A stretch of 64,000 bases of DNA, taken from Bdellovibrionales bacterium. Its GTDB lineage: Bacteria > Bdellovibrionota > UBA1018. Location: assembly GCA_016786465.1 (NCBI GenBank), contig JAEUWC010000019.1, forward strand, positions 25,905 through 89,904, in the 5' to 3' direction. Both the position numbers and the translations under genes were made by a program. The notes under the pieces were generated by a model. That model had not been told where the DNA came from. It saw only the letters and a list, made by a program, of their open reading frames with translations, and did no database searches. This document shows positions 1 to 64,000 of the stretch, piece by piece (within the stretch, counting starts at the first letter, position 1; every line of letters begins with the position of its first letter).

Positions 1-1
1 T

Positions 2-898
2 TTTGCCGTTTTCGCCGTCATCACTTTAGGGTTGGTTTCTTGCGCTAAAGAACGAACCTTAGAAGATTGGCGCCGCGATCGAGTCAGCGAACAGTTGGCT
101 CAGATTCAGGCGCGGTCTGGAACCTACAGCGGGGCAACCCAGCTTTCGACGGGAGAAATTCTGGGTTTCGAACTTCAAGTGGAACCGGATACTGAAATCA
201 GTCTGACTCGCGATTCGATCTCAACGGCGCCTCAGGCGGCACTTCAGGGGCGTGTGCGGATTTGGTTGGATCGCTCGGTGTACAGTCTGCGGTTTCGCGG
301 AGGTTTCATAGATCCAAATACCGGGGGCTTTAAAGCCGAAATTCCAGTGACGCTGCGAAATGGAACGATCGCAGAACTTGCTCTTTCGGGAACCCTGGAT
401 GCTGGTCGAGCCACCGGTCGTTTGGGCGCTGCAATCTACCCTGAGCTTTCGTCAAGCTTTGAAGCCAAGCTCAATTCAGTGCCGGTAAATTCTGAAAAGC
501 TGAAAGAAGAAATCCCGGCCCGTCTTGAGTACACGGGCAGTTTACTTTTTACGGATGGATCGACGTCAGATGCGATCTTTCGGATGATCCATAGTCCAGC
601 GACAACCGATCAGGAAATCTACGATCTTTTTGATGAAGTCCGCTGGACTCACGTCGAACTTTGGATCGACGGCGTATCTTATCTTTTCCCGGCACAATGG
701 CGGACCCAGGAAAAACGCTTAGTCGGGATTTTTTCGCAGGGGCAGGGTAGCGCCGGCGGAGCCACTTCGGGATTTGCGGGACGCTTGGAATGTTTTGAAA
801 AGGAAGGTGGCGCGGTCCGGGTTGGGTGGGAATGCGATTACAGCAGTGTTTCTGCTGCAAGCAGCGTTGGATTTAAATCTTCGCTGAAAAGAAAGTAG
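2..898 (+). CDS. Hypothetical lipoprotein, 5'-partial. The frame is open from window position 2 and encodes ...FAVFAVITLGLVSCAKE, a lipoprotein signal with lipobox LVSC, so the gene starts upstream of the window.
   Basis: The ORF in the track runs 32..898 but the same frame is open back to position 2, with a hydrophobic stretch and Cys lipobox. No recognisable catalytic motifs. Confidence 0.5.
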   Translation, partial: FAVFAVITLGLVSCAKERTLEDWRRDRVSEQLAQIQARSGTYSGATQLSTGEILGFELQVEPDTEISLTRDSISTAPQAALQGRVRIWLDRSVYSLRFRGGFIDPNTGGFKAEIPVTLRNGTIAELALSGTLDAGRATGRLGAAIYPELSSSFEAKLNSVPVNSEKLKEEIPARLEYTGSLLFTDGSTSDAIFRMIHSPATTDQEIYDLFDEVRWTHVELWIDGVSYLFPAQWRTQEKRLVGIFSQGQGSAGGATSGFAGRLECFEKEGGAVRVGWECDYSSVSAASSVGFKSSLKRK

Positions 899-906
899 GT
901 GGGCTG

Positions 907-1587
907 ATGAATTTTTTTTCGGTTGGCCTGATCCTTTTGCCTATGGTGTCCCTTGCTCAAGCGGATACTCGGGTCATTTTGCCAGAAGACCTGGCGATTT
1001 CTAGCTCGGTCGCTTCGACCCAATCCAGTTCAATACGATGGACGACTTTGGGCTTGGGAGTCCAGGCGGCGTCTTCTGGACAAATTTCAATTCCATCCCG
1101 AAATGGGACGCCTTCCGTTTTTCAATCGCCGTCGATTCCCTATTCCCAGCTTCAGCTTCGATTCACAGGTTTTGAAGCCTTGGGCGCAATGGATGGGCGG
1201 GCCGAACTTGATTTTGGAATCGGAGTCGTCAGCTATTCGCGAAATGGAACTTCAACCTTCATGAATGGTGGAGAAAGTTTCACGCAGCTATTGACGATGA
1301 TTCCATTTCAGCTGGGATACAGAAAGGCCCTGATCGGGCGCTTGGGACAATCTGGATGGACGACATTTATTCGCGGTGCCTTGACAGGCCAAATGGCAGT
1401 CAGCCCTCGATCGGTCTTTAGCGCGGGCCAAACTTTATGGGGCTACGGTGCGCAGGCGTCGCTTGGCCTAGAAAGGCGGGTTTCCAACTGGGGACTCAGT
1501 GCCGAACCTTTTGCTTCAGTAGGACGTCTGTCGGCGTCTGGGCTTAGATCCTTTGGTATCCAAGCGGGCCTATTGATTTATCTTTAA
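907..1587 (+). CDS. Hypothetical secreted or outer-membrane protein, 226 aa
   Basis: N-terminal signal peptide MNFFSVGLILLPMVSLAQA. Gly/Ser-rich with alternating amphipathic segments and ends ...GLLIYL. Starts 9 nt after the previous gene. Confidence 0.4.
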   Translation: MNFFSVGLILLPMVSLAQADTRVILPEDLAISSSVASTQSSSIRWTTLGLGVQAASSGQISIPSRNGTPSVFQSPSIPYSQLQLRFTGFEALGAMDGRAELDFGIGVVSYSRNGTSTFMNGGESFTQLLTMIPFQLGYRKALIGRLGQSGWTTFIRGALTGQMAVSPRSVFSAGQTLWGYGAQASLGLERRVSNWGLSAEPFASVGRLSASGLRSFGIQAGLLIYL

Positions 1588-1671
1588 TAAAAACAAATGG
1601 TTACTTAATAAATTCCCCGGCCTTACGGTTTGACACATTGCACCCATCCACGGTAAGCATGTCGGATTCGT

Positions 1672-3150
1672 ATGGGATTTCTGCGCCGAAAAAACCGACA
1701 GTCTTGGGCCCTGCTGGCCGGCTTATTTGCTGTGTTTTTTGCGTGTGGAAGTAACCAAAAACCGCTCCCAGAAAAAACCCCAATTGGTGACATCGCCACC
1801 CGAGACCTTGCCGAATCCATGCGCCTGATCAAGGAAGCGCAGATGACTTGCGCGGCCGGGGTTTTGGGAAGTCCTGAATGCAATCCTTCGGTCGCTTTAG
1901 TCGCAGTGGCGCTGGATACCAACGTCGCTGTTTGCACGGGTGCTTTGATTGAAGAAAACCTGGTCTTGACCGCTGCCAGCTGCCTTCCTCACGAACTGCG
2001 CGAAGAAGGCGCGAACTGTAAGGGCCGAATTCAATTTGCGTTTGCCGCTGATTCAACTCGATCCCCGGTTTCTGTGGGTTGTGATCGAGTAATCGAAATT
2101 TCGCAAAAACCTTCGGCACAAACCCGAGTGTCGCCTGATAGCGTGGTCATTCGGTTAGAGAAATCACCCAAGCGTCCGATCTTGGTGGTTCAAGAACAGG
2201 GCGGACTTTCGGATGGTGAAAAGGCGACGAGCTTTCGGATTTTCCGAGAAACCAACGGTGGATCGGGTTTTCTAGGGGCCAAAATCGAAAAAATCACTTG
2301 CCAGGCGAAAACGGGAAGCGTGGCGCTGCTCACTTACCAAGGACCTGGATCACCCAACGCTCTGGTTTCAGATTGTACCTTTCATAAGGATCAAAGGGGC
2401 GCACCGCTATTAGGAAAAACCGGAAACCTTCAGGCGATTTTGGGTTCGGAAATGCCCACTTTGGATGCGATGGGAGCATTCGGTACGCTTTTGGTATCAG
2501 GAAAAACCTTAAAACCCTTGATTTATGCCACTCAAGTGGGCTGCGCGCCGCTTTCCAGTATTTCCCTAAGGCGCCCAGGCCCCGGTTGCGACGCTGTTGA
2601 AAATTATAAAAGCAGCGATGAACTTGTGAAGACGGCTTTCAATCGAATGGACCAAGCCGCGCAAGATCGATCGCGCTTAGACATTGTGAAAGAATGGTCG
2701 AAAAAGCATCTTCCTCATCTTCAAGATGCGATTCGATGGCAGCCGCGACTTTTGCCAGCGAACTTGATCAAAATTTCTCAGTCGGGAAGCCCGAGCTTAC
2801 AAGACAATGTTTTCTTTCCTTTTCCCCAGTGTTTTGAAGATGCGACAAATTGGCGAAAAGATCGTCGGTTTCGTACGTTCCTGGACCTGTTCATGAAGTC
2901 GCGCTACACCGAAGGCCCGTTTGATCTTCCTCGGTGGGTGTTTCGACTTCGTCTTGACGAATACCTCAGGCCTGCTCCGGAAATCGTAGGTGCAATCGGG
3001 ACTGTCGAAGCAAAGCTTCATTTCAGCCCAGTGGGCGCAAAACGAAAAGGCGGATCGCCCGTGACGATGGAAGCGGCCGGTTCAAGCGGCGAGATGTCTG
3101 TCATTGCCGAAGAACAGGTTACCGTCTGTCCTAGCGCGACTTCACCTTGA
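1672..3150 (+). CDS. Lipoprotein with a degenerate (probably inactive) trypsin-like serine-protease fold
   Basis: Lipobox FFACGS. The motif CTGALIEENLVLTAASC mirrors the trypsin CGGSLI..WVLTAAHC, with the catalytic His replaced by Ser. The oxyanion/Ser195 block GDSGGP is replaced by DQRGAP. Confidence 0.5.
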   Translation: MGFLRRKNRQSWALLAGLFAVFFACGSNQKPLPEKTPIGDIATRDLAESMRLIKEAQMTCAAGVLGSPECNPSVALVAVALDTNVAVCTGALIEENLVLTAASCLPHELREEGANCKGRIQFAFAADSTRSPVSVGCDRVIEISQKPSAQTRVSPDSVVIRLEKSPKRPILVVQEQGGLSDGEKATSFRIFRETNGGSGFLGAKIEKITCQAKTGSVALLTYQGPGSPNALVSDCTFHKDQRGAPLLGKTGNLQAILGSEMPTLDAMGAFGTLLVSGKTLKPLIYATQVGCAPLSSISLRRPGPGCDAVENYKSSDELVKTAFNRMDQAAQDRSRLDIVKEWSKKHLPHLQDAIRWQPRLLPANLIKISQSGSPSLQDNVFFPFPQCFEDATNWRKDRRFRTFLDLFMKSRYTEGPFDLPRWVFRLRLDEYLRPAPEIVGAIGTVEAKLHFSPVGAKRKGGSPVTMEAAGSSGEMSVIAEEQVTVCPSATSP

Positions 3151-4597
3151 CCTTAAAGTTTCGAACCGGACCTATGATCGCTTTGCCATAGGCCGTATTT
3201 GAACTGACTCGCGCGTAGTAATTTCCCGGTTGAATCACGTAAAGTTCGCTGAAATTGATCAATACGGTCTTGGCAAACATGACCATTTGAAATTTGGGAT
3301 CAGACGCAATTTCAAGAAGGTATGATTTGGTTCGATCCGTGGTGTTCCAAGTGACCAAGGACTTCTTTCCCTTTTCAAGCGTCACGACTTCGCCCTCTTT
3401 GGGTTCCCGAACAACAGGTGGCGGAATCTTGAACTTCACCCGTTGCGTAGGGGATTCAAGTTCGAATCCCGATCGAAGAACGGCGGCGATCTTGTAATCG
3501 TACTGTGAAAGAGGGTCAAATTCTGGAAAAAGGACCGAGGGTTCCGTAACTTGAGTCGAAGTCACGGGTGCACCCTGAGCTGTCGTGATTCGAACTTTGT
3601 AATGCTTCGCAGGAACTTGTTCCCAATGCAGTCGGATTTGCGGAATCCAAGTGGGGTCCAAAAGCTTAAGCGCATTTTCAGCCGCTGCTTGAACGGTAAT
3701 TCGATTTTCACCCACGACCCGTTTTTGTGAATCCAAGACTCGGGTCACGTAATAACCTGGTTTTGCAAATGCCACTGGAACCGTGGCGCTGCCATCGGCA
3801 GCGGATTGGATCGGTTGAAGAACGCCCTTCGCGTTTGCTCCGGTATCGGCAACGATTTCCAGCATCGACCCTGGCAATGCCTTTTCAAGTTTGAAGCGAA
3901 TCTGAGTCACGACTTTTCCTGCTCGAGCCTGAGCCGCAGTCGGCTTTACGCTTCCGGCTTTCGGCGGAACTAGCCACTGAATATTTGATTTAACAAACGG
4001 CAGCACCGACGGGCTAGGTGTTGCAGAAGGTGCGACCTGAACGGGAACGGGCGGGGCTTTGGTGACTGAAAAAGTTTCGATGGGCTTTGGCGGAGCGACC
4101 ACTTTGGGAACAGTGGCTACGGCTTTGAACTTGGTCGACCAATCTTCTTGGGTCTTCTTGATTTTAATTTTTCCATCGCCACCTGAAAGCTGGCTAAAAT
4201 CAAAAGAAGCCAACGCCATTTCTCGGGTCAATTTCAGCAAAGAATCCGGTCCCATGCGGATTTCAAGATCGGGCTTTAGAACAAAGACGCACTCGGACTG
4301 GGGCCCGCTGACAATCGTGTCGTCGATGTAAAGGCTTTGGTTGGGCGTGACGGCGTCATAAACAAAGTTTTCACTGGGTTTTCGTTCGCAGCGGCCCGTA
4401 AATGACGAAACCAGTGCGATCGGTTCGCTCATTAGGGACGCATCATAAGTTCCAAAAATCCAATACCGGATTCGCTGTGACGACGTGGAAAGAAGCAAAA
4501 CCATCAAGGCCAGAAAAAGGGCGACGCCGATTGCGATCTTTTCGTAAAGCGGTACGCCTAATGGATCTTTTTCGGGTGCGACTGCGGCTGTGCTCAA
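3131..4597 (-). CDS. Membrane-anchored FecR-like domain protein with two C-terminal FN3-like repeats; paralogue of 8548..10419
   Basis: N-terminal TM helix IAIGVALFLALMVLLL. Central segment SLYIDDTIVSGPQSECVFVLKPDLEIRMGPDSLLKL resembles FecR (PF04773). The C-terminal ~60-aa units YKVRITT...VKFKI and YLLEIASDPKF...YYARV...FKVKV are shared with the 8548 protein. Confidence 0.45.
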   Translation of the reverse strand: MSTAAVAPEKDPLGVPLYEKIAIGVALFLALMVLLLSTSSQRIRYWIFGTYDASLMSEPIALVSSFTGRCERKPSENFVYDAVTPNQSLYIDDTIVSGPQSECVFVLKPDLEIRMGPDSLLKLTREMALASFDFSQLSGGDGKIKIKKTQEDWSTKFKAVATVPKVVAPPKPIETFSVTKAPPVPVQVAPSATPSPSVLPFVKSNIQWLVPPKAGSVKPTAAQARAGKVVTQIRFKLEKALPGSMLEIVADTGANAKGVLQPIQSAADGSATVPVAFAKPGYYVTRVLDSQKRVVGENRITVQAAAENALKLLDPTWIPQIRLHWEQVPAKHYKVRITTAQGAPVTSTQVTEPSVLFPEFDPLSQYDYKIAAVLRSGFELESPTQRVKFKIPPPVVREPKEGEVVTLEKGKKSLVTWNTTDRTKSYLLEIASDPKFQMVMFAKTVLINFSELYVIQPGNYYARVSSNTAYGKAIIGPVRNFKVKVKSR

Positions 4598-4613
4598 AAT
4601 CGCTCCTTAGGGT

Positions 4614-6437
4614 TTAATGAAGTTCAGCCATGACCAAGGTAATATCATCATCCAGCGGGCGGGGCCCTGTGTGGTCAAAGACGGCTTGTGTGACTTGCTG
4701 GATCCCAGCGCCAACGTCTGCGCGGCTAGCCGAGGTCAAGACATTGCGCAGGCCTTTTCTTCCAAATTGCTTCAATTCTGCGTTCATCGCTTCGATCAGA
4801 CCGTCGGTATAAAGAAATAGGCGATCACCCGGCTGGTAACTTAGGCCGATCATTTCCCAAGTGCTTGCGTCTAAATTTCTCGATTCGCCCAGGCGATTTC
4901 CACGCGGAGTCAGGCCTTTGATTGCTCCACCGCCGGAAAGTGAAACAAAATATTGGGGGTTGTGACCCGCGGATGAAGCGAAGATCTTCTTGGCTTGGTG
5001 ATCCACGACACACGCAAAGTAAGTCATCATGATGTCGCCTTGTGCAGAATCAAAAATGGCTCGATTGGCCAATTCTAAAACGCGTTTGGGCGAAATCTGG
5101 TCGGGTTGTTCGGTTGCGAATTTTTCAAACATCGAAAACGAAGACCGTGCAGCCGCGGTGATCAGCGCCGAGCTGACCCCGTGACCCGTGGCGTCTGCAA
5201 TTGCAAAAACGGTTTTGCCGGGAAATTCAGCGATTCCCCACCAATCACCACCGCATTCGCTTGCCGAGCGGTAAAAAGATGCGACTTGGCTTTGGGCTGT
5301 TGAAATGAATTCGCGGGGAAGAAGTTTTCCCTGGACCGCCTGTGCAATTTTCAGTTCCTGGTCTAGACGCGATTTTTCGACTAGATCTTGAATCAACGCT
5401 TTGATCTTTTGGCTCATGAAATCGAACGAACGGGCCAGTGCGCCGATTTCATCTTTGGATTCCACAGCGATTTCGATATCAAACTGACCTTCGCTGATCT
5501 GGTGGGTTGCGCGAAACAGATCCCGAATGGGCGAAGTAATTCGGCGAATCAGGAAGGTCCCGGCCAGAATCAAGACTGACATCAGCCCCATTCCGAAAAG
5601 AACGATCTTTTCAACCAAGCTGTACATCGCCTGAACGACCTTGCGGTATTCGGCGCGAACCAAGACGTAAATTCCCAGGTCTGTTTTCGAAAAGCTGGAA
5701 AGGTATTCTTTGTCGCCTGTGACTTTCTTGGAACCGTTCGGGAGCACGCTTTGTTTGGCGGATAAAAAAACTGGGTCTTGGCTAAATGTGGCCTGATTGG
5801 ATCCCAAGATTTGGGTCACATCTGAATCCATCAATGCGTAGCCCTGCGAATCGACAATCGAAAAGCGATTGGTTCCGGCAGACAGTGAATCGAAAAAGGT
5901 TTTCATCGAAACAAAGCCGACCAAAAGCGGTTCCGGACTTCCTTCGCCCAGAAGCAGAACCATTAGGCGGGGTTCTTTTGGGTCTTTCGTGACGTTTCTG
6001 AAAAGGTAGCGCTTGGTCTTTAATTCCGCCATCCACGGCAAAAGGTCGGGTTCGGCATCAAATCCTTTGCCGACTTTAATTGGCGGATTCACCGCTTTGG
6101 GTTTCGGATCTTCTGCAGTCACTTCGAAAAGTTCGAAACCTTCAAGCACGCTTTGATTCTGGAAGACCTGTTCTAAATTCGTTCCCGGAATTTTTGCAGA
6201 TGCAGCGACAGAACGAAGCACGTCCATCGCGCCTTTCAGGCGTCCGTTGATTTCGCGCGCAGAAAAACTAGCTTCTGAAACCTGGTTGTCAAAAACGCTG
6301 ACTTCTTTGTCAGAAACAAATAGGCGACTTGCCGTGAAACCCAGGAAACCAATGGAAACCAAAACGATCGCGATGAGCGCGAGCAGGATCTTTCCGGCCA
6401 CCGTGATTCGAATCGGAGTAGTTGAATCGGGTTTCAC
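4614..6437 (-). CDS. Membrane sensor phosphatase: TM, periplasmic domain, TM, HAMP, then PP2C (SpoIIE/RsbU family) Ser/Thr phosphatase
   Basis: Two TM helices flank a ~250-aa extracytoplasmic domain. The HAMP region is IRDLFRATHQISEGQFD..EIGALARSFDFMSQKI. PPM motifs are intact: GGDWW, IADATGHG, LFLYTDGLIEA, DDDITLVMAELH. Confidence 0.7.
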   Translation of the reverse strand: MKPDSTTPIRITVAGKILLALIAIVLVSIGFLGFTASRLFVSDKEVSVFDNQVSEASFSAREINGRLKGAMDVLRSVAASAKIPGTNLEQVFQNQSVLEGFELFEVTAEDPKPKAVNPPIKVGKGFDAEPDLLPWMAELKTKRYLFRNVTKDPKEPRLMVLLLGEGSPEPLLVGFVSMKTFFDSLSAGTNRFSIVDSQGYALMDSDVTQILGSNQATFSQDPVFLSAKQSVLPNGSKKVTGDKEYLSSFSKTDLGIYVLVRAEYRKVVQAMYSLVEKIVLFGMGLMSVLILAGTFLIRRITSPIRDLFRATHQISEGQFDIEIAVESKDEIGALARSFDFMSQKIKALIQDLVEKSRLDQELKIAQAVQGKLLPREFISTAQSQVASFYRSASECGGDWWGIAEFPGKTVFAIADATGHGVSSALITAAARSSFSMFEKFATEQPDQISPKRVLELANRAIFDSAQGDIMMTYFACVVDHQAKKIFASSAGHNPQYFVSLSGGGAIKGLTPRGNRLGESRNLDASTWEMIGLSYQPGDRLFLYTDGLIEAMNAELKQFGRKGLRNVLTSASRADVGAGIQQVTQAVFDHTGPRPLDDDITLVMAELH

Positions 6438-6486
6438 TGAGTCATAGGATAACCAAACATCCTAAAAACTCAAAACTTTCCAGCGG

Positions 6487-8370
6487 CTAAGCCGCTTTCT
6501 TTTGCGTTGCGCCAGCTGACAGATCTTTGCGCACGAAGTAGGCCTTTTTGGGGATCGCAAGAATCATCACAGTCGCGTCATCGGGAAGCGCGGCTGCGGC
6601 TTCTCCCCAGATTGCTGTGGCCTGTTCGGTCAGTTTTTCTGAAACCCGATCAGCTTGTGGTCCGAAGTGATCCACGGCTTGTGCGATTTCCTGGTACATC
6701 CGGTCTTGCGACAGAATTCTTTCGCCTTTCAGATTTCGGACGCCAAACCATCCAGGCGTGTGGAAAAACATCACATCTTCCGGGAGAAGTTCGAAGTATT
6801 CTTCTTTAAAAGTGTAGTCGGCCGAACGTCCCAGCGGGCCATTTTCACGAACACCCATTCGCATGAATCGAAACGAAAACACTTTTGGCGGTTCTTTGGG
6901 TTTAGGAGGCAGCCGATGGATCCATGGAGCAGGGCCGCTGCAATTCACCATTTGAATCAGGCCCGCGTGAATGTTGAAGATGTAAACGAACGCGTTCATG
7001 GTCGTTTGGCCTTTGCCGGTTGCAAACAACGTCGAGTTGAGTTGGTTCACCAGTCCCTGAAGCGTGGGGTCTTGGCGATTGGCCTTTAGGTTTCCAATAT
7101 ACGAACTTAAAGAACCGTGCATGGCGGCGGTCACCAACGCACCTTGAACACCGCGGTGATTGGTGTGACCGATGACTCCGATGGCGTAGTCACGAACTTG
7201 AAAAGTGGTCCACCAGTCCCCGCCAAATTCAGGGCAAGCCATCATTTTGCCAAAGATTTGAAGATTCTCATGCTTCAAGGCCTCGCGCGGCGTGAACTGT
7301 TCTTGGATCGTGGCAATCGTTTCGCGGTTTTTCTCGGTGGCGACTTTAGCGGCCGTTTGAGCCATCAAGCTATCAATCTTACCGGCCATAGCGTTGAAGG
7401 ATTCCCCAAGCGCTCCGATTTCGTCGTTGCCCATGATGTCAGCGCGAACTCGAAAGCTGAATTCACCCTTTGCGACCTGTGACGTCGCTTCCACCATTTG
7501 CCGAAGTCCTTCGGTCAATCGACGAACGAAGACCAGGGTTAAGCCGATCGCAATGGCTAGGATGCTTCCACCTAGGGTTAACGTGCGCAGAATCAGATCG
7601 CGAATAGCTGAAAACGCTGCATCTCGCGGAATGATTCCGATCACGGTCAGATCGCTGGGCTTGAGTCGCTGATAAGCGGCAATCATTTCGCCAAAATCCG
7701 TGTCCCAAAGCTGGGCTCCGGAATCAAAGTTTCCGTTAAGTACCGGGCGAACCAGTTTTTTGATTTGTCGCTCGGGCAGCATTCCGCGCTTGCCCTTGTA
7801 CTGGCCAAAGACCACGGTTCCCACCGGATCCACCAGATAAAGGTCAAACGAAGTTCCGTTTTCGCCCATTCCAAGATCGGGAAGTGCAAAGGCCACATAG
7901 GCTTTACGTGCAATCACGTTATCGTCGGCTCCGATTTGCTTAGGCGCAAATCCGATGACGACTTCTTGATTTTGGGTGCGGCCCACAAGATAGGGTTCTG
8001 AAACAAAACGTCGAGCCGTCCACCCCAGCGTGTCTAGGGCGCGCCCCTGGATGGCGCCTTCGGATCCAAAAGTCTTGGTCACCGAAAGACTTCCGTCTTC
8101 TGAAATATCCAAAAGCAAAAGACCGCGCAGGCCCAGCTTTTTGGATCGACCCCGAAAAAGGACTTCATTCGGGTCCGCGGTGTTGGGATTTTGACGCTGC
8201 TGAGGTCCAATGGATTGTTGGTGAAAAAGTTGAAGCAGCATCACGATGGATTCAATTTGGCTTTCAACGGACTTGGCGGCGGCTTGAACGCGATTGAAGT
8301 TAAAGTCGACCACGTACGAGCTCTTGTCCTCGACGATATGGGTCGTGCCCGCCAGCATCACGGCGCCCAA
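6487..8370 (-). CDS. Paralogous TM-HAMP-PP2C-like sensor protein with degenerate metal-binding motifs; the true start is probably upstream (about 8445) at a non-canonical CTG
   Basis: The HAMP (LRQMVEATSQVAKGEFS..EIGALGESFNAMAGKI) and PPM fold are recognisable, but DATGHG becomes GVIGHT and YTDG becomes HTPG. Homology to the paralogue's TM1 continues upstream of the first canonical start codon. Confidence 0.6.
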   Translation of the reverse strand: MGAVMLAGTTHIVEDKSSYVVDFNFNRVQAAAKSVESQIESIVMLLQLFHQQSIGPQQRQNPNTADPNEVLFRGRSKKLGLRGLLLLDISEDGSLSVTKTFGSEGAIQGRALDTLGWTARRFVSEPYLVGRTQNQEVVIGFAPKQIGADDNVIARKAYVAFALPDLGMGENGTSFDLYLVDPVGTVVFGQYKGKRGMLPERQIKKLVRPVLNGNFDSGAQLWDTDFGEMIAAYQRLKPSDLTVIGIIPRDAAFSAIRDLILRTLTLGGSILAIAIGLTLVFVRRLTEGLRQMVEATSQVAKGEFSFRVRADIMGNDEIGALGESFNAMAGKIDSLMAQTAAKVATEKNRETIATIQEQFTPREALKHENLQIFGKMMACPEFGGDWWTTFQVRDYAIGVIGHTNHRGVQGALVTAAMHGSLSSYIGNLKANRQDPTLQGLVNQLNSTLFATGKGQTTMNAFVYIFNIHAGLIQMVNCSGPAPWIHRLPPKPKEPPKVFSFRFMRMGVRENGPLGRSADYTFKEEYFELLPEDVMFFHTPGWFGVRNLKGERILSQDRMYQEIAQAVDHFGPQADRVSEKLTEQATAIWGEAAAALPDDATVMILAIPKKAYFVRKDLSAGATQKKAA

Positions 8371-8547
8371 GCTAAAGACCAGCGCCGAAGTGGTGAGGAA
8401 AACGATCTTGGTTCTGACTGAAATTCGGGTCGGGCTTTGGGACAGAAAAAGGGCCTCCTGAAGTCTTCTCTATTTCTTCGGGTTTTATGGGGAATATTTT
8501 GAGTCGTTTTTCAAGACCCACCAAAGGCGTGCCGATAAAGAGAGGCG

Positions 8548-10419
8548 ATGTCTTCTAAAGCGTCAAAAGTTCAATTTATTTCCAGAGGTTGGGGGCTCGA
8601 AAGGCCGCTGAGCTATGCATTGATTGGAACGGGGGCCTTGGGCCTTTATTCGTCGATCAACAACGAGCGCTGGAAAAGGGTCGTCGAAGATGAAAATTCA
8701 GGCGCCAAAATTGGGCTTGTGGAATCCAATGGGTCGGGCGTTCGCGTCAAGCATGCGGGCGGATCCGTTTGGCAGGATCTGAGCGGAACCCAAGACGCGA
8801 TCGAGGGGGATTCGATTTATACCGATTCCACCGCCAGCGCGAAACTTCGGTTAAAGAGCAAAGACGTTTTGGAAGTGGGTCCCGGAAGCTTGGTCATTGC
8901 TCGATTGGAAAAATCCAAGCCCGCAGAAGACCTACCCTGGTGGCAAAAAGTAGCGCAGCCTTTAAACGACGATAAACCCAAACCCATGCAGCTTGAAGTG
9001 AAGAAGGGTACCGTCCAAGTTGGCATCTTGGCTTCAGGCGGGGCGTTGTCGCTTACGGCTGGTGGTCAAAAGCTTCAGCTGAAATCCAAGGGCGGGCCTG
9101 CACAAGTGAGAATTCAAGTGGACGGAACAGATTCGGCCGGAAAACCGATTGTGAAACTTCAGTCCGCCGGCGGCAACGTTCAAGTTGCCGAAGCAGGAAG
9201 CAAGGTTTCTCGAGCCCTTCCGACGGGGCAAGCCGTTGTGGCCGCAGCCGGGGTAAATGGGGCCGCTTGGAAAACTTCCAAGGCCATCGAAACGCCTGTG
9301 ATTCAGGCCGAAAAAGTAACCACTCCGAAAGTGGTCGGCCCGATTCCGGGAACGGAATTGAAAGCAGATGCTGGAAAATTAAATGAAGTGACTTTTTCGT
9401 GGGAAAAGTTGCCGCCGGGAATTTATGGCGAACTTGAAGTGCGATCAGTTCAAACCACCGCGCTTGCAGCGCGATCAGAAGGTAGCCGAAATGGGGCGTC
9501 GGTTTCACTTCCTTTAGGTTCATTTGACTGGCGCGTTCGCGCACGGGCTGGTGAAGCGGGACAGAAGTCCGAATGGACATCCTATCAACGTCTGGATCTA
9601 GTGGAATCGTTAGGCGGACGTCCAAGCATCACGCAGGCTCCGGATCCAGAATTCAAAAAAGTGATCGCCCTTGCTGCCGCACCAAAGCCGGCGCCGGTTG
9701 CGGCTCCAAAGCCGGCTTCTGCTGCAAAGCCTGCTTTTTTGAATGCAAAACCTAGTTTTTCAGTGGCAAAGCCCAAGCCGCAAGCCACTTGGGTTCCCAA
9801 AGCCGGAAGTACTCCGGTTGCTGTAAAGCCGGCAGCAGTCGCGGTTCCGGTCAAGGCAGTGATCGGAGCAATAGCGCCTTGGTTGGTGCCTGCACCTGTC
9901 AGTCAAATGGATCGATTGACGTTTGATGCAGGTTGGATGGCAGTGGGTCTAACGAAAAACTATGTCGTAACCGTCTTTAAGGACGGCGTGCAGACGGAAA
10001 AAGAAACCACAACCGAAGCAAAACGAAGGATCACAATCGTCGACCTGAATGTGAAGCAGGGGTATCAGTTTCAAGTTCAAGCCATGGACGCAAACGGCAA
10101 GGTGATTGCTGAAAGCCCGAAAGTGGCCATCGCATTAGAACTTGGGATTCCAAAAGGAGCCGAACCGGTGGATGGCGCTGAAGTCGCAGGATCGGACAAG
10201 ATCATTCTGACTTGGTCCAAGGTTCCGATGGCTGAATTTTACGATATCGAAATCGCCGGTGACCCCCAGTTCAAAACGCAGACCCGGTCCACGCAAACGG
10301 ATAAGAACTTCGTATCCTTTAGAAAGACCACACCGGGGACGGTTTACTGGCGCCTTCGTGCTAAATCGGGGGCAAAAAATAGCCAATGGTCAGCACCCAG
10401 GAACTTCAAGGTCAAATAG
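8548..10419 (+). CDS. FecR-like domain protein with an Ala/Pro/Lys-rich linker and three C-terminal FN3-like repeats; divergent from the phosphatase operon
   Basis: DAIEGDSIYTDSTASAKLRLKSKDVLEVGPGSLVIARL is FecR-like. The linker is APKPAPVAAPKPASAAKPA. Repeats end ...WRVRARAGEAGQKSEWTS and ...YWRLRAKSGAKNSQWSAPRNFKVK, matching the C-terminus of 3131..4597. Confidence 0.45.
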   Translation: MSSKASKVQFISRGWGLERPLSYALIGTGALGLYSSINNERWKRVVEDENSGAKIGLVESNGSGVRVKHAGGSVWQDLSGTQDAIEGDSIYTDSTASAKLRLKSKDVLEVGPGSLVIARLEKSKPAEDLPWWQKVAQPLNDDKPKPMQLEVKKGTVQVGILASGGALSLTAGGQKLQLKSKGGPAQVRIQVDGTDSAGKPIVKLQSAGGNVQVAEAGSKVSRALPTGQAVVAAAGVNGAAWKTSKAIETPVIQAEKVTTPKVVGPIPGTELKADAGKLNEVTFSWEKLPPGIYGELEVRSVQTTALAARSEGSRNGASVSLPLGSFDWRVRARAGEAGQKSEWTSYQRLDLVESLGGRPSITQAPDPEFKKVIALAAAPKPAPVAAPKPASAAKPAFLNAKPSFSVAKPKPQATWVPKAGSTPVAVKPAAVAVPVKAVIGAIAPWLVPAPVSQMDRLTFDAGWMAVGLTKNYVVTVFKDGVQTEKETTTEAKRRITIVDLNVKQGYQFQVQAMDANGKVIAESPKVAIALELGIPKGAEPVDGAEVAGSDKIILTWSKVPMAEFYDIEIAGDPQFKTQTRSTQTDKNFVSFRKTTPGTVYWRLRAKSGAKNSQWSAPRNFKVK

Positions 10420-10432
10420 ACCCAAGGGTCCT

Positions 10433-10450
10433 GGTTTTCGTCAGAAAACC
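10433..10450 (+). terminator. Possible hairpin downstream of 8548..10419: ggttttc-gtca-gaaaacc, 7-bp perfect stem followed by a weak T tract
   Basis: Inverted repeat read directly from the sequence. The following T-run (cttttat) is short and interrupted. Confidence 0.3.
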
Positions 10451-10519
10451 GACAGGTGCGTAAACTTTTATGCACTTTTAACCTATTGAAATATAAGATT
10501 TCTCCGATATATCTAGGGA

Positions 10520-11146
10520 ATGGACCTAGAAGGGGTGCGTACTACTTTACTCAGTGCCGTTGGACCGAATGCCTACCCGGTCTTCTTTGGTCTTTTGATC
10601 AGTGGATCGTTGGGAATGCCCGTGAATTCGGACACCCTTTTGATTCTTGGAGCGGTGCTCGCTGCGACTGGTCACCTGGACATTCAAGTCCTGATCATCG
10701 GTGCCCCGATGACGATTCTAGCTGGCGACACGATCAATTTTTTTATCGCTCGAAAACATGGAAAGAAAATCCTGGCGACTCGGTTTTTTCGTCGGTGGGT
10801 TTCGATTGAAAAGCAGGCGCAGATTCAAGACTTCGCCACGCGGCACGGGGCAAAGTGCATTTTCATGACCCGGTTCACGCCACTTCTGCGGGCGGTGACG
10901 TTCTTCATTTCAGGAAGCGTTCAGGTCAAACCGAAAACTTTTTTTGCAATGAACGGACTAGCAACTTGGATTTACGTACCCAGCTTGCTTTTGGCCGTTT
11001 ATTTCACCGCAAGCCACCTTCAAGAATGGGTGGATGGTTATCAAGTTTTTGTCAAAGGGGCACTAACCGCGACCGGCCTAGCCCTTTTCTATTTCCTTGC
11101 AAAATGGGCCAGTCGAAGATGGATGGAGAACGGCAATGCATCTTGA
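10520..11146 (+). CDS. DedA-family (SNARE-associated / VTT domain) inner-membrane protein
   Basis: Multi-pass membrane protein with the DedA signature region ...ILAGDTINFFIARKHGKKIL... and an overall DedA layout. Confidence 0.6.
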   Translation: MDLEGVRTTLLSAVGPNAYPVFFGLLISGSLGMPVNSDTLLILGAVLAATGHLDIQVLIIGAPMTILAGDTINFFIARKHGKKILATRFFRRWVSIEKQAQIQDFATRHGAKCIFMTRFTPLLRAVTFFISGSVQVKPKTFFAMNGLATWIYVPSLLLAVYFTASHLQEWVDGYQVFVKGALTATGLALFYFLAKWASRRWMENGNAS

Positions 11147-11990
11147 TGTTCAGACCAAATTTACTTTAGGCACGCATATCACTGACGAACAGCATGCTTT
11201 TTATCAAAAGTATGGATTTGTGATTTTTAAGAGCGCTTATTCGATGGAAGAAGTGCAAAAGATCCGTGACGGAATCGTTGAAGCCACCGAAACGATTACC
11301 GCCCAAGGTCGCGAATTCATCAATGGGGTTCCCGTGAAGTACGGAATGAACAATCAGGGCAAGATTCTTCCGCAAAGAACGCCATTCATGAACCTTCTCA
11401 ATACCAAGGTCAATGAAATGGTCAGCCACCCGCGCTTGAAGCCGCTTTTGGAATTCATCCCGGGAAGCCGCTTTGGTCTTCAAGAGCGGGACGGCGTGGT
11501 CATCAACCATTATATTGCCGGTGCAAAATCCAAATTCAAGAAACTAGGCTGGCATACAGATTCAATTCGCGATCTTTTTTACTTTGAAAAGGTCCGTCCG
11601 ATGCTGAACGTGGGTCTTCATATTTATCCTTCGTCCCTGGAACAGGGCGGCCTTCGGATCATTCCAGGAACACATAAAGGCGGTCTTCTCAGCCTTTTCT
11701 TCCGCCGCGGATACATTTTTGATAACGCTCCGGATCCGCAGGAATTGATTGTATCGGTTGAACCCGGCGACGTCACGATTCATGACGGACGCATGTGGCA
11801 TCGCGCCGCAGGGCCCACGGTTGCGGTCAAGGGCGAACGAAAGTCGCTTTATTTTCCAATCCTTTGCGGCCCGGTTCGCAAGAAAAGTTCGGAAAGTTCC
11901 GTTCCTTTTTACCTGCGATTCATGTCAGGTCTAAAGCCACCCAAGCCCGAAACTCAAGAAGCGATGTCGAATGTCAACCGTTCAGCATAA
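11136..11990 (+). CDS. Phytanoyl-CoA dioxygenase (PhyH) family Fe(II)/2-oxoglutarate oxygenase
   Basis: GWHTDS...IIPGTHKGG...HDGRMWHRA provides the His-x-Asp...His facial-triad context. The ATG at 11136 is preferred over 11097 because the latter overlaps DedA by 50 nt. Confidence 0.55.
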   Translation: MHLDVQTKFTLGTHITDEQHAFYQKYGFVIFKSAYSMEEVQKIRDGIVEATETITAQGREFINGVPVKYGMNNQGKILPQRTPFMNLLNTKVNEMVSHPRLKPLLEFIPGSRFGLQERDGVVINHYIAGAKSKFKKLGWHTDSIRDLFYFEKVRPMLNVGLHIYPSSLEQGGLRIIPGTHKGGLLSLFFRRGYIFDNAPDPQELIVSVEPGDVTIHDGRMWHRAAGPTVAVKGERKSLYFPILCGPVRKKSSESSVPFYLRFMSGLKPPKPETQEAMSNVNRSA

Positions 11991-12759
11991 GGTCGTTGTC
12001 ACAGGGGCAAGCCAAGGGATCGGCGCCGCTATTGCGGAAGTCTACGCAAAAAAGGGTGCTGAACTTTTTCTGGTTGCGCGGAATGAAGCAAAACTGAAGG
12101 AAGTTGCGGATCGATGCCTTCAAGCGGGTGCATCCAGGGTCGAAGTTTTTGCAGTTGATCTTTCAAACCCGGAAAGTTGGGCTTCCGTTGTCAATCAGGC
12201 TGAAACAAGAAAGTTTCAGGCCGACACTTTGGTGAATAACGCCGGTTATGGCGTGTGGGGAGAATTTGAAAAGCTTTCCCTGGAAGAACAGCTGAAGAAT
12301 ATGCGACTGAACATGGATTGCGTGGTTTCCTTGACCCACTTGTTTCTGCCCATGTTGAGAAAGCACCAAAAATCGTATGTCCTGAATGTCGCTAGCACGA
12401 CGGCTTATCAGGCGATGCCGACTTTCGCTGTCTATGCGGCGTCAAAATCATTTGTATTGTCGTTCACTCGAGCAATTCACCACGAATTGAAGAAATCCGG
12501 GGTCGTCATCAGTTGCCTGGTCCCAGGTGCGACTTCAACTGGGTTCATTTCGCGCGCCGGCCTTGAGCATGCAGCGGAAAAGGCTGAAAAAGTCAGCATG
12601 GAACCCATGGCGGTTGCGAAAATTGGAGTCGAAGGACTTTTGAAAGCGAAACTAGAAATCGTTCCGGGATTTGTGAATGTCCTGTCCAAGGGACTGGTTC
12701 CTTTACTTCCGAAAGGACTAGTTGAATCTGCGGCCGCTTCGATCTACGAAAAGAAGTAG
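11971..12759 (+). CDS. Short-chain dehydrogenase/reductase (SDR) family oxidoreductase
   Basis: VVVTGASQGIGAAIA (TGxxxGIG Rossmann motif), NNAG, and the catalytic YAASK. Confidence 0.8.
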   Translation: MSTVQHKVVVTGASQGIGAAIAEVYAKKGAELFLVARNEAKLKEVADRCLQAGASRVEVFAVDLSNPESWASVVNQAETRKFQADTLVNNAGYGVWGEFEKLSLEEQLKNMRLNMDCVVSLTHLFLPMLRKHQKSYVLNVASTTAYQAMPTFAVYAASKSFVLSFTRAIHHELKKSGVVISCLVPGATSTGFISRAGLEHAAEKAEKVSMEPMAVAKIGVEGLLKAKLEIVPGFVNVLSKGLVPLLPKGLVESAAASIYEKK

Positions 12760-13693
12760 ATTGAAAAAGATCGCGTTTCTTATTTTGTTTCTATTCTCGC
12801 TCAGTCCCTGGGTGCGCTCGGAAGTCGCGCTTGCTACGGGACTGCTTTGGGCGTTTTTATTTCAGAATCCGTTCCCGGCAGATTTGACAAAAAAGTTTCA
12901 GGGCAGACTGCTTCAAGGATCAGTCGTTGGGCTTGGGTTTTCAATTCAGCTGGGGGTTGTTTTATCGACTGGGTCATCCAGTCTGGGAATGACCGCGGGT
13001 TCCATTGCTGGAACCTTTTTGTTGGGGTTCTTTCTTTCGCGTGTGATTCGCGTTCCAAATAAAATGCAGGTCTTGGTGTCGTCTGGAACGGCGATCTGCG
13101 GGGGTAGCGCTATTGCTGCAGTCGGACCGGTTATTTCGGCCGACCGAACTGAAATGTCCATGAGCCTAGCGGTCGTTTTCATTTTAAATTCCGTAGCGCT
13201 TTTGATTTTTCCAAGCCTGGGACATTGGGCGGGATTTAGCCAAGAGCAGTTTGGACTTTGGGCCGCATTGGCAATTCATGACACCAGTTCCGTGGTGGGT
13301 GCCGCATCTAGTTTTGGACCTGTGGCCTTGGGTCATGCAACGACCGTAAAGCTGGTTCGCGCACTTTGGATTTTGCCGCTTTGTTTGGTGATCGGATTTG
13401 GCTTCCAATTTTTAGGTCAAAAGAATCGGTCCGCGAAAGTCCCTTTTCCATGGTTCATTTTCGGGTTCTTAGCTGCAAGCGGGCTGTCCAGTTTCGTTCC
13501 ACAGTGGGAAAGCGTCTGGAAAATGATTTCAACGATTTCTCGGCACGCACTGGTGGGGTCGATCTTTCTGATCGGAGCAGCCATGGACCCTGCGACGATC
13601 AAGAAATCGGGTGCCGCAGTCGTCGGGTATGGAACCATTTTGTGGGTCTTAGTGGGAACGCTTTCGTTTCTTTTCGTAAAGGCGAACGGCTAG
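12722..13693 (+). CDS. YeiH/UPF0324-family putative sulfate-exporter-type membrane protein
   Basis: About 10 TM segments with the conserved ICGGSAIAAVGPVI block. The start is uncertain because the annotated ATG overlaps the SDR gene by 38 nt. Confidence 0.55.
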   Translation: MNLRPLRSTKRSRLKKIAFLILFLFSLSPWVRSEVALATGLLWAFLFQNPFPADLTKKFQGRLLQGSVVGLGFSIQLGVVLSTGSSSLGMTAGSIAGTFLLGFFLSRVIRVPNKMQVLVSSGTAICGGSAIAAVGPVISADRTEMSMSLAVVFILNSVALLIFPSLGHWAGFSQEQFGLWAALAIHDTSSVVGAASSFGPVALGHATTVKLVRALWILPLCLVIGFGFQFLGQKNRSAKVPFPWFIFGFLAASGLSSFVPQWESVWKMISTISRHALVGSIFLIGAAMDPATIKKSGAAVVGYGTILWVLVGTLSFLFVKANG

Positions 13694-14341
13694 GGGAATT
13701 GCCGCAAGGACCAGGCTTAGAATCCATTCCCAAGCCGATGTGGTTTGGGTTCCCGATCCGGGCGCAAGAACGGACCCTCCCCAAGAATAAAAGAAGCTGG
13801 CCGGAAGCATCGCCAAAAAAGTAATGCCCATGAATGGGGCGACCCGCATTTGCGTCATCCCAAACGCCCAATTAATGGACCAAAAAGGGATGAAGGGAAT
13901 GAAGCGCGCTGAAAAAAGATACTTGCCTCCGTGTAGCTTGGCTTCATGAAGGATGGGGTCAATCTGTTTTCCCCATTTTGCCAAAATCCAAGCTTTCAAA
14001 AATCTTCGCGCCAAAAGAAAGGCCAAAGTCGCGCCGGCAGTGCTTCCAAACGCCACCAAAATGGGTCCAATCCATTTACCAAAAAACATCCCAGCCAAAA
14101 GATTCAAAAAAACCGCCGCAGGAAAAACGGCAAGAAAGGAAATGATCGTGTAGCCCAGAACAAATGCAACGGTGGATTCGACCCAGTTGGCTTGCACCCA
14201 GTTTTGCATCACTGAAATTCTTGAAAGCAGGTCGGGAAGGTAAGAAAGATAGGCGACCAATCCAATGGCCAAGAACAAGAAAAATGCCCCCAAAAAAGCG
14301 GCGGGATTCCTTATGTTTCGAATTGGATCCGTTTTTTCCAT
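13649..14341 (-). CDS. TVP38/TMEM64 (DedA-superfamily) membrane protein, last gene of the egt-linked operon
   Basis: Membrane protein with the ...LAGMFFGKWIGPILVAFGSTAGATLAFLLARRFL... signature. Overlaps the upstream ATP-grasp gene end by 31 nt. Confidence 0.55.
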   Translation of the reverse strand: MEKTDPIRNIRNPAAFLGAFFLFLAIGLVAYLSYLPDLLSRISVMQNWVQANWVESTVAFVLGYTIISFLAVFPAAVFLNLLAGMFFGKWIGPILVAFGSTAGATLAFLLARRFLKAWILAKWGKQIDPILHEAKLHGGKYLFSARFIPFIPFWSINWAFGMTQMRVAPFMGITFLAMLPASFFYSWGGSVLAPGSGTQTTSAWEWILSLVLAAIPLAVRLYEKKRKRSH

Positions 14342-15573
14342 TCTTCCTCAAGGGCTTTTCTAAATGCCGGAATTTCAGGTTCTTGATCAAAACTGGCATG
14401 AATCGCTAAGTACCGAAATGAATCGGGGTCTTGGGGCAGGCGCGAAAGCCTTTTGCCTTCTTCATAAAGCGGGTAGCCTTCGATCCAGCCGGGAAGATTA
14501 GAAAGTTCGTCCCAGTCTGATTCCCCCAATCCTTTTTTGACTTTTGCGTCTTGAAACAGACGAAAAACCAGGCTGGACGCAATTTTTTGAAGTTTTTTTG
14601 TGTCTGGAAGTTTTGGGTCTTTTCCACTTGCCAGAGCGACGGCGACGTCAATGCTGTTTACACCCAAGACGGAATCGTAAAGGTCGCTAAACTGGGACGC
14701 GCCACGGGGGTTGACTTCGATGATTTTTAGCTGTTGGGTTTTTGGATCAAAGCGCCACTCGATGTTAAAAAGTGTGGAACGAAGGCCGGATTCAAAGGCT
14801 AGTTTTAATGAGGCTTCCGAAATTTGTTTCTGAACGGCGCGGGGTAGTGAGCTTGGAAATCGAAATTCAGAAAAACTTTCAGTTCCATCGTAAAAATGGG
14901 AATCCGTGATTCCGATGGGGTGCGCCTGGGTTTGGGTGACGTACCCTTCAAAAGTGCATTGGATTCCTGGAACCCAGGATTCGGCGATAAATTCGCGGGC
15001 GGAAACTTTTAAACCCGCATTTGCGGCAAATTCGTGAAAAGGGCGCATTAGGAACCGAAATAAAAAGCGTTCGCGAATCGTCAGCCGTTGGTAAGCTTCC
15101 AAGTCTGCCTGTTGCTCAATTTTCTTGGATCGAACTGAAAGCAAACCCTTCACGGGTTTTGCAAAAAAGGGAAATGCGAAAGCAGACGGCCCGCTACCTT
15201 CAATCATCTTGGAAAACCCCGGTGTAAATTCGGGGCAGATCTTTTTCTGAAGTTCACGGGACAATCTTTTGTGGGACAGTTTCAAAAGATCCGGAAGGCG
15301 CGGCCCGGGAAGCCCAAGACGATCGGCAATATAGGAAGCTGCTAGGCAGCCGGGGTAATCCTGAAAGCTCAAAACGGCAGTGACGGGGGGGTTTAAGCGC
15401 CTGGCTTCTTCGACCCATTCGTCACAAGTCTTGATGATTGATCGGGTCCAGGGGTTGCGTGATCCCTGGAATTCTTTGAATTCAACCTGGGCGTCAGGAT
15501 TCCTTCGGCTCCATTTTTCAAAGCCCTTCTTTTCGAAAATGCTTGGAAAAATGACCCAGATTCGTTCACGCAT
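14311..15573 (-). CDS. ATP-grasp family ligase, translationally coupled to egtD
   Basis: C-terminal ATP-grasp core KIIEVNPRGASQFSDLYDSVLGV. Its start ATG(15573) overlaps the egtD stop as ATGCGTGA. 420 aa. Confidence 0.6.
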   Translation of the reverse strand: MRERIWVIFPSIFEKKGFEKWSRRNPDAQVEFKEFQGSRNPWTRSIIKTCDEWVEEARRLNPPVTAVLSFQDYPGCLAASYIADRLGLPGPRLPDLLKLSHKRLSRELQKKICPEFTPGFSKMIEGSGPSAFAFPFFAKPVKGLLSVRSKKIEQQADLEAYQRLTIRERFLFRFLMRPFHEFAANAGLKVSAREFIAESWVPGIQCTFEGYVTQTQAHPIGITDSHFYDGTESFSEFRFPSSLPRAVQKQISEASLKLAFESGLRSTLFNIEWRFDPKTQQLKIIEVNPRGASQFSDLYDSVLGVNSIDVAVALASGKDPKLPDTKKLQKIASSLVFRLFQDAKVKKGLGESDWDELSNLPGWIEGYPLYEEGKRLSRLPQDPDSFRYLAIHASFDQEPEIPAFRKALEEEWKKRIQFET

Positions 15574-16510
15574 GAAAAAGGACTTCCACGAAATTGTGAT
15601 TTTTATCCGACCAAGACTTCACGAATTTTAGCCCCAGGCGATGAAATCTTTGGATCAGTTCAATTTCGTCAAATTTATGTGAATTCTCGGTGTGAATGGA
15701 TTCACCGCGGCGAAATGAAATTTTGTGCCCTAGCACTTCGATTTCCTGGTCAAAGTCCGAAACCAAGTGCATTTCGATTCGTCGTTCATGGGGATTGAAG
15801 CGTGCCTCGTGCCGAAAGGTTTCGGGTTGAACGCGGGCACCCAATTCTGAACGCATCCGGACCAATAGATTTCGATTGAATTGGGCTGTGATTCCAGCCG
15901 AATCCCAGTAAGCCGGAACTAATTCTTCTTTGGATTTCCAGCGATCTACCCCAAGGATGAAAGCGCCCTTTCCGGGCCTGATAAAATCTAAGGTCCGTTG
16001 AATCAGGGCGTCGATTTCGTTGGCATCTAAGTTTCCCAACGTCGATCCGGGGAAAAAAACCAATCGACGCCGATTTGACCCCAGCTTCTGGTTTAAATCC
16101 TGAAAGGGTTCGTCTTTAAGAAAATCACCTTCAAAAGGATCCACCCAAAGTCGAGGAAGCTTCTTGGCTAAGGAATGAACGCTCATTTCCAAATAAGCTG
16201 GCGAATAATCCATCGGGACGTAAGTCGGAAGTTTCGTCCCGGGCGGAAGCTTCGAAAGAATTTTGGCGATTTTTTCGCCGGATCCCGCACCGTATTCAAC
16301 GATGACATCAAATTCAGACATGTGATGGGCGATCTCAGAACCATGGATTTCAAAAATCTCGTTCTCCGAGCGCGTCAGGTAGTATTCGGGTAGGTCGCAG
16401 ATTTTCTCAAAAAGTGCGGCGCCGTTTTTATCGTACAGGTACTTGGGATGGGTTCGCTTGGGAACGGATTGAAGGCCTTGAAGGATGTCCTGACCAAAAC
16501 TCGGGGTCAT
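15566..16510 (-). CDS. egtD: EgtD-like SAM-dependent L-histidine N-alpha-methyltransferase (ergothioneine pathway)
   Basis: PKYLYDKNGAALFEKICDLPEYYLTRSENEIF and VIVEYGAGSGEKIAKIL match EgtD hallmarks. The chosen start is the internal Met (MTPSFGQ...) whose ATG overlaps the egtB TGA as ATGA. The longer ORF in the track would overlap egtB by 241 nt. Confidence 0.7.
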   Translation of the reverse strand: MTPSFGQDILQGLQSVPKRTHPKYLYDKNGAALFEKICDLPEYYLTRSENEIFEIHGSEIAHHMSEFDVIVEYGAGSGEKIAKILSKLPPGTKLPTYVPMDYSPAYLEMSVHSLAKKLPRLWVDPFEGDFLKDEPFQDLNQKLGSNRRRLVFFPGSTLGNLDANEIDALIQRTLDFIRPGKGAFILGVDRWKSKEELVPAYWDSAGITAQFNRNLLVRMRSELGARVQPETFRHEARFNPHERRIEMHLVSDFDQEIEVLGHKISFRRGESIHTENSHKFDEIELIQRFHRLGLKFVKSWSDKNHNFVEVLFHA

Positions 16511-17823
16511 TTTTGGCCTCGGTCCGTGGGTGCATCGATCGAGCGCGCCAGTCGAAAGCCAGAAAACTGCCACTGTGTCGCTGGTGGAAAAAAGTTTCTG
16601 TAAGTGGGGCGGAAATGGTTTCGGGGTGTGGCAACTGACCCCCCTCGAAGCACCATTTGGTTGATCATAAACTTTCCGTTGTATTCGCCCAGTGCTCCGT
16701 CCTGCGGTTTGAAACCCGGATAAGGAAGGTACGCGCTTTGGGTCCATTCCCAGACCTGTCCCGTGATTTCTAAAGGGCGATCCACATCCGTCGACCCAAC
16801 GGACTGGGGTTCGCTAGGTGCCACGTCTAAGAAGTGCTTTTGCGTGCGCGAAACCTGGTTCGAAGTGGCCGCAAGTTCCCATTCGTTTTCGGTCGGCAAT
16901 CTGGCGCCGTGGGTCCGGCAATAGGCATCCGCTTCGAAATACGAAACGTGGGAAACGGGACTATCTAGCCAAAGGGGATCCGCCATGGATACGGGGCCAT
17001 TCAGGGTGTAAACGCTTTTGTTTTTTAAATCCCAATACATAGGCGCGACAGGTCGTCGATCCCATCCGTCGGATAGCCATTTCCTGGGGTCCGCATAAGC
17101 CTTGGATTTTAGGAACTCCAGGTACTCTCCATTGCGCACCCAAGTGGACGACATTTCAAATGGGGCCACCCAGTTCGAATACCGAGGCGCTTCGTTGTCG
17201 AAGTGGAAGCCTTTTCCCGAAAAACCGGTTTCAATCAGGGCCCCTTCAAAGCGAACCCATTTCCGGGTCAAAGAAGATCTGGGATCAGCGTTCCGCGGGG
17301 AACTGTTTTTGAAGTAGCTGGGCAAAAGGGGCTGTAAACCGAGAATCGACTTTAAGTCGGTAATCAGAAGTTCCTGGTGCTGCATTTCGTGGTGAATTCC
17401 CACCTCGAGATTCGAAAGAATTCTATTTTGGCTTTGAGGATCGAGCTTGGGCAGCTGCTTTCCCAACAAGTGCGCCATTTTTTCGTCGCAGTCTTTTCGG
17501 TACTGCATCACGGATTTCAAATTCGGCCGGGACAGATGAACGCGTCGGTTTCGATCCAGGTGATCGCCTAGGCCCTTGTAGTAAGAATTGAAAAGGTAAC
17601 CAAACTGCGGATGAAAAGCATCGTGCTTGGCTTCAGCCATCAAGATGAAGGTTTCAAAGAACCAAGTGGTGTGGGCCAAGTGCCATTTCAGGGGGCTTGC
17701 TTCTGGAATAGGTGCAACATTGAAGTCGTCTGGGTCCAGGGGTTCGACAATCGCAAGGCTTAGGGCTCGCGTTTTTTGAAAGTCTTCCAGTAATGAAACC
17801 GAAGTGGCGGTTGCTTCTTTCAT
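16507..17823 (-). CDS. egtB: EgtB-like sulfoxide synthase: DinB_2 domain plus FGE-sulfatase (formylglycine-generating-enzyme-like) domain
   Basis: N-terminal WHLAHTTWFFETFIL and C-terminal ...GGSVATPRNHFRPTYRNFFPPATQWQFSGFRLARS are typical of EgtB/OvoA-class iron sulfoxide synthases. Confidence 0.75.
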   Translation of the reverse strand: MKEATATSVSLLEDFQKTRALSLAIVEPLDPDDFNVAPIPEASPLKWHLAHTTWFFETFILMAEAKHDAFHPQFGYLFNSYYKGLGDHLDRNRRVHLSRPNLKSVMQYRKDCDEKMAHLLGKQLPKLDPQSQNRILSNLEVGIHHEMQHQELLITDLKSILGLQPLLPSYFKNSSPRNADPRSSLTRKWVRFEGALIETGFSGKGFHFDNEAPRYSNWVAPFEMSSTWVRNGEYLEFLKSKAYADPRKWLSDGWDRRPVAPMYWDLKNKSVYTLNGPVSMADPLWLDSPVSHVSYFEADAYCRTHGARLPTENEWELAATSNQVSRTQKHFLDVAPSEPQSVGSTDVDRPLEITGQVWEWTQSAYLPYPGFKPQDGALGEYNGKFMINQMVLRGGSVATPRNHFRPTYRNFFPPATQWQFSGFRLARSIDAPTDRGQK

Positions 17824-17848
17824 ATGAATACGTTACGGGGAATTTCAT

Positions 17849-18829
17849 ATGAAAAATTCCCTGGGTCCAATTTCAAATTTCATCAAACACAATTTTCGCC
17901 ATTTCAATGCGGCCGCTTTGGTTGATGCTGCAGAGGGCTATAAAACACACCTGGATTCCGGGGGAAAAATGATGGTGACGCTGGCCGGTGCCATGAGCAC
18001 TGCCGAATTGGGACTGACCTTGGCGGAAATGATTCGCCAGGACAAAGTCCACTTGATTAGCTGTACCGGCGCAAACCTGGAAGAAGACGTCTTCAATTTA
18101 GTTGCGCATAGTCACTATGAACGTGTTCCACACTACCGCCAGCTTTCACCACAAGATGAAGTGAAGCTTTTGGAAAAACACATGAATCGCGTCACTGACA
18201 CCTGTATTCCTGAAGGCGAAGCGATGCGCCGCATGGAAAAGGTCATGTTGGAACTTTGGACGGATGCTGACAAGAAGGGTGAAAGCTACTTCCCGCACGA
18301 ATTTTTCTACAAAGCAATCCTGAGCGGTAAGCTCAAACAATTTTACGAAATCGACCCGAAGGATAGTTGGATGGTTGCGGCTGCGGAAAAAAATCTGCCG
18401 ATGATCGTTCCAGGCTGGGAAGATTCAACGCTAGGCAATATGTACGCTGCAGCATGTATGCGCGGCGATGTGAAACGCGTTCATACGACGCGCACTGGAA
18501 TCGAATACATGACCTCACTTGCGGAATTCTATCAGTCCGTAACGAAGCGCGCTTCTCTTGGGATGTTTCAAATTGGCGGTGGCATTGCCGGCGACTTCCC
18601 AATTTGTGTCGTTCCAATGCTTCACCAGGACATGGGAATTGAAGCACGTCTTTGGGGATACTTTGCGCAAATCAGCGATTCAACCACCAGCTATGGATCC
18701 TATTCAGGCGCTGTTCCGAACGAGAAAATCACCTGGGGTAAGCTCGGCGTCGACACTCCTAAGTTCATTGTCGAATCCGATGCAACCATCGTTGCTCCGC
18801 TGATCTTTTCGTACATCTTGAACCACTAA
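17849..18829 (+). CDS. Deoxyhypusine synthase-like (DHS/homospermidine-synthase fold) protein
   Basis: LISCTGANLEEDVFNLV resembles the DHS TTAGG.EEDL block. About 326 aa, consistent with bacterial DHS-like proteins. Confidence 0.5.
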   Translation: MKNSLGPISNFIKHNFRHFNAAALVDAAEGYKTHLDSGGKMMVTLAGAMSTAELGLTLAEMIRQDKVHLISCTGANLEEDVFNLVAHSHYERVPHYRQLSPQDEVKLLEKHMNRVTDTCIPEGEAMRRMEKVMLELWTDADKKGESYFPHEFFYKAILSGKLKQFYEIDPKDSWMVAAAEKNLPMIVPGWEDSTLGNMYAAACMRGDVKRVHTTRTGIEYMTSLAEFYQSVTKRASLGMFQIGGGIAGDFPICVVPMLHQDMGIEARLWGYFAQISDSTTSYGSYSGAVPNEKITWGKLGVDTPKFIVESDATIVAPLIFSYILNH

Positions 18830-19110
18830 GCTTTGACCGGCCCGGATCAACCCAGGGCGTTGACTATTCATCTCGAAAGGACTTGAGTAGTCACCTGTAA
18901 CTTATTGAAATATATTACTTTCTCGATTTGGATATTCAATCTAAAGTCTCGAGATCATTCGCTTTTTACGATCTTAACCGTTAGGCGGGAAAAGTGTACA
19001 TTTTGTCTCGTGCCGTGCCCTAACTTGTTGTAAGTCAAGCGGTTATTAGTGAATGTTAAGTATTCATCAAATCTGTAAACTAAAGTTTAGACTTCGCCGA
19101 TAATTAACTC

Positions 19111-20643
19111 GTGAAGACACATACTCGGGTTTTGACCATACCAGTCATGTTTGGCTCAATAGCGGTTTGGCTAGGAGCATCTCAGCTTCATGCGGCGCCC
19201 CCTGGGAGCGGTATGCGGGCCGGATCCTTGGTTTCCGCTTTAACGACAGCGCGGCGCGCAGAAGTCGCGCGGGACTTTGGGAAAGCTTACGGGCTTTATG
19301 ACGCGATTGAGAAGCAGCCCGATATGCTGGGTGTCGGAATGGCGGGGAAGGTTCGAATTCTTTCTTCTCAGGGGAATTACGCACGCGCGATCGAAATGGC
19401 GACCGAGTTTATTGACGCAGGTAATCCATTTCAGTTTGAAGTTCGTTTGGCTCGCACCGAGGCGTGGATTCGAAGCGGTGATCGTGAAAAATGCGTGAAA
19501 GAGCTTGAGAGAATCGAGCGTATTGACGCAAGTCATCCAGAAGTCATTTTCCAGCGGGGACTTTTGGCTTTTGAGAACAAAGAGTACCTGACCGCGCGTA
19601 CATTGTTTACCCGCGCCGTAAAGACCGATGACAAGCACCTTCGTGCACGTTTTCATCTGGGCCGCGTTTTGATGCAGTTGGCAAGTTACGACCAAGCGAT
19701 CGCTGAATTTAATATTTTGTTGGATGGTTACCCAAACCAAGTCGAGTTCTTAGGGTACCTGGGTGATTCGTTATTGGCCGTGCGTCGTTACAAAGACGCG
19801 ATTGACGCTTATCGTCGAATTTTAAAGGAAAATCCAGCATCGGGTCTGGCTTATGAACGCTTGGCTGATGTCGAAGTCGAAAAGTCGAATTTGGATCAGG
19901 GCATCGATCTTTACAAGCAAAGCTTGGAATTCGATGCAATGCGCGCAACTGCGTCATTGAAGCTTTCGAAAGTCTATCAGCGCAAGGGTCGCCTTGCAGA
20001 AGCTCGGATTGAACTTCAAAAAGCGATCAATCGTGCTCCGAGCAATGAATCCTTGGCTCAAGAATTCGTAGCCGTTTTGGAAAAGGAACGTCGCTTTGAT
20101 CAAGCCGGTATATTCCTGAAAAACTTCCACGAACGTTTTGCAGACAATACCTGGGCCTTTGTTCGTTACACGCGGATGCTTTTGGCTCTGGACGAAAACA
20201 AGGAAGCCAAGTCTGTGGTCGAGCGTCACCTGGCTCAGCGTCACGAGCAAAGCTTGGAAACGATTCTGCTGACCGCGGAAGTCTATCGTCGTAACGAAGC
20301 TTACGCCAAGGCCTTGGCGGTTTTAGAAGACGCCAATAAAACTTGGCCTGACACGGACCTGGTTTTGTTCAACATGGCCGTGATCAAGGATTTAGATCAG
20401 AAGAACAAAGAAGCCTTGGATGCATACGCCAAGGTTCCACCGAGTTCGTCTTTGTATTCGAAAGCTGTAGTCAACACCGCATTAGTCCACGAACGCATGG
20501 GTAAGACCGACGTCGCCCTTCGAATCCTGCAAGGCGTTGAATTGCCAGGAACCGAAGGCGCATTGGTTCGCGCCAAGATCAAAGAATTGGCGATGTCCAT
20601 GGAAAGAAATCCCGCATCCGCGGAAGGAAAATCTAAAAAATGA
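19111..20643 (+). CDS. Secreted tetratricopeptide-repeat (TPR) protein, first gene of a four-gene envelope operon
   Basis: Signal peptide, then multiple ~34-aa repeats with the W-LG-Y / A-F / P pattern (...AIAEFNILLDGYPNQVEFLGYLGDSLL...). Confidence 0.65.
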   Translation: MKTHTRVLTIPVMFGSIAVWLGASQLHAAPPGSGMRAGSLVSALTTARRAEVARDFGKAYGLYDAIEKQPDMLGVGMAGKVRILSSQGNYARAIEMATEFIDAGNPFQFEVRLARTEAWIRSGDREKCVKELERIERIDASHPEVIFQRGLLAFENKEYLTARTLFTRAVKTDDKHLRARFHLGRVLMQLASYDQAIAEFNILLDGYPNQVEFLGYLGDSLLAVRRYKDAIDAYRRILKENPASGLAYERLADVEVEKSNLDQGIDLYKQSLEFDAMRATASLKLSKVYQRKGRLAEARIELQKAINRAPSNESLAQEFVAVLEKERRFDQAGIFLKNFHERFADNTWAFVRYTRMLLALDENKEAKSVVERHLAQRHEQSLETILLTAEVYRRNEAYAKALAVLEDANKTWPDTDLVLFNMAVIKDLDQKNKEALDAYAKVPPSSSLYSKAVVNTALVHERMGKTDVALRILQGVELPGTEGALVRAKIKELAMSMERNPASAEGKSKK

Positions 20644-21575
20644 AGGTACTGATCCAAATGAAGGGGCATTGGGTTGTGCATACCCGAGCACTTTTGGTCA
20701 TCGCAGGAGCAGTCGGGTGCATCGTGGGAATCGGTGCGGCGAAGAAGTCGACCGCTTCGGCCAACGTCGTTCACTTTGAAGTGAAGAAAGGTGACGGAGC
20801 CAAGACGCTTTCAAAGAAGCTTTACGGATCGCGTTGCTATTGGAACGAAATCATCGCGCACAACCCCAAGTTTTTTAAAAAGAACATCCTTTTGCCCAGA
20901 AACGTTCGCATCAAGTTCAATCCCTATCAGCTGGTTTCTAAAGAAAGTTTAAAGTGCCAAGGTCCAATGCCACATTCCAAAGATTCAGCGATTTCGTTCG
21001 CGTATCTGGATGCAAGCGGGTTGAAACCCAATAAGCCGGCAGTCATGCGCAAAAAGTCAGCTTTGGCATCGTCACCTGCTTTGATTCAGCGAAAGCCGGC
21101 CTCGAAAACGCAGGCCTCTCTTCCAAAAGAAGTGAAAGCCGATTCGACTAAAGACGTACGCGTGATCGTGCCTTCGAAACCCGTTACGGCACCCGTGGCC
21201 GAATCCGGAAATTCTGCTGACGCTCCTGCGTTGGTTGAAGTCAACTTATCCAAGCAATCGCCTGTGAAGTATCCGGTCCGGCAAAAAGAAACTTACGCCG
21301 CAGTCGAGACTGAAAAAATCTCGGCTTCGGAAGTGAAAAAGGTTCGCCCGATTGCGCCTTCGACGGCAAAAGCCAGCGACATTGGCCCAGTTAGCCTGAC
21401 TTCATTCTACGAACTTGCGATTCCAGATTCGAAGAAGATTGCCGAAGTAGCACTTTCGAAGTCACCGCCTAAAGTTAGGGCTGATTTTGTTCCTTCTGAA
21501 CCCATTCCCGTTAAAAGAGTTCCTGCATCACAGCCCAGTCTTGGGCAGAAAGCTCTTGAGGTTCAGGCTCTATGA
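20640..21575 (+). CDS. LysM-domain membrane protein with a Pro/Ala/Ser-rich linker
   Basis: TM helix LLVIAGAVGCIVGIGAA, then VVHFEVKKGDGAKTLSKKLYG..W.EII..N......ILLPRNVRIKF (LysM pattern). Overlaps the TPR stop by 4 nt. Confidence 0.6.
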   Translation: MKVLIQMKGHWVVHTRALLVIAGAVGCIVGIGAAKKSTASANVVHFEVKKGDGAKTLSKKLYGSRCYWNEIIAHNPKFFKKNILLPRNVRIKFNPYQLVSKESLKCQGPMPHSKDSAISFAYLDASGLKPNKPAVMRKKSALASSPALIQRKPASKTQASLPKEVKADSTKDVRVIVPSKPVTAPVAESGNSADAPALVEVNLSKQSPVKYPVRQKETYAAVETEKISASEVKKVRPIAPSTAKASDIGPVSLTSFYELAIPDSKKIAEVALSKSPPKVRADFVPSEPIPVKRVPASQPSLGQKALEVQAL

Positions 21576-22447
21576 TTTTCTCGTCACGTCCTCTTGCATT
21601 GCTTATCCTTTCTTCTTCGATCTCGGCTTGGGGAATGACTTCCGCTTGGGCGGATGAAGATTGGACCGGTGGGTCGGGTGGGGGATCCCCAGACACGGGT
21701 GGTGCCATCATGATTGATGGTTCAGGAGAAATGGCAAGTGGTCTTGGCGCTCAGCCTGGATTGATTCTAGGTGGGGGCGGGATGTTCTTGATGCCCAATT
21801 ACCAAGTCAGCAGTGCTCCGGGATCTTTTTCTGCAACTGCGCCTGGAAATTCGGGTTTTGGTTGGAGCGCAATGGCTCGAATTGGATATGCGCAGGGCCG
21901 CGCTTTTCACCTAGAATACCAAACATTCTCGAAGGTTTTTGACGTTCCTTCATCTACCGGTTTAAGTCCTGCAACTTCTGAAGTCATTCGCCAAAGCGCG
22001 ACGATTCGCCACGATTGGGATTTGAACGAAAGATGGAAAATCGGAATTGGCATCATGGGCCGCCACCGTTCGGCAGGCCTGACGACACCTAGGCTTCTTT
22101 TTGCTCGTCACGTGGCACATGGGCTTTCAGCCTTCGTCGGGTACGAACGTCCGGTCGGAAGATTCAGAATGTGGTCGGAAGTAGAATTCCGCCTTCCAGT
22201 CTTCTTTCGTGAATTCGGACAATCCACGGGCGATCGCACCTTCTTAGGTGAAGGTCGCGCACAGCTTGGAACTAAATTTTATTTGGGAACCAGCAAAGAT
22301 TTCGGAGTCTCTTTTGAACTCCGCGCAAGCGTTCGTTACGACTACGAACTGAATCGATTCGAAGGAACAGGTTCGCGAGGAACTTCAAACGCAACCGAAA
22401 CGTTTTCCTTTTTCTCGGTACCAGTTGAACTCAGGATTTTATTTTAA
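21572..22447 (+). CDS. Putative outer-membrane β-barrel protein
   Basis: Signal peptide, Gly-rich N-terminus, alternating hydrophobic strands, terminal ...VELRILF (C-terminal Phe OMP signature). Overlaps the LysM stop by 4 nt. Confidence 0.5.
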   Translation: MIFSSRPLALLILSSSISAWGMTSAWADEDWTGGSGGGSPDTGGAIMIDGSGEMASGLGAQPGLILGGGGMFLMPNYQVSSAPGSFSATAPGNSGFGWSAMARIGYAQGRAFHLEYQTFSKVFDVPSSTGLSPATSEVIRQSATIRHDWDLNERWKIGIGIMGRHRSAGLTTPRLLFARHVAHGLSAFVGYERPVGRFRMWSEVEFRLPVFFREFGQSTGDRTFLGEGRAQLGTKFYLGTSKDFGVSFELRASVRYDYELNRFEGTGSRGTSNATETFSFFSVPVELRILF

Positions 22448-22458
22448 GAGGCGGAACT

Positions 22459-25290
22459 ATGAAGAAAATCATGGAAAAAAGACTTATGTCGGAAATTCCT
22501 GAAGTCCTAAAGCAAGGGATCCTTGCAGCCGGACTGACCATTGTGGTTTCAGCATGTTCGGCCGAAGTGACAGTGTCGGGCGTAACCACCGATAGCGGCG
22601 GCGGATCCGGTAGCAGCTCCATGGATCTGACTTCGTGTAGTTCTGAAGTGATCGATTACGGAACCAAAGGTGGCGGTGCAGCGACGGTTCAGCGCGGTCA
22701 ATTCAGCAGTGTCGCCATGATTCCGGGAACCAGCTATCCCGCCGTGGCCTATATTGATGGATCCTATGGCGCTACCGGCTCGGGGGCAAACGTCATTAAG
22801 TTTCGCTATTACAACGGAACGACCTGGGTTCAAGAAATTGTTGGGCCTGCCGGCGTCGCTCGGCAGCTGAAGCTTGCGTTCCTCAGTACGGGTTCTCCGA
22901 TTTTGTTTTGGTCAGATTCTTCGCAAGAAGGCGCGGCCACAAACCAAGTCGGGCGACTTCGTTTTGCGGCCCGAAATTCTGCAATCACGGCTTCTTCGCT
23001 TTCGACTTCAACCTGGTCGACCACTCAGTTACATTCGGTCACTGCGGCAGCAGCAGCTGTGCCTGAATTTGTGGGAATCGACGTCGCCGTCAGCCCAACG
23101 GACGCCGTTTTGGTGACCTACTTAAGTTCAACTGGCAGTGCAACCAACAACCGTGCACCTCGAATGGCTCTTTGCTTGTCTGATTGTACTTCGGCATCCA
23201 ATTACAATTACAAGACGTCGGCGGTATCAACTGCGGCGGATAACGTTGCAAGCACTGCGCAAGTGACGACGGCGATCGCAGTTACAAAGACCGCAGCTCA
23301 GTGGTGCAAATCGGGATCTAGCTACTATCCGGCGATGATGTGGCCAACTTCAAATACGACTCTTTCGTATGCGGTTTGCAACAACGCCACACTTTCAAAC
23401 TGCACGACGCCCACGACGGGAACTTGGAACGCAAACGGCACAGTACTTACGCCGGCTGGCACCAACGTGATGGGTTTTGACATGGTCATTGATCCTACTG
23501 TCGATGCGACGACGGGCAGTGAAAAAGTGAAAGTCGCTGTGGGGTCGTCTGCCGGCGGTATTCGAATCGCCGAATCGACGACCAATTGCGACACTCCAGG
23601 AACCATGAACTGGACGGTTGCTGGTCAGATCACCGGAACGCCCAATAACTTTGGGCAAAACGGGAACATTGAATTGATGAAAGATCCGGGCACCGGAACC
23701 TTTCACATCATTGGTAACAACACGAATACTGCGATTTCGTACACGAATACTTCAGGATCGGCGACGCCAACGGCTTTCAACACTTTGACCTCTTGGAATA
23801 CCTTGGTCAGTGCGGAAACTCCGGGCGGAGCAACCGTTGTTCAATCGACGACGGTTTTGAACTTAGGCAATAACCTGGGTGCTGCTTTTTATGGAACGGG
23901 CGCAACCAGTAAAATCTATCTGACTTACGCAACTGCAGCGGCAACCATTGTGACGCCGGCTTATCAGATGCGAGTGGTTCAAGTGCAAAACCCAAGCGTC
24001 GCTTCAAACAGTGGCGCCCAGGCTTTTGCCGGAGAATTCCCCGATACAACGGGAAATATCTCGATCCCATTTGCCAGCGCTAACCCTGCGCCTTGGCGTG
24101 CATTGAAGCTGGATCATACGGCTGCTGGGATTCCGGCAATCGCTTATACCGATTATTCGGAAACCGGCGGTTTGGCTGGAAATTTGGGAAAATTGAAGTT
24201 TGCAGTGCGCAACGGTTCTTCGGCCGGTGACGCGTGGACAACCACCACGGTTGCTTCGTCAGGGCAGAAGATTCTTCCTTATCTTCATTATGCTCCAACC
24301 GAAAACCGTCCTTACATTGCGGCTTTCGATGCGTCGGTGAACCAGTTTGTTTTGTACAAAGGCAGCGCGGTGGATGGTGGAACCTTCACGGGCTATTCTT
24401 TCCCAAGTTTAGGAACACTGACCGCAGCGACTAACCCGATTTCAAACGAAGCTTGCTTGGCGCATTACACCAGCGGCGGCGTGGAATACATCGTTATGGT
24501 CGCCTTGGTGGGAAGTGTGACCACACCAGCGACTTACTCGCAGAAGATCGTTTCGGCGCAGTTTAATACGGCGACCAACACTTTTGGCGCCCTTTCAACG
24601 ACTCCGGCTTCCATGACTAACGCCAACGGCGGCTATGGACTGAGCTGTATTTCCGATTCTAGCGGAAACATCGGTGTGGCGTATGTCGATCAAACAGCTA
24701 CGGTCGCAAACGGTTCAGTTCGTTATGTTTCAAGTTCGGATGGTGGAGTGAACTGGGGAACTCCGTTGAACGTCGGATCAACCGGCGCAGGCACGGGGGC
24801 TTCGTTGACCCTTCACCCAACGACTGAAAAACCGGCGCTTTCGTACTATCAGACTGCCACCGGAAACGTCTTCTTTGCATCATGTAGTGGAACGGTTGCG
24901 ACTTGCGGTACCAGCGGCTGGTCAGAAACGACGGCTTCTGCCGCAGTTGGAACCCAAAGCGCGATTGCAACTTCGAACGCTGTGACCGTTCAGGCGCTTC
25001 GCGCAGTACCGGTTTATTCAAGCTCGGGTGATCGTTATGTGATCTATTCGGCGGGACCTGCGGCCGGAGCAAACGCTCACTTGATGTACACCAAGTACAA
25101 CTCGACCTTCTTAAGCTTTGATCTTCCTGCGATCTTGACCCGCGGGAACAATATTGCAAGTGCCGTCGCGTTTACGCCGACGTATTCGGTTCCGATGATG
25201 CCGGATGCTCAGCGTAGCAGTACGGGTAGTTTGTCGGTCGCATACATTGCACCCGGAAACTATTTGGGCGTCACGACTTGCGGCGATTGA
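22459..25290 (+). CDS. Large (943 aa) Thr/Ser/Ala/Gly-rich surface lipoprotein with a BNR/Asp-box-like motif
   Basis: Lipobox IVVSACS. Extreme T/S/A/G composition with many N-x-T/S sites. SSSDGGVNWG matches the S-x-D-x-G-x-T-W Asp-box. Confidence 0.5.
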   Translation: MKKIMEKRLMSEIPEVLKQGILAAGLTIVVSACSAEVTVSGVTTDSGGGSGSSSMDLTSCSSEVIDYGTKGGGAATVQRGQFSSVAMIPGTSYPAVAYIDGSYGATGSGANVIKFRYYNGTTWVQEIVGPAGVARQLKLAFLSTGSPILFWSDSSQEGAATNQVGRLRFAARNSAITASSLSTSTWSTTQLHSVTAAAAAVPEFVGIDVAVSPTDAVLVTYLSSTGSATNNRAPRMALCLSDCTSASNYNYKTSAVSTAADNVASTAQVTTAIAVTKTAAQWCKSGSSYYPAMMWPTSNTTLSYAVCNNATLSNCTTPTTGTWNANGTVLTPAGTNVMGFDMVIDPTVDATTGSEKVKVAVGSSAGGIRIAESTTNCDTPGTMNWTVAGQITGTPNNFGQNGNIELMKDPGTGTFHIIGNNTNTAISYTNTSGSATPTAFNTLTSWNTLVSAETPGGATVVQSTTVLNLGNNLGAAFYGTGATSKIYLTYATAAATIVTPAYQMRVVQVQNPSVASNSGAQAFAGEFPDTTGNISIPFASANPAPWRALKLDHTAAGIPAIAYTDYSETGGLAGNLGKLKFAVRNGSSAGDAWTTTTVASSGQKILPYLHYAPTENRPYIAAFDASVNQFVLYKGSAVDGGTFTGYSFPSLGTLTAATNPISNEACLAHYTSGGVEYIVMVALVGSVTTPATYSQKIVSAQFNTATNTFGALSTTPASMTNANGGYGLSCISDSSGNIGVAYVDQTATVANGSVRYVSSSDGGVNWGTPLNVGSTGAGTGASLTLHPTTEKPALSYYQTATGNVFFASCSGTVATCGTSGWSETTASAAVGTQSAIATSNAVTVQALRAVPVYSSSGDRYVIYSAGPAAGANAHLMYTKYNSTFLSFDLPAILTRGNNIASAVAFTPTYSVPMMPDAQRSSTGSLSVAYIAPGNYLGVTTCGD

Positions 25291-25293
25291 TGC

Positions 25294-26229
25294 TTATTCA
25301 AAGTTCACGATGACGGCCCGGTGGTCTGAAACCCACCAGTTCCATTTCGTGTACCTAAAGACGTCGACTCCCCAGGAAGTCGCACGCCAGGGAAATCCCG
25401 GAGATTTCATGACGTGATCAATTCGACAATCTGGAAAAACGGCTCCTTTTTCGTCTCCGCAAGCGTCATTTGGGTCATAGGGCTTGTTTGAAAAATAGGT
25501 CACCTGGCTTACGTCATGAAAGCTGTCGGTCATGCCCGTGCTTTTCAAATTCGCGTAGCCTTCCATCGAGGGGTTCAGATTACTGTCTCCGGCAAAAAGG
25601 ACTGGGATTCCCGCGTCGCGAAATGCTGCTTTGAAAAATTCAGCCGCGTACAAAGATGCGGGGGCCTTATTCGCGCCGTGATTGTCAAAGTGGGTTCCTG
25701 CAAATAGGAAGCTTTGTCCATTCGTGCGGTCCTTTACGAAGACCCACTGAAAGCGCCTTGGAATTCCAAGTTTTCCCCAACCAAAGCTAAACTTCGGCAG
25801 TTTCTTTCCAAGCCAAACTCCGCCCGGATTCGCGGCTGTGAAGCGTTCCTTTTTTACAAAAAGCGCTGGGTCGGCCCACTTTAGCCCGCGGTCGTGGGAA
25901 AAAATCTCGTAGCGATTGCCCAACATCTTGTTCATCTTCTTCAGCTGCCCGGCGGTACCGACTTCTTGAAAGCTGATCAGATCAGGGTCGTGTCGTTTGA
26001 CTGTGTCTATGATGTTTGCAAGGCGCTCTTTGAATTTTCCGTATTCTTTTCGCTTTTTGCACATTCTGCACATGACATTGAAGTTCATGACTTTCAGGCC
26101 GGCCTCGGCCCGCTCAAGCCCAATGAAACTAAGTGCACTGAATGCAAAAACAAATGTGATTAAAGTAGAACACCGGCGGACATAGCGGCGAAAATCATCC
26201 ATGATTCTTCTCCCAGCAAAGGTTGTCAC
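25294..26229 (-). CDS. Secreted endonuclease/exonuclease/phosphatase (EEP) family protein
   Basis: Signal peptide, ...LISFQEVG..., C-terminal ...WVSDHRAVIVNFE (SDH-x-V catalytic His motif of DNase I-like EEP enzymes). Confidence 0.65.
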   Translation of the reverse strand: MTTFAGRRIMDDFRRYVRRCSTLITFVFAFSALSFIGLERAEAGLKVMNFNVMCRMCKKRKEYGKFKERLANIIDTVKRHDPDLISFQEVGTAGQLKKMNKMLGNRYEIFSHDRGLKWADPALFVKKERFTAANPGGVWLGKKLPKFSFGWGKLGIPRRFQWVFVKDRTNGQSFLFAGTHFDNHGANKAPASLYAAEFFKAAFRDAGIPVLFAGDSNLNPSMEGYANLKSTGMTDSFHDVSQVTYFSNKPYDPNDACGDEKGAVFPDCRIDHVMKSPGFPWRATSWGVDVFRYTKWNWWVSDHRAVIVNFE

Positions 26230-26376
26230 AAGAAGTTTGCCAGATTTTGCGGATGGGCAAAGAAGTTCTCGTGCGACGTTTTTTTGACGCTTCAGATTCG
26301 ACTCAGCTCAAAAGAAACGGATGTACAGGCCATCGATCTCTTTGACACCCGGGTTAAAGGGCCAGAAACTGGGCGC

Positions 26377-27105
26377 ATGAACACATCAAAAGTATTGTGG
26401 ACCTTCGGCTGCTTCAGCGTGTTTATTCTTTCTCAAGAAGTTTGGGGATCTTCGGTATTGGATCGAAAGCACATTCAAGTGACGGGTTCGTGCACCAGCC
26501 AAGTGGTTCCTGATCGTGCGTCGACTGTTTTGTCTTCCGAATTCAAAGAAAAGGACGTGGCTACCGCGACTCGCAAAGCTTCTGAAACCTACGAACGGAT
26601 TCGCGAAGCCGTCAGGAAACTTGGGTTGAAAGATTTGCAGATGACGACACATCATTACCAGGTGTCGGAATGGACCGAATGGCACAAGGACACGCAAAAG
26701 CTTTTGGGCTATCAAGTCAGTATTGGTCTAAAGGTTTCGACTTCTGAAATTTCTCGGATGGGAGAAATCTTCGCGATCGCAGGCGCCGAGAAAATCAAAG
26801 ACATCGGAAGTCTCGCGCTTTTTTTGTCTCACGAAAAGCGCGATGCGGAACAATTGGATTGCCTTAAAAAAGCGGCTGCAGATTCAAGATTGAAAGCCGA
26901 AAGGCTGGCATTGGGTCTAGGTGTTGGCTTGGGTTCGGTACTTCAAATTCAAGAACAGTACACCAATATGGCCCAGCCTGAAGCTATGGCGATGGCGGAT
27001 GCAAGCGGTGGCTTTCGCGGAAAAAGGGCCGGAAACCCAATTGGAATCGAAGCGGGTGTCATTCACCTAAGCGTTTCGGTTTCGTCTTGGTTTGAAGTCA
27101 GATAG
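26377..27105 (+). CDS. SIMPL/DUF541-like secreted protein (YggE-like); start placed at MNTSKVLW (signal peptide) rather than the upstream ATG
   Basis: Signal peptide plus the two-lobed DUF541 pattern (..HIQVTGSCTSQVVPDRASTVLS.. and C-terminal ..IEAGVIHLSVSVSSWFEV). Confidence 0.35.
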   Translation: MNTSKVLWTFGCFSVFILSQEVWGSSVLDRKHIQVTGSCTSQVVPDRASTVLSSEFKEKDVATATRKASETYERIREAVRKLGLKDLQMTTHHYQVSEWTEWHKDTQKLLGYQVSIGLKVSTSEISRMGEIFAIAGAEKIKDIGSLALFLSHEKRDAEQLDCLKKAAADSRLKAERLALGLGVGLGSVLQIQEQYTNMAQPEAMAMADASGGFRGKRAGNPIGIEAGVIHLSVSVSSWFEVR

Positions 27106-29197
27106 CCAAGCCCAGCTTTTCCATGAAAAATTGCAGTTCCATGGCTGATTCAAGCTTTCTGTAGCCAGGATCCGTTCGGCCATGCCCGCCTACTGCGCTT
27201 TCGTAAAAAATGGATTCGCTTCCCAGTTCCATCAATTTCGCATGAGCCTTTCGCATATGGGAAGGATGCACGCGATCGTCGTTTGTGGCGGTGGTCATCA
27301 GAACGGGTGGATAGGTTTTTCCGGGAACCAAGTTCAAATAGGGCGAATACGATTGAATGTACGCAAGTTCTTTGGGATCCGCGGGGTCGCCAAATTCGGC
27401 GATCCAGGATGGCCCGGCGTCGGCCATTTGTGTGTATCGAACCATGTCAAATAGCCCATGTTTAATCACCACTGCAGAAAACAGATCCGAACGATTCGTC
27501 ATGGATACACCCATCAGAATGCCTCCGTTACTGTCTCCGCGAGCTCCCAGTTGCTTTGAAGTTGTAGCGCCTTTGGCAATTAGGTCTTCGGCAACCGCAA
27601 AAAAATCATCAAAGTTATTCCAGCGCTTCATTCGGATGCCGTCTTGATGCCAGGGCTCGCCGTATTCGCCTCCGCCTCGGATACCGGCCAAAACAAACGC
27701 GCCTCCGCGAGAAACGAATGATTTTAGGTAAAACGGAAACCAAGTGTTCAGCGTATCTGCGTGCACGACTGAACCAAATCCGCCATATCCGTACATGACC
27801 GTAGGAACCGCTTTTCCGATGTCCGCTTTTCTTCGAATCAGGAAATACGGCACCCATGTACCATCTTTGGATTTGGCCTTGAATTGTTCGACCGACATTA
27901 AGGATGGATCGGCGTGGGGAGTGTCCTTTGCAACTAAGGTCAACACGGGCTTTCCGGATTTGATTTCGGCTCGGTAATATTGATCGGCTTCAAGGATTGT
28001 AGAATGCCGAATCATGACCTGGTCTCCGAAGGCGTCTCCGGCTTTCATGCCCACGACGCCAAACTTCGGCATGTTGATGATATTCAACTGCCAGCTGCCG
28101 GAAACTTTTTGAAGCGTCGCGAGCTTTCCGTGAACATCGTCAAAAAAGCTGATCCAAAGGCGATCCTGGGTTGCAGCTTGAAGGACGTATCGAGGGTAAA
28201 GGGATGGGTCTAAAAAATAGGCCAGGCTTGGGGAAGATCCTTCAGTCAATGGGATCTCGACATAGCTTCCCGTTTTTAAGACAGTTCCCCCGACGGACTC
28301 GTCTGCCGTCATGTATCCGATCAAGGTGTCGCCTACTGCATTGAAGTCCAAGACGCTTTTGGGAAATGCGATCGGGAAGGTGCGAAAGCCTTGCGGGTCT
28401 GAAACCGTTCCATAGATCTCCGTTTTCCAAAGGGTTTGGAATACTCGAATCAAAACAGTTGAAACCTTCGACGTGACAATGGGCTTGAATTCAAGCCCCA
28501 CATAGTTCTTTGGAACTTCAAACACGATCGGGGCGTTTGCAATCGGGTCTGATCGCTTCCAAAGGCGGACCTGGCGCGCATATCCAGAAGTCGTAACCGA
28601 ACTTGCGCCAAGATCGGCCCCAACCAAGATCGTGTCGGCGTCGAACCAAGCAAAAGTGCTTTTTCCTAGTGGAAGCTCAAAGCCTCCGGACACGAAGTTT
28701 TGAATTGTTCGGTCGTATTCTCGCATCACGATCTTGTCGCTACCGCTGACCGAAAAAGAAATCAGGCATCGGACTTGGTCGGGAAGAAAACAATTTCGGT
28801 CCCGATACTTGAATCCGGGTCCAATCAGATTCTCTAAAGCCGAAATATTCAGGAACTCTTCCCAGTCTTTTTCGGGTGCTGCAAATCGATCCGCGTCGAT
28901 TCGCTTCAAGATTCGATTAAAGTTAGCGTAAATTTTCCCTTGAATGATGTTCGAATAGGCTAGCGTGCCACCTGACCTAAGCGAATCGGAAACTTCTTGT
29001 TCAAGAAGTGACTTACCGGGGCCAGCGTTAAACCAAGCCAGGGATGTTTGATTCTGAGCCTGAACCCAAGTCTGAGTGGATTTTTGAAAATTATCTTCAA
29101 GCGTTTCGTAAATATTGGCCGCCGCAAACGCTCCGACGGAAAAAAAAGAAATTCCAAAAGCCAAGCGGCCGAACCCAGAGAAATTCATGATGTGCAT
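27098..29197 (-). CDS. Prolyl oligopeptidase (S9A) family serine peptidase, secreted
   Basis: C-terminal α/β-hydrolase with GDSNGGILMG (GxSxGG nucleophile elbow), preceded by a β-propeller-length N-terminal domain. Start placed at MHIMNFSGFGRLAFG... (signal peptide). Confidence 0.75.
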   Translation of the reverse strand: MHIMNFSGFGRLAFGISFFSVGAFAAANIYETLEDNFQKSTQTWVQAQNQTSLAWFNAGPGKSLLEQEVSDSLRSGGTLAYSNIIQGKIYANFNRILKRIDADRFAAPEKDWEEFLNISALENLIGPGFKYRDRNCFLPDQVRCLISFSVSGSDKIVMREYDRTIQNFVSGGFELPLGKSTFAWFDADTILVGADLGASSVTTSGYARQVRLWKRSDPIANAPIVFEVPKNYVGLEFKPIVTSKVSTVLIRVFQTLWKTEIYGTVSDPQGFRTFPIAFPKSVLDFNAVGDTLIGYMTADESVGGTVLKTGSYVEIPLTEGSSPSLAYFLDPSLYPRYVLQAATQDRLWISFFDDVHGKLATLQKVSGSWQLNIINMPKFGVVGMKAGDAFGDQVMIRHSTILEADQYYRAEIKSGKPVLTLVAKDTPHADPSLMSVEQFKAKSKDGTWVPYFLIRRKADIGKAVPTVMYGYGGFGSVVHADTLNTWFPFYLKSFVSRGGAFVLAGIRGGGEYGEPWHQDGIRMKRWNNFDDFFAVAEDLIAKGATTSKQLGARGDSNGGILMGVSMTNRSDLFSAVVIKHGLFDMVRYTQMADAGPSWIAEFGDPADPKELAYIQSYSPYLNLVPGKTYPPVLMTTATNDDRVHPSHMRKAHAKLMELGSESIFYESAVGGHGRTDPGYRKLESAMELQFFMEKLGLAI

Positions 29198-29305
29198 GGA
29201 GAATCTGAATCGCACAAGTTGTGCCAGTTCTAACCCCTTTAGTTTTGAGATCACAGGCCTTGGGGCCGATTTGATCCTAGCGACGGGGTCAATTTGTTTT
29301 TCAAG

Positions 29306-29382
29306 TGGTGGCTCGGGGCAGGATCGAACTGCCGACCTCCGCGTTATGAATGCGGCGCTCTAACCATCTGAGCTACCGAGCC
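29306..29382 (-). tRNA. tRNA with anticodon CAT (Met elongator or Ile2/lysidine type), CCA encoded
   Basis: The reverse complement GGCTCGGTAGCTCAGATGGTTAGAGCGCCGCATTCATAACGCGGAGGTCGGCAGTTCGATCCTGCCCCGAGCCACCA folds as a cloverleaf with a 7-bp acceptor stem, GCTC/GAGC D-stem, loop TTCATAA, a perfect T-arm GGCAG-TTCGATC-CTGCC and a G1-C72 pair (not initiator-like). Confidence 0.85.
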
Positions 29383-29437
29383 AAAGAATTGAAGGGTAGA
29401 GAAGTCCTTACCGCGGGAAAGCAACACGTTCAACCTC

Positions 29438-30475
29438 TTGTTGAGGCTGATTTACTCTCGACAGGTGAGCTTCGTTCTGTCTACCGTTACGGCTGTGAAA
29501 AGAACCCAGGGAAGCCACATCGGCGGTCAATTAATCCGAAAGATCTTTGCAACTTCGAAACGGTTTAATGCCGTTGACTACCTTCAGGTTTCCGAAACTT
29601 CGGATATCCTTATCGCTTTTTCAGGCGGCCAGGATTCGACGGCCCTAGCGCATTTGCTGGCTCATCAGGCCGGCAAGAAGGGGGCTGCTCTGCGGAAAAG
29701 GCTGGTTTTGGCTCACGTGAATCATGGTTGGCGGGGGGCTGATTCCGATGCCGACGAAGCGTGGGCAAAGGCTACTGCCAAGGCTTGGGGAGTTCGCTTG
29801 ATCAGTCATCGATTGAAAGCAAAGGCTAGGGCAGGCGAATCCAAAGAAGCGGTGGCCCACCATCAGCGAAGGCAGATTTTTGATCATTGGCTTTCGGATC
29901 GGAATGGGGCTTGGTTACTCACAGCCCATCACCAAAATGATTTAGCGGAAACTATTTTTTGGCGAATGACTCGGGGTGAACACGCCCAGATGCCAGAAGG
30001 AATTCGTTTTCAAGAAGGGCGAATTCTTCGCCCGTTTTTGGAAGTTTCAAAAGATCAAATTATTCAGTACTTGCATGAAGTTAAGCAAGACTATCGCGAA
30101 GACGCGACGAACCGCGACTTGGCCTTTCAACGGAATCGAATTCGGCATGAAATTCTTCCCGCGATCGAACAAAAATTTCCCGCGTTTTCTGAACAGCTTG
30201 CGCGGGTGGCTTTACAGGCTCAAGATCGTGCCCATCATGAAAGCAGGTCCGAAGAGGTTTCGGGCGAAGACTTTCCTTGGTCCCTGCTTGAACGCAAGGA
30301 AGGGCTTCAAATTCGACGTGGCCAAAGGCAATCGGTCCAAAGGATTCGTTCTCGACCGAAGGATGGAAAAGGACATCGGCGCCTTCAGCTTTCCGGGGGC
30401 TGGCATTTAAAGCAAGATCAGATCGATTCAGGCGAACTAGAGCGCTGGGTGTTAACGCGTTCTCAAGTCCGTTAA
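29438..30475 (+). CDS. tilS: tRNA(Ile)-lysidine synthetase TilS
   Basis: PP-loop ILIAFSGGQDSTALAHLL plus ...LAHVNHGWRGADSDADEAWAKATAKAWGVRLI. The classic tilS-ftsH neighbourhood is present. The true start may be downstream of the annotated ATG. Confidence 0.75.
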   Translation: MLRLIYSRQVSFVLSTVTAVKRTQGSHIGGQLIRKIFATSKRFNAVDYLQVSETSDILIAFSGGQDSTALAHLLAHQAGKKGAALRKRLVLAHVNHGWRGADSDADEAWAKATAKAWGVRLISHRLKAKARAGESKEAVAHHQRRQIFDHWLSDRNGAWLLTAHHQNDLAETIFWRMTRGEHAQMPEGIRFQEGRILRPFLEVSKDQIIQYLHEVKQDYREDATNRDLAFQRNRIRHEILPAIEQKFPAFSEQLARVALQAQDRAHHESRSEEVSGEDFPWSLLERKEGLQIRRGQRQSVQRIRSRPKDGKGHRRLQLSGGWHLKQDQIDSGELERWVLTRSQVR

Positions 30476-30565
30476 AAGCGAAGTGATTTGCGAAATATTT
30501 TCAACATGCTAGCCTAATTCTATGACGTGGCAAGGAGCCATAGTCTGCAGAGAAGAAGGAGTTTC

Positions 30566-32509
30566 ATGAAGGCTTCCCATAAAACAGTCGCACTTTGGTT
30601 TGTATTGATTTTGCTTTTCGCGATGCTGTACCGCGTATTTGATCCAGGCAATCGCAACCGACGCGACATTAAATTCAGCGAATTTGTCCAAATGGTGAAA
30701 GAGGGCAAAGTGTCCGAGGTGACCTTTAAAGAAGGAAACACCATCGTGGGTACTTTGAAAGAACCGGGCGCCGATGGACGTAAACAGTTCGAAACCATTG
30801 GCGATACTTCGAACTCGAAAGTTTTCGATATTCTGGAAAAGAACAACATCGTTCCGAATTACGAACGCGCGGAACGCACACCGGTTTGGCAACAAGTCGC
30901 CATTTCGTGGCTGCCGATGGTCCTGATTTTCGGCCTTTTCTTTATGTTCATGCGCCAGCTTCAGTCGGGCGGTGGAAAGGCGATGTCGTTTGGCAAAAGC
31001 AAGGCAAGGCTTTTGACCGAATCCAACAATCGAATCACCTTTAAGGACGTTGCAGGCGCAGACGAAGCGAAACAAGAACTTGAAGAAGTGGTTTCATTTC
31101 TGAAAGATCCCAAAAAATTTACCCGGTTGGGTGGAAGAATTCCAAAAGGTGTCCTTTTGATGGGATCACCTGGAACTGGGAAAACGCTTTTGGCCAAGGC
31201 CATCGCCGGCGAAGCCGGTGTGCCGTTTTTCTCGATCTCGGGATCTGACTTCGTTGAAATGTTCGTCGGGGTGGGCGCATCCCGCGTCCGCGATCTTTTC
31301 GAACAAGGCAAGAAACATGCTCCTTGTATCATCTTCATCGATGAAATCGATGCGGTCGGACGTCATCGCGGTGCCGGACTTGGCGGCGGTCACGACGAAC
31401 GCGAACAAACCTTGAACCAGTTGCTGGTCGAAATGGACGGCTTCGAATCCAACGAAGGCGTGATCTTGATCGCAGCAACCAACCGTCCTGACGTTTTGGA
31501 CCCAGCGCTGCAGCGGCCAGGTCGTTTCGACCGTCGTGTGGTGGTTTCGCCTCCGGATATCAAGGGCCGTGAAGCGATCCTGAAAGTTCACACTCGTAAG
31601 ACGCCAATGGCGGCAACCGTTGAACTTCAAGTTATTGCTCGCGGAACGCCTGGCTTTTCGGGTGCTGATCTTGAAAACCTAGTCAACGAAGCCGCGCTTT
31701 TGGCTGCACGTGCTGACAAAAAGTACCTTGAAATGTCGGATTTCGAAGCCGCCAAGGACAAGGTCCTGATGGGCGTCGAAAGAAAGAGCATGGTTCTGAC
31801 GGACAAGGAAAAGCGGACGACTGCGTACCACGAAGCGGGTCACGCACTGGTCGGTAAGTTCCTTCCGGATACAGATCCAATTCATAAAGTGACGATCATC
31901 CCTCGTGGGATGGCTTTAGGCGTGACGATGACCCTTCCAAGGGAAGATCGTGTGAACCTGACCAAGGAAAAGGCTGAAAACAGCATTGCTTTTCTGATGG
32001 GAGGGCGTGTCGCCGAAGAAATCGTTCTGAAACAAAAGACCACGGGTGCGGGCAACGATATTGAGCGCGCAACGGATCTTGCTCACCGAATGGTTTGCGA
32101 ATGGGGAATGAGCGAAGTTCTTGGGCCAATGACTTTTGGCCGCAAAGAAGAAGCCATTTTCCTGGGTCGAGAAATTGCTCAGAACCGAGATTTTTCGGAA
32201 TCGACTGCGCAGGCAATCGACCGCGAAATTCGGGAAATTGTGGATCGCAATTACAAGCGCGCCCACGAGATCCTGAACGACAAGCTTGATATCTTGCATG
32301 ACCTGGCGAAGGCTCTTCTTGAGTTCGAAACTTTGGACGGCGAAGAAGTCGATCAGATCGTGAAAGGTCAAAAGATCGTGCGCGTGAAGACCGACACCAA
32401 CACCCCGAATGCAACGGCCCCCGCGACAGAAGCGTCGACGGCAGATGCATCGAAGGATCCAGCAAAGTCGGGTCGAGGCGGAGCTTCTCCGGCACCGCTT
32501 CCGGTCTAA
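30566..32509 (+). CDS. ftsH: ATP-dependent zinc metalloprotease FtsH
   Basis: Walker [19 protein letters not shown], Walker [13 protein letters not shown] region [19 protein letters not shown], and Zn motif HEAGHAL. The ATG at 30566 has a GAAGGAG Shine-Dalgarno 7 nt upstream. A GTG at 30527 is the alternative start. Confidence 0.95.
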
Positions 32510-32544
32510 GAAAGTCTAAGTCATAACGATACGCACAATTCAGG

Positions 32545-32577
32545 CCCAGATTCGAAAAAATCCTTTCGAATCTGGGC
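32545..32577 (+). terminator. Rho-independent terminator after ftsH: cccagattcgaaa-aaatcc-tttcgaatctggg, 13-bp perfect stem, followed by cTTTgTgTTT
   Basis: Perfect inverted repeat read from the sequence at 32545-32557 / 32564-32576, with a downstream U-rich tract. The cdaA GTG start follows immediately at 32581. Confidence 0.5.
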
Positions 32578-32580
32578 TTT

Positions 32581-33462
32581 GTGTTTAGACTAAGACGTAC
32601 AGTGACCGACTTTTTTGGGAACCTTTTATCCAGCTTCCGCTGGTTTGATTTGGTCGATGTCGCCATCGTTGCGTTCATCGTCTACCGCGTTCTGCTTTTG
32701 ATTAAAGGCACTCGCGCCATGCAGATGCTCACGGGTTTGGGCATTCTGGGTATTGGTTTCTTTTTGTCATCGACCTTTGGTCTATTCACCACCCATTGGC
32801 TTTTGTCGTATTTCTTCGACTACCTGATTTTGATCGTGATCGTTTTGTTCCAGGACGATCTTCGTCGCGCGCTGACCCACGTAGGGAAGAATCCTTTTTT
32901 CTCGGGCGCGTCCGCCGAAGAAGAACGCGAAATGGTCGACGAAATCGCGCGCGCCGCGAATCGCCTAGCGAAAGAACGCATTGGTGGTTTAATCGTGCTT
33001 GAGCGTGAAACAGGTCTAAAGAACTTCATCGACACGGGTTCGAAACTGGAATCCAAGGTGAAGTCCGAACTGCTGTATTCCATCTTTCACCCCACTTCTC
33101 CGATTCACGACGGTGCCGTCATCATCACGGGCGGACGGATTTCAGCGGCAGGTTGTTTTCTTCCACTTTCTAAAGATCCGAACATCGACAAGCGCTATGG
33201 AACCCGTCACCGTGCTGCATTGGGGATCACTGAAGATTCCGACGCCATCGTGGTCCTGATTTCTGAAGAAGCGGGTGAAGCGCATTTAGTCAAGAATGGT
33301 CGCTTGACCACGAACCTCAGCGAAGAAGAAATTCGACAGACCCTGACCGCGCTATTGGACCTTTCGCGTGGAACGCCTCAGTTGCCCTCAAGAATGCGTG
33401 GATGGCTACAGTTGGTAAAGGGGCGCAAGTCAATCTCGCGTATCGATAGGGACGGTCCATGA
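32581..33462 (+). CDS. cdaA: Diadenylate cyclase CdaA (DacA), c-di-AMP synthase
   Basis: Three N-terminal TM helices, then a DAC domain with ...TRHRAALGITEDSDAIVVLISEEAGE... GTG start. Confidence 0.85.
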   Translation: MFRLRRTVTDFFGNLLSSFRWFDLVDVAIVAFIVYRVLLLIKGTRAMQMLTGLGILGIGFFLSSTFGLFTTHWLLSYFFDYLILIVIVLFQDDLRRALTHVGKNPFFSGASAEEEREMVDEIARAANRLAKERIGGLIVLERETGLKNFIDTGSKLESKVKSELLYSIFHPTSPIHDGAVIITGGRISAAGCFLPLSKDPNIDKRYGTRHRAALGITEDSDAIVVLISEEAGEAHLVKNGRLTTNLSEEEIRQTLTALLDLSRGTPQLPSRMRGWLQLVKGRKSISRIDRDGP

Positions 33463-34370
33463 TGAACATGAACTGGTCCTGGATCACGAATAACGTCGCA
33501 GTGAAGGCCATTTCGGTCGTGATCGCCATCATCTTATGGTCGGTCGTTTTAGGGTCTAGAAACGTAGAAGCAGTTAAAGAAGTCCCTATTGAAATCTTGA
33601 CTTCGTCTGACGTGGTTCCTGGTAATGACCCACCGGAACGGGTTTCATTTAAATTAGCGGGTCCGAAGGCCTTCTTGCGGGCAATCATGGATCGCCGTGA
33701 AGACCCCATTCGGGTCAATCTTGTGGGTTCAAAGCCAGGAATCGTGAACTACCGGCTTTTTTCCGACAGCATCCGACTTCCGCCTGGGATCAAAGTTTTG
33801 TCCATCAGCCCTTCGAACTTTGCGATTCGCCTGGAATACGTGAAAAAGCGCGAAGTCGCCGTGAAGTTAGAAGTTCGCGGAAATCCTCCGGATGGATTTA
33901 AGCTCAGCCGGGCCAAGGTCGTGCCTTCGACCGTTCGAATCAAGGGTCCGCAATCTAAGATTGAATCCATCAGCGAACTGGCGACACTTCCTGTGGATCT
34001 TTCGGAATCGCGACAATCGTTTGAACGCGAAGTCGCCTTTGAATTAGGTAGCAGCGGGATCAAGGTCGACGGCGATTTTCCAAAAGCGATTGTCGATATC
34101 GAAGCCGCAAAACCAAACTTCAAGCTGAAGAATATCGAAGTCCGTGTTTTGACGTCGTTGCCGTACAAGCTCAGCGACAAGACGGTCACGGTTTATATTC
34201 ACGCAACCGCGAAGGATTTAAAGAATATGGGGAGAGGAACGATTTACGCGTTCGTCGACCTAAGGGGCAGAAGGAAAGGCCGACATCAGGAAGCAGTGAA
34301 AGTGAAGCTGCCGGACGGGGTTGGCTTAGTTCGTGTCGAGCCCGAAGAAGTTTCAATCAACTTGGAGTAA
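33459..34370 (+). CDS. cdaR: CdaR (YbbR-domain) regulator of CdaA
   Basis: N-terminal TM anchor plus repeated YbbR-like β-rich domains. Overlaps the cdaA stop by 4 nt, in the canonical cdaA-cdaR-glmM order. Confidence 0.7.
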   Translation: MMNMNWSWITNNVAVKAISVVIAIILWSVVLGSRNVEAVKEVPIEILTSSDVVPGNDPPERVSFKLAGPKAFLRAIMDRREDPIRVNLVGSKPGIVNYRLFSDSIRLPPGIKVLSISPSNFAIRLEYVKKREVAVKLEVRGNPPDGFKLSRAKVVPSTVRIKGPQSKIESISELATLPVDLSESRQSFEREVAFELGSSGIKVDGDFPKAIVDIEAAKPNFKLKNIEVRVLTSLPYKLSDKTVTVYIHATAKDLKNMGRGTIYAFVDLRGRRKGRHQEAVKVKLPDGVGLVRVEPEEVSINLE

Positions 34371-34375
34371 TCACA

Positions 34376-35788
34376 ATGGGTAAATTATTTGGCACGGACG
34401 GAATCCGTGGAATGGCAAACCAGTATCCGATGACCGGCGAAGTCGCGATGGCCGTAGGCCGCGCAGTTGCGCATGTTCTTCAAAATTCACCTGAAATTCA
34501 GGGAAAAACTTCGGTTCCGGTTGGCCTAAAGGCCCTGGAATCCAAAAAACCCGTTCGACGATTGAAGATCGTCGTCGGCAAGGACACACGACTTTCCGGA
34601 TACATGATTGAAAATGCGCTTGCGTCTGGGATCTGTTCCATGGGGGCGGATTGCATTCTGATTGGGCCTGTTCCGACTCCGGGGGTTGCATTTGTCACGC
34701 AAAGCATGCGCGCGGATGCAGGCATCATGATTTCTGCGTCGCACAATCCTTTTCATGACAATGGCATCAAGATTTTTTCTGCCAACGGTTACAAACTTCC
34801 CGACGAACTTGAAGACCAGATTGAAAAGTTGGTCTTGGGCAATGAAATGGAAAAAGTCCGTCCCACTTCAGATTATGTCGGTAAAGCATTTCGAATCGAC
34901 GACGTCCACGGGCGTTACATCGTTTTCTTGAAGTCGCTTTTCCCCCAGGATTTAGACCTGATGGGGGTCCGCATCGCGCTGGACTGCGCGAACGGCGCTG
35001 CCTACAAGATCGCTCCATTAGTATTTGAAGAACTAGGCGCCGAAGTCATTCGTCGTGGTGTTTCGCCCAATGGCCTTAATATTAACGACAAATGCGGCGC
35101 GCTTCACCCGGAAGCGATTGCAGCCGCAGCCGTGGAATTTCGAGCCGATATTGGCATTTCACTAGATGGCGACGGGGATCGTTGTATTTTGTCGGATGAA
35201 AATGGCGAAATCGTCGATGGCGACCAGATTATTGGACTTTGTGCGCTTGAAATGAATCGCGAAGGCACGTTGAAGAAAAAGACCGTAGTGACCACGCCGA
35301 TGTCCAACATGGGTTTGGAAGTCACACTGAAAGAAAACGGAATTCAGATGGTTCGGGCGCAGGTGGGCGACCGTTACGTGGTCGAAACCATGCGAAAGAA
35401 CGGATACAACCTGGGTGGCGAACAATCCGGACACGTCGTATTCTTGGATCAGTCGACGACTGGCGACGGTATCGTTGCGGCATTAAAAGTCTTGGAATCC
35501 ATGCGAAGAACTGGAAAAAAGCTCAGCGAACTGAAAAAGCAGATCAAGCTTTTCCCTCAGGTTCGTGAAGACATCAAAGTTTCTAGAAAAGACCCGTTTG
35601 ATCAGTTCCCAGAAATTAAAAAACTGATTACTGAAGCTGAAAATGAATTGAAAGATCGAGGCCGTGTCTTCGTGCGCTATTCAGGTACTGAATCATTGGC
35701 GCGTGTGATGGTTGAAGGCGAAGAACTTTCGAATATTCAAAAGATTGCGAAGCGAATTGCTGGAAGCATTCAGAAACACTTGGGGTAG
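34376..35788 (+). CDS. glmM: Phosphoglucosamine mutase GlmM
   Basis: MGKLFGTDGIRG, the active-site Ser loop SASHNPFHDNGIKIF, GDGDRC Mg site, and EQSGH sugar-binding loop. Confidence 0.95.
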   Translation: MGKLFGTDGIRGMANQYPMTGEVAMAVGRAVAHVLQNSPEIQGKTSVPVGLKALESKKPVRRLKIVVGKDTRLSGYMIENALASGICSMGADCILIGPVPTPGVAFVTQSMRADAGIMISASHNPFHDNGIKIFSANGYKLPDELEDQIEKLVLGNEMEKVRPTSDYVGKAFRIDDVHGRYIVFLKSLFPQDLDLMGVRIALDCANGAAYKIAPLVFEELGAEVIRRGVSPNGLNINDKCGALHPEAIAAAAVEFRADIGISLDGDGDRCILSDENGEIVDGDQIIGLCALEMNREGTLKKKTVVTTPMSNMGLEVTLKENGIQMVRAQVGDRYVVETMRKNGYNLGGEQSGHVVFLDQSTTGDGIVAALKVLESMRRTGKKLSELKKQIKLFPQVREDIKVSRKDPFDQFPEIKKLITEAENELKDRGRVFVRYSGTESLARVMVEGEELSNIQKIAKRIAGSIQKHLG

Positions 35789-35793
35789 CGAAA

Positions 35794-36582
35794 ATGTCGC
35801 GTTCCGGTTCAAGCTTTCCCGCTGCATCCCGACTGGGTGTGAACATCGATCACGTGGCGACACTTCGTCAGCTTCGGGGAACGCCTTATCCATCCTTGGT
35901 TGAAGCCGCGCGAATCGTCGAAACGGCAGGCGGCGAACAGATCACGATTCATCTTCGTGAAGATCGTCGCCATATCCAGGATCAGGACGTCGTTGATTTG
36001 CGAAAGTCACTGAAAGTCATGATGAATCTTGAAATGGCAGCGACCGACGCCATGGTGAAAATCGCGACCAAAATCAAGCCAGAATGGGTTTGCCTGGTTC
36101 CTGAAAAACGCACCGAAGTGACGACTGAAGGCGGTTTGGACTTAAAAAAGAACCGTTCCCGGATGGCAAAGACGATCGAAAAACTGAAAAAGGCCAAGAT
36201 CAAAGTCAGCCTTTTCGTCGAACCCACGGTTTCGGTGGTCACCCAAAGTCATGATTTAGGTGCAGATGCGGTTGAATTGCACACAGGGCAGTACTGCCTG
36301 GCGACGCAGGGGGCATTGGGAAAAAAGTCAGCATCCCGGGTGAAACCCGAATTTGAAAGAATTGAAAAAGCCGCGCGTCATGGAGTCCAGCTTGGGCTTC
36401 ATGTTCATGCAGGCCACGGCTTTGACTATGAAAACGTCCGGTCTGTTGCTGCGCTGGAACGATCCGATCGATCGGCCCTGATTGAAGAATTCAATATCGG
36501 ACATGCCATCGTCTGCCGCGCCGCCCTTGTAGGAATGGAGCGGGCTGTGCGAGAAATGATAGCGTCGATTCGTGCCCCCTAA
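35794..36582 (+). CDS. pdxJ: Pyridoxine 5'-phosphate synthase PdxJ
   Basis: LGVNIDHVATLRQLRG..PYPSLVEAA...ITIHLREDRRHI (PdxJ TIM-barrel motifs). Confidence 0.9.
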   Translation: MSRSGSSFPAASRLGVNIDHVATLRQLRGTPYPSLVEAARIVETAGGEQITIHLREDRRHIQDQDVVDLRKSLKVMMNLEMAATDAMVKIATKIKPEWVCLVPEKRTEVTTEGGLDLKKNRSRMAKTIEKLKKAKIKVSLFVEPTVSVVTQSHDLGADAVELHTGQYCLATQGALGKKSASRVKPEFERIEKAARHGVQLGLHVHAGHGFDYENVRSVAALERSDRSALIEEFNIGHAIVCRAALVGMERAVREMIASIRAP

Positions 36583-36642
36583 TGACTCGCGTATTTCGGA
36601 TCGGCCCAGCCGAAATGGGCTTGGCCTGTTAAAAGGAAAACT

Positions 36643-38280
36643 ATGACTCACGTTCCTCAGCCTGTCCTTGGAAATAATACTCATTCGCCCCTGCGAATTT
36701 GCACAGCCAATGAAATGCGCAATTTGGACGAAGTCGCTGAAAAAGAATTCAAGATTGAACCCAGCAATCTGATGGAAAACGCAGGGCGTGCGGCCGTACA
36801 GATTCTTTTGGATCGATTCCCAATGGCGGGGGTGAATAATGAAATTTTGGTTTTTGCCGGAAAAGGGAATAACGCGGGTGATGCTTTTGTTGTTGCCCGC
36901 CGGTTGATTTGCTTGGAAAGGCGAGTCCGGGTCTTTCACTTGGAAACAGAAGAAAAGTACACGGGGGCCACGCGCAAAAATTTTGAAATTTTGCGGCATT
37001 TGAAAGCAAAAATGGCCTACATCGAACAGGCTACCGATTTGGAATCCTTTTTCCGCAGCAGTTCAGGTCCTTATATTGTCGTCGACGGGATTTTGGGCAC
37101 GGGTCTCAAGGGTGATCTGGACGGCGTGTTTTTCGACATGGTCGAAGTGATCAATAAGCTCAATGCCCTTGAAGTACTTTCCTTGGATATTCCCACTGGT
37201 GTCAGTGGGGATACGGGCCAAATCCACGGCGCCGCGGTCCAAGCCACGGTCACCGTTTCGTTTGGTTTTCCAAAAATTGGGCATTTTCTTCCACCGGGTG
37301 CAGGAAAGCGCGGCGAACTTTTCAATGTCGATATTTCATTGCCCCCTCGGTTTCGTCGCGAAGGCGACAAATTTCTTCTGACCCGTTCGCCCTTGATTTC
37401 GTTGGTGAAAGAGCGTGATCGATACGGCCACAAGAATTCGTTTGGCCACACGCTTTTGATCGGTGGAAGCAAGGGGCGTATCGGCGCAGTCGCAATGGCC
37501 GCGCGCGCCTGCCACAAGATGGGCACAGGCCTGGTAACGGCCGGCACTTGGAATCACTGCTTTGAAACGCTTCAAACGAAGCTTCCCAACGAAACGATGG
37601 GATTGTCGCTGGCCGATTATGAAAACGTCAGTCCAGACTTCCTGATGCGCGAATTGACCCATTATTCCAGCGTGGTCATTGGCCCAGGGTTAGGAAAAAA
37701 GAAGGAAGCAAAGCGGGTCTTAGAAGAATTGATTCGGCACTACCGCGGGCCTATGGTTCTGGACGCAGACGCATTGAACGTCCTTGCCGAACATCAAATG
37801 CATTCGCTTTTAGCAGGACGTCGATCCCCGACCATTTTGACTCCGCATCCGGGTGAAATGGCTCGAATTTTGGGAATCACCCGCGAACAAGTGGTCGCAG
37901 ATCCCACGGTGGCTTTGCGTGAAGCCGTAAAAAGAACCCATTCGATTGTGTTATTAAAGGGTGCCGCAACTTTGATTTCTTCGCCTGATGATCGAATTTA
38001 TCTGAATCATTATCCGAACGACGGGATGGCCACAGCCGGAAGCGGAGACGTCCTAGCAGGAATGATTGGCGGTTTAGCAGGGCAGGGAATTGATCCCTTC
38101 CAAGCGACTTTGCTGGGGGTCTACCTTCATAGTCTTGCAGGTGACCTGGCTGCCAAGCAGTTTGGACATCGCAGTATGACAGCCCCGGATATCATCGAGA
38201 ACATTGGTAATGCCTTCAAAGAAATCAAAGGAAGCACAGAATCGGCCGTTCCTGTGGAACACCGAGTCCGATTGCTCTGA
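36643..38280 (+). CDS. nnr: Bifunctional NAD(P)H-hydrate repair enzyme Nnr (YjeF-N epimerase plus C-terminal ADP-dependent dehydratase)
   Basis: N-domain ILVFAGKGNNAGDAFVVARRL. C-domain HTLLIGGSKGRIGAVAMAARA...GSGDVLAGMIGGLAGQG. Confidence 0.85.
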   Translation: MTHVPQPVLGNNTHSPLRICTANEMRNLDEVAEKEFKIEPSNLMENAGRAAVQILLDRFPMAGVNNEILVFAGKGNNAGDAFVVARRLICLERRVRVFHLETEEKYTGATRKNFEILRHLKAKMAYIEQATDLESFFRSSSGPYIVVDGILGTGLKGDLDGVFFDMVEVINKLNALEVLSLDIPTGVSGDTGQIHGAAVQATVTVSFGFPKIGHFLPPGAGKRGELFNVDISLPPRFRREGDKFLLTRSPLISLVKERDRYGHKNSFGHTLLIGGSKGRIGAVAMAARACHKMGTGLVTAGTWNHCFETLQTKLPNETMGLSLADYENVSPDFLMRELTHYSSVVIGPGLGKKKEAKRVLEELIRHYRGPMVLDADALNVLAEHQMHSLLAGRRSPTILTPHPGEMARILGITREQVVADPTVALREAVKRTHSIVLLKGAATLISSPDDRIYLNHYPNDGMATAGSGDVLAGMIGGLAGQGIDPFQATLLGVYLHSLAGDLAAKQFGHRSMTAPDIIENIGNAFKEIKGSTESAVPVEHRVRLL

Positions 38281-38728
38281 AAAACGCCTGACCGAAATTG
38301 CCGGAAAGCTGGCCTTGGACCTAAAGCCGTCGGATCGCGTGATCTTGGACGGAGAAATGGGAGCAGGGAAGTCGACTTTTGCGAGGGCACTGCTTCAAGC
38401 TTTGGGTTTTGAATTGACGGCTGAAGGTAGCCCTTCATTTGCAATCGCCCACGAATACCAAAGGAAGGATCAAGCTCAGGCGATCCACATGGACTTGTAT
38501 CGTCTTGAAAGTGAAGAAGACCTATTCGCTGCCGGAACTGAAGAAATGATCTGGAAGTCGAATGCTTGGGTGCTAACTGAATGGCTTTCCAAGTTTCCGA
38601 CGACCCAAAAACGCCTTTTCGGGTCCAAAAATTTGGGTTTTCGAGTTTGGTGGGTAAAAATTATTTTTTCTGAGAGCCGCTCTGAGAGCCCCGAGACCCG
38701 AAATATTCGAATCGAGCGACTTGGGTAA
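38204..38728 (+). CDS. tsaE: tRNA t6A37 threonylcarbamoyladenosine biosynthesis protein TsaE (YjeE-type P-loop ATPase); the real start is probably near 38280-38290
   Basis: RVILDGEMGAGKSTFARALLQALG (Walker A in the TsaE context). The annotated ATG overlaps nnr by 77 nt, so the 5' end is uncertain. Confidence 0.7.
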   Translation: MVMPSKKSKEAQNRPFLWNTESDCSEKRLTEIAGKLALDLKPSDRVILDGEMGAGKSTFARALLQALGFELTAEGSPSFAIAHEYQRKDQAQAIHMDLYRLESEEDLFAAGTEEMIWKSNAWVLTEWLSKFPTTQKRLFGSKNLGFRVWWVKIIFSESRSESPETRNIRIERLG

Positions 38729-38889
38729 CTTACTGAAATACCAGGACTTTTATCTGATCTTGTTTCTCGGAAAAAATCCCATCTGATTCAGAGAACCCAT
38801 GTGACTTGGTCAGGAATAGTAGTTGACGCACTAGATCCAGCATGATACGCCCCAGTGCAGGAATGTGAGAGGGAAAGGGAAAGAAAACT

Positions 38890-39417
38890 ATGCGTTTAAC
38901 TTCTAAAGGGCGGTACGCCGTCCGAGCAATTCTGGATCTGACTTTCAATTCGAACGGACGTCCCGTTCGTTTGCAGGAAATTTCCGAGCGTCAAAAAATC
39001 TCGCTCCACTACTTGGAGCAACTATTCCGTCGGCTTCGTAAAGGAACCGTCGTGAAGAGCGTCCGCGGCCCTGGTGGCGGCTATGTGCTGTCCCGGTCGA
39101 TGGATGAAATTTCGATCAAAGACGTTCTTGTCAGCGTTGGCGAAAACATCAACCCAGCTCGTGACCTAGTTGGATCGACCGACATCAAGAGCGACACGGT
39201 TGAGTTCCTGTTGACGAAGACCTACTTCGAAAACTTGGGACTGATCATGCAGGAATACCTGACCACGACTTCAGTCGGCGATTTGATTCGCAAGGCTCGT
39301 GGAACTCAGGAACTTCCGAAATCGGCATCGAGTCTTCTGGACTCGGCAGGCTTCAGCATCTCAGCACCTTCTTCTCAAGTAACGCCGAATGCAGGAAAAC
39401 CGCGCGATCTTTCTTGA
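38890..39417 (+). CDS. Rrf2-family transcriptional regulator lacking the three Fe-S ligand cysteines (CymR-like rather than IscR-like)
   Basis: MRLTSKGRYAVRAILDL...ISLHYLEQLFRRLRKGTVVKSVRGPGGGYVLSR is an Rrf2 wHTH. There is no Cys in the region where IscR/NsrR carry their cluster ligands. Confidence 0.75.
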   Translation: MRLTSKGRYAVRAILDLTFNSNGRPVRLQEISERQKISLHYLEQLFRRLRKGTVVKSVRGPGGGYVLSRSMDEISIKDVLVSVGENINPARDLVGSTDIKSDTVEFLLTKTYFENLGLIMQEYLTTTSVGDLIRKARGTQELPKSASSLLDSAGFSISAPSSQVTPNAGKPRDLS

Positions 39418-40606
39418 TGTGAACGCGGGCGCTCCGCTTCACCCTGAAGCTCACCGCGCCTTGCTTCCATTAGTCTCTCCATCTTCTGACGATCGGGCAC
39501 TGGGGAATCCCTCCAGTGCCCATCGGTCAGGCCGTCGCGCTCATTCTTTATTGGACCAAGCCCGGTCCAACATTGCGTTTGCTTTAGGCGCAAAACCTTC
39601 GGAAATCATTTTTACTTCCTCCGGATCCGAAGCCATTCAGCTTGGGTCTCGCATCCTATTTGAAAATGCGATTCTTTCGGGAAAGAAACTGCATTGGATC
39701 ACGACCAAAGTCGAACACAACGCCACGCTTGAACTTTGCGACTGGGTGACTTCAAACGGTGGAAGGGTCGACTTTATTCCGCTTAGGCCAGATGGATCGC
39801 CCGACGCTTCTGCCTTGGAAAAATTAGCCACCCCGGAAACGACATTGGTCAGTCTGATTTGGGTTAACAATGAAACAGGGATTATTAGCCCTGTAGAAGA
39901 CGCATTGAAGATCCTGAAAACCAAAGCAGTGCCGCTATTTTTGGATGGCGCCCAGGCTTGGGGAAAGATTCCATTTAAGCTTTCGAATTACGCCGGTGTC
40001 GCGGGCGCCGCATTTTCAGCCCATAAGATTGGTGGCCTAGCAGGGACTGGAATTCTTTGGATTTCACCCAGCGGCGAAATCCAAAAAGCCAAGAAGTGCC
40101 TTGAATCTTCCAAGTGTCCCGCCGGCACTGTTTTGGGTCGGCAAGAACGGGGCTTTCGCGGCGGTACGGAAAACCTGGCTGGAATTTTGGCGGCGGGCGG
40201 CGCTGCCAAGGCGTTGTACGATTCTATTGAATCGGGCGAATGGTCAAAGAAACAAGAACTTCTTTCTGCCTGTCGCAATCGCCTTCAGGACCGACTGCTA
40301 CAGGAAATTCCGGGGTCGAAGGTGCAGGGGATCAAGGCACCTCGAAACGCGAATACCTTAAATATTACATTTCCGGGTGGATCCAACTGGGTTGAAAACC
40401 TGGATCTGGAAAACATTGCTGTCAGCGCAGGCTCGGCATGTTCTAGTGGCGTGACTCGTCCTTCCCACGTCTTGACTGCCATGGGACTGACCGTCGATCA
40501 GGCGTCTGCGACTATTCGAATTTCACTTTCAGACCCCCTTTCTGACGCGGATTTGGAATTTGTGGTGGGTCGAATTGCGAAAGTCTACTCGCGGGTTCGC
40601 ACTTAG
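39389..40606 (+). CDS. Class V aminotransferase-fold cysteine desulfurase (NifS/YrvO-like)
   Basis: PLP-Lys motif SAHKIGGLAGTGILWI and the active-site Cys loop SAGSACSSG. Lies between the Rrf2 gene and the mnmA-like gene, as in the Bacillus cymR-yrvO-mnmA arrangement. Confidence 0.8.
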   Translation: MQENRAIFLDVNAGAPLHPEAHRALLPLVSPSSDDRALGNPSSAHRSGRRAHSLLDQARSNIAFALGAKPSEIIFTSSGSEAIQLGSRILFENAILSGKKLHWITTKVEHNATLELCDWVTSNGGRVDFIPLRPDGSPDASALEKLATPETTLVSLIWVNNETGIISPVEDALKILKTKAVPLFLDGAQAWGKIPFKLSNYAGVAGAAFSAHKIGGLAGTGILWISPSGEIQKAKKCLESSKCPAGTVLGRQERGFRGGTENLAGILAAGGAAKALYDSIESGEWSKKQELLSACRNRLQDRLLQEIPGSKVQGIKAPRNANTLNITFPGGSNWVENLDLENIAVSAGSACSSGVTRPSHVLTAMGLTVDQASATIRISLSDPLSDADLEFVVGRIAKVYSRVRT

Positions 40607-40623
40607 CAGGCTAGACTTAAATC

Positions 40624-41820
40624 ATGGTTTCCTCGTCGCCCACATTTCAAAAGCCCGGGATCAAAGCGCCTGGCCAGAAAGTGCTGGTTGCGTTCAGCGG
40701 AAAACTGACCCGGGGCGATAGCCTTTTGGTAGCGGCGCTTTTGAAAAGCCAGGGCTACTGGGTCACTGCGTACCACCTTCGCTACGGAAAATGGGCAGAT
40801 AGCCCTGAACCCGACTTTCCGAAAATGGAGTGCCTTTCGGAAATACCGCAAGACGCAGTAAAGAAACTTTGCGATGCGCTGGAAATCCCATTGATCGTCG
40901 ACAATGTTCAGGATGAATTTTCCGAAAAAGTTTTGGATCGGATGATCCACGAAGCGATGGGCAGTCGGCAGGCTAGGCCCTGTGTCTGGTGCCACCAAGA
41001 AATTCGATTGCCGCGTCTTTTGAAAAAAGCCGACGAACTTGGAATCGAAAAAGTGGCGACCGGGCATCACGCCCAGATTTCTAGCGATATCACGGGGAAA
41101 AGCCATCGTTTGAAGCGATCCGTGAATCGAAATCTGGATCAGACGTCGGAACTTTTTCAACTTTCACAAGTTCAGCTTTCGCGCTTGATTTTGCCCTTGG
41201 GTGCAATTGCGCAACCGATGCTCGCCCGGCTTTCTCAAGAACTGAATTTGGGAAAAGTCACAGGCAATCGAGGTGAAAAAGACGCTTCTGCCTATCAAGT
41301 CACTCCAGAATGCATGACCGGTGATTCTCGATTCTTTAAATACGTCGAAGGGAAGACGGCTCCTAGTTTAAGGAACCCTGGCGTGATCCGGGGAATCGAC
41401 GGGTCAGTTTTGGGGGAACATTTCGGAACCTATCAATTCCGCGTGGGTGACCCTTTGCCGGGCGTGATTTTGGTTCAGGGCCAGGCCTTTGTCATTGGAA
41501 TTGACCATGCCTTGAATGCCGTTTTGGCCGGCCCGATCGAGGCATTGAAAACTTCAGAAATCTTGGTTCAAGACGTGCGATGGGTGGTCCCCGTGGGTGG
41601 ACTGGGTTCGCAACCTTGTTTGGTTTATTCGCCCCCTACGGGCGCTGACAAGGTGCCCATGGTTCCGCAGCCCGCTGAATTTGTGACGTTTGAAAACGGC
41701 GCCGCGCGGGTTTTTCTAAAGACACCCAGCCCAGATTTCACGCCGGGAAGACCTATACTCTTTTACGATGGAGATGAAGTCTTAGGCGGCGGCTTGGTCG
41801 ACAGAATTCACGGGTTTTGA
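40624..41820 (+). CDS. mnmA: MnmA-like tRNA 2-thiouridine(34) synthase with an atypical PP-loop
   Basis: RPCVWCHQEIRL matches the MnmA NPD..CNKEIKF Cys region, and KVATGHHAQ matches YVATGHYA. The C-terminus is MnmA-like. The PP-loop reads AFSGKLTRGDS instead of SGGVDSS (3-residue insertion). Confidence 0.55.
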   Translation: MVSSSPTFQKPGIKAPGQKVLVAFSGKLTRGDSLLVAALLKSQGYWVTAYHLRYGKWADSPEPDFPKMECLSEIPQDAVKKLCDALEIPLIVDNVQDEFSEKVLDRMIHEAMGSRQARPCVWCHQEIRLPRLLKKADELGIEKVATGHHAQISSDITGKSHRLKRSVNRNLDQTSELFQLSQVQLSRLILPLGAIAQPMLARLSQELNLGKVTGNRGEKDASAYQVTPECMTGDSRFFKYVEGKTAPSLRNPGVIRGIDGSVLGEHFGTYQFRVGDPLPGVILVQGQAFVIGIDHALNAVLAGPIEALKTSEILVQDVRWVVPVGGLGSQPCLVYSPPTGADKVPMVPQPAEFVTFENGAARVFLKTPSPDFTPGRPILFYDGDEVLGGGLVDRIHGF

Positions 41821-41839
41821 TAGGGGTTTTGGACTTTCT

Positions 41840-43267
41840 ATGAAGTTTGTCGTCAAAACCCTGGGTTGCAAAGCCAATCTTACGGATAGCCAAATGATCG
41901 AAGCCGAATTGCTAGGTCGCGGTTGGCGCGCGGCCGCTGAAACTGACGGGCGCACAGAATCGGATGTCGATCTTTGCATCGTGAATTCCTGCACAGTGAC
42001 GGACGAAGCCGATCGGCAAAGTCGCAAAATGGCTTCGCGACTGGGACGCGATTACCCAAATGCCAAAATCGTGATCACGGGTTGTTCGGCTGAAGTAGAC
42101 CCTGAACGGCTCAAAAATTCCAAAGGCATTCATTACGTGGTCGGCAACCGCGACAAACCTAAGTTGGTGGATTTGGTTTTAAATACTCCGCAACAAAGGG
42201 CCAAAGCAGAAGTCCTAGGTGAAGCGACAGGTTATACAGAAATGCTTTCACGTCACCCGATGGACCGCGAATGGCCGATGCCATCCAGTGATGCGTTACC
42301 TGACCCGGAAGAAGGTGCGTCGGCCAGAACCCGGGCTTTCATCAAGATTCAAGACGGATGCAATTCGTTTTGCACCTACTGCGTGATTCCGTATGGACGC
42401 GGCCCCAGTCGCAGTCTGAAAATTGAAGAAGTGGTTCAGCAAGTCAAAGGCTTGGTCTTGGCCGGCTACCGCGAAGCCGTGATCACTGGAATCAATATTG
42501 GCGACTATGGGATGGATTGGTCCGGATCACTTCAGATTGAAGCCTTGGTACGGGCGATTCTAAAGGAAACCCATTTAGAAAGAATCCGTATCAGTTCGTT
42601 AGATCCGACTGAAATTACGCCAGGCTTATTGGCTTTGATGGAAGAAGAACGTCGGCTTTGTCCCCACTTTCATGTTTCGCTGCAAAGCCCTCATTCCAAG
42701 ATCCTTCGCCTGATGAAGCGAAAGTACGCCTGGGAACAGGTCGAACAGAAACTGGGTCAGATCGAAAAGTTAGGCCGCCGTTTGAAAGAAAAAGGCGTGC
42801 CCGGCGGCGTCTTTGTGGGAATGGACCTAATCACGGGTTTTCCCGGCGAAACGGAAGAAGATTTTGAAGCGACCGTCCAGCTTTTGAAGGGGCTGTATTG
42901 GTCCAGGCTTCACGTCTTTCCGTACAGCGAAAGGGCAGGAACACCGGCAACCCGTTTGCCAGGAAAAGTCAGCCCCGAAGAAAAGGCCCGTCGTGCAGCG
43001 ATCCTGCGCCAACTGAGCTTTGAAAGGCTTCAAGCCCATATGGGAACGCCGGATTCCAAGACCTGGGTTTCTGGGGTCCTTTTAGAAGGTCTGGTTCGTG
43101 GTCCAGATGGCAGTAAGAACTGGCTTTCTGGCTACAGCCCTAGCTATCAGCGCTTTTTGGTTCCAGCCCGGGCTGATTGGTCAAACCGGGTTGTGAACCT
43201 GCGTCCAGAACGGATTTACAGCGATGCTGGCAGCGGCGATGTGTCTTATGTATCTGAAATTCAATAG
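41840..43267 (+). CDS. MiaB/RimO/MtaB-family radical-SAM methylthiotransferase
   Basis: MTTase N-domain MKFVVKTLGCKANLTDSQ..CIVNSCTVTDEA, radical-SAM CNSFCTYCVIPYGRG, and a C-terminal TRAM-like domain. Confidence 0.75.
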   Translation: MKFVVKTLGCKANLTDSQMIEAELLGRGWRAAAETDGRTESDVDLCIVNSCTVTDEADRQSRKMASRLGRDYPNAKIVITGCSAEVDPERLKNSKGIHYVVGNRDKPKLVDLVLNTPQQRAKAEVLGEATGYTEMLSRHPMDREWPMPSSDALPDPEEGASARTRAFIKIQDGCNSFCTYCVIPYGRGPSRSLKIEEVVQQVKGLVLAGYREAVITGINIGDYGMDWSGSLQIEALVRAILKETHLERIRISSLDPTEITPGLLALMEEERRLCPHFHVSLQSPHSKILRLMKRKYAWEQVEQKLGQIEKLGRRLKEKGVPGGVFVGMDLITGFPGETEEDFEATVQLLKGLYWSRLHVFPYSERAGTPATRLPGKVSPEEKARRAAILRQLSFERLQAHMGTPDSKTWVSGVLLEGLVRGPDGSKNWLSGYSPSYQRFLVPARADWSNRVVNLRPERIYSDAGSGDVSYVSEIQ

Positions 43268-43310
43268 AATTGACACGCTGTATCACCTAAGCTAGACCCG
43301 AGCTTTCGTT

Positions 43311-44003
43311 ATGGGTCTTGAGCAACTACAGGAAAAATTGGGGTACTTTTTTAGCGATCGCGGGATTTTCCTGCAGTCGCTGACCCATACATCGTTCGGC
43401 CACGAACACCTTCAAGACAAACCCGTCGCGCTTCGGGACAACGAACGCCTAGAATTCTTGGGCGATGCGATTCTAGACGTCATCGTTTCAGACATTCTTT
43501 TGGAAGCGTACCCAAATGCGAACGAAGGTCAGCTTTCCAAAATGCGAGCAGCGATGGTGAATGAAAAGACCCTGGCCATCGTTGCACAAAGTATTGGCCT
43601 TCACGAAGTCGTTCGTCTGGGAAAAGGCGAAGTCCAAACCGGGGGAAGCACAAAGCCCTCGATTCTTTCGTCCACCTTGGAAGCCCTGATTGCTGCTATT
43701 TATCTGGATGGGGGCTTCAATGCGGTCTATCCCGTTCTTCGGCACCTTTTCGCCCCGCTTTTTCAAGACGATCAGGGCCTGATTTCCTTATACGATCACA
43801 AGACCCAGCTTCAGGAACTGGTCCAGGCGCGCCACCGCGTGACGCCGACTTATCACCTGGTTCAAACCAAGGGTCCTGACCACGCGAAAATTTTTGAAGT
43901 TGAAGTCAAGATGCAGGGAAAAACTTTGGCTGTCGCATCGGGATCATCAAAAAAAGAAGCAGAACAAAACGCAGCAAGGGTTGCAATCCAGGCATTGGGG
44001 TAA
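43311..44003 (+). CDS. rnc: Ribonuclease III
   Basis: RNase III signature ERLEFLGDAILD plus a C-terminal dsRBD (...GPDHAKIFEVEV...GSSKKEAEQNAARVAIQAL). Confidence 0.95.
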   Translation: MGLEQLQEKLGYFFSDRGIFLQSLTHTSFGHEHLQDKPVALRDNERLEFLGDAILDVIVSDILLEAYPNANEGQLSKMRAAMVNEKTLAIVAQSIGLHEVVRLGKGEVQTGGSTKPSILSSTLEALIAAIYLDGGFNAVYPVLRHLFAPLFQDDQGLISLYDHKTQLQELVQARHRVTPTYHLVQTKGPDHAKIFEVEVKMQGKTLAVASGSSKKEAEQNAARVAIQALG

Positions 44004-44011
44004 AAAAGTAA

Positions 44012-44962
44012 ATGAACACAGAACGTAAAGTCGGCGTCGTCGCAATCGCCGGACGCCCTAATGCAGGAAAAAGCACTTTGCTGAACAAGATCTTGGGTTC
44101 GACGCTTTCTATCGTCACGCCCAAGGCTCAGACAACCCGTGAACGCGTTTTAGGAATTCTGACCGAAAAGAAGGGACAGATTCTTTTCGTTGATACCCCC
44201 GGCATTCATCACGCAAAAGAAGGCGGAATCAACGAATTCATGATGAAAGAAGTCAAGGGGGCCCTAGAAGGCGTCGACGCCGTTTGGTTCCTTTTGGATC
44301 CCGAATCCAAGATTCAAGCCGAAGAAAAAGTGATCGCACTTCTGGCTGGGCTTGGACCGAATGTGCCAGTCTATTTGGTCTTTAACAAAGTCGACCTTTT
44401 GAAACGCGGGTCAGACCGCGTGAAAAAACACGCGCTGGAACTTTTGGAACTGGTCGTTAAAAAATCTAAAGAAGCGGGAATTCAGCTGAAGGGTCCTTTT
44501 GAAATTTCTGCAAAGACCGGCCGCGGGGTTGAAGACCTTTTAAATCCAACCTGGGAAGAATTGAAAGTAGGTCCGCTTCTTTATTCAGATGAAGAACAAC
44601 TTTCCGATCGTCCGACTAAGTTTTTTGTCGCTGAAATGATTCGTGAACAGCTTTTTCATTTCTTAGGTGAAGAACTTCCTTATTCCTGCGCGGTCGAAGT
44701 TGAAAAGTTTCAAGAAGACGCAAAACCATTGCGTGTGGAAGCCGTGATTCATGTCGAACGTGATTCGCAAAAAGGAATGGTCATCGGCGCCAAGGGCGCG
44801 AAGATCAAAGAAATCGGAACCGCGGCCCGTGGACGCATCGAAAAGTTCTTGGGCACCAAAATTTTTCTAGGTCTTCGCGTCGATGTCCTGAAGGACTGGA
44901 GCAAAGAAGCGAAGCACCTAAAGGCTTTGGGATACGCGCTGGGCAGCGAGGTTTCACGATGA
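44012..44962 (+). CDS. era: GTPase Era
   Basis: G1 AIAGRPNAGKST, G3 DTPG, G4 NKVD, and a C-terminal KH domain (VIGAKGAKIKEIG). Confidence 0.95.
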   Translation: MNTERKVGVVAIAGRPNAGKSTLLNKILGSTLSIVTPKAQTTRERVLGILTEKKGQILFVDTPGIHHAKEGGINEFMMKEVKGALEGVDAVWFLLDPESKIQAEEKVIALLAGLGPNVPVYLVFNKVDLLKRGSDRVKKHALELLELVVKKSKEAGIQLKGPFEISAKTGRGVEDLLNPTWEELKVGPLLYSDEEQLSDRPTKFFVAEMIREQLFHFLGEELPYSCAVEVEKFQEDAKPLRVEAVIHVERDSQKGMVIGAKGAKIKEIGTAARGRIEKFLGTKIFLGLRVDVLKDWSKEAKHLKALGYALGSEVSR

Positions 44963-46512
44963 ACCGCTTGCGAATCGTCATCGTCGGGCGCCCAAACGTA
45001 GGGAAAAGCAGCCTTTTTAACCGGCTTTTCGGCCGACGCCGTGCACTGGTTCACGACGAACCGGGCGTGACTCGGGATCGATTGGAAGAACAGTTAGAAT
45101 GGCAACACGGAAAGCAAAACCTGCCAATCACCTTGATCGATACGGGTGGTTTGGGTGGAGAGCGTTTTGCTGAAGAAATTTCGCGGCAGGTGGACATGGC
45201 CCTTCGCGAGGCGGATGTTGTCTTGGCACTTTTTGATGCGCAAGCCGGCTATACTCCCGCTGATGAGTCCGTGATTCGGGGGCTTCAGCGTTCGGGATTA
45301 CTGGGCGGAAAAGGCGAATTGGATCGAAAGGTTCAGTTGATCGGCGTCGTGAACAAGATCGATGATGAAGTTCATGAAAGCCTTTTGAATGACTTTTTTC
45401 AAAGCGGGATCGATCCGCTTTTCGGCGTTTCGGCTGAACACAATCGCGGCATCGAAGACTTGAAACTAGAAATCATTCGAGCCGCTGAAGGTTTAGGCAA
45501 AATGGTCGCCGACAAGTCTCAGGATTCGGATGAAGACCGTTGGGATGACCAGCCGAACGAAGACGAATCAGAATCTTCTGAACACTTGGACGTGGACGAC
45601 GACAGCGACTGGGAAGAATCCAATGAGCGTGACGCTGAAGAAGAAAAACGTTTAAAGGAACCTCCGCGGGTCGCGATTGTCGGGCGCCCTAATGCCGGGA
45701 AAAGCACTTTGGTGAACACGCTTTTGCGCGAAGAAAGAATGATCGTCAGTCCGGTTGCAGGAACAACTGTCGACGCAGTGGATTCGCCGGCACGGCTAGG
45801 GGATTTGGATGTAATCTTGGTGGATACCGCTGGAATTCGCCGAAAAAGCAAAACCGAACGCGGTGTTGAAGTCCTTTCGGTGATTCAAACTCAGAAGGCG
45901 CTTGAAAAGTGCGATCTGGCAATTTTGCTTTTGGATGGCGAAGGCGGAATCACTGAACAAGATGAAAAGATCGGCGGCTTGATTGAACAGGTCGGGTGCA
46001 GCGTGATCTTGATGGTGAACAAGTGGGATACGCAAAAGGCCAATGAAGACTTTAGCCGTGAACAGGCAGCTGAATTAGTGCGCAAAAAGATGGCTTATTT
46101 GCGATATGCACCGCTGCTTTTTGTTTCGGCGAAGTACCGACAGGGCCTGAAAGACTTGGGTGATTTGGTTCAAGAAGTGATGGATCAACGCCGGGTGAAA
46201 TTGACGACCAAGGAATTTACCGAATGGGTTCGAAAAGAATCTGAAGTTCACAACCCAATGGATGCGCGATTCTATCTTTGCCACCAGGCCAGTCGCTATC
46301 CGCCGACTTTTGTTTGTCACGTGAATGACCCAAAGAAGGTTCATTTCAGTTTGAAGCGCCACTTGGTGAACGCGATTCGTGATCGCTGGGGTTTTATGGG
46401 AACGCCGATTCGGCTTTTGGTGAAGCCGGGCAAGGACCGAAAGGGCCCTCGCCGAAAAAAGGACAATTTAGGGCGTCCGCTTCATGGACCGGGGTCACCA
46501 AACAAACAATAA
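44959..46512 (+). CDS. der: Double-GTPase Der (EngA) with an acidic insertion between the GTPase domains and a basic C-terminal tail
   Basis: Two G-domains (GRPNVGKSSLFN... and GRPNAGKSTLVN..., DTAG, NKWD) plus a KH-like C-terminus. Insert DSDEDRWDDQPNEDESESSEHLDVDDDSDWEESNERDAEEE. Tail ...KDRKGPRRKKDNLGRP. Confidence 0.9.
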   Translation: MNRLRIVIVGRPNVGKSSLFNRLFGRRRALVHDEPGVTRDRLEEQLEWQHGKQNLPITLIDTGGLGGERFAEEISRQVDMALREADVVLALFDAQAGYTPADESVIRGLQRSGLLGGKGELDRKVQLIGVVNKIDDEVHESLLNDFFQSGIDPLFGVSAEHNRGIEDLKLEIIRAAEGLGKMVADKSQDSDEDRWDDQPNEDESESSEHLDVDDDSDWEESNERDAEEEKRLKEPPRVAIVGRPNAGKSTLVNTLLREERMIVSPVAGTTVDAVDSPARLGDLDVILVDTAGIRRKSKTERGVEVLSVIQTQKALEKCDLAILLLDGEGGITEQDEKIGGLIEQVGCSVILMVNKWDTQKANEDFSREQAAELVRKKMAYLRYAPLLFVSAKYRQGLKDLGDLVQEVMDQRRVKLTTKEFTEWVRKESEVHNPMDARFYLCHQASRYPPTFVCHVNDPKKVHFSLKRHLVNAIRDRWGFMGTPIRLLVKPGKDRKGPRRKKDNLGRPLHGPGSPNKQ

Positions 46513-47355
46513 GCCGGTCACCACCGAATAGAACTGACCGCTTAAGTCACTGACGCCAAAGGTTTGAAAGTCAGGACTTGTCGTGTCGCGAAAACGCGGC
46601 AGGTGAAGTTTTCCTTCAAAAGACAAGTAAAGGCGCCTTTTTCTTAAAGCGAATTCTAAACCAGCACCCAGTGCGGGGCCGGGTTGGGTGTCTGGGGCTT
46701 CAGATGCTCCGGTTGAAAATGTGAATTCACGCTTCGAATATCCGCCGAAACCCAAAATGAAATAGGGGTTCGCAAAAGCAATGGCCGCTGGAAGATTGGT
46801 CGTCGTCAGATAGTACTTCACATCGACGCTGAAGTTTTGGATGGTGACGTCGGTCACGCCGCCTGCCGGAGGTGAAAAACTAAAAGGCATACTGGCAAAA
46901 CCCAGATCAATGGCGACGTTGAAATCAAACCAGTAATGCGCGCGAAGCTCGAATGAAGGGAATCCTGGCTGATAGGCTTGTCCGCGGTTGCCAGTCGCAC
47001 CTACGGCACCCGCGCCAATGCTTAAACCAAAAAGGCGTCCGTACATGAAGAACTTGGTGTCTTCCGCTTCTTGTTCTTCGTCATTCGAAAGTTCACCGTA
47101 TTCGGTGTAAGGCGACGTCGAAAAATCATCTTCTTCGGGATCTTGTGGTGCACCCAACGAATTTGCGCCTCCCGGAGTCGAACCCGAAGCCCCAGGCTGC
47201 GCGCCGGGTTGGCTTTGACCTGACGAAGCAGCTGAACCGGCTGCGTTTGGGTCCGCAACAGGATTGGGTGCCATTTGCGCAAGCGCTGCACCCGGAAGCA
47301 TAGAAATCATAAGGAATGCGGAAATCAGCTTAGAAGTAGAAGCGGATGCCGGCAT
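46495..47355 (-). CDS. Outer-membrane β-barrel protein (small porin/OmpA-β-barrel-like), ends ...GLLFVW
   Basis: Signal peptide, an N-terminal Gly/Ser/Pro/Glu-rich low-complexity region, then amphipathic β-strands and a C-terminal aromatic residue. Converges on der with an 18-nt overlap. Confidence 0.5.
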   Translation of the reverse strand: MPASASTSKLISAFLMISMLPGAALAQMAPNPVADPNAAGSAASSGQSQPGAQPGASGSTPGGANSLGAPQDPEEDDFSTSPYTEYGELSNDEEQEAEDTKFFMYGRLFGLSIGAGAVGATGNRGQAYQPGFPSFELRAHYWFDFNVAIDLGFASMPFSFSPPAGGVTDVTIQNFSVDVKYYLTTTNLPAAIAFANPYFILGFGGYSKREFTFSTGASEAPDTQPGPALGAGLEFALRKRRLYLSFEGKLHLPRFRDTTSPDFQTFGVSDLSGQFYSVVTGLLFVW

Positions 47356-47908
47356 TGATGAAGCTGATCCCCATGGTTCGTAAGATAAAAGTTCCCGTTA
47401 AATTTGAAAAACTTCCGCCAAATTCGGTCGAAAATCCCAAGCTTTCGATTCCAGGAATAAAGAATTCCGCGCCGAAGCCGCCGATGAATTCGGCACCCGA
47501 ATTTCCCGATGCGGCGACCAGTCCTCCGCCCGCAAGAAAATAGAAATTCAGATTGGTTTCATAAAAAAGATTCTTAAAAATTTTCGCGCCAAAAACAGAA
47601 TTGCCCGGAGACGTCGTTGCAACCCCGATCACCGCTTCAAGCGCTAGGTCCTTTGTCGCGCCGTATTTTAGCGATAGGGCCGGAACGCCGTTCGTCGCCT
47701 GGGTATTGCTGAATTGTGCGTTGTATCCCAAACCTAAACGCCCCTGAAGGTCTTTCGCGGACGCGTTTTCAGCAATGCCGCAAAGTACAAAAAGGATTCC
47801 CAAACTTAACGCCGCGAGTCGAGTTCGACGAAGCATCATGTTAAAAAGAGTAAACTTCAAACCAACCTTTGACAATGAAAAGACAAGGAAATTAAGGTGA
47901 GTGGACAC
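47330..47908 (-). CDS. Small outer-membrane β-barrel protein, ends ...GIRFYF
   Basis: Signal peptide ...ASAKDL, alternating Gly/aromatic strands, terminal Phe. Tandem with the previous OMP gene. Confidence 0.5.
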   Translation of the reverse strand: MSTHLNFLVFSLSKVGLKFTLFNMMLRRTRLAALSLGILFVLCGIAENASAKDLQGRLGLGYNAQFSNTQATNGVPALSLKYGATKDLALEAVIGVATTSPGNSVFGAKIFKNLFYETNLNFYFLAGGGLVAASGNSGAEFIGGFGAEFFIPGIESLGFSTEFGGSFSNLTGTFILRTMGISFINAGIRFYF

Positions 47909-47913
47909 CTAAC

Positions 47914-48741
47914 TTGGGAAATTCCAAAATGTCGACCACCAGTACACATATTGACCGCAAAGCGTTGAAACAACAGGACGAGTTTTTCAAAAGCACGAAA
48001 TCGATTTTCGATCATTTGGCTGAAAATTCAAAGGCCGTTGGGATCGCCGGCGCAGGACTTTTGGTCTTAGCTGGCGCTTGGATGGCCTACAGCGCTGTTC
48101 AAGAATCCAAAGAAGGAAAAGCGCGCGATGCTTTGTATGTCGCCCGCCAATCGATTGAAAAAGAACTTCAAGTCATCGCGGATCGCGAAAAGCCGACCCA
48201 ACCGCCTGCGACCAAGGGCAAAGACGGTAAAGAAGTGAAGTCCGAACCCGTGAAGGCGACCTTGGAAGACGTCGCTTACAAAAAACTGGATGTGGCTGCG
48301 ACTTTTCCGGAATCACAAAAAAAATTGACCGAAGTTTTTGAAAAGCATTCAGGAACCCGTGCCGCATTTGAAGCGCGATTGGCGATGGGGGATCTTTTCT
48401 ACGATCATGGACAAGCGGAAAACGCGATTGCGCATTACGAAGCTGCTTCGAAAATCGCGCCTAAAGCTTTTGAAAAGGCGATGGCTTTTTACGCTTTGGC
48501 TTACGCGAACGAAAATGCCGGAAAGTACGGGGATGCTGCTGCAGCTTTTGACCGTGCGTTATCGCTAGGTGAAACCAGCCTTCGCGCTGAACTTTTGACC
48601 GGTTTGGGTCGGGTTCATGGCTTGAATAAGAATGTCGCAGAAGCAAACAAGGCTTTGGATAAAGTGATTTCAGAATTTCCAACGTCGGATCACGCTAAAG
48701 CAGCTGAACTTCTGAAGTCCCAATTCGGATCTGGAAAATGA
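47914..48741 (+). CDS. YfgM-like membrane-anchored TPR protein
   Basis: N-terminal TM anchor VGIAGAGLLVLAGAWMAY, then a TPR-like helical domain. Sits immediately upstream of a BamB-like gene, as in the enterobacterial yfgM-bamB-der cluster. Confidence 0.55.
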   Translation: MGNSKMSTTSTHIDRKALKQQDEFFKSTKSIFDHLAENSKAVGIAGAGLLVLAGAWMAYSAVQESKEGKARDALYVARQSIEKELQVIADREKPTQPPATKGKDGKEVKSEPVKATLEDVAYKKLDVAATFPESQKKLTEVFEKHSGTRAAFEARLAMGDLFYDHGQAENAIAHYEAASKIAPKAFEKAMAFYALAYANENAGKYGDAAAAFDRALSLGETSLRAELLTGLGRVHGLNKNVAEANKALDKVISEFPTSDHAKAAELLKSQFGSGK

Positions 48742-49913
48742 CCGCGACCCTACGGGCGTCTTTCTTGATCGCGCTTGCATGGACGGTTCTGGGTTGTTCG
48801 GGTCGAAATATTCATTCGGACCTGAAAGACGACACGGCGGTTATGGTTCGAAAGTGGACCTTGCAAACGAATCCTCATCACGAAGCGGGTGACCGAGGAA
48901 CCGAATATTCCAATGCCGTTTTGGCTGAAAATACACTGATTTTTGGAAGTCGCACGGAAGGTTTGGTAGCGGTTTACCCGAAGATCTTAGAAGTCCGCTG
49001 GACTTTGCCGATCAAAGGCGGAGTAGTGAGCCCCATCGTTTTGGATCGGGGATTGGCTTACTTTGGTGGCGGTGATGGGTTTGTTTATGCGGTCACCATT
49101 GAAAACGGCCGGGTTGCGTGGCGATACGATGTTCGAAATCCTCATATTTCAAAACCCACCGTCGAAGGCGGGCGCGTTTTCGTTACCACCAGTGAAGACA
49201 CGGTTTACGCATTTGATGCGGGCACGGGGAAATGGCTTTGGCATTACACGCGCAGGTCCGGTTCGTCGGCGACCATTCTGGGCGCTTCACAACCCACAGT
49301 CGATGGAAACGACGTCATCGTCGGCCTAAGCGACGGCTTTTTGGTGGCCTTGAATGTCGATGAAGGCACTTTGAAATGGGAACGAAAACTTCACGCGGGA
49401 ACGAAGTTCACCGACGTGGATTCGCATCCGGTGGTTTCGGACGGGATGATCTATGTTTCGTCTTATGATGGATCATTGTATGCGCTGAAGCGGCAGGGCG
49501 GGCAGGTGGTCTGGAAGTTTGATTCGGGCGCTTCGAAAGCAGTTTTGGTCGAAAAAAATCGGATCTATTTACCTTCGGTCGATGGCTGGGTTTACGCCTT
49601 GGATAAGGCAAGCGCGAAAGTCGTTTGGAAGTTTGAACTGGATCGTGGAACGCCGACGGATTTTGCGGCAACTGACAAACAGCTGATCTTTGGTTCTTCC
49701 CAGCGTTATTTGTACGTACTTGAAAAGGAAACAGGCAAGGCGACGTATCGCTTTGACGCCAGTTACGAAAGTGGGTTTGCATCGGCGCCCGCATTCGATC
49801 CGGCAACGGGTCGATCGTATTTTTTAAGCAGCGGTGGAAACCTGTACGCATTCCAGCTTCGGAAAAAGTCACCGTCAAAACTAGCGGATGGATTCCAGTT
49901 CTTCCGGTTTTAA
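48738..49913 (+). CDS. bamB: BamB-like PQQ-repeat β-propeller outer-membrane lipoprotein
   Basis: Lipobox TVLGCSG. Eight repeated ...G.VY..D..G...W.... blades (VYAVTIENGRVAWRY, VYAFDAGTGKWLWHY, LYALKRQGGQVVWKF, VYALDKASAKVVWKF). Confidence 0.65.
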   Translation: MTATLRASFLIALAWTVLGCSGRNIHSDLKDDTAVMVRKWTLQTNPHHEAGDRGTEYSNAVLAENTLIFGSRTEGLVAVYPKILEVRWTLPIKGGVVSPIVLDRGLAYFGGGDGFVYAVTIENGRVAWRYDVRNPHISKPTVEGGRVFVTTSEDTVYAFDAGTGKWLWHYTRRSGSSATILGASQPTVDGNDVIVGLSDGFLVALNVDEGTLKWERKLHAGTKFTDVDSHPVVSDGMIYVSSYDGSLYALKRQGGQVVWKFDSGASKAVLVEKNRIYLPSVDGWVYALDKASAKVVWKFELDRGTPTDFAATDKQLIFGSSQRYLYVLEKETGKATYRFDASYESGFASAPAFDPATGRSYFLSSGGNLYAFQLRKKSPSKLADGFQFFRF

Positions 49914-50634
49914 ACTTTTCTTAAAAAGGATTTGGTTTGCCTGGAGCGGAATCTGCTTTGGGACGTTGACCATTATTCTGACGTTTCCGGTGATTCTTTG
50001 TGTTTCGGTCTTTGGCGAGGTCACTGGGGGTAACCTGGGTTATGTCATCCTGCGTTTTTGGGGACGACTGCACGCGTTCTTATCTGGAATTTGGGTCACC
50101 GTGGAATGGACTGCGCCCAAGTACTTGGATGGCCCAGCGATCTACATTGCCAATCATGGTTCGTACCTGGACGTGATTTCCTTGGTGCCGCGGATGCCCG
50201 TGCCGTTTCGGCCATTAGGTAAAGTTGAACTGACGAAACTGCCAGTCTTTGGACGAATGTACCGCAGGGTCATGGTGGTCGTTGATCGCGAAAGCCTGGC
50301 CAGCCGAAAGGCCAGCGTTGAAAAGTTAAAAGAACTTTTGACGAAGCATCGAATTTCGATCTTGGTTTTCCCAGAAGGAACCATGAATCGAACTCCAGAT
50401 CTTTTGACGCCGTTTAAAGACGGTGCATTTCGAATCGCTGCAGATACGGGTATTCCGATCATTCCTGTGGGCGTGATCGGAGCGCGCGAAAACATGCCCC
50501 GAAGGCCATCGTTTACGATGTCGCCAGGACGTGTTCGGCTGCGTTTTGGAGCACCGATTCAAGTACAAGGGCGGGATCCTAAGGCGTTGAAAGATGAAGC
50601 TTATGAACGCCTGAAGGCACTGCTTAGCGTCTGA
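49888..50634 (+). CDS. plsC: 1-acyl-sn-glycerol-3-phosphate acyltransferase (PlsC family)
   Basis: HX4D motif NHGSYLDV, FPEGT motif, and an N-terminal membrane anchor. Confidence 0.8.
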   Translation: MDSSSSGFKLFLKRIWFAWSGICFGTLTIILTFPVILCVSVFGEVTGGNLGYVILRFWGRLHAFLSGIWVTVEWTAPKYLDGPAIYIANHGSYLDVISLVPRMPVPFRPLGKVELTKLPVFGRMYRRVMVVVDRESLASRKASVEKLKELLTKHRISILVFPEGTMNRTPDLLTPFKDGAFRIAADTGIPIIPVGVIGARENMPRRPSFTMSPGRVRLRFGAPIQVQGRDPKALKDEAYERLKALLSV

Positions 50635-50688
50635 TAATATATATTATGTAATGTTAGGTTTTGATTCTAGGCGTCCGATAAGGACTTC

Positions 50689-51129
50689 ATGTGGAAATCC
50701 TTCATGCGTGCCGTTGCAACCCGCCTGGTCTTGGTCTTTACGCTGACCCACTTAGGCGCCCTAGTTCTGACCTACAGCGCTTACCGATCGTCTGGAAGTA
50801 TTGTTCAGATGGATCCTTGGTTCTGGGGCGGCTTGGCTTTGATCGAAGTGTCGTTTTGGATGACCCTGTACTTTTTATTCGCACCGGTTCGTAAGGTTTT
50901 GAACTGGCGCGACTGGCTGGTGAACGATCTTCCATTTTGGTTGTCCCTAATTCCAGCCGTCCTGCCATTGATTCAGATGATCCGGACTGTTTTCGCGGCG
51001 CAGACCCCGGCTAAACGCAAAGAAGCTGGCATGAACGCGGCGGTTACGGCTTTTGAAATTGCCGAACGACTTCAGAACCGTCCGCATGGACGAAGGCCCA
51101 AGAAGTCCGCGAAAAAATCGGCGGCTTAG
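50689..51129 (+). CDS. Hypothetical small membrane protein (146 aa, 4 TM) with a basic C-terminal tail
   Basis: Hydrophobicity only. Preceded by an AT-rich putative promoter region. Confidence 0.35.
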   Translation: MWKSFMRAVATRLVLVFTLTHLGALVLTYSAYRSSGSIVQMDPWFWGGLALIEVSFWMTLYFLFAPVRKVLNWRDWLVNDLPFWLSLIPAVLPLIQMIRTVFAAQTPAKRKEAGMNAAVTAFEIAERLQNRPHGRRPKKSAKKSAA

Positions 51130-51143
51130 TTTAGTCTGGGGTT

Positions 51144-52322
51144 GTGATCCCAGCACCGAAAGCAAGAATCCTTTGCGTTGGAACAGAATTGACGACTGGC
51201 CAGATTCAAAATCTGAACGCGTCGACCCTTTCACAATGGCTGACTGACCTTGGGGTCGAAGTCACTGGCCACGACGTCGTCCCTGATGACCGTAAACTGA
51301 TTCATCAAGCCCTGGTTCATTCTGAAACCGATAACGATATTTTGATCGTGACTGGCGGACTGGGCCCGACTACCGATGATTTCACGCGCGATGTAATCGC
51401 GGACTGGCTGGGCAAACCCTTAAAGTTCAGCGAAGGTTCGTGGAAGTGGATTCAAGAACGCTTGGGAAAAGCCGGGGTCGCCGTTGCCGAATCCAACCGT
51501 CAGCAGTGCTATTTTCCGGAAGGATCCGTCGAATTACATAATCCAGAAGGAACCGCGTATGGGTTTCAAGCTTGGAAGAATTCCAGACTTTGGGTCTGGG
51601 TTCTTCCCGGACCCCCTGTCGAAATTCGTGCAATCTGGAAAGGAAATCGAATCGGCGAAGTCCTTTCAAAAAAATATCCGCACGCAAAAAGGCCCAGTCT
51701 TTTTCGGTGGCAATGTTTGGGGAAAAGCGAATCCGCTTTGGGCGAAATTGTCGAATCCGCGTTGCAAGGCAGCGGCTACACGATCGGATATCGCGCGCAT
51801 CGCCCCTATATCGAAGTCAAAGTTTGGGTCGAACAACCTGAATCGGATTTACAGTGGGCGAAAAGAAAAGGCGCTTTGGAAGCGGCGATCCAGCCCTGGG
51901 TGATCTGTCGCGACGACGAAGATATAGCCGAAAAATTTGTGCAAAGCCGGTTGGGGTTAAAGAATCGAAATGTCCTGATTCATGATTCAGCAACTCAAGG
52001 TGTTCTTGCGCAGCGCTTGGGGTCTTTGAATTTAAAGGACACTGACTTCATGAATCGACTTCAAGTCATTTCTCGATTTTCCGGAAGCCAATCGGTTTCG
52101 ACGCCCGAAGGGTTTATCGAAGTTTGGAAGCTGGATTCTAAAACCGAAAAGGACGGAAGCATTCACTTTCGGTTGGAAGTTTTCTTTGGCCAGGCGACTC
52201 AGCCGGCTTGGGTCCATCAAGAAAAGCTTCCTTTCAAGGGCGAAGCTTATTTGGATCGCGCCCGCCGATTCATGGCCGAAAAGTTCCTTTTTTTAGCTTC
52301 CCAGGACCACCCTAAAGCGTGA
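51144..52322 (+). CDS. cinA: CinA-family (MoCF-binding domain) competence/damage-inducible protein
   Basis: ILCVGTELTTGQIQNLNASTLSQWLTDLGVEV...ILIVTGGLGPTTDDFTRDVIADWLGKPL (MoCF_BD fold). Confidence 0.7.
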   Translation: MIPAPKARILCVGTELTTGQIQNLNASTLSQWLTDLGVEVTGHDVVPDDRKLIHQALVHSETDNDILIVTGGLGPTTDDFTRDVIADWLGKPLKFSEGSWKWIQERLGKAGVAVAESNRQQCYFPEGSVELHNPEGTAYGFQAWKNSRLWVWVLPGPPVEIRAIWKGNRIGEVLSKKYPHAKRPSLFRWQCLGKSESALGEIVESALQGSGYTIGYRAHRPYIEVKVWVEQPESDLQWAKRKGALEAAIQPWVICRDDEDIAEKFVQSRLGLKNRNVLIHDSATQGVLAQRLGSLNLKDTDFMNRLQVISRFSGSQSVSTPEGFIEVWKLDSKTEKDGSIHFRLEVFFGQATQPAWVHQEKLPFKGEAYLDRARRFMAEKFLFLASQDHPKA

Positions 52323-54087
52323 ACGTTTGCGAATAGTCCCCTAGCCTGACTCGCATCCAGCGTTGTCCGGTCTTTGAATATTCTTCAGGGCTTGTGAAAT
52401 GGTAGCGGTAGCGGCTGGCTCGAACCATTCGGGGTGGCGCGGTTCCGAAAGGGTGGCGAATTCCCAATTTTTCTACGTTTGGACTTCCCTGCAGAATCTG
52501 GCGAATCAGTTCCTTCAACCAAGGCTGCTGTTCAAACTGACCTAAGGCTGCAAACCACATTTGCCAATCTAGTCTGGGTTGGTATGGGGTCACCCATCCA
52601 AAATTTTCTAAGACAGAATCCAAACGGCCTGGCTTGAAAGAAAAGCTGATTTCCTTCCAGACCTTTCCGTCTTCGCTGCCTTCCAAGATGATTTCGTCGC
52701 GGTTTCGGGTCATGACCGCAAAAAGACCAAAAGAATTTCCGATCCAAAAGTGGGTCCCCAAACGAGTCAGAAACGGAACCGTGCTTCCGGTTAAAGTCGA
52801 TAAGCCTAGAACGACGGTGATCCAGGCGGCGACCTTCGCTGTGCGATTTGAAATTCGATTTTCAGGAAGGCGTGCTTGGATTGCCTTTTGCGCGTCAAGC
52901 TTGAACATCTTTTCCAAAATCGTGTCATCCAACAAAAGCAGGCAAAGCAGCAAGGTCAGAAGATTGAAATACCCATAGCTTCCGGTGGCTAGAATCAAGA
53001 CTTGAAGACCACCGTGAATCCAAAAACCGAATACGCGAAACCGTCTAGGCATCAGTATCAAGAACGCCAAGGCCGTTTCCAAAATCAAAGTCATCGCTGT
53101 TGCGAATTGGTGGAAAAAAAGTGGAAGTTGGTAGATCCACCACGCTACGGGTGATGGCAGGGGTTGAGTTTCCCAATGAAATTTCAGCGCTTCCAGCGAC
53201 GTCCATGCCAAATCCCCGCTACCCATTTTGGAAAGCCCTGATCCCAGCATCAGACGAAAAAGAAGGAAACGAAGTGCGAATAAAACGGTTTCTGATCGCG
53301 TTTGAACGAAGAACGCAGAAAGAAAAAGGGTTTCCAAAAGAAGCGATTCCCACTGGTAGCCGGTAAACACCTGCCCCATATTGGTCAGGCTTAAGTAAAG
53401 AAAATAAACCGCCCAAATACACGGCGTCGCAAAACGTCTTTGAAAAATAGAAAGGCCCGCTAAAGCAGCAGCAAGGATCCCCTGCCCGACAATCCAGGCC
53501 GATCCAGTCGAAATCCAAGCGAAGGTCGGAAAATCCAAAATCAGACTGACCAACGAATCCATCGATCGCATCCCGCCTAAGCGATCCAGGCTGGGCTTCA
53601 GTGGCAGTATCCCTAAGTCACCGATCAAAGCTGGAAGTTGCAAGGCCAGTGTCAGTGCGGAAAAACCGGCAAGCCCCATCAGTCCGTAGGAAAAAACGCG
53701 GGCCACCCGCGAATACCTTGGCAGGCTGAGGTCGTTTCCGATCAGAATCCAGGCAACCCAAGAAAAGAACTTTCTGTTTTCGGAAACCTTTCGATAGGCC
53801 CACTCGGATACCGCTCGAAAAAATGGAAATCGGCGGTAGGCCCATAAGGGAAAACGGTATCGGGGTTGGGTCGCAAGTGCGCTGAAAACGGCTTCTGCCG
53901 CGCGGGCTAGAATCCGCCCCTGGGCATCCGTGAAATGGACGGCATTCTCGAAGTCGCCCCGTTGCCCCTTCCAGGACTGATACGGCATATACGCGACTTG
54001 ATCCCCGGTCATGTCCCTGAGCCTGACCACGCAGCTTCGACAAAAGCCGCAATCGCCATCAAAGATGAGCGTACCCAAACTTGCCAT
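52312..54087 (-). CDS. Fusion of a DCC-family (DUF393) thiol-disulfide oxidoreductase with a lipase-maturation-factor (LMF1/HTTM-like) polytopic membrane domain
   Basis: The N-terminus LIFDGDCGFCRSCV matches the DCC 'DG.C..C' motif. The membrane domain carries LMF hallmarks: YQWESLLLETLFLS, LKFHWETQPLPSP, GSYGYFNLLTLLLCLLLLDD. Start placed at the internal Met (MASLGTLIF) to avoid a 38-nt overlap with the divergent amidase gene. Confidence 0.6.
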   Translation of the reverse strand: MASLGTLIFDGDCGFCRSCVVRLRDMTGDQVAYMPYQSWKGQRGDFENAVHFTDAQGRILARAAEAVFSALATQPRYRFPLWAYRRFPFFRAVSEWAYRKVSENRKFFSWVAWILIGNDLSLPRYSRVARVFSYGLMGLAGFSALTLALQLPALIGDLGILPLKPSLDRLGGMRSMDSLVSLILDFPTFAWISTGSAWIVGQGILAAALAGLSIFQRRFATPCIWAVYFLYLSLTNMGQVFTGYQWESLLLETLFLSAFFVQTRSETVLFALRFLLFRLMLGSGLSKMGSGDLAWTSLEALKFHWETQPLPSPVAWWIYQLPLFFHQFATAMTLILETALAFLILMPRRFRVFGFWIHGGLQVLILATGSYGYFNLLTLLLCLLLLDDTILEKMFKLDAQKAIQARLPENRISNRTAKVAAWITVVLGLSTLTGSTVPFLTRLGTHFWIGNSFGLFAVMTRNRDEIILEGSEDGKVWKEISFSFKPGRLDSVLENFGWVTPYQPRLDWQMWFAALGQFEQQPWLKELIRQILQGSPNVEKLGIRHPFGTAPPRMVRASRYRYHFTSPEEYSKTGQRWMRVRLGDYSQTFTL

Positions 54088-54127
54088 ATGACTTGAGTGT
54101 ACACGTATGCTAGCCAGCTGCGCAGGC

Positions 54128-55630
54128 ATGAAGTTCTGCGTCAAAAAGATTATTCTATTATTACTGGTACTTGGAGGAATGGAATGGGGGTCCCTTCAAG
54201 CGGTTTTTGCCAACGAAGACCCCATTGACCTGCCTGACTTGCCCTCTTCCTCTTCTTCTTCTTCTTCAGATCTGGTCATTTTTGAATCGGCTCAATACCA
54301 AAGTGCCGTTGCGTCCACACTTCGATCAGATTCTGAAATCTTTGCCTTGATCGATTCCGCGTTTCGTCGATTGGGAATGCCCATTCCAAGTCCGGCAAAA
54401 GCCACCGACGTTTCCCCCTTCTTGGGTTCGCCTAGTGCGACGGAACTGAAAACGGTACTTCCCGTTTTTCTTTTAGGAAACGCATTTCGAAATCAGCGTT
54501 TTGTCGCTTGGGATCAGGCATGGGTTCAAAGTTATTCTGATGGAATGGGGCGAACGGCCGAATACGACTTTCCGATCAACACTTCGGCGGATCCCACTTT
54601 TGCCCGCGAATCCAGAATCGCATCGCTGGTCGCTTCGCGTCCTTTGACGCTTCCGTTGGCAGGTTTTCGAATTGCGATCGATCCCGGGCATATGGGGGGC
54701 GATTCTTGGGACAAGATCACCGGAAAGTTCATCAAGGATGCGGCAACCGGTGTGAAACTGAGCGAAGGAGTCATGGCGCTTCAGACTTCCCTTCTTTTGC
54801 AAAAGGAATTTGAAGCATTGGGCGCAACTGTTCAGCTGACCCACGACCAGTTTGATGCCGTAACCCCCGTGAAGCTTGAGCACTTAGACTTGAAAGAATA
54901 CGGGTTCAAGGAACTTCGAAATTCGCAGGCCGATTCGTGGATTGGGGCATTGGCGCAAAAGGCGGGAAGCGAAAAAGAATTGGCCGACCTGATTTCAAAA
55001 TCGGCTCAGTACAAAAGATTCTTTTCTGAAATCATGCGGGGCACCTATCACACTCAGCGCCTGGACCTTCACGCTAGAAACGAAAAGATTCTGGCATTCG
55101 TTCCGGACCTAACCTTGGTCATTCATTATGACGTCGCGGTGACGGCAGCTAACCCCAATGGTCCCAATCGCAAAGGCAAACAAGGTGTAAAGGCCTACAT
55201 TCCCGGCGCCTTTTCTGAATCAGAAATTTCCACACCTGAACGTCGCGCACATTTTCTTCAGGCGCTTTCTAGAACTTCGTACTTTTCTGAAAATTTAAGG
55301 TTCGCAAAGCACCTGACGACTTCCATCGCGTCGAAATTGAAAATCCCTTTTGACTTGGCGACTACGGGGCTTGCGACTTCGCATGGGTCGGGCGTTCAGT
55401 CACGCAACCTGACTTTGACCCATCATATGTCACAGACGGTCGGTGCTTTTTTGGAATGCGCCTATTACAACACGACGGATTTTGATCGCTTTGCCAAGGC
55501 GGACTATACGCTTTCAATTGGCGGTAGGAAGACGACCTATTCCAAGCGCCTAGTTGAAGTCGTTCAGGCGATTCGCGACGGCGTGTTGAATTACGTTGGA
55601 TCTTTTTCGGGACCTAGTTTAGTCAAATAG
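54128..55630 (+). CDS. Secreted N-acetylmuramoyl-L-alanine amidase-like (Amidase_3) protein with a poly-Ser tract
   Basis: Signal peptide MKFCVKKIILLLLVLGG. IAIDPGHMGGDSW...EGVMALQTSLLLQKEFEALGATVQLTHD resembles the Amidase_3 Zn-binding start (IDAGHGG...E...G..V.LTR). Eight consecutive Ser. Confidence 0.5.
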   Translation: MKFCVKKIILLLLVLGGMEWGSLQAVFANEDPIDLPDLPSSSSSSSSDLVIFESAQYQSAVASTLRSDSEIFALIDSAFRRLGMPIPSPAKATDVSPFLGSPSATELKTVLPVFLLGNAFRNQRFVAWDQAWVQSYSDGMGRTAEYDFPINTSADPTFARESRIASLVASRPLTLPLAGFRIAIDPGHMGGDSWDKITGKFIKDAATGVKLSEGVMALQTSLLLQKEFEALGATVQLTHDQFDAVTPVKLEHLDLKEYGFKELRNSQADSWIGALAQKAGSEKELADLISKSAQYKRFFSEIMRGTYHTQRLDLHARNEKILAFVPDLTLVIHYDVAVTAANPNGPNRKGKQGVKAYIPGAFSESEISTPERRAHFLQALSRTSYFSENLRFAKHLTTSIASKLKIPFDLATTGLATSHGSGVQSRNLTLTHHMSQTVGAFLECAYYNTTDFDRFAKADYTLSIGGRKTTYSKRLVEVVQAIRDGVLNYVGSFSGPSLVK

Positions 55631-55631
55631 G

Positions 55632-56153
55632 ATGCAACTGATTCTGCTGGTATTGGCCGCCCTTTGGGCACCTGACTGCGTCCACGCTGAAGAATCCGGA
55701 CTAACCCGAAAAAGCCCGGACTGGATGGTTCGCTACGGCGTAGTTTCAGACGAAGACAAACTATCGGCTTGGCCAGGAACAAAGCTTTTTTCGGTGACCC
55801 GTCGAAGCGATTACAAGTGGCAAGCTTGGCAGGTTGAATTGGGCGGTATTTTTGAAAACCGGGCTGGAATGAAGGGCCAGGGCTTTATCAGCTTTGCCGC
55901 AGGGATTGAAACCCAGACCCTTCCCTTGCGTTTTTTCTATCTTCCGGGCGTAGCGCTGGTTTCGGCAACCGACCCCAAACTTTCTAGCTTTTGGCAGTTT
56001 AGCCATGATCTGGGCTTTTTCTGGCGCGACCATCGCGGAATTGCCATCGGAATGCAGTACCGCCACTTCAGCAATGCGGGACTTCACCTACCCAACGGTG
56101 GGAAGAACTTTTTGCAGCTTAGTCTTTCCGTTCCTGCTTCTGAACTTTTTTGA
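55632..56153 (+). CDS. pagL: PagL-like lipid A 3-O-deacylase (small 8-strand outer-membrane β-barrel)
   Basis: 173 aa with signal peptide. The conserved catalytic block HFSNAGL (His...Ser of the PagL HxSNG motif) lies near the C-terminus. Ends in a β-barrel strand. Confidence 0.55.
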   Translation: MQLILLVLAALWAPDCVHAEESGLTRKSPDWMVRYGVVSDEDKLSAWPGTKLFSVTRRSDYKWQAWQVELGGIFENRAGMKGQGFISFAAGIETQTLPLRFFYLPGVALVSATDPKLSSFWQFSHDLGFFWRDHRGIAIGMQYRHFSNAGLHLPNGGKNFLQLSLSVPASELF

Positions 56154-56964
56154 TTTCGTTCATCAAGCTTCGGATTCTTGAAGGATCCAAGGGTGCCCCA
56201 GCGCGGCCGTTTCTTCGAAGCGTTGATCCCACGATCAGTCCGTCAGAATTTTCTACCATCCACGGTAGGGTTTCGATCGTCGTCCCGCTTCCAATCCAAA
56301 GTGGAATTTCGTGCTTAGATGCCGCTTCATAGGCCTTCTTCAAAAAACCCCGTTCCATCGCCCGTCCCGTGGTGGGTCCGGTGACGATGACTCCGTCGGC
56401 ATGCGCACGAAGCCCTACTTCTTCAACCGCAAGATCCACTTCTGTGACTGAAAGGGTGCGCGCGTGCTTGACCAAAATGTCGGCTAAAATTCGGACATCG
56501 GGACAAAATTGATTTCGGTATCGAATCCATTCCGCGGCGCGACCCTGAATCATTCCCTGGTCCGTGGCCGCAACACCCGAAAGGACGTTGACACGAATGA
56601 AACTTGCACCGCTGGTCGCTGCAATTGCCAAGGCAGATCGGCAATCATTTCTAAGGACGTTGATCCCAACTGGAATTTTTACGGCGCGAACGACTTCGCG
56701 CGCGATCTGCGCCATCGATGCCACGGTTTCAGCAGGAACCGTTTCAGGAAAAAACGGAGCGTCACCAAAATTTTCAAGGATCAGTCCCGAAAAGCCGGCG
56801 GCTTCCAGGGTCTTGGCTTCAGTGGTGGCGGTTTTGACGATGGAATCCAAAAGTCGGTTGGCGTTTTTGCCTGTCGCCCCCGGTGACCCCGGAAGCGCCG
56901 CTAAGTGAATCACACAGATCCATCGGGGTAACTTTTTCACTTTTTGCCCCGGATGCGGTCCCAA
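56119..56964 (-). CDS. BtpA/SgcQ-family TIM-barrel protein
   Basis: N-terminal ...PRWICVIHLAALPGSPGATG matches the BtpA conserved start. About 280 aa. Confidence 0.55.
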   Translation of the reverse strand: MGPHPGQKVKKLPRWICVIHLAALPGSPGATGKNANRLLDSIVKTATTEAKTLEAAGFSGLILENFGDAPFFPETVPAETVASMAQIAREVVRAVKIPVGINVLRNDCRSALAIAATSGASFIRVNVLSGVAATDQGMIQGRAAEWIRYRNQFCPDVRILADILVKHARTLSVTEVDLAVEEVGLRAHADGVIVTGPTTGRAMERGFLKKAYEAASKHEIPLWIGSGTTIETLPWMVENSDGLIVGSTLRRNGRAGAPLDPSRIRSLMNEIKKVQKQERKD

Positions 56965-57473
56965 AACCCCGGAGCCGCTTTCTTTGCGTCGCTTCCCAAG
57001 ACTTGAGCTGCTTCTTCGGCGCTGATTTTTCCTGCGGCCAGTGCTTCTTGAACGATTTTCTTAGCTTCGGCTTCATCGAGGTCGCCAGAAGTCGCCGTTG
57101 TCGCAGACGCGCCAACACCTTGGGAAGCCATAAATCCGGCTGCCATCTGCTTCAATTCCGGGGGCAGGAATCTTTCAAATTCCTGGGCTTCACGAGAAAC
57201 GTCTTTTCCAGCCATTGCCTTTTGCATCAGCGACTGAAGCTTTTGAAGCTGACCGCGCGGAAGGCGCTGCAGTGCGCCCATCATTTGGGTCATCATCGCC
57301 GGGTCCATCTTCGAGGGGTCAAAGCCACCCGCTGGTACGCCTGGAATACTGGAATTTGAAGTCTGGGCCGCAGCTGCCGGAGTCGTCAAAACAGGAGGAG
57401 CATCAATTCCGTGGCAACGTTTGTACTTTTTTCCGCTGCCGCAATGGCAGGGTTCGTTTCTTTTTAGTTCCAT
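56937..57473 (-). CDS. SEC-C metal-binding-motif protein (N-terminal CHCGSGKKYKRCHG)
   Basis: The Cys-x-Cys...Cys-His zinc knuckle is identical in pattern to the SecA C-terminal / YecA SEC-C motif. The rest is Ala/Gln/Met-rich. Overlaps the BtpA start by 28 nt. Confidence 0.55.
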   Translation of the reverse strand: MELKRNEPCHCGSGKKYKRCHGIDAPPVLTTPAAAAQTSNSSIPGVPAGGFDPSKMDPAMMTQMMGALQRLPRGQLQKLQSLMQKAMAGKDVSREAQEFERFLPPELKQMAAGFMASQGVGASATTATSGDLDEAEAKKIVQEALAAGKISAEEAAQVLGSDAKKAAPGFWDRIRGKK

Positions 57474-57517
57474 AGGTCAGTTCCATAGCGTTACCCTAGG
57501 AAAAAAGGAACCGCAAC

Positions 57518-58909
57518 GTGAACGCCAAATCCAAGAAATCGGACAACACTTCCCTTTTTTCAAGTCTTGCATCCAGTTGTTCGATGACCACCCAAGAACT
57601 GACGAAATGGTCCCTGGGTTTTTTCTTGGTCGCGCAGTTTTTATTCCTGCTTTTCATTCAGTTTCCGACCAAGCAAAGCTTTGACGAATTTCATTACGTT
57701 CCATCTGCAAAGCAGTTCTTAGAGCTTCGTGAAAATCAAAATTGGGAACACCCCCCGCTTGCCAAGGAATTGATGGCCATTGGGATTGGTCTTTTCGGGG
57801 ACCGTCCCATCGGCTGGCGCTTCATGAGCACTTTGTTTGGTTCTTTGACCTTAGTCGGGATGTTTTTCTGGGCGCTTGCGCTTTTTCGGGATTCAAAGAT
57901 CGCGATTTGGACGACTTTTCTGACGTTGGTGAACCAGCTTTTATATGTGCAGGCCCGTATCGGAATGTTGGACACCTTCATGGTTGCGTTCTTGGTTTGG
58001 GGATTGGCTGCATTTACTTTTTTGTTTTCCTCAAAGTTTTCGTTTTCCGCACTTCATCGAAGACGAATTTCGGTGTTCATGGGGGCCTGCTTTGGGTTTG
58101 CGACCGCGTGCAAATGGTTTGCAGTGGTCCCATGGGTTTTCTGCATCGGACTTTTGGCGTTGGTCTTGCTTTTTGATTCGTGGGGCCTTCAGTTTTCTAA
58201 AAATGTCGCCGGATCCAATGAAGACTTTCATGAAGAAATGTACAGCCCGGGACTTTTTTCAGATTTTAGTTTTCGCCAGCTGATTTGGGCCTTTGTCGCG
58301 GTTCCGGTTTTGGCTTATTTCGTAACTTTTATTCCTTTTTTCTTTGTCGAACATTCACCGCCTTATGGCTTTTTGGACATTCTGGAAATGCAGCCCAAGA
58401 TGTTTGATGGGCAGCTTCGTGTGGTGAATTCGCATCCCTACATGTCGGATTGGAAAAGTTGGCCCTGGATGACTCGTCCGATTTGGTACGCGTTTGATAA
58501 GGAACTGGATCCTCAATATGTGCGCGGAGTGATCTTGCTAGGGAATCCGATTTTGATGTGGGGCGGACTTTTGGCCATGTTGGGTACCGCGATTTCGTGG
58601 CTAAAGACACGTTCACGAGATTCGTTCCTGATCCTGAGTTTTTACCTGGTTTTTGTTTTTTGCTGGGCCGTGATTCCGCGTAAAGTTGCCTTTTATTATT
58701 ACTACTACCCGGCTGGGATGATTTTGACTTTCGCGTTTGGACACCTGGCCCAACGGTATGAACACAAGATTTCAAAGGGCCAAGCCATCCGCTGGGCGAT
58801 CGCGGGATCGTGTCTAGGTTTGTTTATTTACTTCTTCCCTGTTTTGTCAGGGATCAAGATTCAGTCTGAAACCTTCAGGCGCTGGATGTGGCTTCAGTCT
58901 TGGATCTAA
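57518..58909 (+). CDS. GT39 (PMT-family) polyprenyl-phosphate-mannose:protein O-mannosyltransferase homologue
   Basis: Loop-1 catalytic motif FDEFHYV (the DE motif), the PMT signature HPPLAKELMAIGIGLFGD (cf. HPPLGK), and 10 or more TM helices. Confidence 0.6.
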   Translation: MNAKSKKSDNTSLFSSLASSCSMTTQELTKWSLGFFLVAQFLFLLFIQFPTKQSFDEFHYVPSAKQFLELRENQNWEHPPLAKELMAIGIGLFGDRPIGWRFMSTLFGSLTLVGMFFWALALFRDSKIAIWTTFLTLVNQLLYVQARIGMLDTFMVAFLVWGLAAFTFLFSSKFSFSALHRRRISVFMGACFGFATACKWFAVVPWVFCIGLLALVLLFDSWGLQFSKNVAGSNEDFHEEMYSPGLFSDFSFRQLIWAFVAVPVLAYFVTFIPFFFVEHSPPYGFLDILEMQPKMFDGQLRVVNSHPYMSDWKSWPWMTRPIWYAFDKELDPQYVRGVILLGNPILMWGGLLAMLGTAISWLKTRSRDSFLILSFYLVFVFCWAVIPRKVAFYYYYYPAGMILTFAFGHLAQRYEHKISKGQAIRWAIAGSCLGLFIYFFPVLSGIKIQSETFRRWMWLQSWI

Positions 58910-59738
58910 GGGGAAAATAGACCCGAAAGGCGTATTTGCTTTTTAGGCCCAGGCGCTTCTGAATTTCCTGTTCTGAAATGCCATCGCTCATCCAATCCAG
59001 AATCACAGCTTGGCGAAAGGTTCGCGAATCAAAGCCCGGAAGAATCGCAGGTTCCAATTGGCGAAATAGAAGTTCGACTGCGCGCGCAGTCAACGGGATC
59101 TGGGTAAAGCGGCTTTTCCCATAGGAAAGAAAACAATGGCTTGCGGAAGTGTAGAATTTTTTCAGCCCCTGCACTTCTGAAAAAAGACGATCCGAGATCG
59201 CCACCGTGCGCTCTCTTTTCCCCAAAAAGCGAACTGACCCCTTTTTGAAATCTTCGAATCGAAGTTGAACCAATTCACTGACCAAGCATCCCGTTTCGGC
59301 CAGGGTTCGTAAAAGCGCTCGATTGCGCCCATGAATGGGTTCGTCGTCGGGCAATGCATCGATTTTCTGCAAAAGTTCGGATCTAGAAATTCGCTTCGGG
59401 ACCCTTTCCAACTTTCCGGGGGCCGGGATCTGATCTGCTAAATCAAACCCGATCTTGCCTCGGGACTTGAGATACCGCAGCCATTTGCGCAGCGTTAAAA
59501 CACGCCGGCGGCGGGTGTTGGTCTTTAGGCCCTGTGCTTTTAGATAATCCGAGTACTGGAGCACGTCTTCAGGCAGGATCTGGGTCATCAAAATCCGTTT
59601 TGGAGTCAGTGCGTCGATGTAGTTTTGGAATGCTTGCAAGTCGATCCCGTAGTTTCGGATCGTGTGGGACGACTTTCCGGTCCCTTCCAGGTAGCCCATG
59701 AAGCTTTTGATGAAATACTGAATCGATTCTGAGTTCAT
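58875..59738 (-). CDS. Tyrosine-recombinase (XerC/D-like) homologue with substituted catalytic residues
   Basis: The N-terminal SAM-like core-binding domain (...SHTIRNYGIDLQAFQNY...) and the catalytic-domain scaffold are present. The catalytic residues are substituted (see findings). Confidence 0.55.
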   Translation of the reverse strand: MNSESIQYFIKSFMGYLEGTGKSSHTIRNYGIDLQAFQNYIDALTPKRILMTQILPEDVLQYSDYLKAQGLKTNTRRRRVLTLRKWLRYLKSRGKIGFDLADQIPAPGKLERVPKRISRSELLQKIDALPDDEPIHGRNRALLRTLAETGCLVSELVQLRFEDFKKGSVRFLGKRERTVAISDRLFSEVQGLKKFYTSASHCFLSYGKSRFTQIPLTARAVELLFRQLEPAILPGFDSRTFRQAVILDWMSDGISEQEIQKRLGLKSKYAFRVYFPLRSKTEATSSA

Positions 59739-59816
59739 AGTGGAATCAGGGACTTAATTGACTTAGCCCGACCTTAGAATCATACTGTTCGCCTACTTAA
59801 ACATAAAGGAACTTTC

Positions 59817-60995
59817 ATGATTTCTCGTCATCCATTTTCTGTAGTTCTTGTAGCCTTGTCGGTTGTGCTTTTAGCCCCGGCTTGTAAAAAATCTCAGACC
59901 GCAGATTCGGCTGCTTCAGGCGCCACCGTCAGCGGAAACGTCATCAAGATCGGCGAAGTCGGATCGATGACCGGTTCTGAAGCCACCTTCGGAATTTCGA
60001 CTCATAACGGAATCATGTTGGCTGTGAAGCAATTGAACGCCGCAGGCGGAATCGCCGGAAAGAAAGTTGAAGTCGTATCGTTGGACGATCAAGGCAAGCC
60101 CGAAGAAGCCGCAGTGGCGATGAACAAGTTGATCAACCAAGACAAAGTCATTGCGATCTTGGGTGAAGTCGCTAGTTCAAGAAGCTTGGCGATGGCTCCG
60201 ATTGCACAGACGCACAAGATTCCGATGATTTCGCCATCCAGCACGAATCCAAAAGTTACGGAACAAGGCGACTACATTTTCCGTGTCTGCTTCATCGATC
60301 CTTTTCAAGGAACGGTGATGGCGAAGTTTGCATGGGAAAGTTTGAAAGCGAAAAAGGTCGCGATTCTTCGCGACGTGAAAAACGATTACAGCGTTGGTTT
60401 GGCCGACTATTTCGCGGAAACCTTCAAAAAACTGGGCGGAGAAATCGTCATCGACCAAAGCTACAGCGCGGGCGACATGGATTTCAAATCGCAGCTGACG
60501 GCGATTCGTTCGAAGAATCCAGAAGCCATTTTCGTTCCTGGCTATTACACGGAAGTGGGTTTGATTTCGATTCAAGCTAAAGGATTGGGCCTTACAGCAC
60601 CTTTGCTAGGTGGTGACGGCTGGGATTCGCCTAAGCTGACGGAAATCGGTGGCGATTCGATCAACGGATCGTATTTCGCCAATCACTATTCGACCGAAGA
60701 CAATTCTCCTGAAGTTCAGAAGTTCATTAAAGAATACAAAGAAATGTTCGGTGTAGTTCCGGACGGTCTTGCGGCCATGGGATACGACGCTGCGTTGGTA
60801 TTGTTCGATGCCATGAAGCGTTCGCCCCAGCTGACGACCCCACAGATTCGCGACGCGATTGCAGCGACTCAGAAATTCAAGGCGGTCACCGGATTGATTT
60901 CGATGGATGCGAAACGCAATCCCGTGAAATCGGCCGTGGTTCTGAAGATCGAAAAGAAGTCCTTTAAATATCAGACGACGATCAACCCGACATGA
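59817..60995 (+). CDS. Branched-chain amino-acid ABC transporter periplasmic substrate-binding protein (LivJ/K family)
   Basis: Signal peptide/lipobox LLAPACKK. Type-I periplasmic binding fold with ...IKIGEVGSMTGSEATFG...GGIAGKKVEVVSLDDQGKPEEA... Confidence 0.8.
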   Translation: MISRHPFSVVLVALSVVLLAPACKKSQTADSAASGATVSGNVIKIGEVGSMTGSEATFGISTHNGIMLAVKQLNAAGGIAGKKVEVVSLDDQGKPEEAAVAMNKLINQDKVIAILGEVASSRSLAMAPIAQTHKIPMISPSSTNPKVTEQGDYIFRVCFIDPFQGTVMAKFAWESLKAKKVAILRDVKNDYSVGLADYFAETFKKLGGEIVIDQSYSAGDMDFKSQLTAIRSKNPEAIFVPGYYTEVGLISIQAKGLGLTAPLLGGDGWDSPKLTEIGGDSINGSYFANHYSTEDNSPEVQKFIKEYKEMFGVVPDGLAAMGYDAALVLFDAMKRSPQLTTPQIRDAIAATQKFKAVTGLISMDAKRNPVKSAVVLKIEKKSFKYQTTINPT

Positions 60996-61894
60996 CGGAA
61001 CTGATCCAACATCTGATTAACGGGCTTTCTTTAGGAAGCATCTATGCCCTGATTGCCTTGGGGTACACGATGGTCTTTGGCATCCTTCAGCTGATCAACT
61101 TCGCCCATGGCGACGTTTACATGCTGGGTGCCTTTATCGGGATGTACTTTGCCAGGGTCACCGGCGCGGCAGAAAATCCTAGTGTTTTCAATCTGTTGGC
61201 AACGCTTCTGGTTGCGATGGTGGGCTGTGCTTTGGCGGGATTCTTGATCGAACGATTTGCCTATCGTCCCCTACGTCGTGCTCCAAGAATCAATGTCCTG
61301 ATTACGGCAGTGGGCGTTTCGCTTTTCTTAGAATTTGCCGGTCAGTTGGGCTTTGGATCGGATCCAAAATTTTTCCCGCAAGTCTACCAACCGACCGTCG
61401 ACTGGTCGATGGGTGACATCAAGATCAATCCGCTTCAGGTGATCGTTTTTGCCATTTCGATCGTCCTGATGGCGGGACTTCAGTTCCTGATTTTCAAAAC
61501 CAGAACCGGTCGTGCGATGCGCGCGGCTAGTTTCAATCATGATCTGGCCAGCTTGATGGGAATCCCAACGGATCGTGTGATCTCGCTGACATTCATGGCG
61601 GGGTCTGCGCTTGCTGGTGCTGCGGGTGTTTTGGTCGGAATGATTTACCCAAAAATCGAACCCTTGATGGGCGTGATGCCTGGCCTAAAGGCCTTTGTTT
61701 CGGCTGTTTTAGGAGGAATTGGCAACATCACCGGCGCAGTGGTGGGTGCGATCACCTTGGGTTTGGCTGAAGAATTTTTGGTGGGTTACTGGGCGCCCAC
61801 TTTTCGGGATGCGCTGGCGTTTGGACTTTTGATCTTGATTCTGCTTTTCAAACCGACAGGACTTTTCGGGGTCCATAAATCCGAAAAGGTGTAG
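60992..61894 (+). CDS. livH: Branched-chain amino-acid ABC transporter permease LivH
   Basis: 8-10 TM segments with the LivH-type ...LINFAHGDVYMLGAF... motif. Overlaps the binding-protein stop by 4 nt. Confidence 0.8.
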   Translation: MTELIQHLINGLSLGSIYALIALGYTMVFGILQLINFAHGDVYMLGAFIGMYFARVTGAAENPSVFNLLATLLVAMVGCALAGFLIERFAYRPLRRAPRINVLITAVGVSLFLEFAGQLGFGSDPKFFPQVYQPTVDWSMGDIKINPLQVIVFAISIVLMAGLQFLIFKTRTGRAMRAASFNHDLASLMGIPTDRVISLTFMAGSALAGAAGVLVGMIYPKIEPLMGVMPGLKAFVSAVLGGIGNITGAVVGAITLGLAEEFLVGYWAPTFRDALAFGLLILILLFKPTGLFGVHKSEKV

Positions 61895-61898
61895 CGTC

Positions 61899-62885
61899 GT
61901 GATCAAGTCACTGAAATTCTGGATCATTGCTTTAGTCGCGATTTGGATTGGCAATCTTTTCATCGCCGACAACATGAACCCCTACTTCTTTTCCATTCTG
62001 ATGTACGCGGGCATCAATGTGACCTTGGCAGTTTCACTGAATTTAGTGAACGGTTTCACGGGCCAGTTTTCAATGGGCCACGCCGGATTCATGTCCATCG
62101 GTGGATACGTTGCGGCCTATATCAGCACGACCTGGACAGGCACGCACCCCGATTGGATTGCGGACCCATTTTTGTCGAATATCCTGTTTGTTTTCAATAT
62201 GTTACTGGGTGGATTTGCAGCCGCCGGCGTCGGCTATTTGGTCGGCTTGCCGTCACTGCGCCTGAAGGGTGACTACCTGGCAATTGTTACCTTGGGCTTT
62301 GGTGAAATCATCCGCGTCTTTATTCTGAACATCGACGCCATCGGTGGCGCACGCGGGATGCCCAACATTCCTCCGTTCACTTCATTTGGTTGGGTCTTCA
62401 CGCTTCTTTTGGTGACAGTCTTCACGATCTGGCGCTTGGTTCGTTCGTCTGAAGGCCGTAAGTTCATGTCGGTACGTGAAGACGAAATCGCTGCCGAAGC
62501 CATGGGTGTGAACACAACTGCCACGAAAGTGAAGGCGTTTGTGATCGGCGCATTCTTCGCCGGAACTGCCGGAGCTTTGTTTGCCCATTACTTGCGCTAC
62601 CTGAATCCGCAGACCTTTGACTTCAATCGCAGTTTTGAAGTGATCATCATGGTGGTCTTAGGAGGAATGGGAAGCATTTCAGGGTCTGTTTTTGCGGCTT
62701 TTTTCCTAACTTTTGTGCGGGAAGCCTTGCGACCGCTTCAAGAACTGACGCAGTTGGATTTTCGCATGATCATTTATTCATTGATGCTGATCGTGCTGAT
62801 GCTGACGCGACCCAATGGAATTTTCGGCACACGTGAACTGACCGATGTGATTTCGCTTCTGAAAAAGAAAAGGAGCACATCGTGA
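61899..62885 (+). CDS. livM: Branched-chain amino-acid ABC transporter permease LivM
   Basis: GTG start. LivM-type permease with ...GQFSMGHAGFMSIGGY... and ...GDYLAIVTLGFGEIIR... Confidence 0.8.
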   Translation: MIKSLKFWIIALVAIWIGNLFIADNMNPYFFSILMYAGINVTLAVSLNLVNGFTGQFSMGHAGFMSIGGYVAAYISTTWTGTHPDWIADPFLSNILFVFNMLLGGFAAAGVGYLVGLPSLRLKGDYLAIVTLGFGEIIRVFILNIDAIGGARGMPNIPPFTSFGWVFTLLLVTVFTIWRLVRSSEGRKFMSVREDEIAAEAMGVNTTATKVKAFVIGAFFAGTAGALFAHYLRYLNPQTFDFNRSFEVIIMVVLGGMGSISGSVFAAFFLTFVREALRPLQELTQLDFRMIIYSLMLIVLMLTRPNGIFGTRELTDVISLLKKKRSTS

Positions 62886-63682
62886 GTTCTGGGGAAATTG
62901 CACTTCAAGCAAAGAACCTAACGATGCAGTTTGGCGGGCTTCGAGCTGTTTCGGACCTAAGCCTGGATATTCCGAAGGGCTCGATCTTTGGATTGATCGG
63001 ACCAAACGGCGCGGGCAAAACCACCGCATTCAACATGCTGACAGGCGTTTACACACCGACCGCAGGCGCAGTGGCAAGCTTCGGTCGGGATTTGATTGGC
63101 CCGGGCCTGGTTCGTAAACCGTACGAAATCACCCAGTGTGGATTGGCCAGAACCTTTCAAAACATTCGTCTTTTCAAAGATTTATCAGTTTTGGACAATA
63201 TTCGCGTCAGCCTGGACGGGAACCCCGCTTTTGAAACAGTGTCCCCCCTTTGGGCGGTCCTTCGCACCCAGCGCGCGGTTCGATCCGAAGAAGCCAAGTA
63301 CAAAAAAGCGATCGAACTTTTGAAAGTCTTTCATCTGGAAGGCCGCGCGGACTGGCAGGCCAAAAATTTACCGTACGGTGATCAACGCCGCTTGGAAATC
63401 GCGCGCGCCATGGCGACCGGTGCAAAGGTCTTGTTGCTGGATGAACCGGCAGCCGGAATGAACGGTCAGGAAACTTCCGAATTAATGGCGACCATTCGAA
63501 AGATTCGCGACGATCATGGACTAACGATTCTTCTGATTGAACACGACATGAAGCTAGTCATGGGAATCTGCGAACGCATCGCGGTCTTGGATTATGGCGT
63601 GAAGATCGCTGAAGGAACCCCATCCGAAATTCAAAAGAACCCGAAAGTCATCGAGGCCTATCTTGGAACTTCTGAAGTTTGA
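62882..63682 (+). CDS. livG: Branched-chain amino-acid ABC transporter ATP-binding protein LivG
   Basis: Walker [11 protein letters not shown]-loop, the LivG-specific insertion, ABC signature, and Walker [11 protein letters not shown]. Confidence 0.85.
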
Positions 63683-64000
63683 AAACGTCGCCGTCAAGTA
63701 CGGCGCCATCGAAGCCATCCGAAACGTCAGTTTTACCGTTAAAAAGGGCGAAATTGTGACGTTAATTGGCGCAAATGGTGCTGGAAAAACGACCACGTTG
63801 CGCGCGATTTCGGGCTTGGTCCGTCCTTCGCAGGGAAAAATTCTCCATAACGGAACCGACATCACGGGCCTACCTGCGCACCAAATTGTGCGTCGGCGTA
63901 TTTCGCAGTCGCCCGAAGGTCGTGGGATCTTTCTGAATCTAACCGTAGAAGAAAACCTGGACCTGGGTGCATGGACGGCGCCAGACCCAAAAACTTTGAA
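63664..64000 (+). CDS. livF: Branched-chain amino-acid ABC transporter ATP-binding protein LivF, 3'-partial (runs off the window)
   Basis: TTG start (L-E-L-L-K-F-E-N-V...), then [48 protein letters not shown]. Not in the ORF track because no stop codon lies within the window. Confidence 0.7.

Follow-up and report, generated by a model that had tools for sequence, protein, structure and literature searches.

The closest described counterparts of the locus analysed here are the SiaABCD system of Pseudomonas aeruginosa and the RsbU/RsbV/RsbW system, which like it contain a membrane or regulated PP2C phosphatase of the SpoIIE/RsbU type; SiaA is also a HAMP-PP2C protein. To our knowledge, the extracytoplasmic signal input to membrane PP2Cs of the RsbU/SpoIIE/SiaA class is poorly understood, and we know of no partner-switching module with a dedicated periplasmic partner of FecR fold with FN3 domains. 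In FecR-family anti-sigma factors, the anti-sigma domain is cytoplasmic, N-terminal and about 80-90 aa long. FecR-domain accessory proteins of the COG4254 type have already been documented beside CHASE2 histidine kinases and adenylate cyclases (PMC5192318, PMC9239204), and this placement suggests that they act as accessory sensors. PPM dimers are under HAMP/coiled-coil control, and linker-mediated dimerisation activates this class; in E. coli RssB, the C-terminal pseudo-PP2C domain has lost catalysis and acts through binding (PMC12143880).

Gene content and layout of the locus

The window, i.e. the whole 64-kb stretch of Bdellovibrionales DNA analysed, holds a cluster of four genes, p1 to p4, whose ORFs were all found by an ORF check where an earlier note on this DNA had placed them. 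Three lie on the minus strand: p1 (3131..4597) encodes a bitopic periplasmic protein of 488 aa, as judged from its ORF, TM prediction and a family HMM; p2 (4614..6437) a protein of 607 aa with the order TM, periplasmic loop, TM, HAMP and SpoIIE-type PP2C (Pfam, TM prediction and motifs); and p3 (6487..8445) a protein of the same order with a degenerate PP2C (probable CTG start, TM prediction, Pfam and motif table). The fourth, p4 (8548..10419, plus strand), encodes a bitopic periplasmic protein of 623 aa (AF2 model, Foldseek and Pfam fn3). On their common strand p3 and p2 are separated by 49 nt, and the sequence reads as a divergent p3/p4 intergenic region of ~100 bp (8446..8547, no strand assigned) which is presumably a shared control region. 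A promoter scan found no sigma-70-like consensus in this region, and a promoter/terminator scan of the whole cluster gave nothing above chance. The trypsin-like protease encoded at 1672-3150 was considered as a site-1 protease for p1 and dropped, as it is not conserved in related loci.

An intact and a degenerate PP2C

Pfam and TM prediction confirm the architecture previously given for p2. Its TM segments lie at residues 17-35 and 278-296, followed by a HAMP domain (residues 295-346; 5400..5555, minus strand; Pfam, 2.6e-13) and a PP2C domain (residues 407-606; 4620..5219, minus strand) supported by its PDB match, its motifs and Pfam SpoIIE (1.2e-33, 117.2 bits against a cut-off of 25). The motifs GGDWW, DATGHG, YTDG and DDDIT are all intact and the four metal-binding positions are kept. 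The best PDB match of p2 is the PP2C domain of SiaA (6k4e, 2e-07); its best NCBIfam match is also SiaA (3.5e-24), but at 85 bits against a family cut-off of 700. Identity to p2 is 30-36% for its orthologues in L008-L010 and L022-L031, the closest being those of L022-L031 (32-36%). In both p2 and p3, the two TM segments stand on either side of a periplasmic loop of ~240-255 aa, in which no Pfam domain, CHASE2 included, was found at E<=1.

For p3, HAMP (7375..7530, minus strand; Pfam, 2.1e-12) and a degenerate PP2C domain (6556..7155, minus strand; motif table and SpoIIE match at 1.4e-10, 41.8 bits against a cut-off of 25) likewise agree with the earlier reading, whereas its first TM segment does not follow from the start used there. 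That segment is present only if translation begins at a CTG at 8445, which is preceded by an AGGAGG ribosome-binding site at 8459-8454; the listed ORF start at 8370 and the NCBI start both remove it. The CTG at 8445 is therefore the probable start, as far as can be read from the sequence.

SpoIIE binds metal through Asp610, Asp628, Asp746 and Asp795 (PMC3517971). Two of these four are gone from p3, in which the Asp of the D[AV]TGHG motif is His (Asp628 in SpoIIE numbering) and the Asp of TDG is Pro (Asp746); the first and last acidic motifs are retained. Both changes are shared with the orthologues in L001, L005 and L016, and both residues are kept in all 77 complete PP2C genes of the metagenomic set. 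This loss suggests that p3 and its orthologues are probably pseudophosphatases, so that the claim of two sensor phosphatases stands for p2 and probably fails for p3. We regard the degenerate p3 clade as a candidate for a membrane pseudophosphatase in bacteria.

FecR-like and FN3-like domains of the periplasmic partners

The Pfam families with which the earlier note proposed to verify the four proteins give a divided result: SpoIIE and HAMP match p2 and p3, fn3 passes for p4 only, and FecR (PF04773) matches neither p1 nor p4 at E<=10, sub-sequences included, nor does NCBIfam supply a match. Relatives do match. Pfam FecR is found in 19 of the 61 members of the FecR-like family, and among the orthologues in L009 (27.0 bits against a cut-off of 24) and, at scores under that cut-off, L001_659 (22.1), L004 (20.8) and L008 (20.5); those of L008 and L009 sit downstream of p2-type PP2C genes. 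In addition, the modelled periplasmic domain of p4 (residues ~54-240; 8707..9267, plus strand) matches the fold of the anti-sigma regulators PupR and BDI_1681, the PupR match spanning 126-146 residues of the 213-residue domain and not the whole. The designation 'FecR-like' for p1 and p4 can thus be retained only by way of orthologues, family members and predicted structure, and not by a direct PF04773 match.

In p4, an N-terminal anchor helix is followed by the FecR-fold, one Ig/FN3 domain, a disordered Ala/Pro/Lys-rich linker of low complexity (residues 357-452; 9616..9903, plus strand; pLDDT <50) and two C-terminal FN3-like domains in tandem (residues 457-531 and 537-622; 9916..10413, plus strand). 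The last are supported by Pfam fn3 (9.1e-07, 29.4 bits against a cut-off of 25), by homology to p1, by the AF2 model (pLDDT 80.7, with three beta-sandwich domains) and by a Foldseek match to tandem FN3 proteins (1.5e-10). Homologues of p4 were obtained by an exhaustive search, a word-indexed search having returned p4 alone; the orthologues adjoin p3 orthologues and carry an E/K/R-rich linker at the position of the p4 linker.

The order in p1 is a TM segment (residues 21-39), a divergent FecR-like domain (residues 26-148; 4154..4522, minus strand; i-Evalue 3.7e-07 with the N-terminal profile of the p4 family), a Pro-rich linker and C-terminal FN3-like domains. Among 620 ORFs of the window, the family N-terminal HMM matches only p1 (2e-07) and p4; a weak Pfam match to DUF7354 (0.014) was also seen. 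The FN3 assignment made earlier holds directly for p4; for p1 it depends on a sub-threshold fn3 match (17 bits, 0.007, cut-off 25) and on C-terminal homology to p4. The TM segment begins at residue 18-21 in both proteins, and the resulting cytoplasmic tails of ~20 aa indicate that neither has an anti-sigma domain. We also considered this tail as a PP2C substrate and rejected the idea, as a basic/aromatic motif is shared and no Ser/Thr is conserved.

The pairing of PP2C and FecR-like genes is conserved

Among 80 metagenomic loci that carry p2 relatives, 46 have a FecR-like gene immediately adjacent to the PP2C gene, as do 29 of the 37 whose flanks both extend for at least 3 kb; the neighbour went undetected in 10 of 58 assessable related loci. 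It is present at every Bdellovibrionales-type locus found (L001/2, L004, L005, L006/7 and L008-10). The reverse search, starting from the FecR-like protein, gave a HAMP-SpoIIE neighbour at four of five sampled loci, and a remote HAMP-SpoIIE protein used as a control (P0007) has no FecR-like neighbour. This comparison, which covers both search directions, upholds the proposed pairing of PP2C with FecR-FN3 proteins, and a FecR-domain periplasmic protein is indeed encoded beside a transmembrane sensor enzyme here. On present sequences, this envelope-sensing gene pair appears to have been met so far in Bdellovibrionota only.

Both orientations found among relatives are those of the window. In L008 and L009 there is a 4-nt overlap between the PP2C gene and the FecR-like gene downstream of it, and the divergent layout of the p3/p4 type recurs in L001, L004, L005, L016, L017, L019 and L020 and in 33 metagenomic loci. 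We propose that p2 and its downstream partner p1 represent a catalytic, co-transcribed subtype and p3 and p4 a divergent subtype. The cluster had been described as a duplicated module; the homology is real, but duplication overstates it, as p2 and p3 share 25% identity across 218 aa (pairwise comparison) and p1 and p4 can be aligned only at the C-terminus (~120 aa, E 1e-9). Each of the four proteins is nearer to orthologues elsewhere than to its counterpart in the window. Given that pairing is conserved in the same two orientations among relatives, these sequence comparisons indicate that the window holds two ancient pair types rather than the products of a recent duplication.

Partner-switching genes in the window and in related loci

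Pfam scans of the 56 window ORFs of at least 90 aa revealed no STAS, anti-sigma, Ser-kinase or sigma family. HMMs made from the STAS-like and kinase-like proteins encoded next to relatives gave no match in the window at E<=1, and phmmer with SpoIIAA, RsbV, RsbW and SpoIIAB queries against the window ORFs, a weak test, found nothing either. The earlier statement that no partner gene is present is therefore correct for the window. Its corollary, that partner switching does not account for the wiring, is not borne out by the relatives: STAS-like genes lie beside the PP2C gene at 54 of the 80 related loci and GHKL-kinase-like genes at 43 of the 80, with fusion to the PP2C in six. In L022-L031, for example, divergent kinase-like and STAS-like genes precede the PP2C and FecR-like genes, in the order [kinase-like <- STAS-like <-][-> PP2C -> FecR-like].

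These STAS-like neighbours are small, have a conserved Ser and end in a Cys4/acidic C-terminal extension; the STAS-like/Cys4 family to which they belong has at least 1197 members. Their invariant I-N-S-x-G aligns on the D-S-T-G phospho-site of RsbV, and their profile matches PDB entries weakly (RsbV, E 0.15; TM1442, 0.25). The GHKL-like proteins carry the motifs E..N, D.G and GGAGxGL, and resemble SpoIIAB and PDB entries at the level of the N-box only. Neither neighbour has a Pfam match on record, and the FecR-like, STAS-like/Cys4 and kinase-like families are all 'hypothetical' in public records. The component families also occur in cultured Bdellovibrio, which makes genetics feasible.

STAS-like and kinase-like genes are absent nearby in the window and in L001, L004-L006, L008-L010, L016, L017 and L019. 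As such genes stand beside most related PP2Cs, this absence is best read as partners being unlinked or lost: judging from gene neighbourhoods, the family most likely works by partner switching, and copies without nearby partner genes may use another output.

Proposed mechanism and alternative explanations

Our preferred reading, to which we assign a probability of roughly 0.55, is that two ancient pair subtypes lie side by side, in which a FecR/FN3 co-sensor acts on a HAMP-PP2C and, through it, on partner switching, p3 being non-catalytic. Each pair comprises a double-pass membrane HAMP-PP2C of SpoIIE/RsbU type and a periplasmic protein that crosses the membrane once and leaves a short tail in the cytoplasm, with a predicted FecR fold close to the membrane and, beyond a long flexible linker, distal FN3-like domains. 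As extracytoplasmic co-sensor, the latter protein would touch its cognate PP2C at the periplasmic loop or the TM helices, and the HAMP domain and helical linker of the PP2C would then govern dimer state and PP2C activity. The PP2C would remove phosphate from a phospho-Ser STAS-like protein, and a GHKL-type kinase would put it back. The targets of p2 are presumably encoded elsewhere in the genome, and p3, short in this lineage of two Mn-binding aspartates, would most likely be a non-catalytic, signal-dependent binder or a modulator of p2. Physical coupling within a pair we infer from gene adjacency, the one line of evidence that bears on it.

This dependence on gene order would also suit a coincidence, in which orphan partner-switching PP2Cs and unrelated FecR-like/FN3 envelope proteins were kept together by inherited synteny, and orphan HAMP-SpoIIE genes do exist (P0007 has neither a STAS nor a FecR-like neighbour). 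We consider coincidence improbable, however, because adjacency lasts at 25-35% protein identity, in two orientations, with varied flanks and in both search directions; the 4-nt start/stop overlaps point to co-translation, and a FecR-like gene without a PP2C (L018) is still close to a STAS-like gene. FecIR-type signalling, with p1 and p4 as anti-sigma factors that set an ECF sigma factor free on input from a TonB-dependent transducer of the outer membrane, is close to refuted. The PupR/BDI_1681 fold of p4 and the Pfam FecR matches of family members and orthologues would fit it, but the PupR match is partial, the short tails have room for no anti-sigma domain, neither the 64 kb nor the surroundings of L001, L009 and L016-L020 yielded a sigma-70/ECF or TonB-receptor Pfam family, and the conserved neighbour is a PP2C and not a sigma factor. 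The earlier note had reached the same view of FecI/FecR systems.

Other explanations concern p3. It is quite unlikely that p3 is a decoy subunit forming inactive or retuned dimers with p2, by which two FecR/FN3 inputs would converge on one catalytic output: other p3-clade genes have no active PP2C adjacent, and 25% identity between p2 and p3 does not imply heterodimerisation, even if activation of the PPM class through linker-mediated dimerisation (PMC12143880), the 49-nt spacing on one strand and the sharing of HAMP and the PP2C start, dimer/switch region included, all suit such a role. A function in cell-wall remodelling, in which the pseudo-PP2C and its p4-type partner form a phosphorylation-free trans-envelope scaffold regulating a lytic transglycosylase, the SLT gene being replaced here by p2-p1, is unlikely. 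In all other complete p3-clade loci (3/3; L001, L005 and L016), there is a 4-nt overlap between the degenerate PP2C gene and one that encodes an SLT-domain protein of 560-605 aa, and loss of the catalytic Asp is confined to this clade, which has no STAS-like or kinase-like neighbours. Against this, the three loci may share ancestry, no SLT homologue was found in the window, and PP2C-like domains are not known to regulate an SLT. Beyond the preferred co-sensor reading, we tentatively raise a bolder possibility: that p3/p4 is a phosphorylation-independent trans-envelope device, with a FecR-fold/FN3 sensor and a binding HAMP pseudo-PP2C, that elsewhere controls a translationally coupled lytic transglycosylase and here is rewired onto p2/p1. 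More widely, Bdellovibrionota would possess lineage-specific partner switching with an extracytoplasmic FecR-like co-sensor and unannotated STAS-like/Cys4 substrates, perhaps tied to predatory envelope events.

Comparison with known systems

As in SiaABCD and RsbUVW, relatives encode next to the PP2C a small STAS-like protein, in which a Ser is conserved, and a GHKL-like kinase; unlike in those systems, STAS, SiaC and kinase genes are all missing from the window, p2 falls far under the SiaA family cut-off, and the relatives' STAS-like proteins have a Cys4/acidic C-terminal extension and no Pfam family. A conserved, dedicated FecR-fold/FN3 partner is a concrete candidate for the input component of membrane PP2Cs. 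RssB resembles p3 in its PP2C-fold domain, two of whose four metal-binding Asp are gone in p3; p3, however, is a membrane HAMP protein rather than a response regulator, and its inactivity is predicted. In contrast to the FecR/PupR regulators, p1 and p4 have no cytoplasmic anti-sigma domain, ECF sigma factor or TonB transducer, they carry distal FN3-like repeats, and their conserved gene partner is a PP2C. The locus shares with CHASE2 systems a periplasmic FecR-domain protein encoded beside a non-ECF transmembrane sensor enzyme, and differs from them in that the sensor is a HAMP-PP2C whose loop has neither CHASE2 nor any other Pfam domain, and in that the FecR-like protein has FN3 repeats where theirs have LysM. 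The FecR fold, known from anti-sigma factors and from partners of CHASE2 proteins, would thereby gain a role in phosphatase-based partner switching.

Organization of the gene cluster

The MAG (labelled 'Bdellovibrionales bacterium', locus tags JNL01_*; window GC about 50%) carries all four ORFs that had been reported for the cluster. Two of them encode the HAMP-SpoIIE-type PP2C membrane proteins p2 (4614-6437, minus strand, 607 aa) and p3 (listed as 6487-8370, minus strand), and the other two the FecR-like/FN3 periplasmic proteins p1 (3131-4597, minus strand, 488 aa) and p4 (8548-10419, plus strand, 623 aa). The minus-strand genes follow one another in the order p3, p2, p1 with spacings of 49 and 16 nt, and p4 is divergent to p3, with approximately 100 bp between them. 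A gene on the plus strand (1672-3150), for a 492-aa protein whose fold is weakly trypsin-like, converges on p1 and shares 20 nt with the 3' end of p1; the inspected gene tables of related loci did not show it.

Both the NCBI start and the listed start of p3 cut off the first TM helix, which is present only if translation begins at the in-frame CTG at 8445 (within 8370-8469, minus strand). An AGGAGG lies 8 nt upstream of this CTG, and the N-terminus so extended aligns with those of the orthologues; p3 thus probably has a non-canonical start codon or is a mis-annotated gene.

Elsewhere in the window, an ATP-grasp gene adjoins genes for an EgtD-like histidine methyltransferase (Methyltransf_33, 3e-91) and an EgtB-like FGE-sulfatase/DinB_2 protein (14311-17823, minus strand), which by predicted gene content is an ergothioneine-type biosynthesis cluster. 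A deoxyhypusine synthase homologue (4.8e-43), here in a bacterial genome, is encoded at 17849-18829. Consecutive genes for a diadenylate cyclase (DAC), a YbbR-domain protein and a phosphoglucosamine-mutase-like protein (32581-35788) are a predicted c-di-AMP operon of the cdaA-cdaR-glmM type. Two homologues belong to eukaryote-typical families, namely a lipase maturation factor (LMF1/LMF1_C, with a DCC1-like domain; 52312-54144, minus strand) and a PMT-type protein O-mannosyltransferase (57518-58909, plus strand), and three successive ORFs of 311, 291 and 943 aa (20640-25290) have no Pfam match.

Conservation of the PP2C and FecR-like pairing

We found that the pairing of PP2C and FecR-like genes is conserved across related genomes, whichever of the two proteins is taken as the start. 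A FecR-like family gene adjoins each of the p3 orthologues (loci L001/L002 and L005) and also the PP2C genes of the more-distant loci L004 and L006/L007. In three Bdellovibrionales genomes (L008-L010) a p1-like gene lies downstream of p2 orthologues of 30-33% identity, in the same direction; in L008 and L009 the two genes share 4 nt. Starting from the FecR-like family, four of five sampled loci (L016, L017, L019 and L020) have a HAMP-SpoIIE neighbour and the fifth, L018, has none. In L018 (3027-7568) the family member P0024 is preceded by a lipoprotein-like protein of 641 aa that bears an HELRH motif and followed by two proteins, one a small PAS protein and the other STAS-like. In L004, the gene for the active p3-like PP2C is followed by one for a PilZ-domain protein of 142 aa (2962-3390; 3.7e-05), which may represent a link to c-di-GMP.

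With a p2-type alignment as query, a scan of metagenomes yielded 80 loci, among which 46 have an immediately adjoining FecR-like gene. In 13 of these the FecR-like gene is co-directional and downstream of the PP2C gene, as p1 is to p2, and in 33 it is divergent and upstream, as p4 is to p3. A further two loci have a FecR-like gene within 1.8 kb that is not adjacent, ten with both flanks assessable have none, and in 22 the flanks were not fully assessable for such a gene. The remote HAMP-SpoIIE protein P0007 is likewise without a FecR-like neighbour.

The module had been described as duplicated; this does not hold in the sense of a recent duplication. The identity of p2 to p3 is 25%, over 218 residues only, and the best outside identities are 36% for p2 (L022), 44% for p3 (L017) and 33% for p4 (L017). 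Because orthologues elsewhere resemble each window protein more closely than its own window paralogue does, the cluster sets two ancient subtypes side by side.

The PP2C proteins

Pfam matches to HAMP and SpoIIE confirm the type of both p2 (2.6e-13 and 1.2e-33) and p3 (2.1e-12 and 1.4e-10). Each has two hydrophobic segments around a loop of about 240-255 aa, in which no Pfam domain was matched. The best named NCBIfam relative of p2 is SiaA (3.5e-24, far under the SiaA family cut-off), and its best named structural relative is the SiaA PP2C structure 6k4e.

In alignments, p3 and its orthologues in L001, L005 and L016 (36-38% identity to p3) have GHTNHRG, GKVETRG or GKVEG[KR]G at the D[AV][TS]GHG site of active enzymes, and TPG, SPA, TNG or TVG at the TDG site; the four acidic positions are kept in all 77 complete PP2C genes from the 80 metagenomic loci. 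Asp628 of SpoIIE binds Mn1 and Mn2, and Asp746 binds Mn1 (PMC3517971). We infer from motif correspondence that the two residues missing in p3 are the equivalents of these, and because they are lost p3 is most likely a pseudophosphatase. The earlier note's two sensor phosphatases are thus both of PP2C type, but one is catalytically degenerate. E. coli RssB, with its pseudo-PP2C domain, provides a precedent (PMC12143880), which p3 resembles in its degenerate PP2C; the inactivity of p3 is a prediction from sequence.

In all three other complete loci of the p3 clade, a 4-nt overlap joins the degenerate PP2C gene to one for an SLT-domain lytic transglycosylase of 560-605 aa (L001 11899-13647, L005 4949-6766 and L016 2292-3983). 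No SLT homologue was found in the window, and the clade has no STAS-like or kinase-like neighbours. p3 may bind in a signal-dependent way, serve p2 as a decoy partner or regulate the remodelling of the cell wall.

The FecR-like proteins

Failure of HMMs to support the FecR assignment had been named beforehand as grounds for rejecting it, and Pfam FecR indeed gave no match to p1 or p4, sub-sequences included, at E<=10; deeper evidence from orthologues, family and profile nevertheless backs the call as a remote relationship. An exhaustive search with p4 residues 1-260 returned a small family (65 cluster representatives among 1.84 billion), and 19 of 61 members of this N-terminal family matched Pfam FecR at E<=0.01. 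Scores against Pfam FecR are 22.1 and 20.8 bits for p4 orthologues and 27.0 bits for the p1 orthologue in L009 (cut-off 24). Among 620 window ORFs, the profile of the family's N-terminal module matched p4 (1.5e-60) and p1 (2e-07) only, and the C-terminal ~120 residues of p4 are also common to both proteins (E 1e-9).

The full p4 model (pLDDT 80.7) has an anchor helix (18-37), a FecR-fold domain and one Ig/FN3 domain, then a disordered Ala/Pro/Lys linker (357-452) and two FN3 domains; Foldseek matched it to tandem FN3 proteins. As the cytoplasmic part is only about 20 residues in each of p1 and p4, neither has an anti-sigma domain. Named family members are all annotated 'hypothetical protein' and are all from Bdellovibrionota; a third FecR-like/FN3 copy in the same MAG (P0021, JNL01_02255) lies on another contig.

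Partner-switching genes in the window and its relatives

The cluster had been reported to lack a local partner, and a Pfam scan of the 56 window ORFs of at least 90 aa upholds this: there is no match to STAS, HATPase-type Ser kinase, anti-sigma or sigma. Relatives do have recurrent neighbours, which emerged when the ORFs of the 80 metagenomic loci were clustered. A STAS-like protein of ~156 aa, with an invariant I-N-S-x-G motif, is a neighbour in 54 of 80 loci, and a kinase-like protein of about 290-330 aa with GHKL-like motifs (E..N, D.G and GGAGxGL) in 43. The kinase-like domain is fused to the PP2C C-terminus in six loci (L055, L056, L064, L078, L086 and L092), which makes PP2C ORFs of about 815-880 aa; in other loci it forms a protein of its own, encoded between the PP2C and STAS-like genes. 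When only the 37 loci with 3 kb or more on each flank are counted, 29 have the FecR-like, 29 the STAS-like and 19 the kinase-like gene, and 16 have all three. In the closest p2 relatives (L022-L031), a STAS-like gene followed by a kinase-like gene is divergent to a PP2C gene followed by a FecR-like gene.

The STAS identity of the ~156-aa neighbours has only moderate support. Their profile matched RsbV (6m36) at E 0.15 and TM1442 at E 0.25 in the PDB, and hhalign against a B. subtilis RsbV sequence gave E 5e-4, with INSCG aligned on the DSTG phospho-site. The STAS-like half is N-terminal, and the C-terminal extension is either Cys-rich (CxxC...CxxC) or acidic; examples next to HAMP-PP2C genes are L072 8760-9242, L086 6734-7192 and L022 868-1500. 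The family has at least 1197 homologues, cultured Bdellovibrio species included, and no Pfam domain on record; among the matches listed, all are so far from Bdellovibrionota and all are 'hypothetical'. The kinase-like neighbours are tentatively assigned to GHKL kinases from motifs, fusions and very weak matches. HMMs of the two families found nothing in the window at E<=1, nor in L001, L004-L006, L008-L010, L016, L017 or L019; they matched in L020 and L018.

Just downstream of the PP2C/STAS-like genes, 35 of the 80 loci have a ~510-660 aa protein with a receiver domain common to a nearby ~130-150 aa protein. When a single such pair was tested (L086, 7196-8716 and 8713-9102), it consisted of a hybrid histidine kinase (HisKA/HATPase/REC) and a single-domain CheY-like receiver. 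The recurrence of such pairs suggests that partner switching is tied to a phosphorelay.

A model for the PP2C and FecR-like unit

The earlier note had placed the wiring outside both the partner-switching and the FecIR paradigms. FecIR does not describe the unit. It most likely performs partner switching with a novel type of periplasmic input, and the best reading is an elaboration of this mechanism specific to the lineage. The FecR-fold/FN3 periplasmic protein would act as a dedicated extracytoplasmic co-sensor of the HAMP-PP2C, in which HAMP and a helical linker would control the PP2C dimer, as has been proposed generally for phosphatases of this class (PMC12143880), and the substrate would be a STAS-like phosphoprotein. 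As partner genes are absent from the window, p2 presumably uses unlinked ones. The initial observation was largely right, subject to correction on the remoteness of FecR support, the start and degeneracy of p3 and the absence of a recent duplication.

Our literature search for FecR with PP2C, SpoIIE or HAMP found no account of a FecR-PP2C pairing. There is, however, precedent for FecR-domain accessory proteins beside non-ECF sensor enzymes in the CHASE2 kinases and cyclases, which share with the present unit a FecR-domain protein adjoining such an enzyme (PMC5192318, PMC9239204).

Follow-up and report, generated by a model that had tools for sequence, protein, structure and literature searches.

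Two adjacent genes for membrane sensors with a PPM phosphatase domain occur in the 64,000-nucleotide stretch of Bdellovibrionales DNA analysed here (the window), and one of them has both a diverged metal site and an unusual start. A first-pass annotation left three readings of this gene open: rare initiation at a CTG codon, start-codon decay of a degenerating paralogue, or a regulatory pseudo-enzyme that is inactive by design and forms a pair with the active copy. The locus thus raises the question of whether the gene is being lost or has been retained for a function other than catalysis. The evidence assembled below makes it probable that 8445..6487 (minus strand) is intact and functional, starts at CTG and belongs to a long-established clade of transmembrane pseudo-phosphatases.

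The start of the reading frame

The open reading frame at 6487..8370 (minus strand) opens at TTG 8370, and the nearest in-frame stop upstream is TAG 8472-8470. Direct reading finds no ATG, GTG or TTG in frame between that stop and TTG 8370, and it agrees with the first-pass annotation both on the missing canonical start ahead of the first transmembrane helix (TM1) and on a CTG at 8443..8445 (minus) that follows a perfect Shine-Dalgarno hexamer, AGGAGG at 8454..8459 (minus), with an 8-nt spacer. With this CTG as the proposed codon 1, aligned with the starts of orthologues, the full coding sequence of the pseudo-phosphatase sensor (6487..8445, minus; HAMP and SpoIIE by Pfam) comprises 652 codons, free of stops and frameshifts, and ends at TAG 6489-6487. 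Within the window AGGAGG is 4.6-fold depleted, with 5 copies on both strands compared to 22.9 expected from shuffles, and the copy at 8454..8459 is the only one preceding a long ORF. ATT 8424 and ATC 8406 were rejected as initiators, the only Shine-Dalgarno site being located at least 29 nt upstream of them. A sigma-70 promoter scan of 4400-8800 gave no match, and terminator-like sites were at chance level only.

Orthologous loci, proposed earlier as a check for an ATG at the CTG position, proved informative. L103, a close relative with 93.1% amino-acid identity, has an ATG exactly there, aligned codon for codon (ATG TCT CAG AGT AGC CCA AGC CGA ATT in L103, CTG TCC CAA AGC CCG ACC CGA ATT in the window). 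The equivalent position is occupied by GTG in L001, preceded by GGAGGAGGGG, by ATG in L104, by TTG in L105 and L106, by GTG after GAGGAG in L107, and by TTG after AGGAGG and 8 nt in L108; canonical starts were found in all eight relatives read, and those of the distant orthologues mostly stand behind strong Shine-Dalgarno sites at the matching place. The 24 codons between the CTG and the first canonical start (codons 2-25; 8371..8442, minus), which encode an SVRTKI motif and the first half of TM1, differ from L103 by 14 synonymous changes and 1 non-synonymous change, while TTG 8370 and GTG 8361 of the window are CTA and GTC in L103. A corresponding (S/P)xR(L/V)(K/R)(I/L) motif near the N-terminus is kept across the family. 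The upstream in-frame translation had been said to align with the N-terminus of the neighbouring paralogue, including TM1, and the BLASTP alignment indeed begins at residue 2 of the CTG-extended protein. The upstream homology, whose absence had been named as a possible refutation, is conserved, and codons 2-25 evolve as coding sequence.

These comparisons place the beginning of the reading frame at CTG 8445, the site of an ATG, GTG or TTG in relatives, and the CTG itself probably serves as the initiator in the window genome. The initiator tRNA would read CTG with the help of the perfect AGGAGG at 8 nt, resulting in low but real expression. CTG is among the annotated bacterial starts, yet in E. 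coli reporters its initiation efficiency is only 1-2% of that of AUG (10.1101/063800), and protein levels might therefore be very low. The arrangement resembles other non-canonical bacterial starts (CUG, AUU, AUC, AUA; table 11) in placing a near-cognate codon at a normal start position behind a Shine-Dalgarno site, but differs from them in that CTG use is deduced here from comparison only. The pairing of a weak codon with a perfect Shine-Dalgarno site in the window, versus an ATG without such a site in L103, suggests compensation, as a single contrast. Three other truncated gene calls of the clade (P0020, P0034 and P0041) were considered as possible parallel cases lacking a canonical start and rejected, since a TTG or GTG with a Shine-Dalgarno site is present in them and was missed by the gene callers. 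Public annotations of the window gene and several relatives begin downstream of TM1, so that the first membrane helix is wrongly missing from the predicted products.

An error in the assembly or sequencing, with A, G or T as the true base at 8445 and hence an ordinary start, is very unlikely. The sequence comes from a metagenome-assembled genome with protein accession MBL7715734.1, only one assembly was found for the exact sequence, and all eight relatives are canonical at this position; nevertheless, the frame and the Shine-Dalgarno site are intact, the region is otherwise undamaged, and consensus substitution errors are rare in short-read assemblies.

Domain architecture

The order of domains is TM1, a dCache-like extracytoplasmic domain, TM2, HAMP, a helical linker and a PPM fold of the SpoIIE type, all on the minus strand. 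TM1 spans residues 12-36 (8338..8412; Kyte-Doolittle 19-residue mean 2.20; AlphaFold helix 10-40) and is followed by the putative sensor domain (residues about 40-280; 7606..8328), which has no Pfam match and is assigned by Foldseek matches to the ligand-binding domains of TlpA (6e0a), Mlp37 (5ave) and 7k5n. TM2 covers residues about 283-309 (7519..7599; hydropathy peak 283-314, Kyte-Doolittle 2.31), the HAMP domain residues 306-357 (7375..7530; PF00672, E = 2.3e-12) and the linker residues 358-400 (7246..7374; model helix 342-384). Two TM helices around an extracytoplasmic domain, followed by HAMP, constitute the layout of a transmembrane HAMP receptor, which requires translation to start at or before codon about 10; TM1 is lost if the start is placed at TTG 8370 (hydropathy 0.62) or ATG 8358 (0.27).

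The pseudo-PPM domain (residues 401-632; 6550..7245) matches PF07228 over residues 431-630 with 41.7 bits against a cutoff of 25 (E = 1.6e-10), compared to E = 1.2e-33 for the active copy at 4614..6437, which likewise combines HAMP with SpoIIE/PPM. In Foldseek it matches the C-terminal domain of P. aeruginosa RssB, 3pu9 and RsbX (3f79, 3pu9, 3w40) with target-normalised TM-scores of 0.75-0.81 and E about 1e-11, and further matches include SpoIIE, SiaA and Rv1364c. The AlphaFold model, built from an 8-sequence alignment with a mean pLDDT of 73, reaches 80-90 within this domain and predicts the beta-sandwich PPM fold. A profile sequence search of solved structures with the pseudo-type sequences matched none at E <= 0.01; a match was obtained with the active paralogue only. 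The C-terminal tail PKKAYF...KKAA (residues 633-652; 6490..6549) is 100% identical to that of L103; PKKAYF is kept among the pseudo-type relatives, and a C-terminal -AA occurs in 48 of 153 family members (31%).

Loss of the metal ligands

Active PPM domains are recognized by a motif-II Asp that bridges the metals (SpoIIE D628, PP2Calpha D60), a motif-8 Asp (SpoIIE D746), and the motif-I GGD together with the motif-11 DD (SpoIIE D795). D628 and D746 are the predicted M1/M2 metal ligands in SpoIIE (PMC5468089). In the window protein the first is replaced by His427 (CAC, 7165..7167, minus) and the second by Pro564 (CCT, 6754..6756, minus), as judged from the alignments. The corresponding motifs read GGDWW, GHTNHRG, HTPGW and PDDAT, compared to GGDWW, DATGHG, YTDGL and DDDIT in the active paralogue. 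Because the stretch from GGDWW to GxG is 20 residues long and ungapped in both paralogues, the assignment of the lost motif-II Asp to H427 is unambiguous, and both positions fall in the same columns in a MAFFT alignment of 156 sequences and in an hhalign profile-profile comparison with active relatives (probability 100, E = 4e-138, 629 columns). The earlier observation that the active copy has intact motifs while two metal-binding Asp residues are missing from its neighbour is thus upheld, and the retention of these residues at shifted positions, which would have spoken against it, was not seen: there is no Asp or Glu within 4 residues of H427 or P564.

Of the three side chains that ligate metal, two have been exchanged, and Arg stands in for the His of GHG. 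D410 of the motif-I GGD, D622-D623 of the motif-11 DD and the helix after motif II are retained, the latter being the switch helix in SpoIIE (switch model in PMC5468089 and PMC12143880). We infer, rather than assert, the loss of all catalysis, because His427 and His430, found in the subclade of the window and L103, could in principle bind metal.

A clade of probable pseudo-phosphatases

The Asp losses are common to about 24 clusters at 50% identity, mostly as Lys and Pro replacements. About 24 representatives are without the motif-II Asp, and nearly all of them are also without the motif-8 Asp. The motif-II position holds His in the window, Lys in most members, and also Asn, Gln or Glu; the motif-8 position holds Pro, Ser, Ala, Gly, Ile or Thr, with the exception of P0015, which keeps TDG. 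In a neighbour-joining tree without support values the pseudo-type sequences group together as one clade within the active HAMP-PPM sensors, and the members with organism names all belong to Bdellovibrionota metagenome-assembled genomes. The linker of the clade lacks ARMExxLxxA, a motif conserved in all active relatives. The breadth of the clade emerged from an exhaustive HMMER search, and the family counts 751 hits below 1e-30; word-indexed protein searches, with a single protein or a 3-sequence profile, gave only 3 pseudo-type relatives and falsely suggested rarity. Degenerate-pattern scans of genome and metagenome contigs returned active-type or HAMP-only matches and no further loci of the clade.

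It might be argued that the protein is still an enzyme with a remodelled site, in which His427 and His430 bind metal together with D410 and D622/D623. Histidine is able to ligate Mn or Zn, the GGD and DD are kept in an intact fold, and the TDG of P0015 is compatible with such a view. However, most clade members carry Lys rather than His at motif II, Arg replaces the GHG His, the Pro at the motif-8 position is unable to ligate metal, the residues lost are the very equivalents of the predicted SpoIIE ligands, and the linker motif of all active relatives is lost as well. A remodelled enzyme is accordingly highly improbable.

Selection on the probable pseudo-phosphatase gene

Degeneration of the gene can be assessed from its comparison with L103, which was reached via cluster member P0008. 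Over the 652 codons dN is 0.046 and dS about 1.9, giving a dN/dS of about 0.024, with similar values for the sensor (0.022) and PPM (0.026) domains. The pseudo-PPM gene is the best conserved of the four genes of the cluster, its identity of 93.1% compared to 87.5, 86.3 and 76.2% for its three neighbours. The window gene does not evolve faster than its orthologues relative to outgroups, the distances to outgroup P0004 being 1.08 for the window, 1.16 for L001 and 1.22 for P0003. Comparison of the window with the distant orthologues L001 and L004 gives uninformative dN/dS values, as dS is saturated; L001 and L004 compared with each other give about 0.2. Strong purifying selection acts on the whole protein, the dead catalytic domain included.

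A paralogue in decay, with its start codon already lost, finds no support in the low dN/dS, in the relative rate, which is not raised, or in the family tree, where the gene is not a recent duplicate of its neighbour. A narrower version would hold that an ATG or TTG changed to CTG very recently in the window lineage, leaving a silent or nearly silent gene with an ORF that has not yet decayed. A single substitution separates the CTG from the L103 ATG and from the L108 TTG, CUG initiates poorly in E. coli (10.1101/063800), and the lineage has an active HAMP-PPM sensor next door. Against this, even a neutral phase that produced all of the non-synonymous changes could account for no more than about 2.4% of the path to L103 (dN 0.046 / dS 1.9), the 652 codons remain undamaged, the rate is not elevated, and a perfect AGGAGG at optimal spacing has been kept though the genome otherwise avoids the hexamer. 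Recent start loss is thus very improbable. The gene is best regarded as coding for a conserved pseudo-phosphatase receptor and not for a degenerating paralogue, because of the ATG in L103, the synonymous bias in codons 2-25, the low dN/dS and the losses shared by the clade.

Genomic neighbourhood

The active paralogue (4614..6437, minus) lies downstream of the pseudo-phosphatase gene; it starts at GTG, and Pfam and alignment identify it as a HAMP-PPM sensor whose catalytic motifs are intact. The two proteins are about 20-21% identical (BLASTP) and far apart in the family tree, which rules out a recent tandem duplication. The genes adjoin one another in the same orientation in the window and in L103, yet an adjacent active copy was found in none of eight other clade loci read, two of which are on short contigs. 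Of the proposal of a deliberately inactive pseudo-enzyme paired with an active copy, inactivity is thus borne out at the level of the clade (about 24 clusters in one clade), while pairing holds only in the window and L103.

The inactive subunit might nonetheless heterodimerise with the adjacent active paralogue, or compete against it, and thereby tune phosphatase output. Adjacency and co-orientation at these two loci are consistent with such a role. So is the dimeric state in which PPM sensors of this kind work, mediated by crossing linkers (PMC12143880). The rest of the evidence points elsewhere: the other clade loci read lack the partner, the pair is only about 20% identical and distant in the tree, and the sensor domains and linkers of the two proteins differ. 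This role for the inactive subunit therefore appears unlikely.

A membrane-anchored fn3-repeat protein (8548..10419, plus; fn3 E = 9e-7) is encoded divergently and is a conserved neighbour, with homologues in the same divergent position in L103, L001 and L105 (BLASTP E = 1e-28 to 1e-44) and similar-sized divergent genes at the equivalent place in L106-L108 and beside P0013. A FecR-like match, below threshold, was obtained in the L001 orthologue only. The third gene of the minus-strand cluster (3131..4597), also downstream in L103, codes for a second fn3-like protein, whose C-terminal 120 residues are homologous to the product of 8548-10419 (E = 8e-9). In five other loci the downstream neighbour is an SLT transglycosylase gene. 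The divergent fn3-repeat gene and the frequent downstream SLT lytic transglycosylase suggest a link to the cell envelope. No STAS or RsbW-type (anti-sigma kinase) Pfam domains were detected among the window ORFs from 32 to 29254, which leaves about 7 kb on either side of the gene free of them, or in the neighbourhoods of L001-L108; the loci examined thus lack the STAS substrate and RsbW-type kinase encoded alongside RsbU-type partner-switching phosphatases.

Comparison with known systems

The window protein shares with RsbU/SpoIIE-type HAMP phosphatases (PF07228 + PF00672) its domain order, fold, GGD, DD, post-motif-II helix and long HAMP linker. It differs from them in having no equivalents of D628 and D746, no GHG His, no ARMExxLxxA and no nearby STAS/RsbW-type genes. 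A functional parallel may be E. coli RssB, the pseudo-PP2C adaptor that brings sigma-S to ClpXP, in which a non-catalytic PPM domain is likewise kept as a regulated protein-binding module with switch helices (PMC5468089, PMC12143880). In both cases a non-catalytic PPM domain is under selection, as indicated here by the domain's dN/dS and the clade-wide losses. RssB, however, is cytoplasmic, carries a receiver domain and has a PPM domain inactivated by C-terminal truncation, whereas the window protein has a complete PPM fold, point-replaced metal ligands and a transmembrane dCache-HAMP input, its N-terminus consisting of TM1, the dCache-like domain, TM2 and HAMP in place of a receiver. The conserved C-terminal -AA is the only hint of client delivery to ClpXP. 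The eukaryotic PPM pseudophosphatases TAB1 and PHLPP2 are similar in combining a full PPM fold and a diverged metal site with a scaffolding or binding role, according to PMC12002173, and TAB1 is also mentioned in PMC5468089. They differ in being eukaryotic, of independent origin and without a membrane sensor architecture.

Proposed mechanism and significance

A ligand bound outside the cell would signal to the PPM switch region by way of HAMP and the crossing linker helices, the route used in the active RsbU/SpoIIE-type enzymes. The output would be a change in protein binding and not dephosphorylation, such that the receptor holds, releases or scaffolds a partner much as the pseudo-PP2C adaptor RssB does. 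A more specific proposal, offered as a tentative and not very probable extension, is that the clade represents an undescribed class of transmembrane receptors in which the PPM fold acts as a phosphoprotein reader with SLT-linked targets and a low copy number. The place of the two metals would be taken by Lys or His together with Arg, and these side chains would bind a phospho-Ser/Thr partner but leave it unhydrolysed. An extracellular signal, perhaps sensed together with the divergent fn3-repeat protein, would control capture or release of the partner, among whose targets would be the remodelling of the cell wall by the SLT transglycosylase that is often co-encoded. Weak start codons combined with strong Shine-Dalgarno sites might keep the copy number of the receptor low.

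A literature search found no account of a conserved clade of membrane receptors in which a dead PPM domain provides the output, and to our knowledge none has been described. Known pseudo-enzymes of the PPM family are few, namely E. coli RssB, TAB1 and PHLPP2, and the present clade supplies about 24 naturally diverged sequences with basic residues in place of the metal site. The CTG provides a case in which comparison gives good support to a near-cognate start behind a perfect Shine-Dalgarno site. If the interpretation favoured here is true, the use of the PPM allosteric switch to drive non-catalytic outputs would extend to transmembrane signalling.

Start position of the pseudo-phosphatase gene

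The pseudo-phosphatase gene is encoded on the minus strand within a single open frame of 661 codons (8472 to 6487), in which the TTG at 8370 is the first ATG, GTG or TTG codon; no canonical start lies between the in-frame stop TAG at 8472-8470 and this TTG. The proposed start is a CTG at 8445-8443, and direct reading places an AGGAGG Shine-Dalgarno sequence at 8459-8454, with an 8-nt spacer. The first-pass annotation, which had noted both the lack of a canonical start ahead of the first membrane helix (TM1) and the CTG behind AGGAGG, is thus confirmed. Both strands of the window contain five copies of AGGAGG, versus 22.9 +/- 5.2 in shuffles (a 4.6-fold under-representation), and this copy is the only one ahead of a long ORF.

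The closest relative, locus L103, encodes P0008, the second member of the annotated protein's cluster, and derives from an unrelated sequencing run. Codon comparison places an ATG exactly at the position of the CTG, as the proposed check of orthologous loci had looked for: L103 reads ATG TCT CAG AGT AGC CCA AGC CGA ATT TCA GTC, and the matching stretch of the window reads CTG TCC CAA AGC CCG ACC CGA ATT TCA GTC. The equivalent position is occupied by ATG in L104, by TTG in L105 and L106, by GTG in L001 (after GGAGGAGGGG) and L107 (after GAGGAG), and in L108 by a TTG which stands 8 nt behind AGGAGG and, like the window's CTG, is followed by a codon for Ser. Codons 2-25 differ between the window and L103 by 14 synonymous changes and one non-synonymous change, while the intergenic DNA just 5' of the gene is only 52% identical. 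TTG 8370 and GTG 8361 are CTA and GTC in L103, and are therefore not conserved starts. The comparison establishes the start position: because orthologues carry ATG, GTG or TTG there, codons 2-25 vary mostly synonymously and the upstream DNA is poorly conserved, the extension upstream of TTG 8370 is coding and CTG 8445-8443 holds the ancestral start position. The homologous start codons and the coding-type evolution of codons 2-25 likewise support the earlier suggestion of rare CTG initiation, which in E. coli reporters reaches 1-2% of AUG (10.1101/063800). L103 has ATG without AGGAGG, whereas the window has CTG with a perfect AGGAGG; this one contrast is compatible with compensation of a weak codon by a strong Shine-Dalgarno sequence.

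Public gene calls of the HAMP-PPM family (NCBI MBL7715734.1; Logan, JGI) often begin inside or past TM1, as seen at ATG 8358 (annotated) in the window, at 3001 in L103, L106 and L108, and at 1814 in L107. An in-frame ATG further upstream was passed over in L103, and in L106-L108 the gene callers overlooked TTG or GTG starts that are preceded by Shine-Dalgarno sites.

Architecture and loss of metal ligands

Pfam identifies HAMP and SpoIIE (PPM) domains in both the pseudo-phosphatase and the active paralogue (6437..4614, minus strand), with SpoIIE scores of 41.7 versus 117.2 bits. The two proteins share 21% identity by BLASTP (E = 2e-23), in an alignment whose first position is residue 2 when the pseudo-phosphatase is read from the CTG. 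Hydropathy indicates two membrane helices, residues 12-36 and 283-314; translation from TTG 8370 or from ATG 8358, the annotated start, removes the former. The AlphaFold model (mean pLDDT 73; 80-90 in the PPM part) superposes on the P. aeruginosa RssB C-terminal domain, 3pu9, RsbX, SiaA, Rv1364c and SpoIIE, with target-normalised TM-scores of up to 0.81; for the outer domain, the matches are to ligand-binding domains of the dCache type. [quoted passage not shown]

The active paralogue carries the motifs GGDWW, DATGHG, YTDGL and DDDIT, and the pseudo-phosphatase GGDWW, GHTNHRG, HTPGW and PDDAT. The segment from GGDWW to GxG is of equal length in both, and therefore H427 lies at the position of the motif-II Asp; P564 occupies that of the motif-8 Asp. 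These are equivalent to D628 and D746 of SpoIIE, which together with D795 are side-chain metal ligands (PMC5468089). An alignment of 156 sequences gives the identical assignment, as does profile-profile matching of 21 pseudo-type sequences to 38 of the active type (probability 100, E = 4e-138, 629 columns). No acidic residue was found at a shifted position near H427 or P564, and by tests of catalytic residues the product does not qualify as an active phosphatase. The loss of two metal-coordinating Asp residues, claimed earlier, therefore holds, and their retention at shifted positions finds no counterpart in the alignments.

Selection and the pseudo-phosphatase clade

Strong selection acts on the whole protein. 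Compared with L103, the gene shows 93.1% amino-acid identity, dN of 0.046, dS of about 1.9 and dN/dS of about 0.024 (0.026 for the dead PPM domain by itself), and its neighbours are 87.5% (active paralogue), 86.3% (divergent fn3 gene) and 76.2% (downstream fn3-like gene) identical. Measured by distance to the outgroup proteins P0004 and P0005, the window copy is no more diverged than its orthologues are. The gene is thus not decaying, and the earlier reading of a degenerating paralogue with start-codon decay is left unsupported by the dN/dS ratio and the outgroup distances. Even if every non-synonymous change arose in a neutral phase, such a phase would account for no more than about 2.4% of the path that separates the window from L103. 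That the start codon was lost very recently is improbable, and a base error at this codon is slightly more so.

Word-indexed searches returned only three pseudo-type relatives, and an exhaustive HMMER search gave 751 family members below 1e-30. Among the best 150 of these 751, about 24 representatives do not have the motif-II Asp, which is replaced most commonly by Lys, then by Asn, Gln, Glu or His. The motif-8 Asp is absent as well in nearly all of them, with Pro as its commonest replacement, and the His of GHG is mostly Arg. A neighbour-joining tree groups the pseudo types as one clade nested among active proteins and far from the window's active neighbour. The linker motif ARMExxLxxA is nearly invariant in active relatives and lost in the clade, which has conserved outer-domain residues of its own. 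Because about 24 representatives in one clade share the Asp losses, the loss of catalysis appears old and maintained, in support of the maintained pseudo-enzyme proposed earlier. Such a clade of membrane pseudo-PPM receptors was nowhere described in the literature searched.

An Ala-Ala C-terminus occurs in 48 of 153 family proteins (among P0002-P0158), active and pseudo alike, and Ala is last in 75; chance would give about 1% (9.6% Ala content). The window's pseudo copy ends in KKAA (AA codons 6490-6495) and its active paralogue in AELH. The Ala-Ala terminus could be a degradation signal.

Gene neighbourhood

The active paralogue (6437..4614) directly follows the pseudo-phosphatase gene and is followed by a gene for an fn3-like protein of 488 residues (3131-4597, minus strand), an order retained in L103. 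None of the eight other pseudo-clade loci read has an adjacent active copy. The suggested pairing with an active copy accordingly stands for the window and L103, but not for these eight loci, and is lineage-specific. The downstream gene encodes an SLT lytic transglycosylase in L001, L004, L106 and L107, and such a gene is convergent with the pseudo-phosphatase gene in L108; the gene downstream of that for P0013 has a weak YkuD match, L105 has an ABC transporter downstream and L104 a convergent UvrC. The conserved neighbour is a divergently transcribed gene for a membrane-anchored fn3-repeat protein (8548-10419, plus strand), with homologues in L103, L001 and L105 (E = 1e-28 to 1e-44) and genes of similar size and position in the remaining loci; in the L001 orthologue a FecR hit scores 22.1 bits, short of the cutoff of 24. 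No STAS or RsbW-type gene was found among the examined window ORFs (32 to 29254). The genes nearby speak for a cell-envelope connection.

The products of 3131-4597 and 8548-10419, which flank the phosphatase pair, are partial paralogues with matching fn3-like C-terminal 120 residues (E = 8e-9) and N-terminal hydrophobic anchors in both. The active paralogue's GTG start (6435-6437) lies 49 nt past the pseudo-phosphatase stop without a recognisable Shine-Dalgarno sequence, and is conserved in L103 (4922), where the gene caller chose a downstream start. An inverted repeat, AGCGGCTAAGCCGCT (6482-6496), spans that stop codon and is followed on the coding strand by GGAAAGTTTTGAGTTTTT; possibly it acts as a weak terminator or attenuator that separates the paralogues. 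Terminator-like sites near the gene occur at chance frequency.

Other features of the window and of other genomes

Few long window ORFs have a strong Shine-Dalgarno motif (crude scan, first in-frame canonical start per ORF). At 57393-57682 a perfect AGGAGG and, 7 nt on, an ATT open a frame of 92 codons in which no canonical start occurs at this distance; the arrangement may be chance. Genes for an EgtD-like histidine methyltransferase (15566-16747; PF10017, E = 3e-91) and an adjoining EgtB-like FGE-sulfatase/DinB protein (16507-17823) look like an ergothioneine-type biosynthesis pair; as listed these ORFs overlap by 240 nt, and therefore one start is probably further downstream. An ATP-grasp gene (14311-15573) also adjoins the EgtD-like gene. 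This bacterial genome further encodes a deoxyhypusine synthase family protein (17849-18829; PF01916, E = 5e-43) and, on opposite strands less than 3 kb apart, two VTT/DedA-type membrane proteins (10520-11146 and 13649-14341). A single locus of a Myxococcales MAG (L021, around 5331-8135) holds two PPM-containing ORFs, in one of which GASTCDG replaces GDVTGHG; this may be another, independent pseudo-PPM.

Proposed mode of action

The mechanism envisaged follows the RsbU/SpoIIE/RssB regulation model (PMC5468089, PMC12143880). The receptor would be a dimer, in which a ligand bound at the dCache-like domain would act through HAMP and crossing linker helices on the switch helices of the PPM domain. 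By analogy, the closest system in working mode would be E. coli RssB, a pseudo-PP2C adaptor; unlike RssB, the product has no receiver domain, an untruncated PPM fold and a membrane sensor input, and it is not a member of the RssB family. The weak start codon might be IF3-sensitive, and its combination with a strong Shine-Dalgarno sequence would keep expression of the predicted receptor low. Speculatively, a phosphate group might be bound where the metals once sat, by Lys or His together with Arg. The metal-less PPM domain would signal by shifts in its affinity for a partner protein, rather than by dephosphorylation.

Follow-up and report, generated by a model that had tools for sequence, protein, structure and literature searches.

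In a 64-kb stretch of DNA (the window) from a deep-branching Bdellovibrionales MAG, egtB, egtD, an ATP-grasp gene, and a TVP38/VTT membrane protein gene overlap in a minus-strand run and form one co-translated operon. Ergothioneine synthesis is represented by its oxygen-dependent core of two enzymes, EgtB and EgtD. The reading that we find likeliest, and put forward tentatively, is that the ATP-grasp enzyme acts in histidine-betaine (S/Se) metabolism as an accessory carboxylate-amine ligase. In the literature searched, we found no description of an ATP-grasp enzyme tied to ergothioneine (egt) or selenoneine (sen) clusters.

Organization of the operon

An earlier note on this DNA had placed four genes here and called them "translationally fused." The four ORFs, all on the minus strand, together with the egtB/egtD and egtD/ATP-grasp overlaps, were confirmed from the sequence (Table 1). 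The overlapping stop and start codons bear out coupling, but the genes are separate ORFs and are thus translationally coupled rather than fused. The ATP-grasp gene ends in a TAA codon (14313-14311) that lies 31 nt within the VTT ORF, given a VTT start at ATG 14341, which has GAGGAAGA a short way upstream; with that start, the VTT gene overlaps the end of the ATP-grasp gene, as had been reported. An in-frame TTG at 14293 is an alternative VTT start that would abolish the overlap, and this junction therefore depends on the choice of start codon. A deoxyhypusine/homospermidine-synthase-like gene is located 25 bp upstream in divergent orientation.

Table 1. Features of the four-gene operon (positions within the window)
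Feature	Position	Strand	Description and basis
egtB	16507..17823	-	Predicted type II (cysteine-type) hercynine sulfoxide synthase, 438 aa; TIGR03440, Pfam
egtD	15566..16510	-	L-histidine N-alpha-trimethyltransferase, 314 aa; TIGR03438, Pfam
ATP-grasp gene	14311..15573	-	Predicted ATP-grasp carboxylate-amine ligase of an uncharacterized L-amino-acid-ligase-like family, 420 aa; PF13535, Foldseek
VTT gene	13649..14341	-	TVP38/TMEM64-type VTT-domain membrane protein, 230 aa; PF09335
egtB stop/egtD start overlap	16507..16510	-	ATGA; read from sequence
egtD stop/ATP-grasp start overlap	15566..15573	-	ATGCGTGA; read from sequence
ATP-grasp 3' end/VTT 5' end overlap	14311..14341	-	31 nt; holds if the VTT start is ATG 14341

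Profile searches detected no EgtA (GCS2 glutamate-cysteine ligase), EgtC, or EgtE in the operon, which also contains no gene for the C-S lyase step and no lipid-biosynthesis gene. No close relative of the whole operon was found in the databases searched, and the best database identity was ≤47% for all operon proteins searched. The fourth gene matches the VTT domain (PF09335 VTT_dom, 79 bits; cut-off, 33.9) and is annotated as TVP38/TMEM64 in the source record, consistent with its earlier description as a TVP38/DedA-type membrane protein. Its nearest relatives share ≤41% identity with it.

EgtB and EgtD form a two-enzyme ergothioneine core

Both core enzymes score above the cut-offs of the profiles expected for them. 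EgtD matches TIGR03438 (310.1 bits; cut-off, 290.9) and Pfam Methyltransf_33 (PF10017, 306 bits). The longest ORF matches the profile only from its residue 85 onward, which indicates that the ATGA-coupled start yielding 314 aa is the real one; this form is identical to an NCBI protein of the same length (P0231). EgtB matches TIGR03440 (470 bits; cut-off, 360) and combines a DinB_2 domain (PF12867) with an FGE-sulfatase domain (PF03781).

The best solved relative of EgtB is that of Chloracidobacterium thermophilum (CthEgtB; 6o6l/6qki, 351-353 bits, with 352.9 bits for 6o6l), compared with 103.7 bits for the type I MthEgtB (4x8b), 92 bits for EgtB-IV, and 68 bits for SenA structures. His51, His145, and His149 align to CthEgtB His62, His153, and His157, which we take to be the iron ligands. 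Likewise, Tyr81 and Tyr82 (FNSYY, residues 78-82) align to the catalytic pair Tyr93/Tyr94 of CthEgtB (PMC10903977). By these sequence comparisons, EgtB is assigned to the cysteine-type II, Chloracidobacterium-like group, in answer to the subtyping (cysteine versus gamma-Glu-Cys use) that the earlier note had proposed. Free cysteine is the substrate of type II EgtB (PMC10903977), and the enzyme described here probably prefers free L-cysteine over gamma-Glu-Cys. Since EgtB appears to be type II, with the Tyr-Tyr pair and the aligned histidines, no supplier of gamma-Glu-Cys should be needed; the ATP-grasp enzyme is probably not an EgtA substitute.

The window resembles the two-gene type of C. thermophilum in having EgtB-II, with the Tyr-Tyr pair and His ligands aligned, and EgtD, and its egtB-egtD gene order is that of lineages L168 and L169. 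Relative to the Chloracidobacterium-type pathway, it adds the coupled downstream ATP-grasp and VTT genes. The same end product is expected as from mycobacterial egtABCDE, with which it has EgtD and an EgtB homologue in common; however, the operon lacks EgtA, EgtC, and EgtE, and its EgtB is of predicted type II instead of the gamma-Glu-Cys-using type I. It also differs from the selenoneine cluster, as SenA and SenB had no tblastn match anywhere in the 64-kb window and EgtB scored 312 bits against the NCBIfam SenA model, below the cut-off of 420.

The third gene encodes a predicted L-amino-acid-ligase-like ATP-grasp enzyme

The third gene matches Pfam ATP-grasp_4 (PF13535, 34 bits; cut-off, 27) and CPSase_L_D2. 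It has no NCBIfam equivalog match and no match to the GCS2/EgtA, EgtC (amidohydrolase), or EgtE (PLP-lyase) profiles, in agreement with the earlier view that it encodes an ATP-grasp enzyme and none of these proteins. The AlphaFold2 model (pLDDT 92.9) has a three-domain ATP-grasp fold, and all 50 Foldseek matches listed are ATP-grasp enzymes, led by BL00235 (3vot; TM 0.79, E = 3.5e-20) and followed by YwfE/BacD and RizA. The family profile also matches 3vot (5.5e-13, positions 72-293). Both fold and profile place the nearest characterized enzymes among the L-amino-acid ligases; the family itself is uncharacterized, and the protein is best described as a predicted L-amino-acid-ligase-like enzyme.

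The L-amino-acid ligases (3vot; YwfE/BacD, 3vmm/3wnz; RizA, 4wd3) are the best fold matches (TM 0.65-0.79, E down to 3.5e-20) and share the three-domain architecture and Pfam ATP-grasp_4 with the window protein, but identity is only 13-17%. The window protein's family is set apart by invariant motifs (QHKxxxR, YPGTxSFxRFxYPS, and EVNPRxxxQF), and the gene does not sit in an antibiotic or dipeptide cluster. EVNPRGASQF occupies residues 286-295. K139, E198, E272, E286, N288, and R290 are present and invariant across the family, and by analogy with the superfamily we presume that they bind ATP and Mg or act as the catalytic Arg. Twenty-three residues are invariant over 44 homologues of ~30% identity, the Mg/ATP residues among them. 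Judged from these residues, the active site appears intact.

We defined the family as 208 representatives at E ≤ 1e-30, to none of which the window protein is more than 41% identical. Fusions account for 3 of the 150 representatives listed; in two (P0097 and P0198), an N-terminal membrane region precedes the ATP-grasp domain, and P0097 has a Sulfatase/LtaS-type domain ahead of it. Members also occur in TM6/Babeliales and DPANN-type archaeal MAGs, which are unlikely to be ergothioneine producers. The strong conservation of residues outside the ATP site suggests one reaction family-wide, which would be hard to square with a substrate restricted to egt/sen genomes.

The ATP-grasp family is associated with egt and sen genes

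Clustering the family at 60% identity gave the lineages whose neighborhoods we examined within 10 kb. In 5 of 61 lineages, egtB, egtD, senA, or senB lies ≤10 kb from the ATP-grasp gene, where ~0.2-0.4 would be expected (Poisson P ~4e-5 to 2e-6). The family-level association is real, and the co-occurrence raised by the earlier note extends beyond chance.

The five lineages are the window, Aquabacterium-type Burkholderiales, the L087/L138/L140 clade, the L001 clade, and L074. EgtB-II (548 bits) is encoded directly upstream of the ATP-grasp gene in 12 of 18 Aquabacterium-type loci; this arrangement lies within a cluster that comprises senC, senB, senA (508 bits), egtD, a selenate-type ABC transporter, an SMR gene, a methyltransferase gene, the ATP-grasp gene, and a gene for a YHS protein. 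The L087/L138/L140 clade has SenA (528 bits), SenB (442 bits), and EgtD, in an arrangement that differs between L087 and L138. SenB, SenA, and ArsP are found near the gene in the L001 clade, although sen genes are absent from the 4.7 kb upstream of L145, a 74%-identical relative within that clade. The order in L074 is ATP-grasp, OpuAC-permease, and EgtD.

ATP-grasp homologues edge complete senC-senB-senA clusters with egtD; the closest known system is the senABC cluster of Variovorax paradoxus (bioRxiv 10.1101/2022.04.13.486033). Kayrouz et al. noted a putative selenate transporter, which the ATP-grasp-bearing clusters also carry; a search of their main text for the words "grasp" and "ligase" returned no mention of such a gene.

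A SAM methyltransferase gene lies directly upstream of the ATP-grasp gene, in the position of egtD in the window, in L015, L023, L047, L084, L085, L153, L154, L049, and L086. VTT-domain genes occur ≤10 kb away in 7 of 63 family lineages, including L170 and L077; in these two and in L031, a glutathione/mycothione-reductase-like flavoprotein is found together with VTT. Operons with TIGR04282/TIGR04283 (named "arsenosugar biosynthesis glycosyltransferase" in NCBIfam) combine ATP-grasp and VTT genes with a disulfide-reductase-like flavoprotein and DUF3047 (L170, L031, and L053); the order in L170 is Pyr_redox, VTT, TIGR04283, TIGR04282, ATP-grasp, and DUF3047. The window shares the ATP-grasp and VTT pair with them but lacks TIGR04282/TIGR04283, DUF3047, and the reductase. 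Other sulfur or redox neighbors are DsbD and thioredoxin (L087), a redoxin (L171), a DinB_2/mycothiol-S-transferase-like gene (L172), and TauE.

Proposed role of the ATP-grasp enzyme and alternatives

In the core pathway, EgtD converts histidine to hercynine, which the predicted type II EgtB joins with free cysteine to give hercynyl-cysteine sulfoxide. The last two genes would act as an accessory module of ATP-grasp enzyme and VTT protein. Using ATP, the ATP-grasp enzyme would activate a carboxylate by phosphorylation and then transfer the acyl group onto an amine. Its carboxylate substrate would be the methylated histidine betaine produced by the genes upstream, namely hercynine or ergothioneine in this operon and selenoneine in sen clusters, and its second substrate an amine or amino acid. 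The product might then be handled at the membrane by the VTT protein and elsewhere by SMR, OpuAC-ABC, or EamA proteins. Ligation to a betaine carboxylate appears most likely because the family recurs directly after a SAM methyltransferase and beside VTT or disulfide-reductase genes, and occurs in ergothioneine, selenoneine, and TIGR04282/TIGR04283 clusters.

A more specific version, in which ergothioneine, hercynine, or selenoneine is amidated at its carboxyl group with an amino acid or polyamine in a new tailoring step and the product is moved across the membrane by VTT, SMR, or ABC proteins, is speculative and carries a low probability. If true, the resulting thiol or selenol conjugate would be new, of low molecular weight, and akin to glutathionylspermidine. 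Glutathionylspermidine/trypanothione synthetase uses ATP to couple an amine to the carboxylate of a thiol antioxidant, and the enzyme described here is proposed to work along these lines; the likeness is one of pure analogy, with no kinship of sequence or fold claimed. Bacteria are not known to make an ergothioneine amide, a point against ligation to the betaine carboxylate in either version. As for polyamines, the other egt/sen loci show no link to them, while the window has the deoxyhypusine/homospermidine-synthase-like neighbor.

Alternatively, the ATP-grasp enzyme could ligate an amino acid such as cysteine into a thiol dipeptide or other low-molecular-weight thiol, which would supply EgtB with sulfur or take part in the pathway as its reductant or redox partner. 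Its fold is that of dipeptide-forming ligases, EgtB-II adjoins it both in the window and in Aquabacterium-type loci, which are unrelated lineages, and the sulfur/redox neighbors in L170, L077, L031, L087, L172, and L171, plus TauE, would suit such a role. A glycosyltransferase, ligase, disulfide reductase, and DinB transferase together recall the logic of the mycothiol and bacillithiol pathways. However, neither a glycosyltransferase nor a reductase is found with it in the window, type II EgtB uses free cysteine (PMC10903977), and the family also occurs in sen clusters without EgtB-II (L043, L049, L087, and L001), where the donor is a selenosugar (bioRxiv 10.1101/2022.04.13.486033). We therefore regard a thiol-building ligase as unlikely. 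The last two points also tell against the earlier note's alternative sulfur-donor dipeptide, a special case of this explanation: sen-only clusters and the window have hercynine chemistry alone in common, not the sulfur donor. A putative derivative of ergothioneine or hercynine, which the same note had also suggested, fits the gene contexts better.

The majority of family members are not beside egt or sen genes, which argues against a dedicated egt/sen role for the preferred betaine-carboxylate ligase. The ATP-grasp enzyme, with or without VTT, might instead have a general function, such as that of an ordinary dipeptide ligase, and have been shuffled in, linked to egtBD by no more than a common stress regulon. 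No egt/sen gene lies within 10 kb in 56 of 61 lineages, many contexts resemble housekeeping regions, and most members have seemingly unrelated neighbors (AlaRS and 2-oxoacid:ferredoxin oxidoreductase, judged from the sequences by eye; TauE, Pfam-confirmed; peptidase S15, from a precomputed Pfam record). The presence of the family in reduced-genome TM6 and DPANN MAGs, and the ordinary egtB-egtD operons of L168 and L169, which lack the ATP-grasp gene, point the same way. Yet the egt/sen association arises in five separate family branches, far over expectation and rearranged between L087 and L138, and the 8-nt egtD/ATP-grasp overlap argues for co-expression; a general function is improbable on balance. 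We consider it very unlikely that ATP-grasp and VTT form a membrane or envelope-modifying module, in which the ATP-grasp enzyme attaches an amine or amino acid to a lipid or to a polymer of the envelope and the DedA-like protein flips the product, with egtBD co-transcribed incidentally. This would leave the egt/sen association unexplained, the operon has no gene for making lipids, and the fusions that might suggest it (P0097 and P0198) are rare. In its favor are the ATP-grasp/VTT overlap, the recurrence of VTT genes near the family, and the inclusion of lipid-carrier transporters in the DedA family, to one of which, UptA, the two VTT proteins of the window have weak matches.

Organization of the operon and identity of its genes

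Four open reading frames, read directly from the sequence, are arranged head-to-tail on the minus strand (see the table). The egtB and egtD genes meet in an ATGA junction (16510-16507), egtD and the ATP-grasp gene share ATGCGTGA (15573-15566), and the ATP-grasp and VTT ORFs overlap by 31 nt when ATG 14341 is taken as the start of the latter. If the in-frame TTG at 14293 is used instead, this last overlap is lost and the other junctions are unaffected. The match to the EgtD profile begins at residue 85 of the longest second ORF, and the deposited protein is the 314-aa EgtD product from the ATGA-coupled start. A scan for promoters and terminators returned two promoter-like sites, compared with 4.7 expected, and numerous weak terminator-like hairpins.

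Coordinates of the operon genes and of other features in the window
Feature	Position	Strand	Remark
egtB	17823-16507	-	438-aa ORF
egtD	16747/16510-15566	-	Longest ORF starts at 16747, ATGA-coupled start at 16510
ATP-grasp gene	15573-14311	-	420-aa ORF
VTT-domain TVP38/TMEM64 gene	14341-13649	-	230-aa ORF
DedA-type VTT protein gene	10520-11146	+	
PhyH-like dioxygenase gene	11097-11990	+	
SDR gene	11971-12759	+	
YeiH-family membrane protein gene	12722-13693	+	
DHS/homospermidine-synthase-like gene	17849-18829	+	PF01916 match of 148 bits, well short of every NCBIfam cut-off
tRNA	29309-29382	-	Nothing else in the 64-kb window reaches an Rfam gathering threshold; distant from the operon

The first gene encodes EgtB (TIGR03440, 470 bits against a cut-off of 360), with DinB_2 and FGE-sulfatase domains, and scores below the cut-off of the SenA model (312 < 420). 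Among EgtB-type enzymes of solved structure, it matches that of Chloracidobacterium thermophilum (CthEgtB) with 351-353 bits, compared with 104 for the type I enzyme of M. thermoresistibile, 92 for EgtB-IV, and 68 for SenA. Its FNSYY motif (Tyr81/Tyr82) aligns with Tyr93/Tyr94 of CthEgtB, and His51 and His145/His149 align with CthEgtB histidines. CthEgtB prefers cysteine, and its Tyr93/Tyr94 pair is essential (PMC10903977). Judged by sequence, the window EgtB is a type II, cysteine-type enzyme. The second gene encodes EgtD (TIGR03438, 310 > 290.9), and the fourth encodes a TVP38/TMEM64 protein (VTT domain, 79 bits). The third matched ATP-grasp_4 alone (34 bits), and profile searches with it turned up neither a curated NCBIfam equivalog nor any GCS2, EgtC, or EgtE signal. 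EgtA, EgtC, and EgtE are absent from the operon, at whose core is a type II egtBD pair of the ordinary kind.

The earlier note had therefore named egtB and egtD correctly, and had rightly read the third gene as an ATP-grasp enzyme distinct from EgtA, EgtC, and EgtE. The overlapping four-gene arrangement that it described is confirmed by the ORFs and their junctions. Its wording "translationally fused" has to be corrected: since the ORFs are separate and overlapping, and the deposited protein is the 314-aa EgtD, the genes are translationally coupled.

Upstream, egtB and the DHS-like gene are divergent, with start codons separated by only 25 bp (17824-17848), so that the promoter of each must sit inside the coding sequence of its neighbor. 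Downstream, the four plus-strand ORFs (10520-13693), each overlapping the next, converge on the operon, with an overlap of 45 bp between the 3′ ends (13649-13693). The DedA-type VTT protein of this series is only distantly related to the operon VTT protein (BLASTP E 1e-5).

Relatives of the operon proteins

Searches of 5.8 billion clustered proteins with three of the operon proteins gave no relative above 47% identity (ATP-grasp 41%, VTT 41%, EgtD 47%), and a metagenome scan with the ATP-grasp protein found no near relatives. These low identities point to a deep, poorly sampled lineage. The association was therefore examined at the level of the ATP-grasp family. Ordinary egtB-egtD operons sampled among EgtD relatives lack the ATP-grasp gene: unlike in the window, egtBD stands alone in Oligoflexus (L168) and is followed by an OpuAC-type ABC transporter in a second locus (L169).

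The ATP-grasp family

Of 5.8 billion proteins, a word-indexed search picked out 56 homologues of the ATP-grasp protein, all at most 38% identical. HMMER, run exhaustively over 1.84 billion representatives, yielded 945 matches at E ≤ 1e-3 (208 at E ≤ 1e-30), the closest being 41% identical. At approximately 30% identity, 44 homologues have 23 invariant residues in common, including the nucleotide/Mg-site residues K139, E198, E272, E286, N288, and R290, together with family-specific motifs. It is highly likely that the window enzyme is active, and likely that a single type of reaction is carried out across the family.

The AlphaFold model of the protein (pLDDT 92.9, pTM 0.93) has as its top structural matches the L-amino-acid ligases BL00235 (TM 0.79), YwfE/BacD, and RizA, with PurD, PurK, and the biotin carboxylases ranking behind them. 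The family profile also retrieves BL00235 (5.5e-13) and BacD by sequence. The enzyme probably works like a carboxylate-amine (dipeptide-type) ligase; fold and profile are L-amino-acid-ligase-like, a likeness that does not by itself amount to membership of a characterized ligase family, and no curated equivalog matches.

Fusions within the family are rare, comprising a tandem double ATP-grasp (P0084), a protein with an N-terminal membrane region and a Sulfatase (LtaS-like) domain preceding the ATP-grasp (P0097), and one extended at its C terminus by ~500 unannotated aa (P0096). The membrane region of P0097 recurs joined to ATP-grasp in P0198. One Burkholderiales locus (L057) carries two paralogous family genes 2 kb apart, at 3188-4462 (+) and 6278-7549 (-), each adjoined by a TauE/SafE-type gene, one between the copies and the other just past the second copy.

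Association with ergothioneine and selenoneine genes

To survey gene neighborhoods, 169 loci with a family member were probed by tblastn and profile searches and grouped into 61 lineages at 60% identity. A gene for egtB, egtD, senA, or senB lies within 10 kb of the ATP-grasp gene in five of these lineages, and 56 have no such gene inside that distance. Under a generous null model (two separate egt/sen loci per 4 Mb in every genome; 743 kb surveyed), 0.37 lineages would be expected (P ~4e-5). In a neighbor-joining tree of the family, which resolves shallow clades but not deep branches, the window's included, the five lineages fall on separate branches. The link between the family and egt/sen genes is thus real but partial, and statistically solid.

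The first of the five lineages is the window itself. The second is an Aquabacterium-type Burkholderiales clade (18 loci) with the order senC (SelD-like), senB, senA (NF041186, 508 bits), egtD, TIGR04553 selenate-type ABC transporter, SMR quaternary-ammonium efflux protein, class I methyltransferase, optional EgtB-II, ATP-grasp, and YHS (seleno)protein. The type II EgtB of this clade (548 bits) is 41-42% identical to the window EgtB and lies directly upstream of ATP-grasp in 12 of the 18 loci. In the third (L087, L138, and L140), the ATP-grasp gene is convergent with a senA (528 bits)-egtD-thioredoxin-dsbD operon, past which lies senB (TIGR04348, 442 bits); in L138, egtD abuts ATP-grasp directly. 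The fourth, the L001 clade, has the order senB, senA, ArsP permease, ATP-grasp, and the fifth (L074, Thermoanaerobaculia) has ATP-grasp, an OpuAC-permease fusion, and egtD. Within the Aquabacterium-type clade, L044 (606-11775), L033, L082, and L116 have SenA alongside a type II EgtB, clustered with senB, egtD, the selenate-type transporter, SMR efflux, methyltransferase, ATP-grasp, and YHS genes; the cluster recurs in L043 and L049, there with senC and without EgtB-II.

A preprint on sen clusters describes egtD and a selenate transporter as co-localized with sen genes, and the words "grasp" and "ligase" do not occur in its main text (bioRxiv 10.1101/2022.04.13.486033). The open-access papers and preprints searched, whose silence does not amount to proof, contained no report of an ATP-grasp enzyme in ergothioneine or selenoneine clusters, and nothing relevant on TVP38 or DedA with ergothioneine or selenoneine, or on the arsenosugar enzyme ArsS.

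Recurrent partners and possible roles

A class I SAM methyltransferase gene lies immediately upstream of ATP-grasp in L015, L023, L047, L084, L085, L153, L154, and L049/L133, and upstream of EgtB-II and ATP-grasp in L033 and L044. A different methyltransferase takes the upstream position in L086, and the methyltransferase EgtD does so in the window. VTT-domain genes occur within 10 kb of ATP-grasp in 7 of 63 lineages. One operon of overlapping genes (L170, 6522-12035), repeated in L031 and L053, encodes a glutathione/mycothione-reductase-like flavoprotein, VTT, TIGR04283 (260 > 182), TIGR04282 (172 > 134), ATP-grasp, and DUF3047. Both TIGR families carry the NCBIfam name "arsenosugar biosynthesis glycosyltransferase". 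A fused VTT-reductase directly precedes ATP-grasp in L077; such fusions, single proteins of ~720-800 aa, are found in L049, L077, and L031. In L172 (8914-12466), the genes flanking ATP-grasp are an FMN-reductase-like one, a small one resembling DinB_2/mycothiol-S-transferase, and a VTT gene in convergent orientation, a setting with a thiol-transferase flavor and no egt genes. From these recurrences, two pairings are stable: a methyltransferase followed by ATP-grasp, and ATP-grasp together with VTT. The partners that vary are clusters for small molecules containing sulfur, selenium, or, going by the NCBIfam names, arsenic.

The window thus appears to hold a known pathway carrying an uncharacterized, recurrent accessory ligase whose role is a proposed one, most of the family living elsewhere. 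EgtD and a cysteine-type EgtB, encoded by coupled genes, make up the ergothioneine core. Hercynine chemistry is common to the window and the sen-only clusters, whereas the sulfur donor is not. Since the enzyme also follows a methyltransferase, the simplest feature that these settings would have in common is the methylated histidine betaine. The ATP-grasp enzyme would activate the carboxylate of this betaine and add an amine; handling the product would fall to the membrane protein encoded next to it. Within the broader explanation of an accessory to the pathway rather than a donor supplier, we favor such betaine-carboxylate ligation tentatively, at somewhat less than an even chance; its specific version, formation of a new conjugate, we regard as unlikely.

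The interpretation in the earlier note is partly supported: co-occurrence with egt genes stands at the family level, and both the type II character of EgtB and the sen-only contexts weaken its suggestion of an alternative sulfur-donor supplier. A replacement for EgtA was rejected, given the type II EgtB and the presence of the family in sen clusters, where the donor is a selenosugar. The same two observations make it doubtful that the enzyme is a cysteine or amino-acid ligase making a thiol donor or redox partner, as the thiol-redox flavor of neighbors elsewhere might suggest. An unrelated general ligase, consistent with the majority of family contexts and with family members in TM6 and DPANN MAGs, is also improbable, in view of the statistical link to egt/sen genes. 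A membrane or envelope module formed with VTT, hinted at by the few family members fused to a membrane region and a Sulfatase/LtaS-like domain, we consider very unlikely.

The pathways to ergothioneine and selenoneine are regarded as complete, their known enzymes numbering two to five. If a ligase family keeps turning up in such clusters across at least five distant lineages, either an accessory step would have been missed or an undescribed derivative of these antioxidants would exist, such as amide conjugates or a companion thiol. It would also give a first way into the function of ~200 sequence clusters of ATP-grasp enzymes and of their VTT, disulfide-reductase, TIGR04282/04283, and DUF3047 neighbors, all without a demonstrated role. 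Should the ATP-grasp enzyme have no part in the pathway, the locus would be a type II egtBD operon of a deep-branching lineage and nothing more.

Other neighbors of the family

Transporters are not enriched beside the family: 12.8% of immediate neighbors have at least three crude transmembrane segments, compared with a background of 10.5%, and general transporter adjacency was rejected. A polyamine link was kept as a lead alone, the DHS-like gene of the window having no match in any other ATP-grasp locus. In two Burkholderiales loci (L026, 7700-8650; L065, 2231-3394), genes for the putrescine-making enzymes N-carbamoylputrescine amidase (CN_hydrolase) and agmatine deiminase (PAD_porph) lie directly upstream of ATP-grasp.
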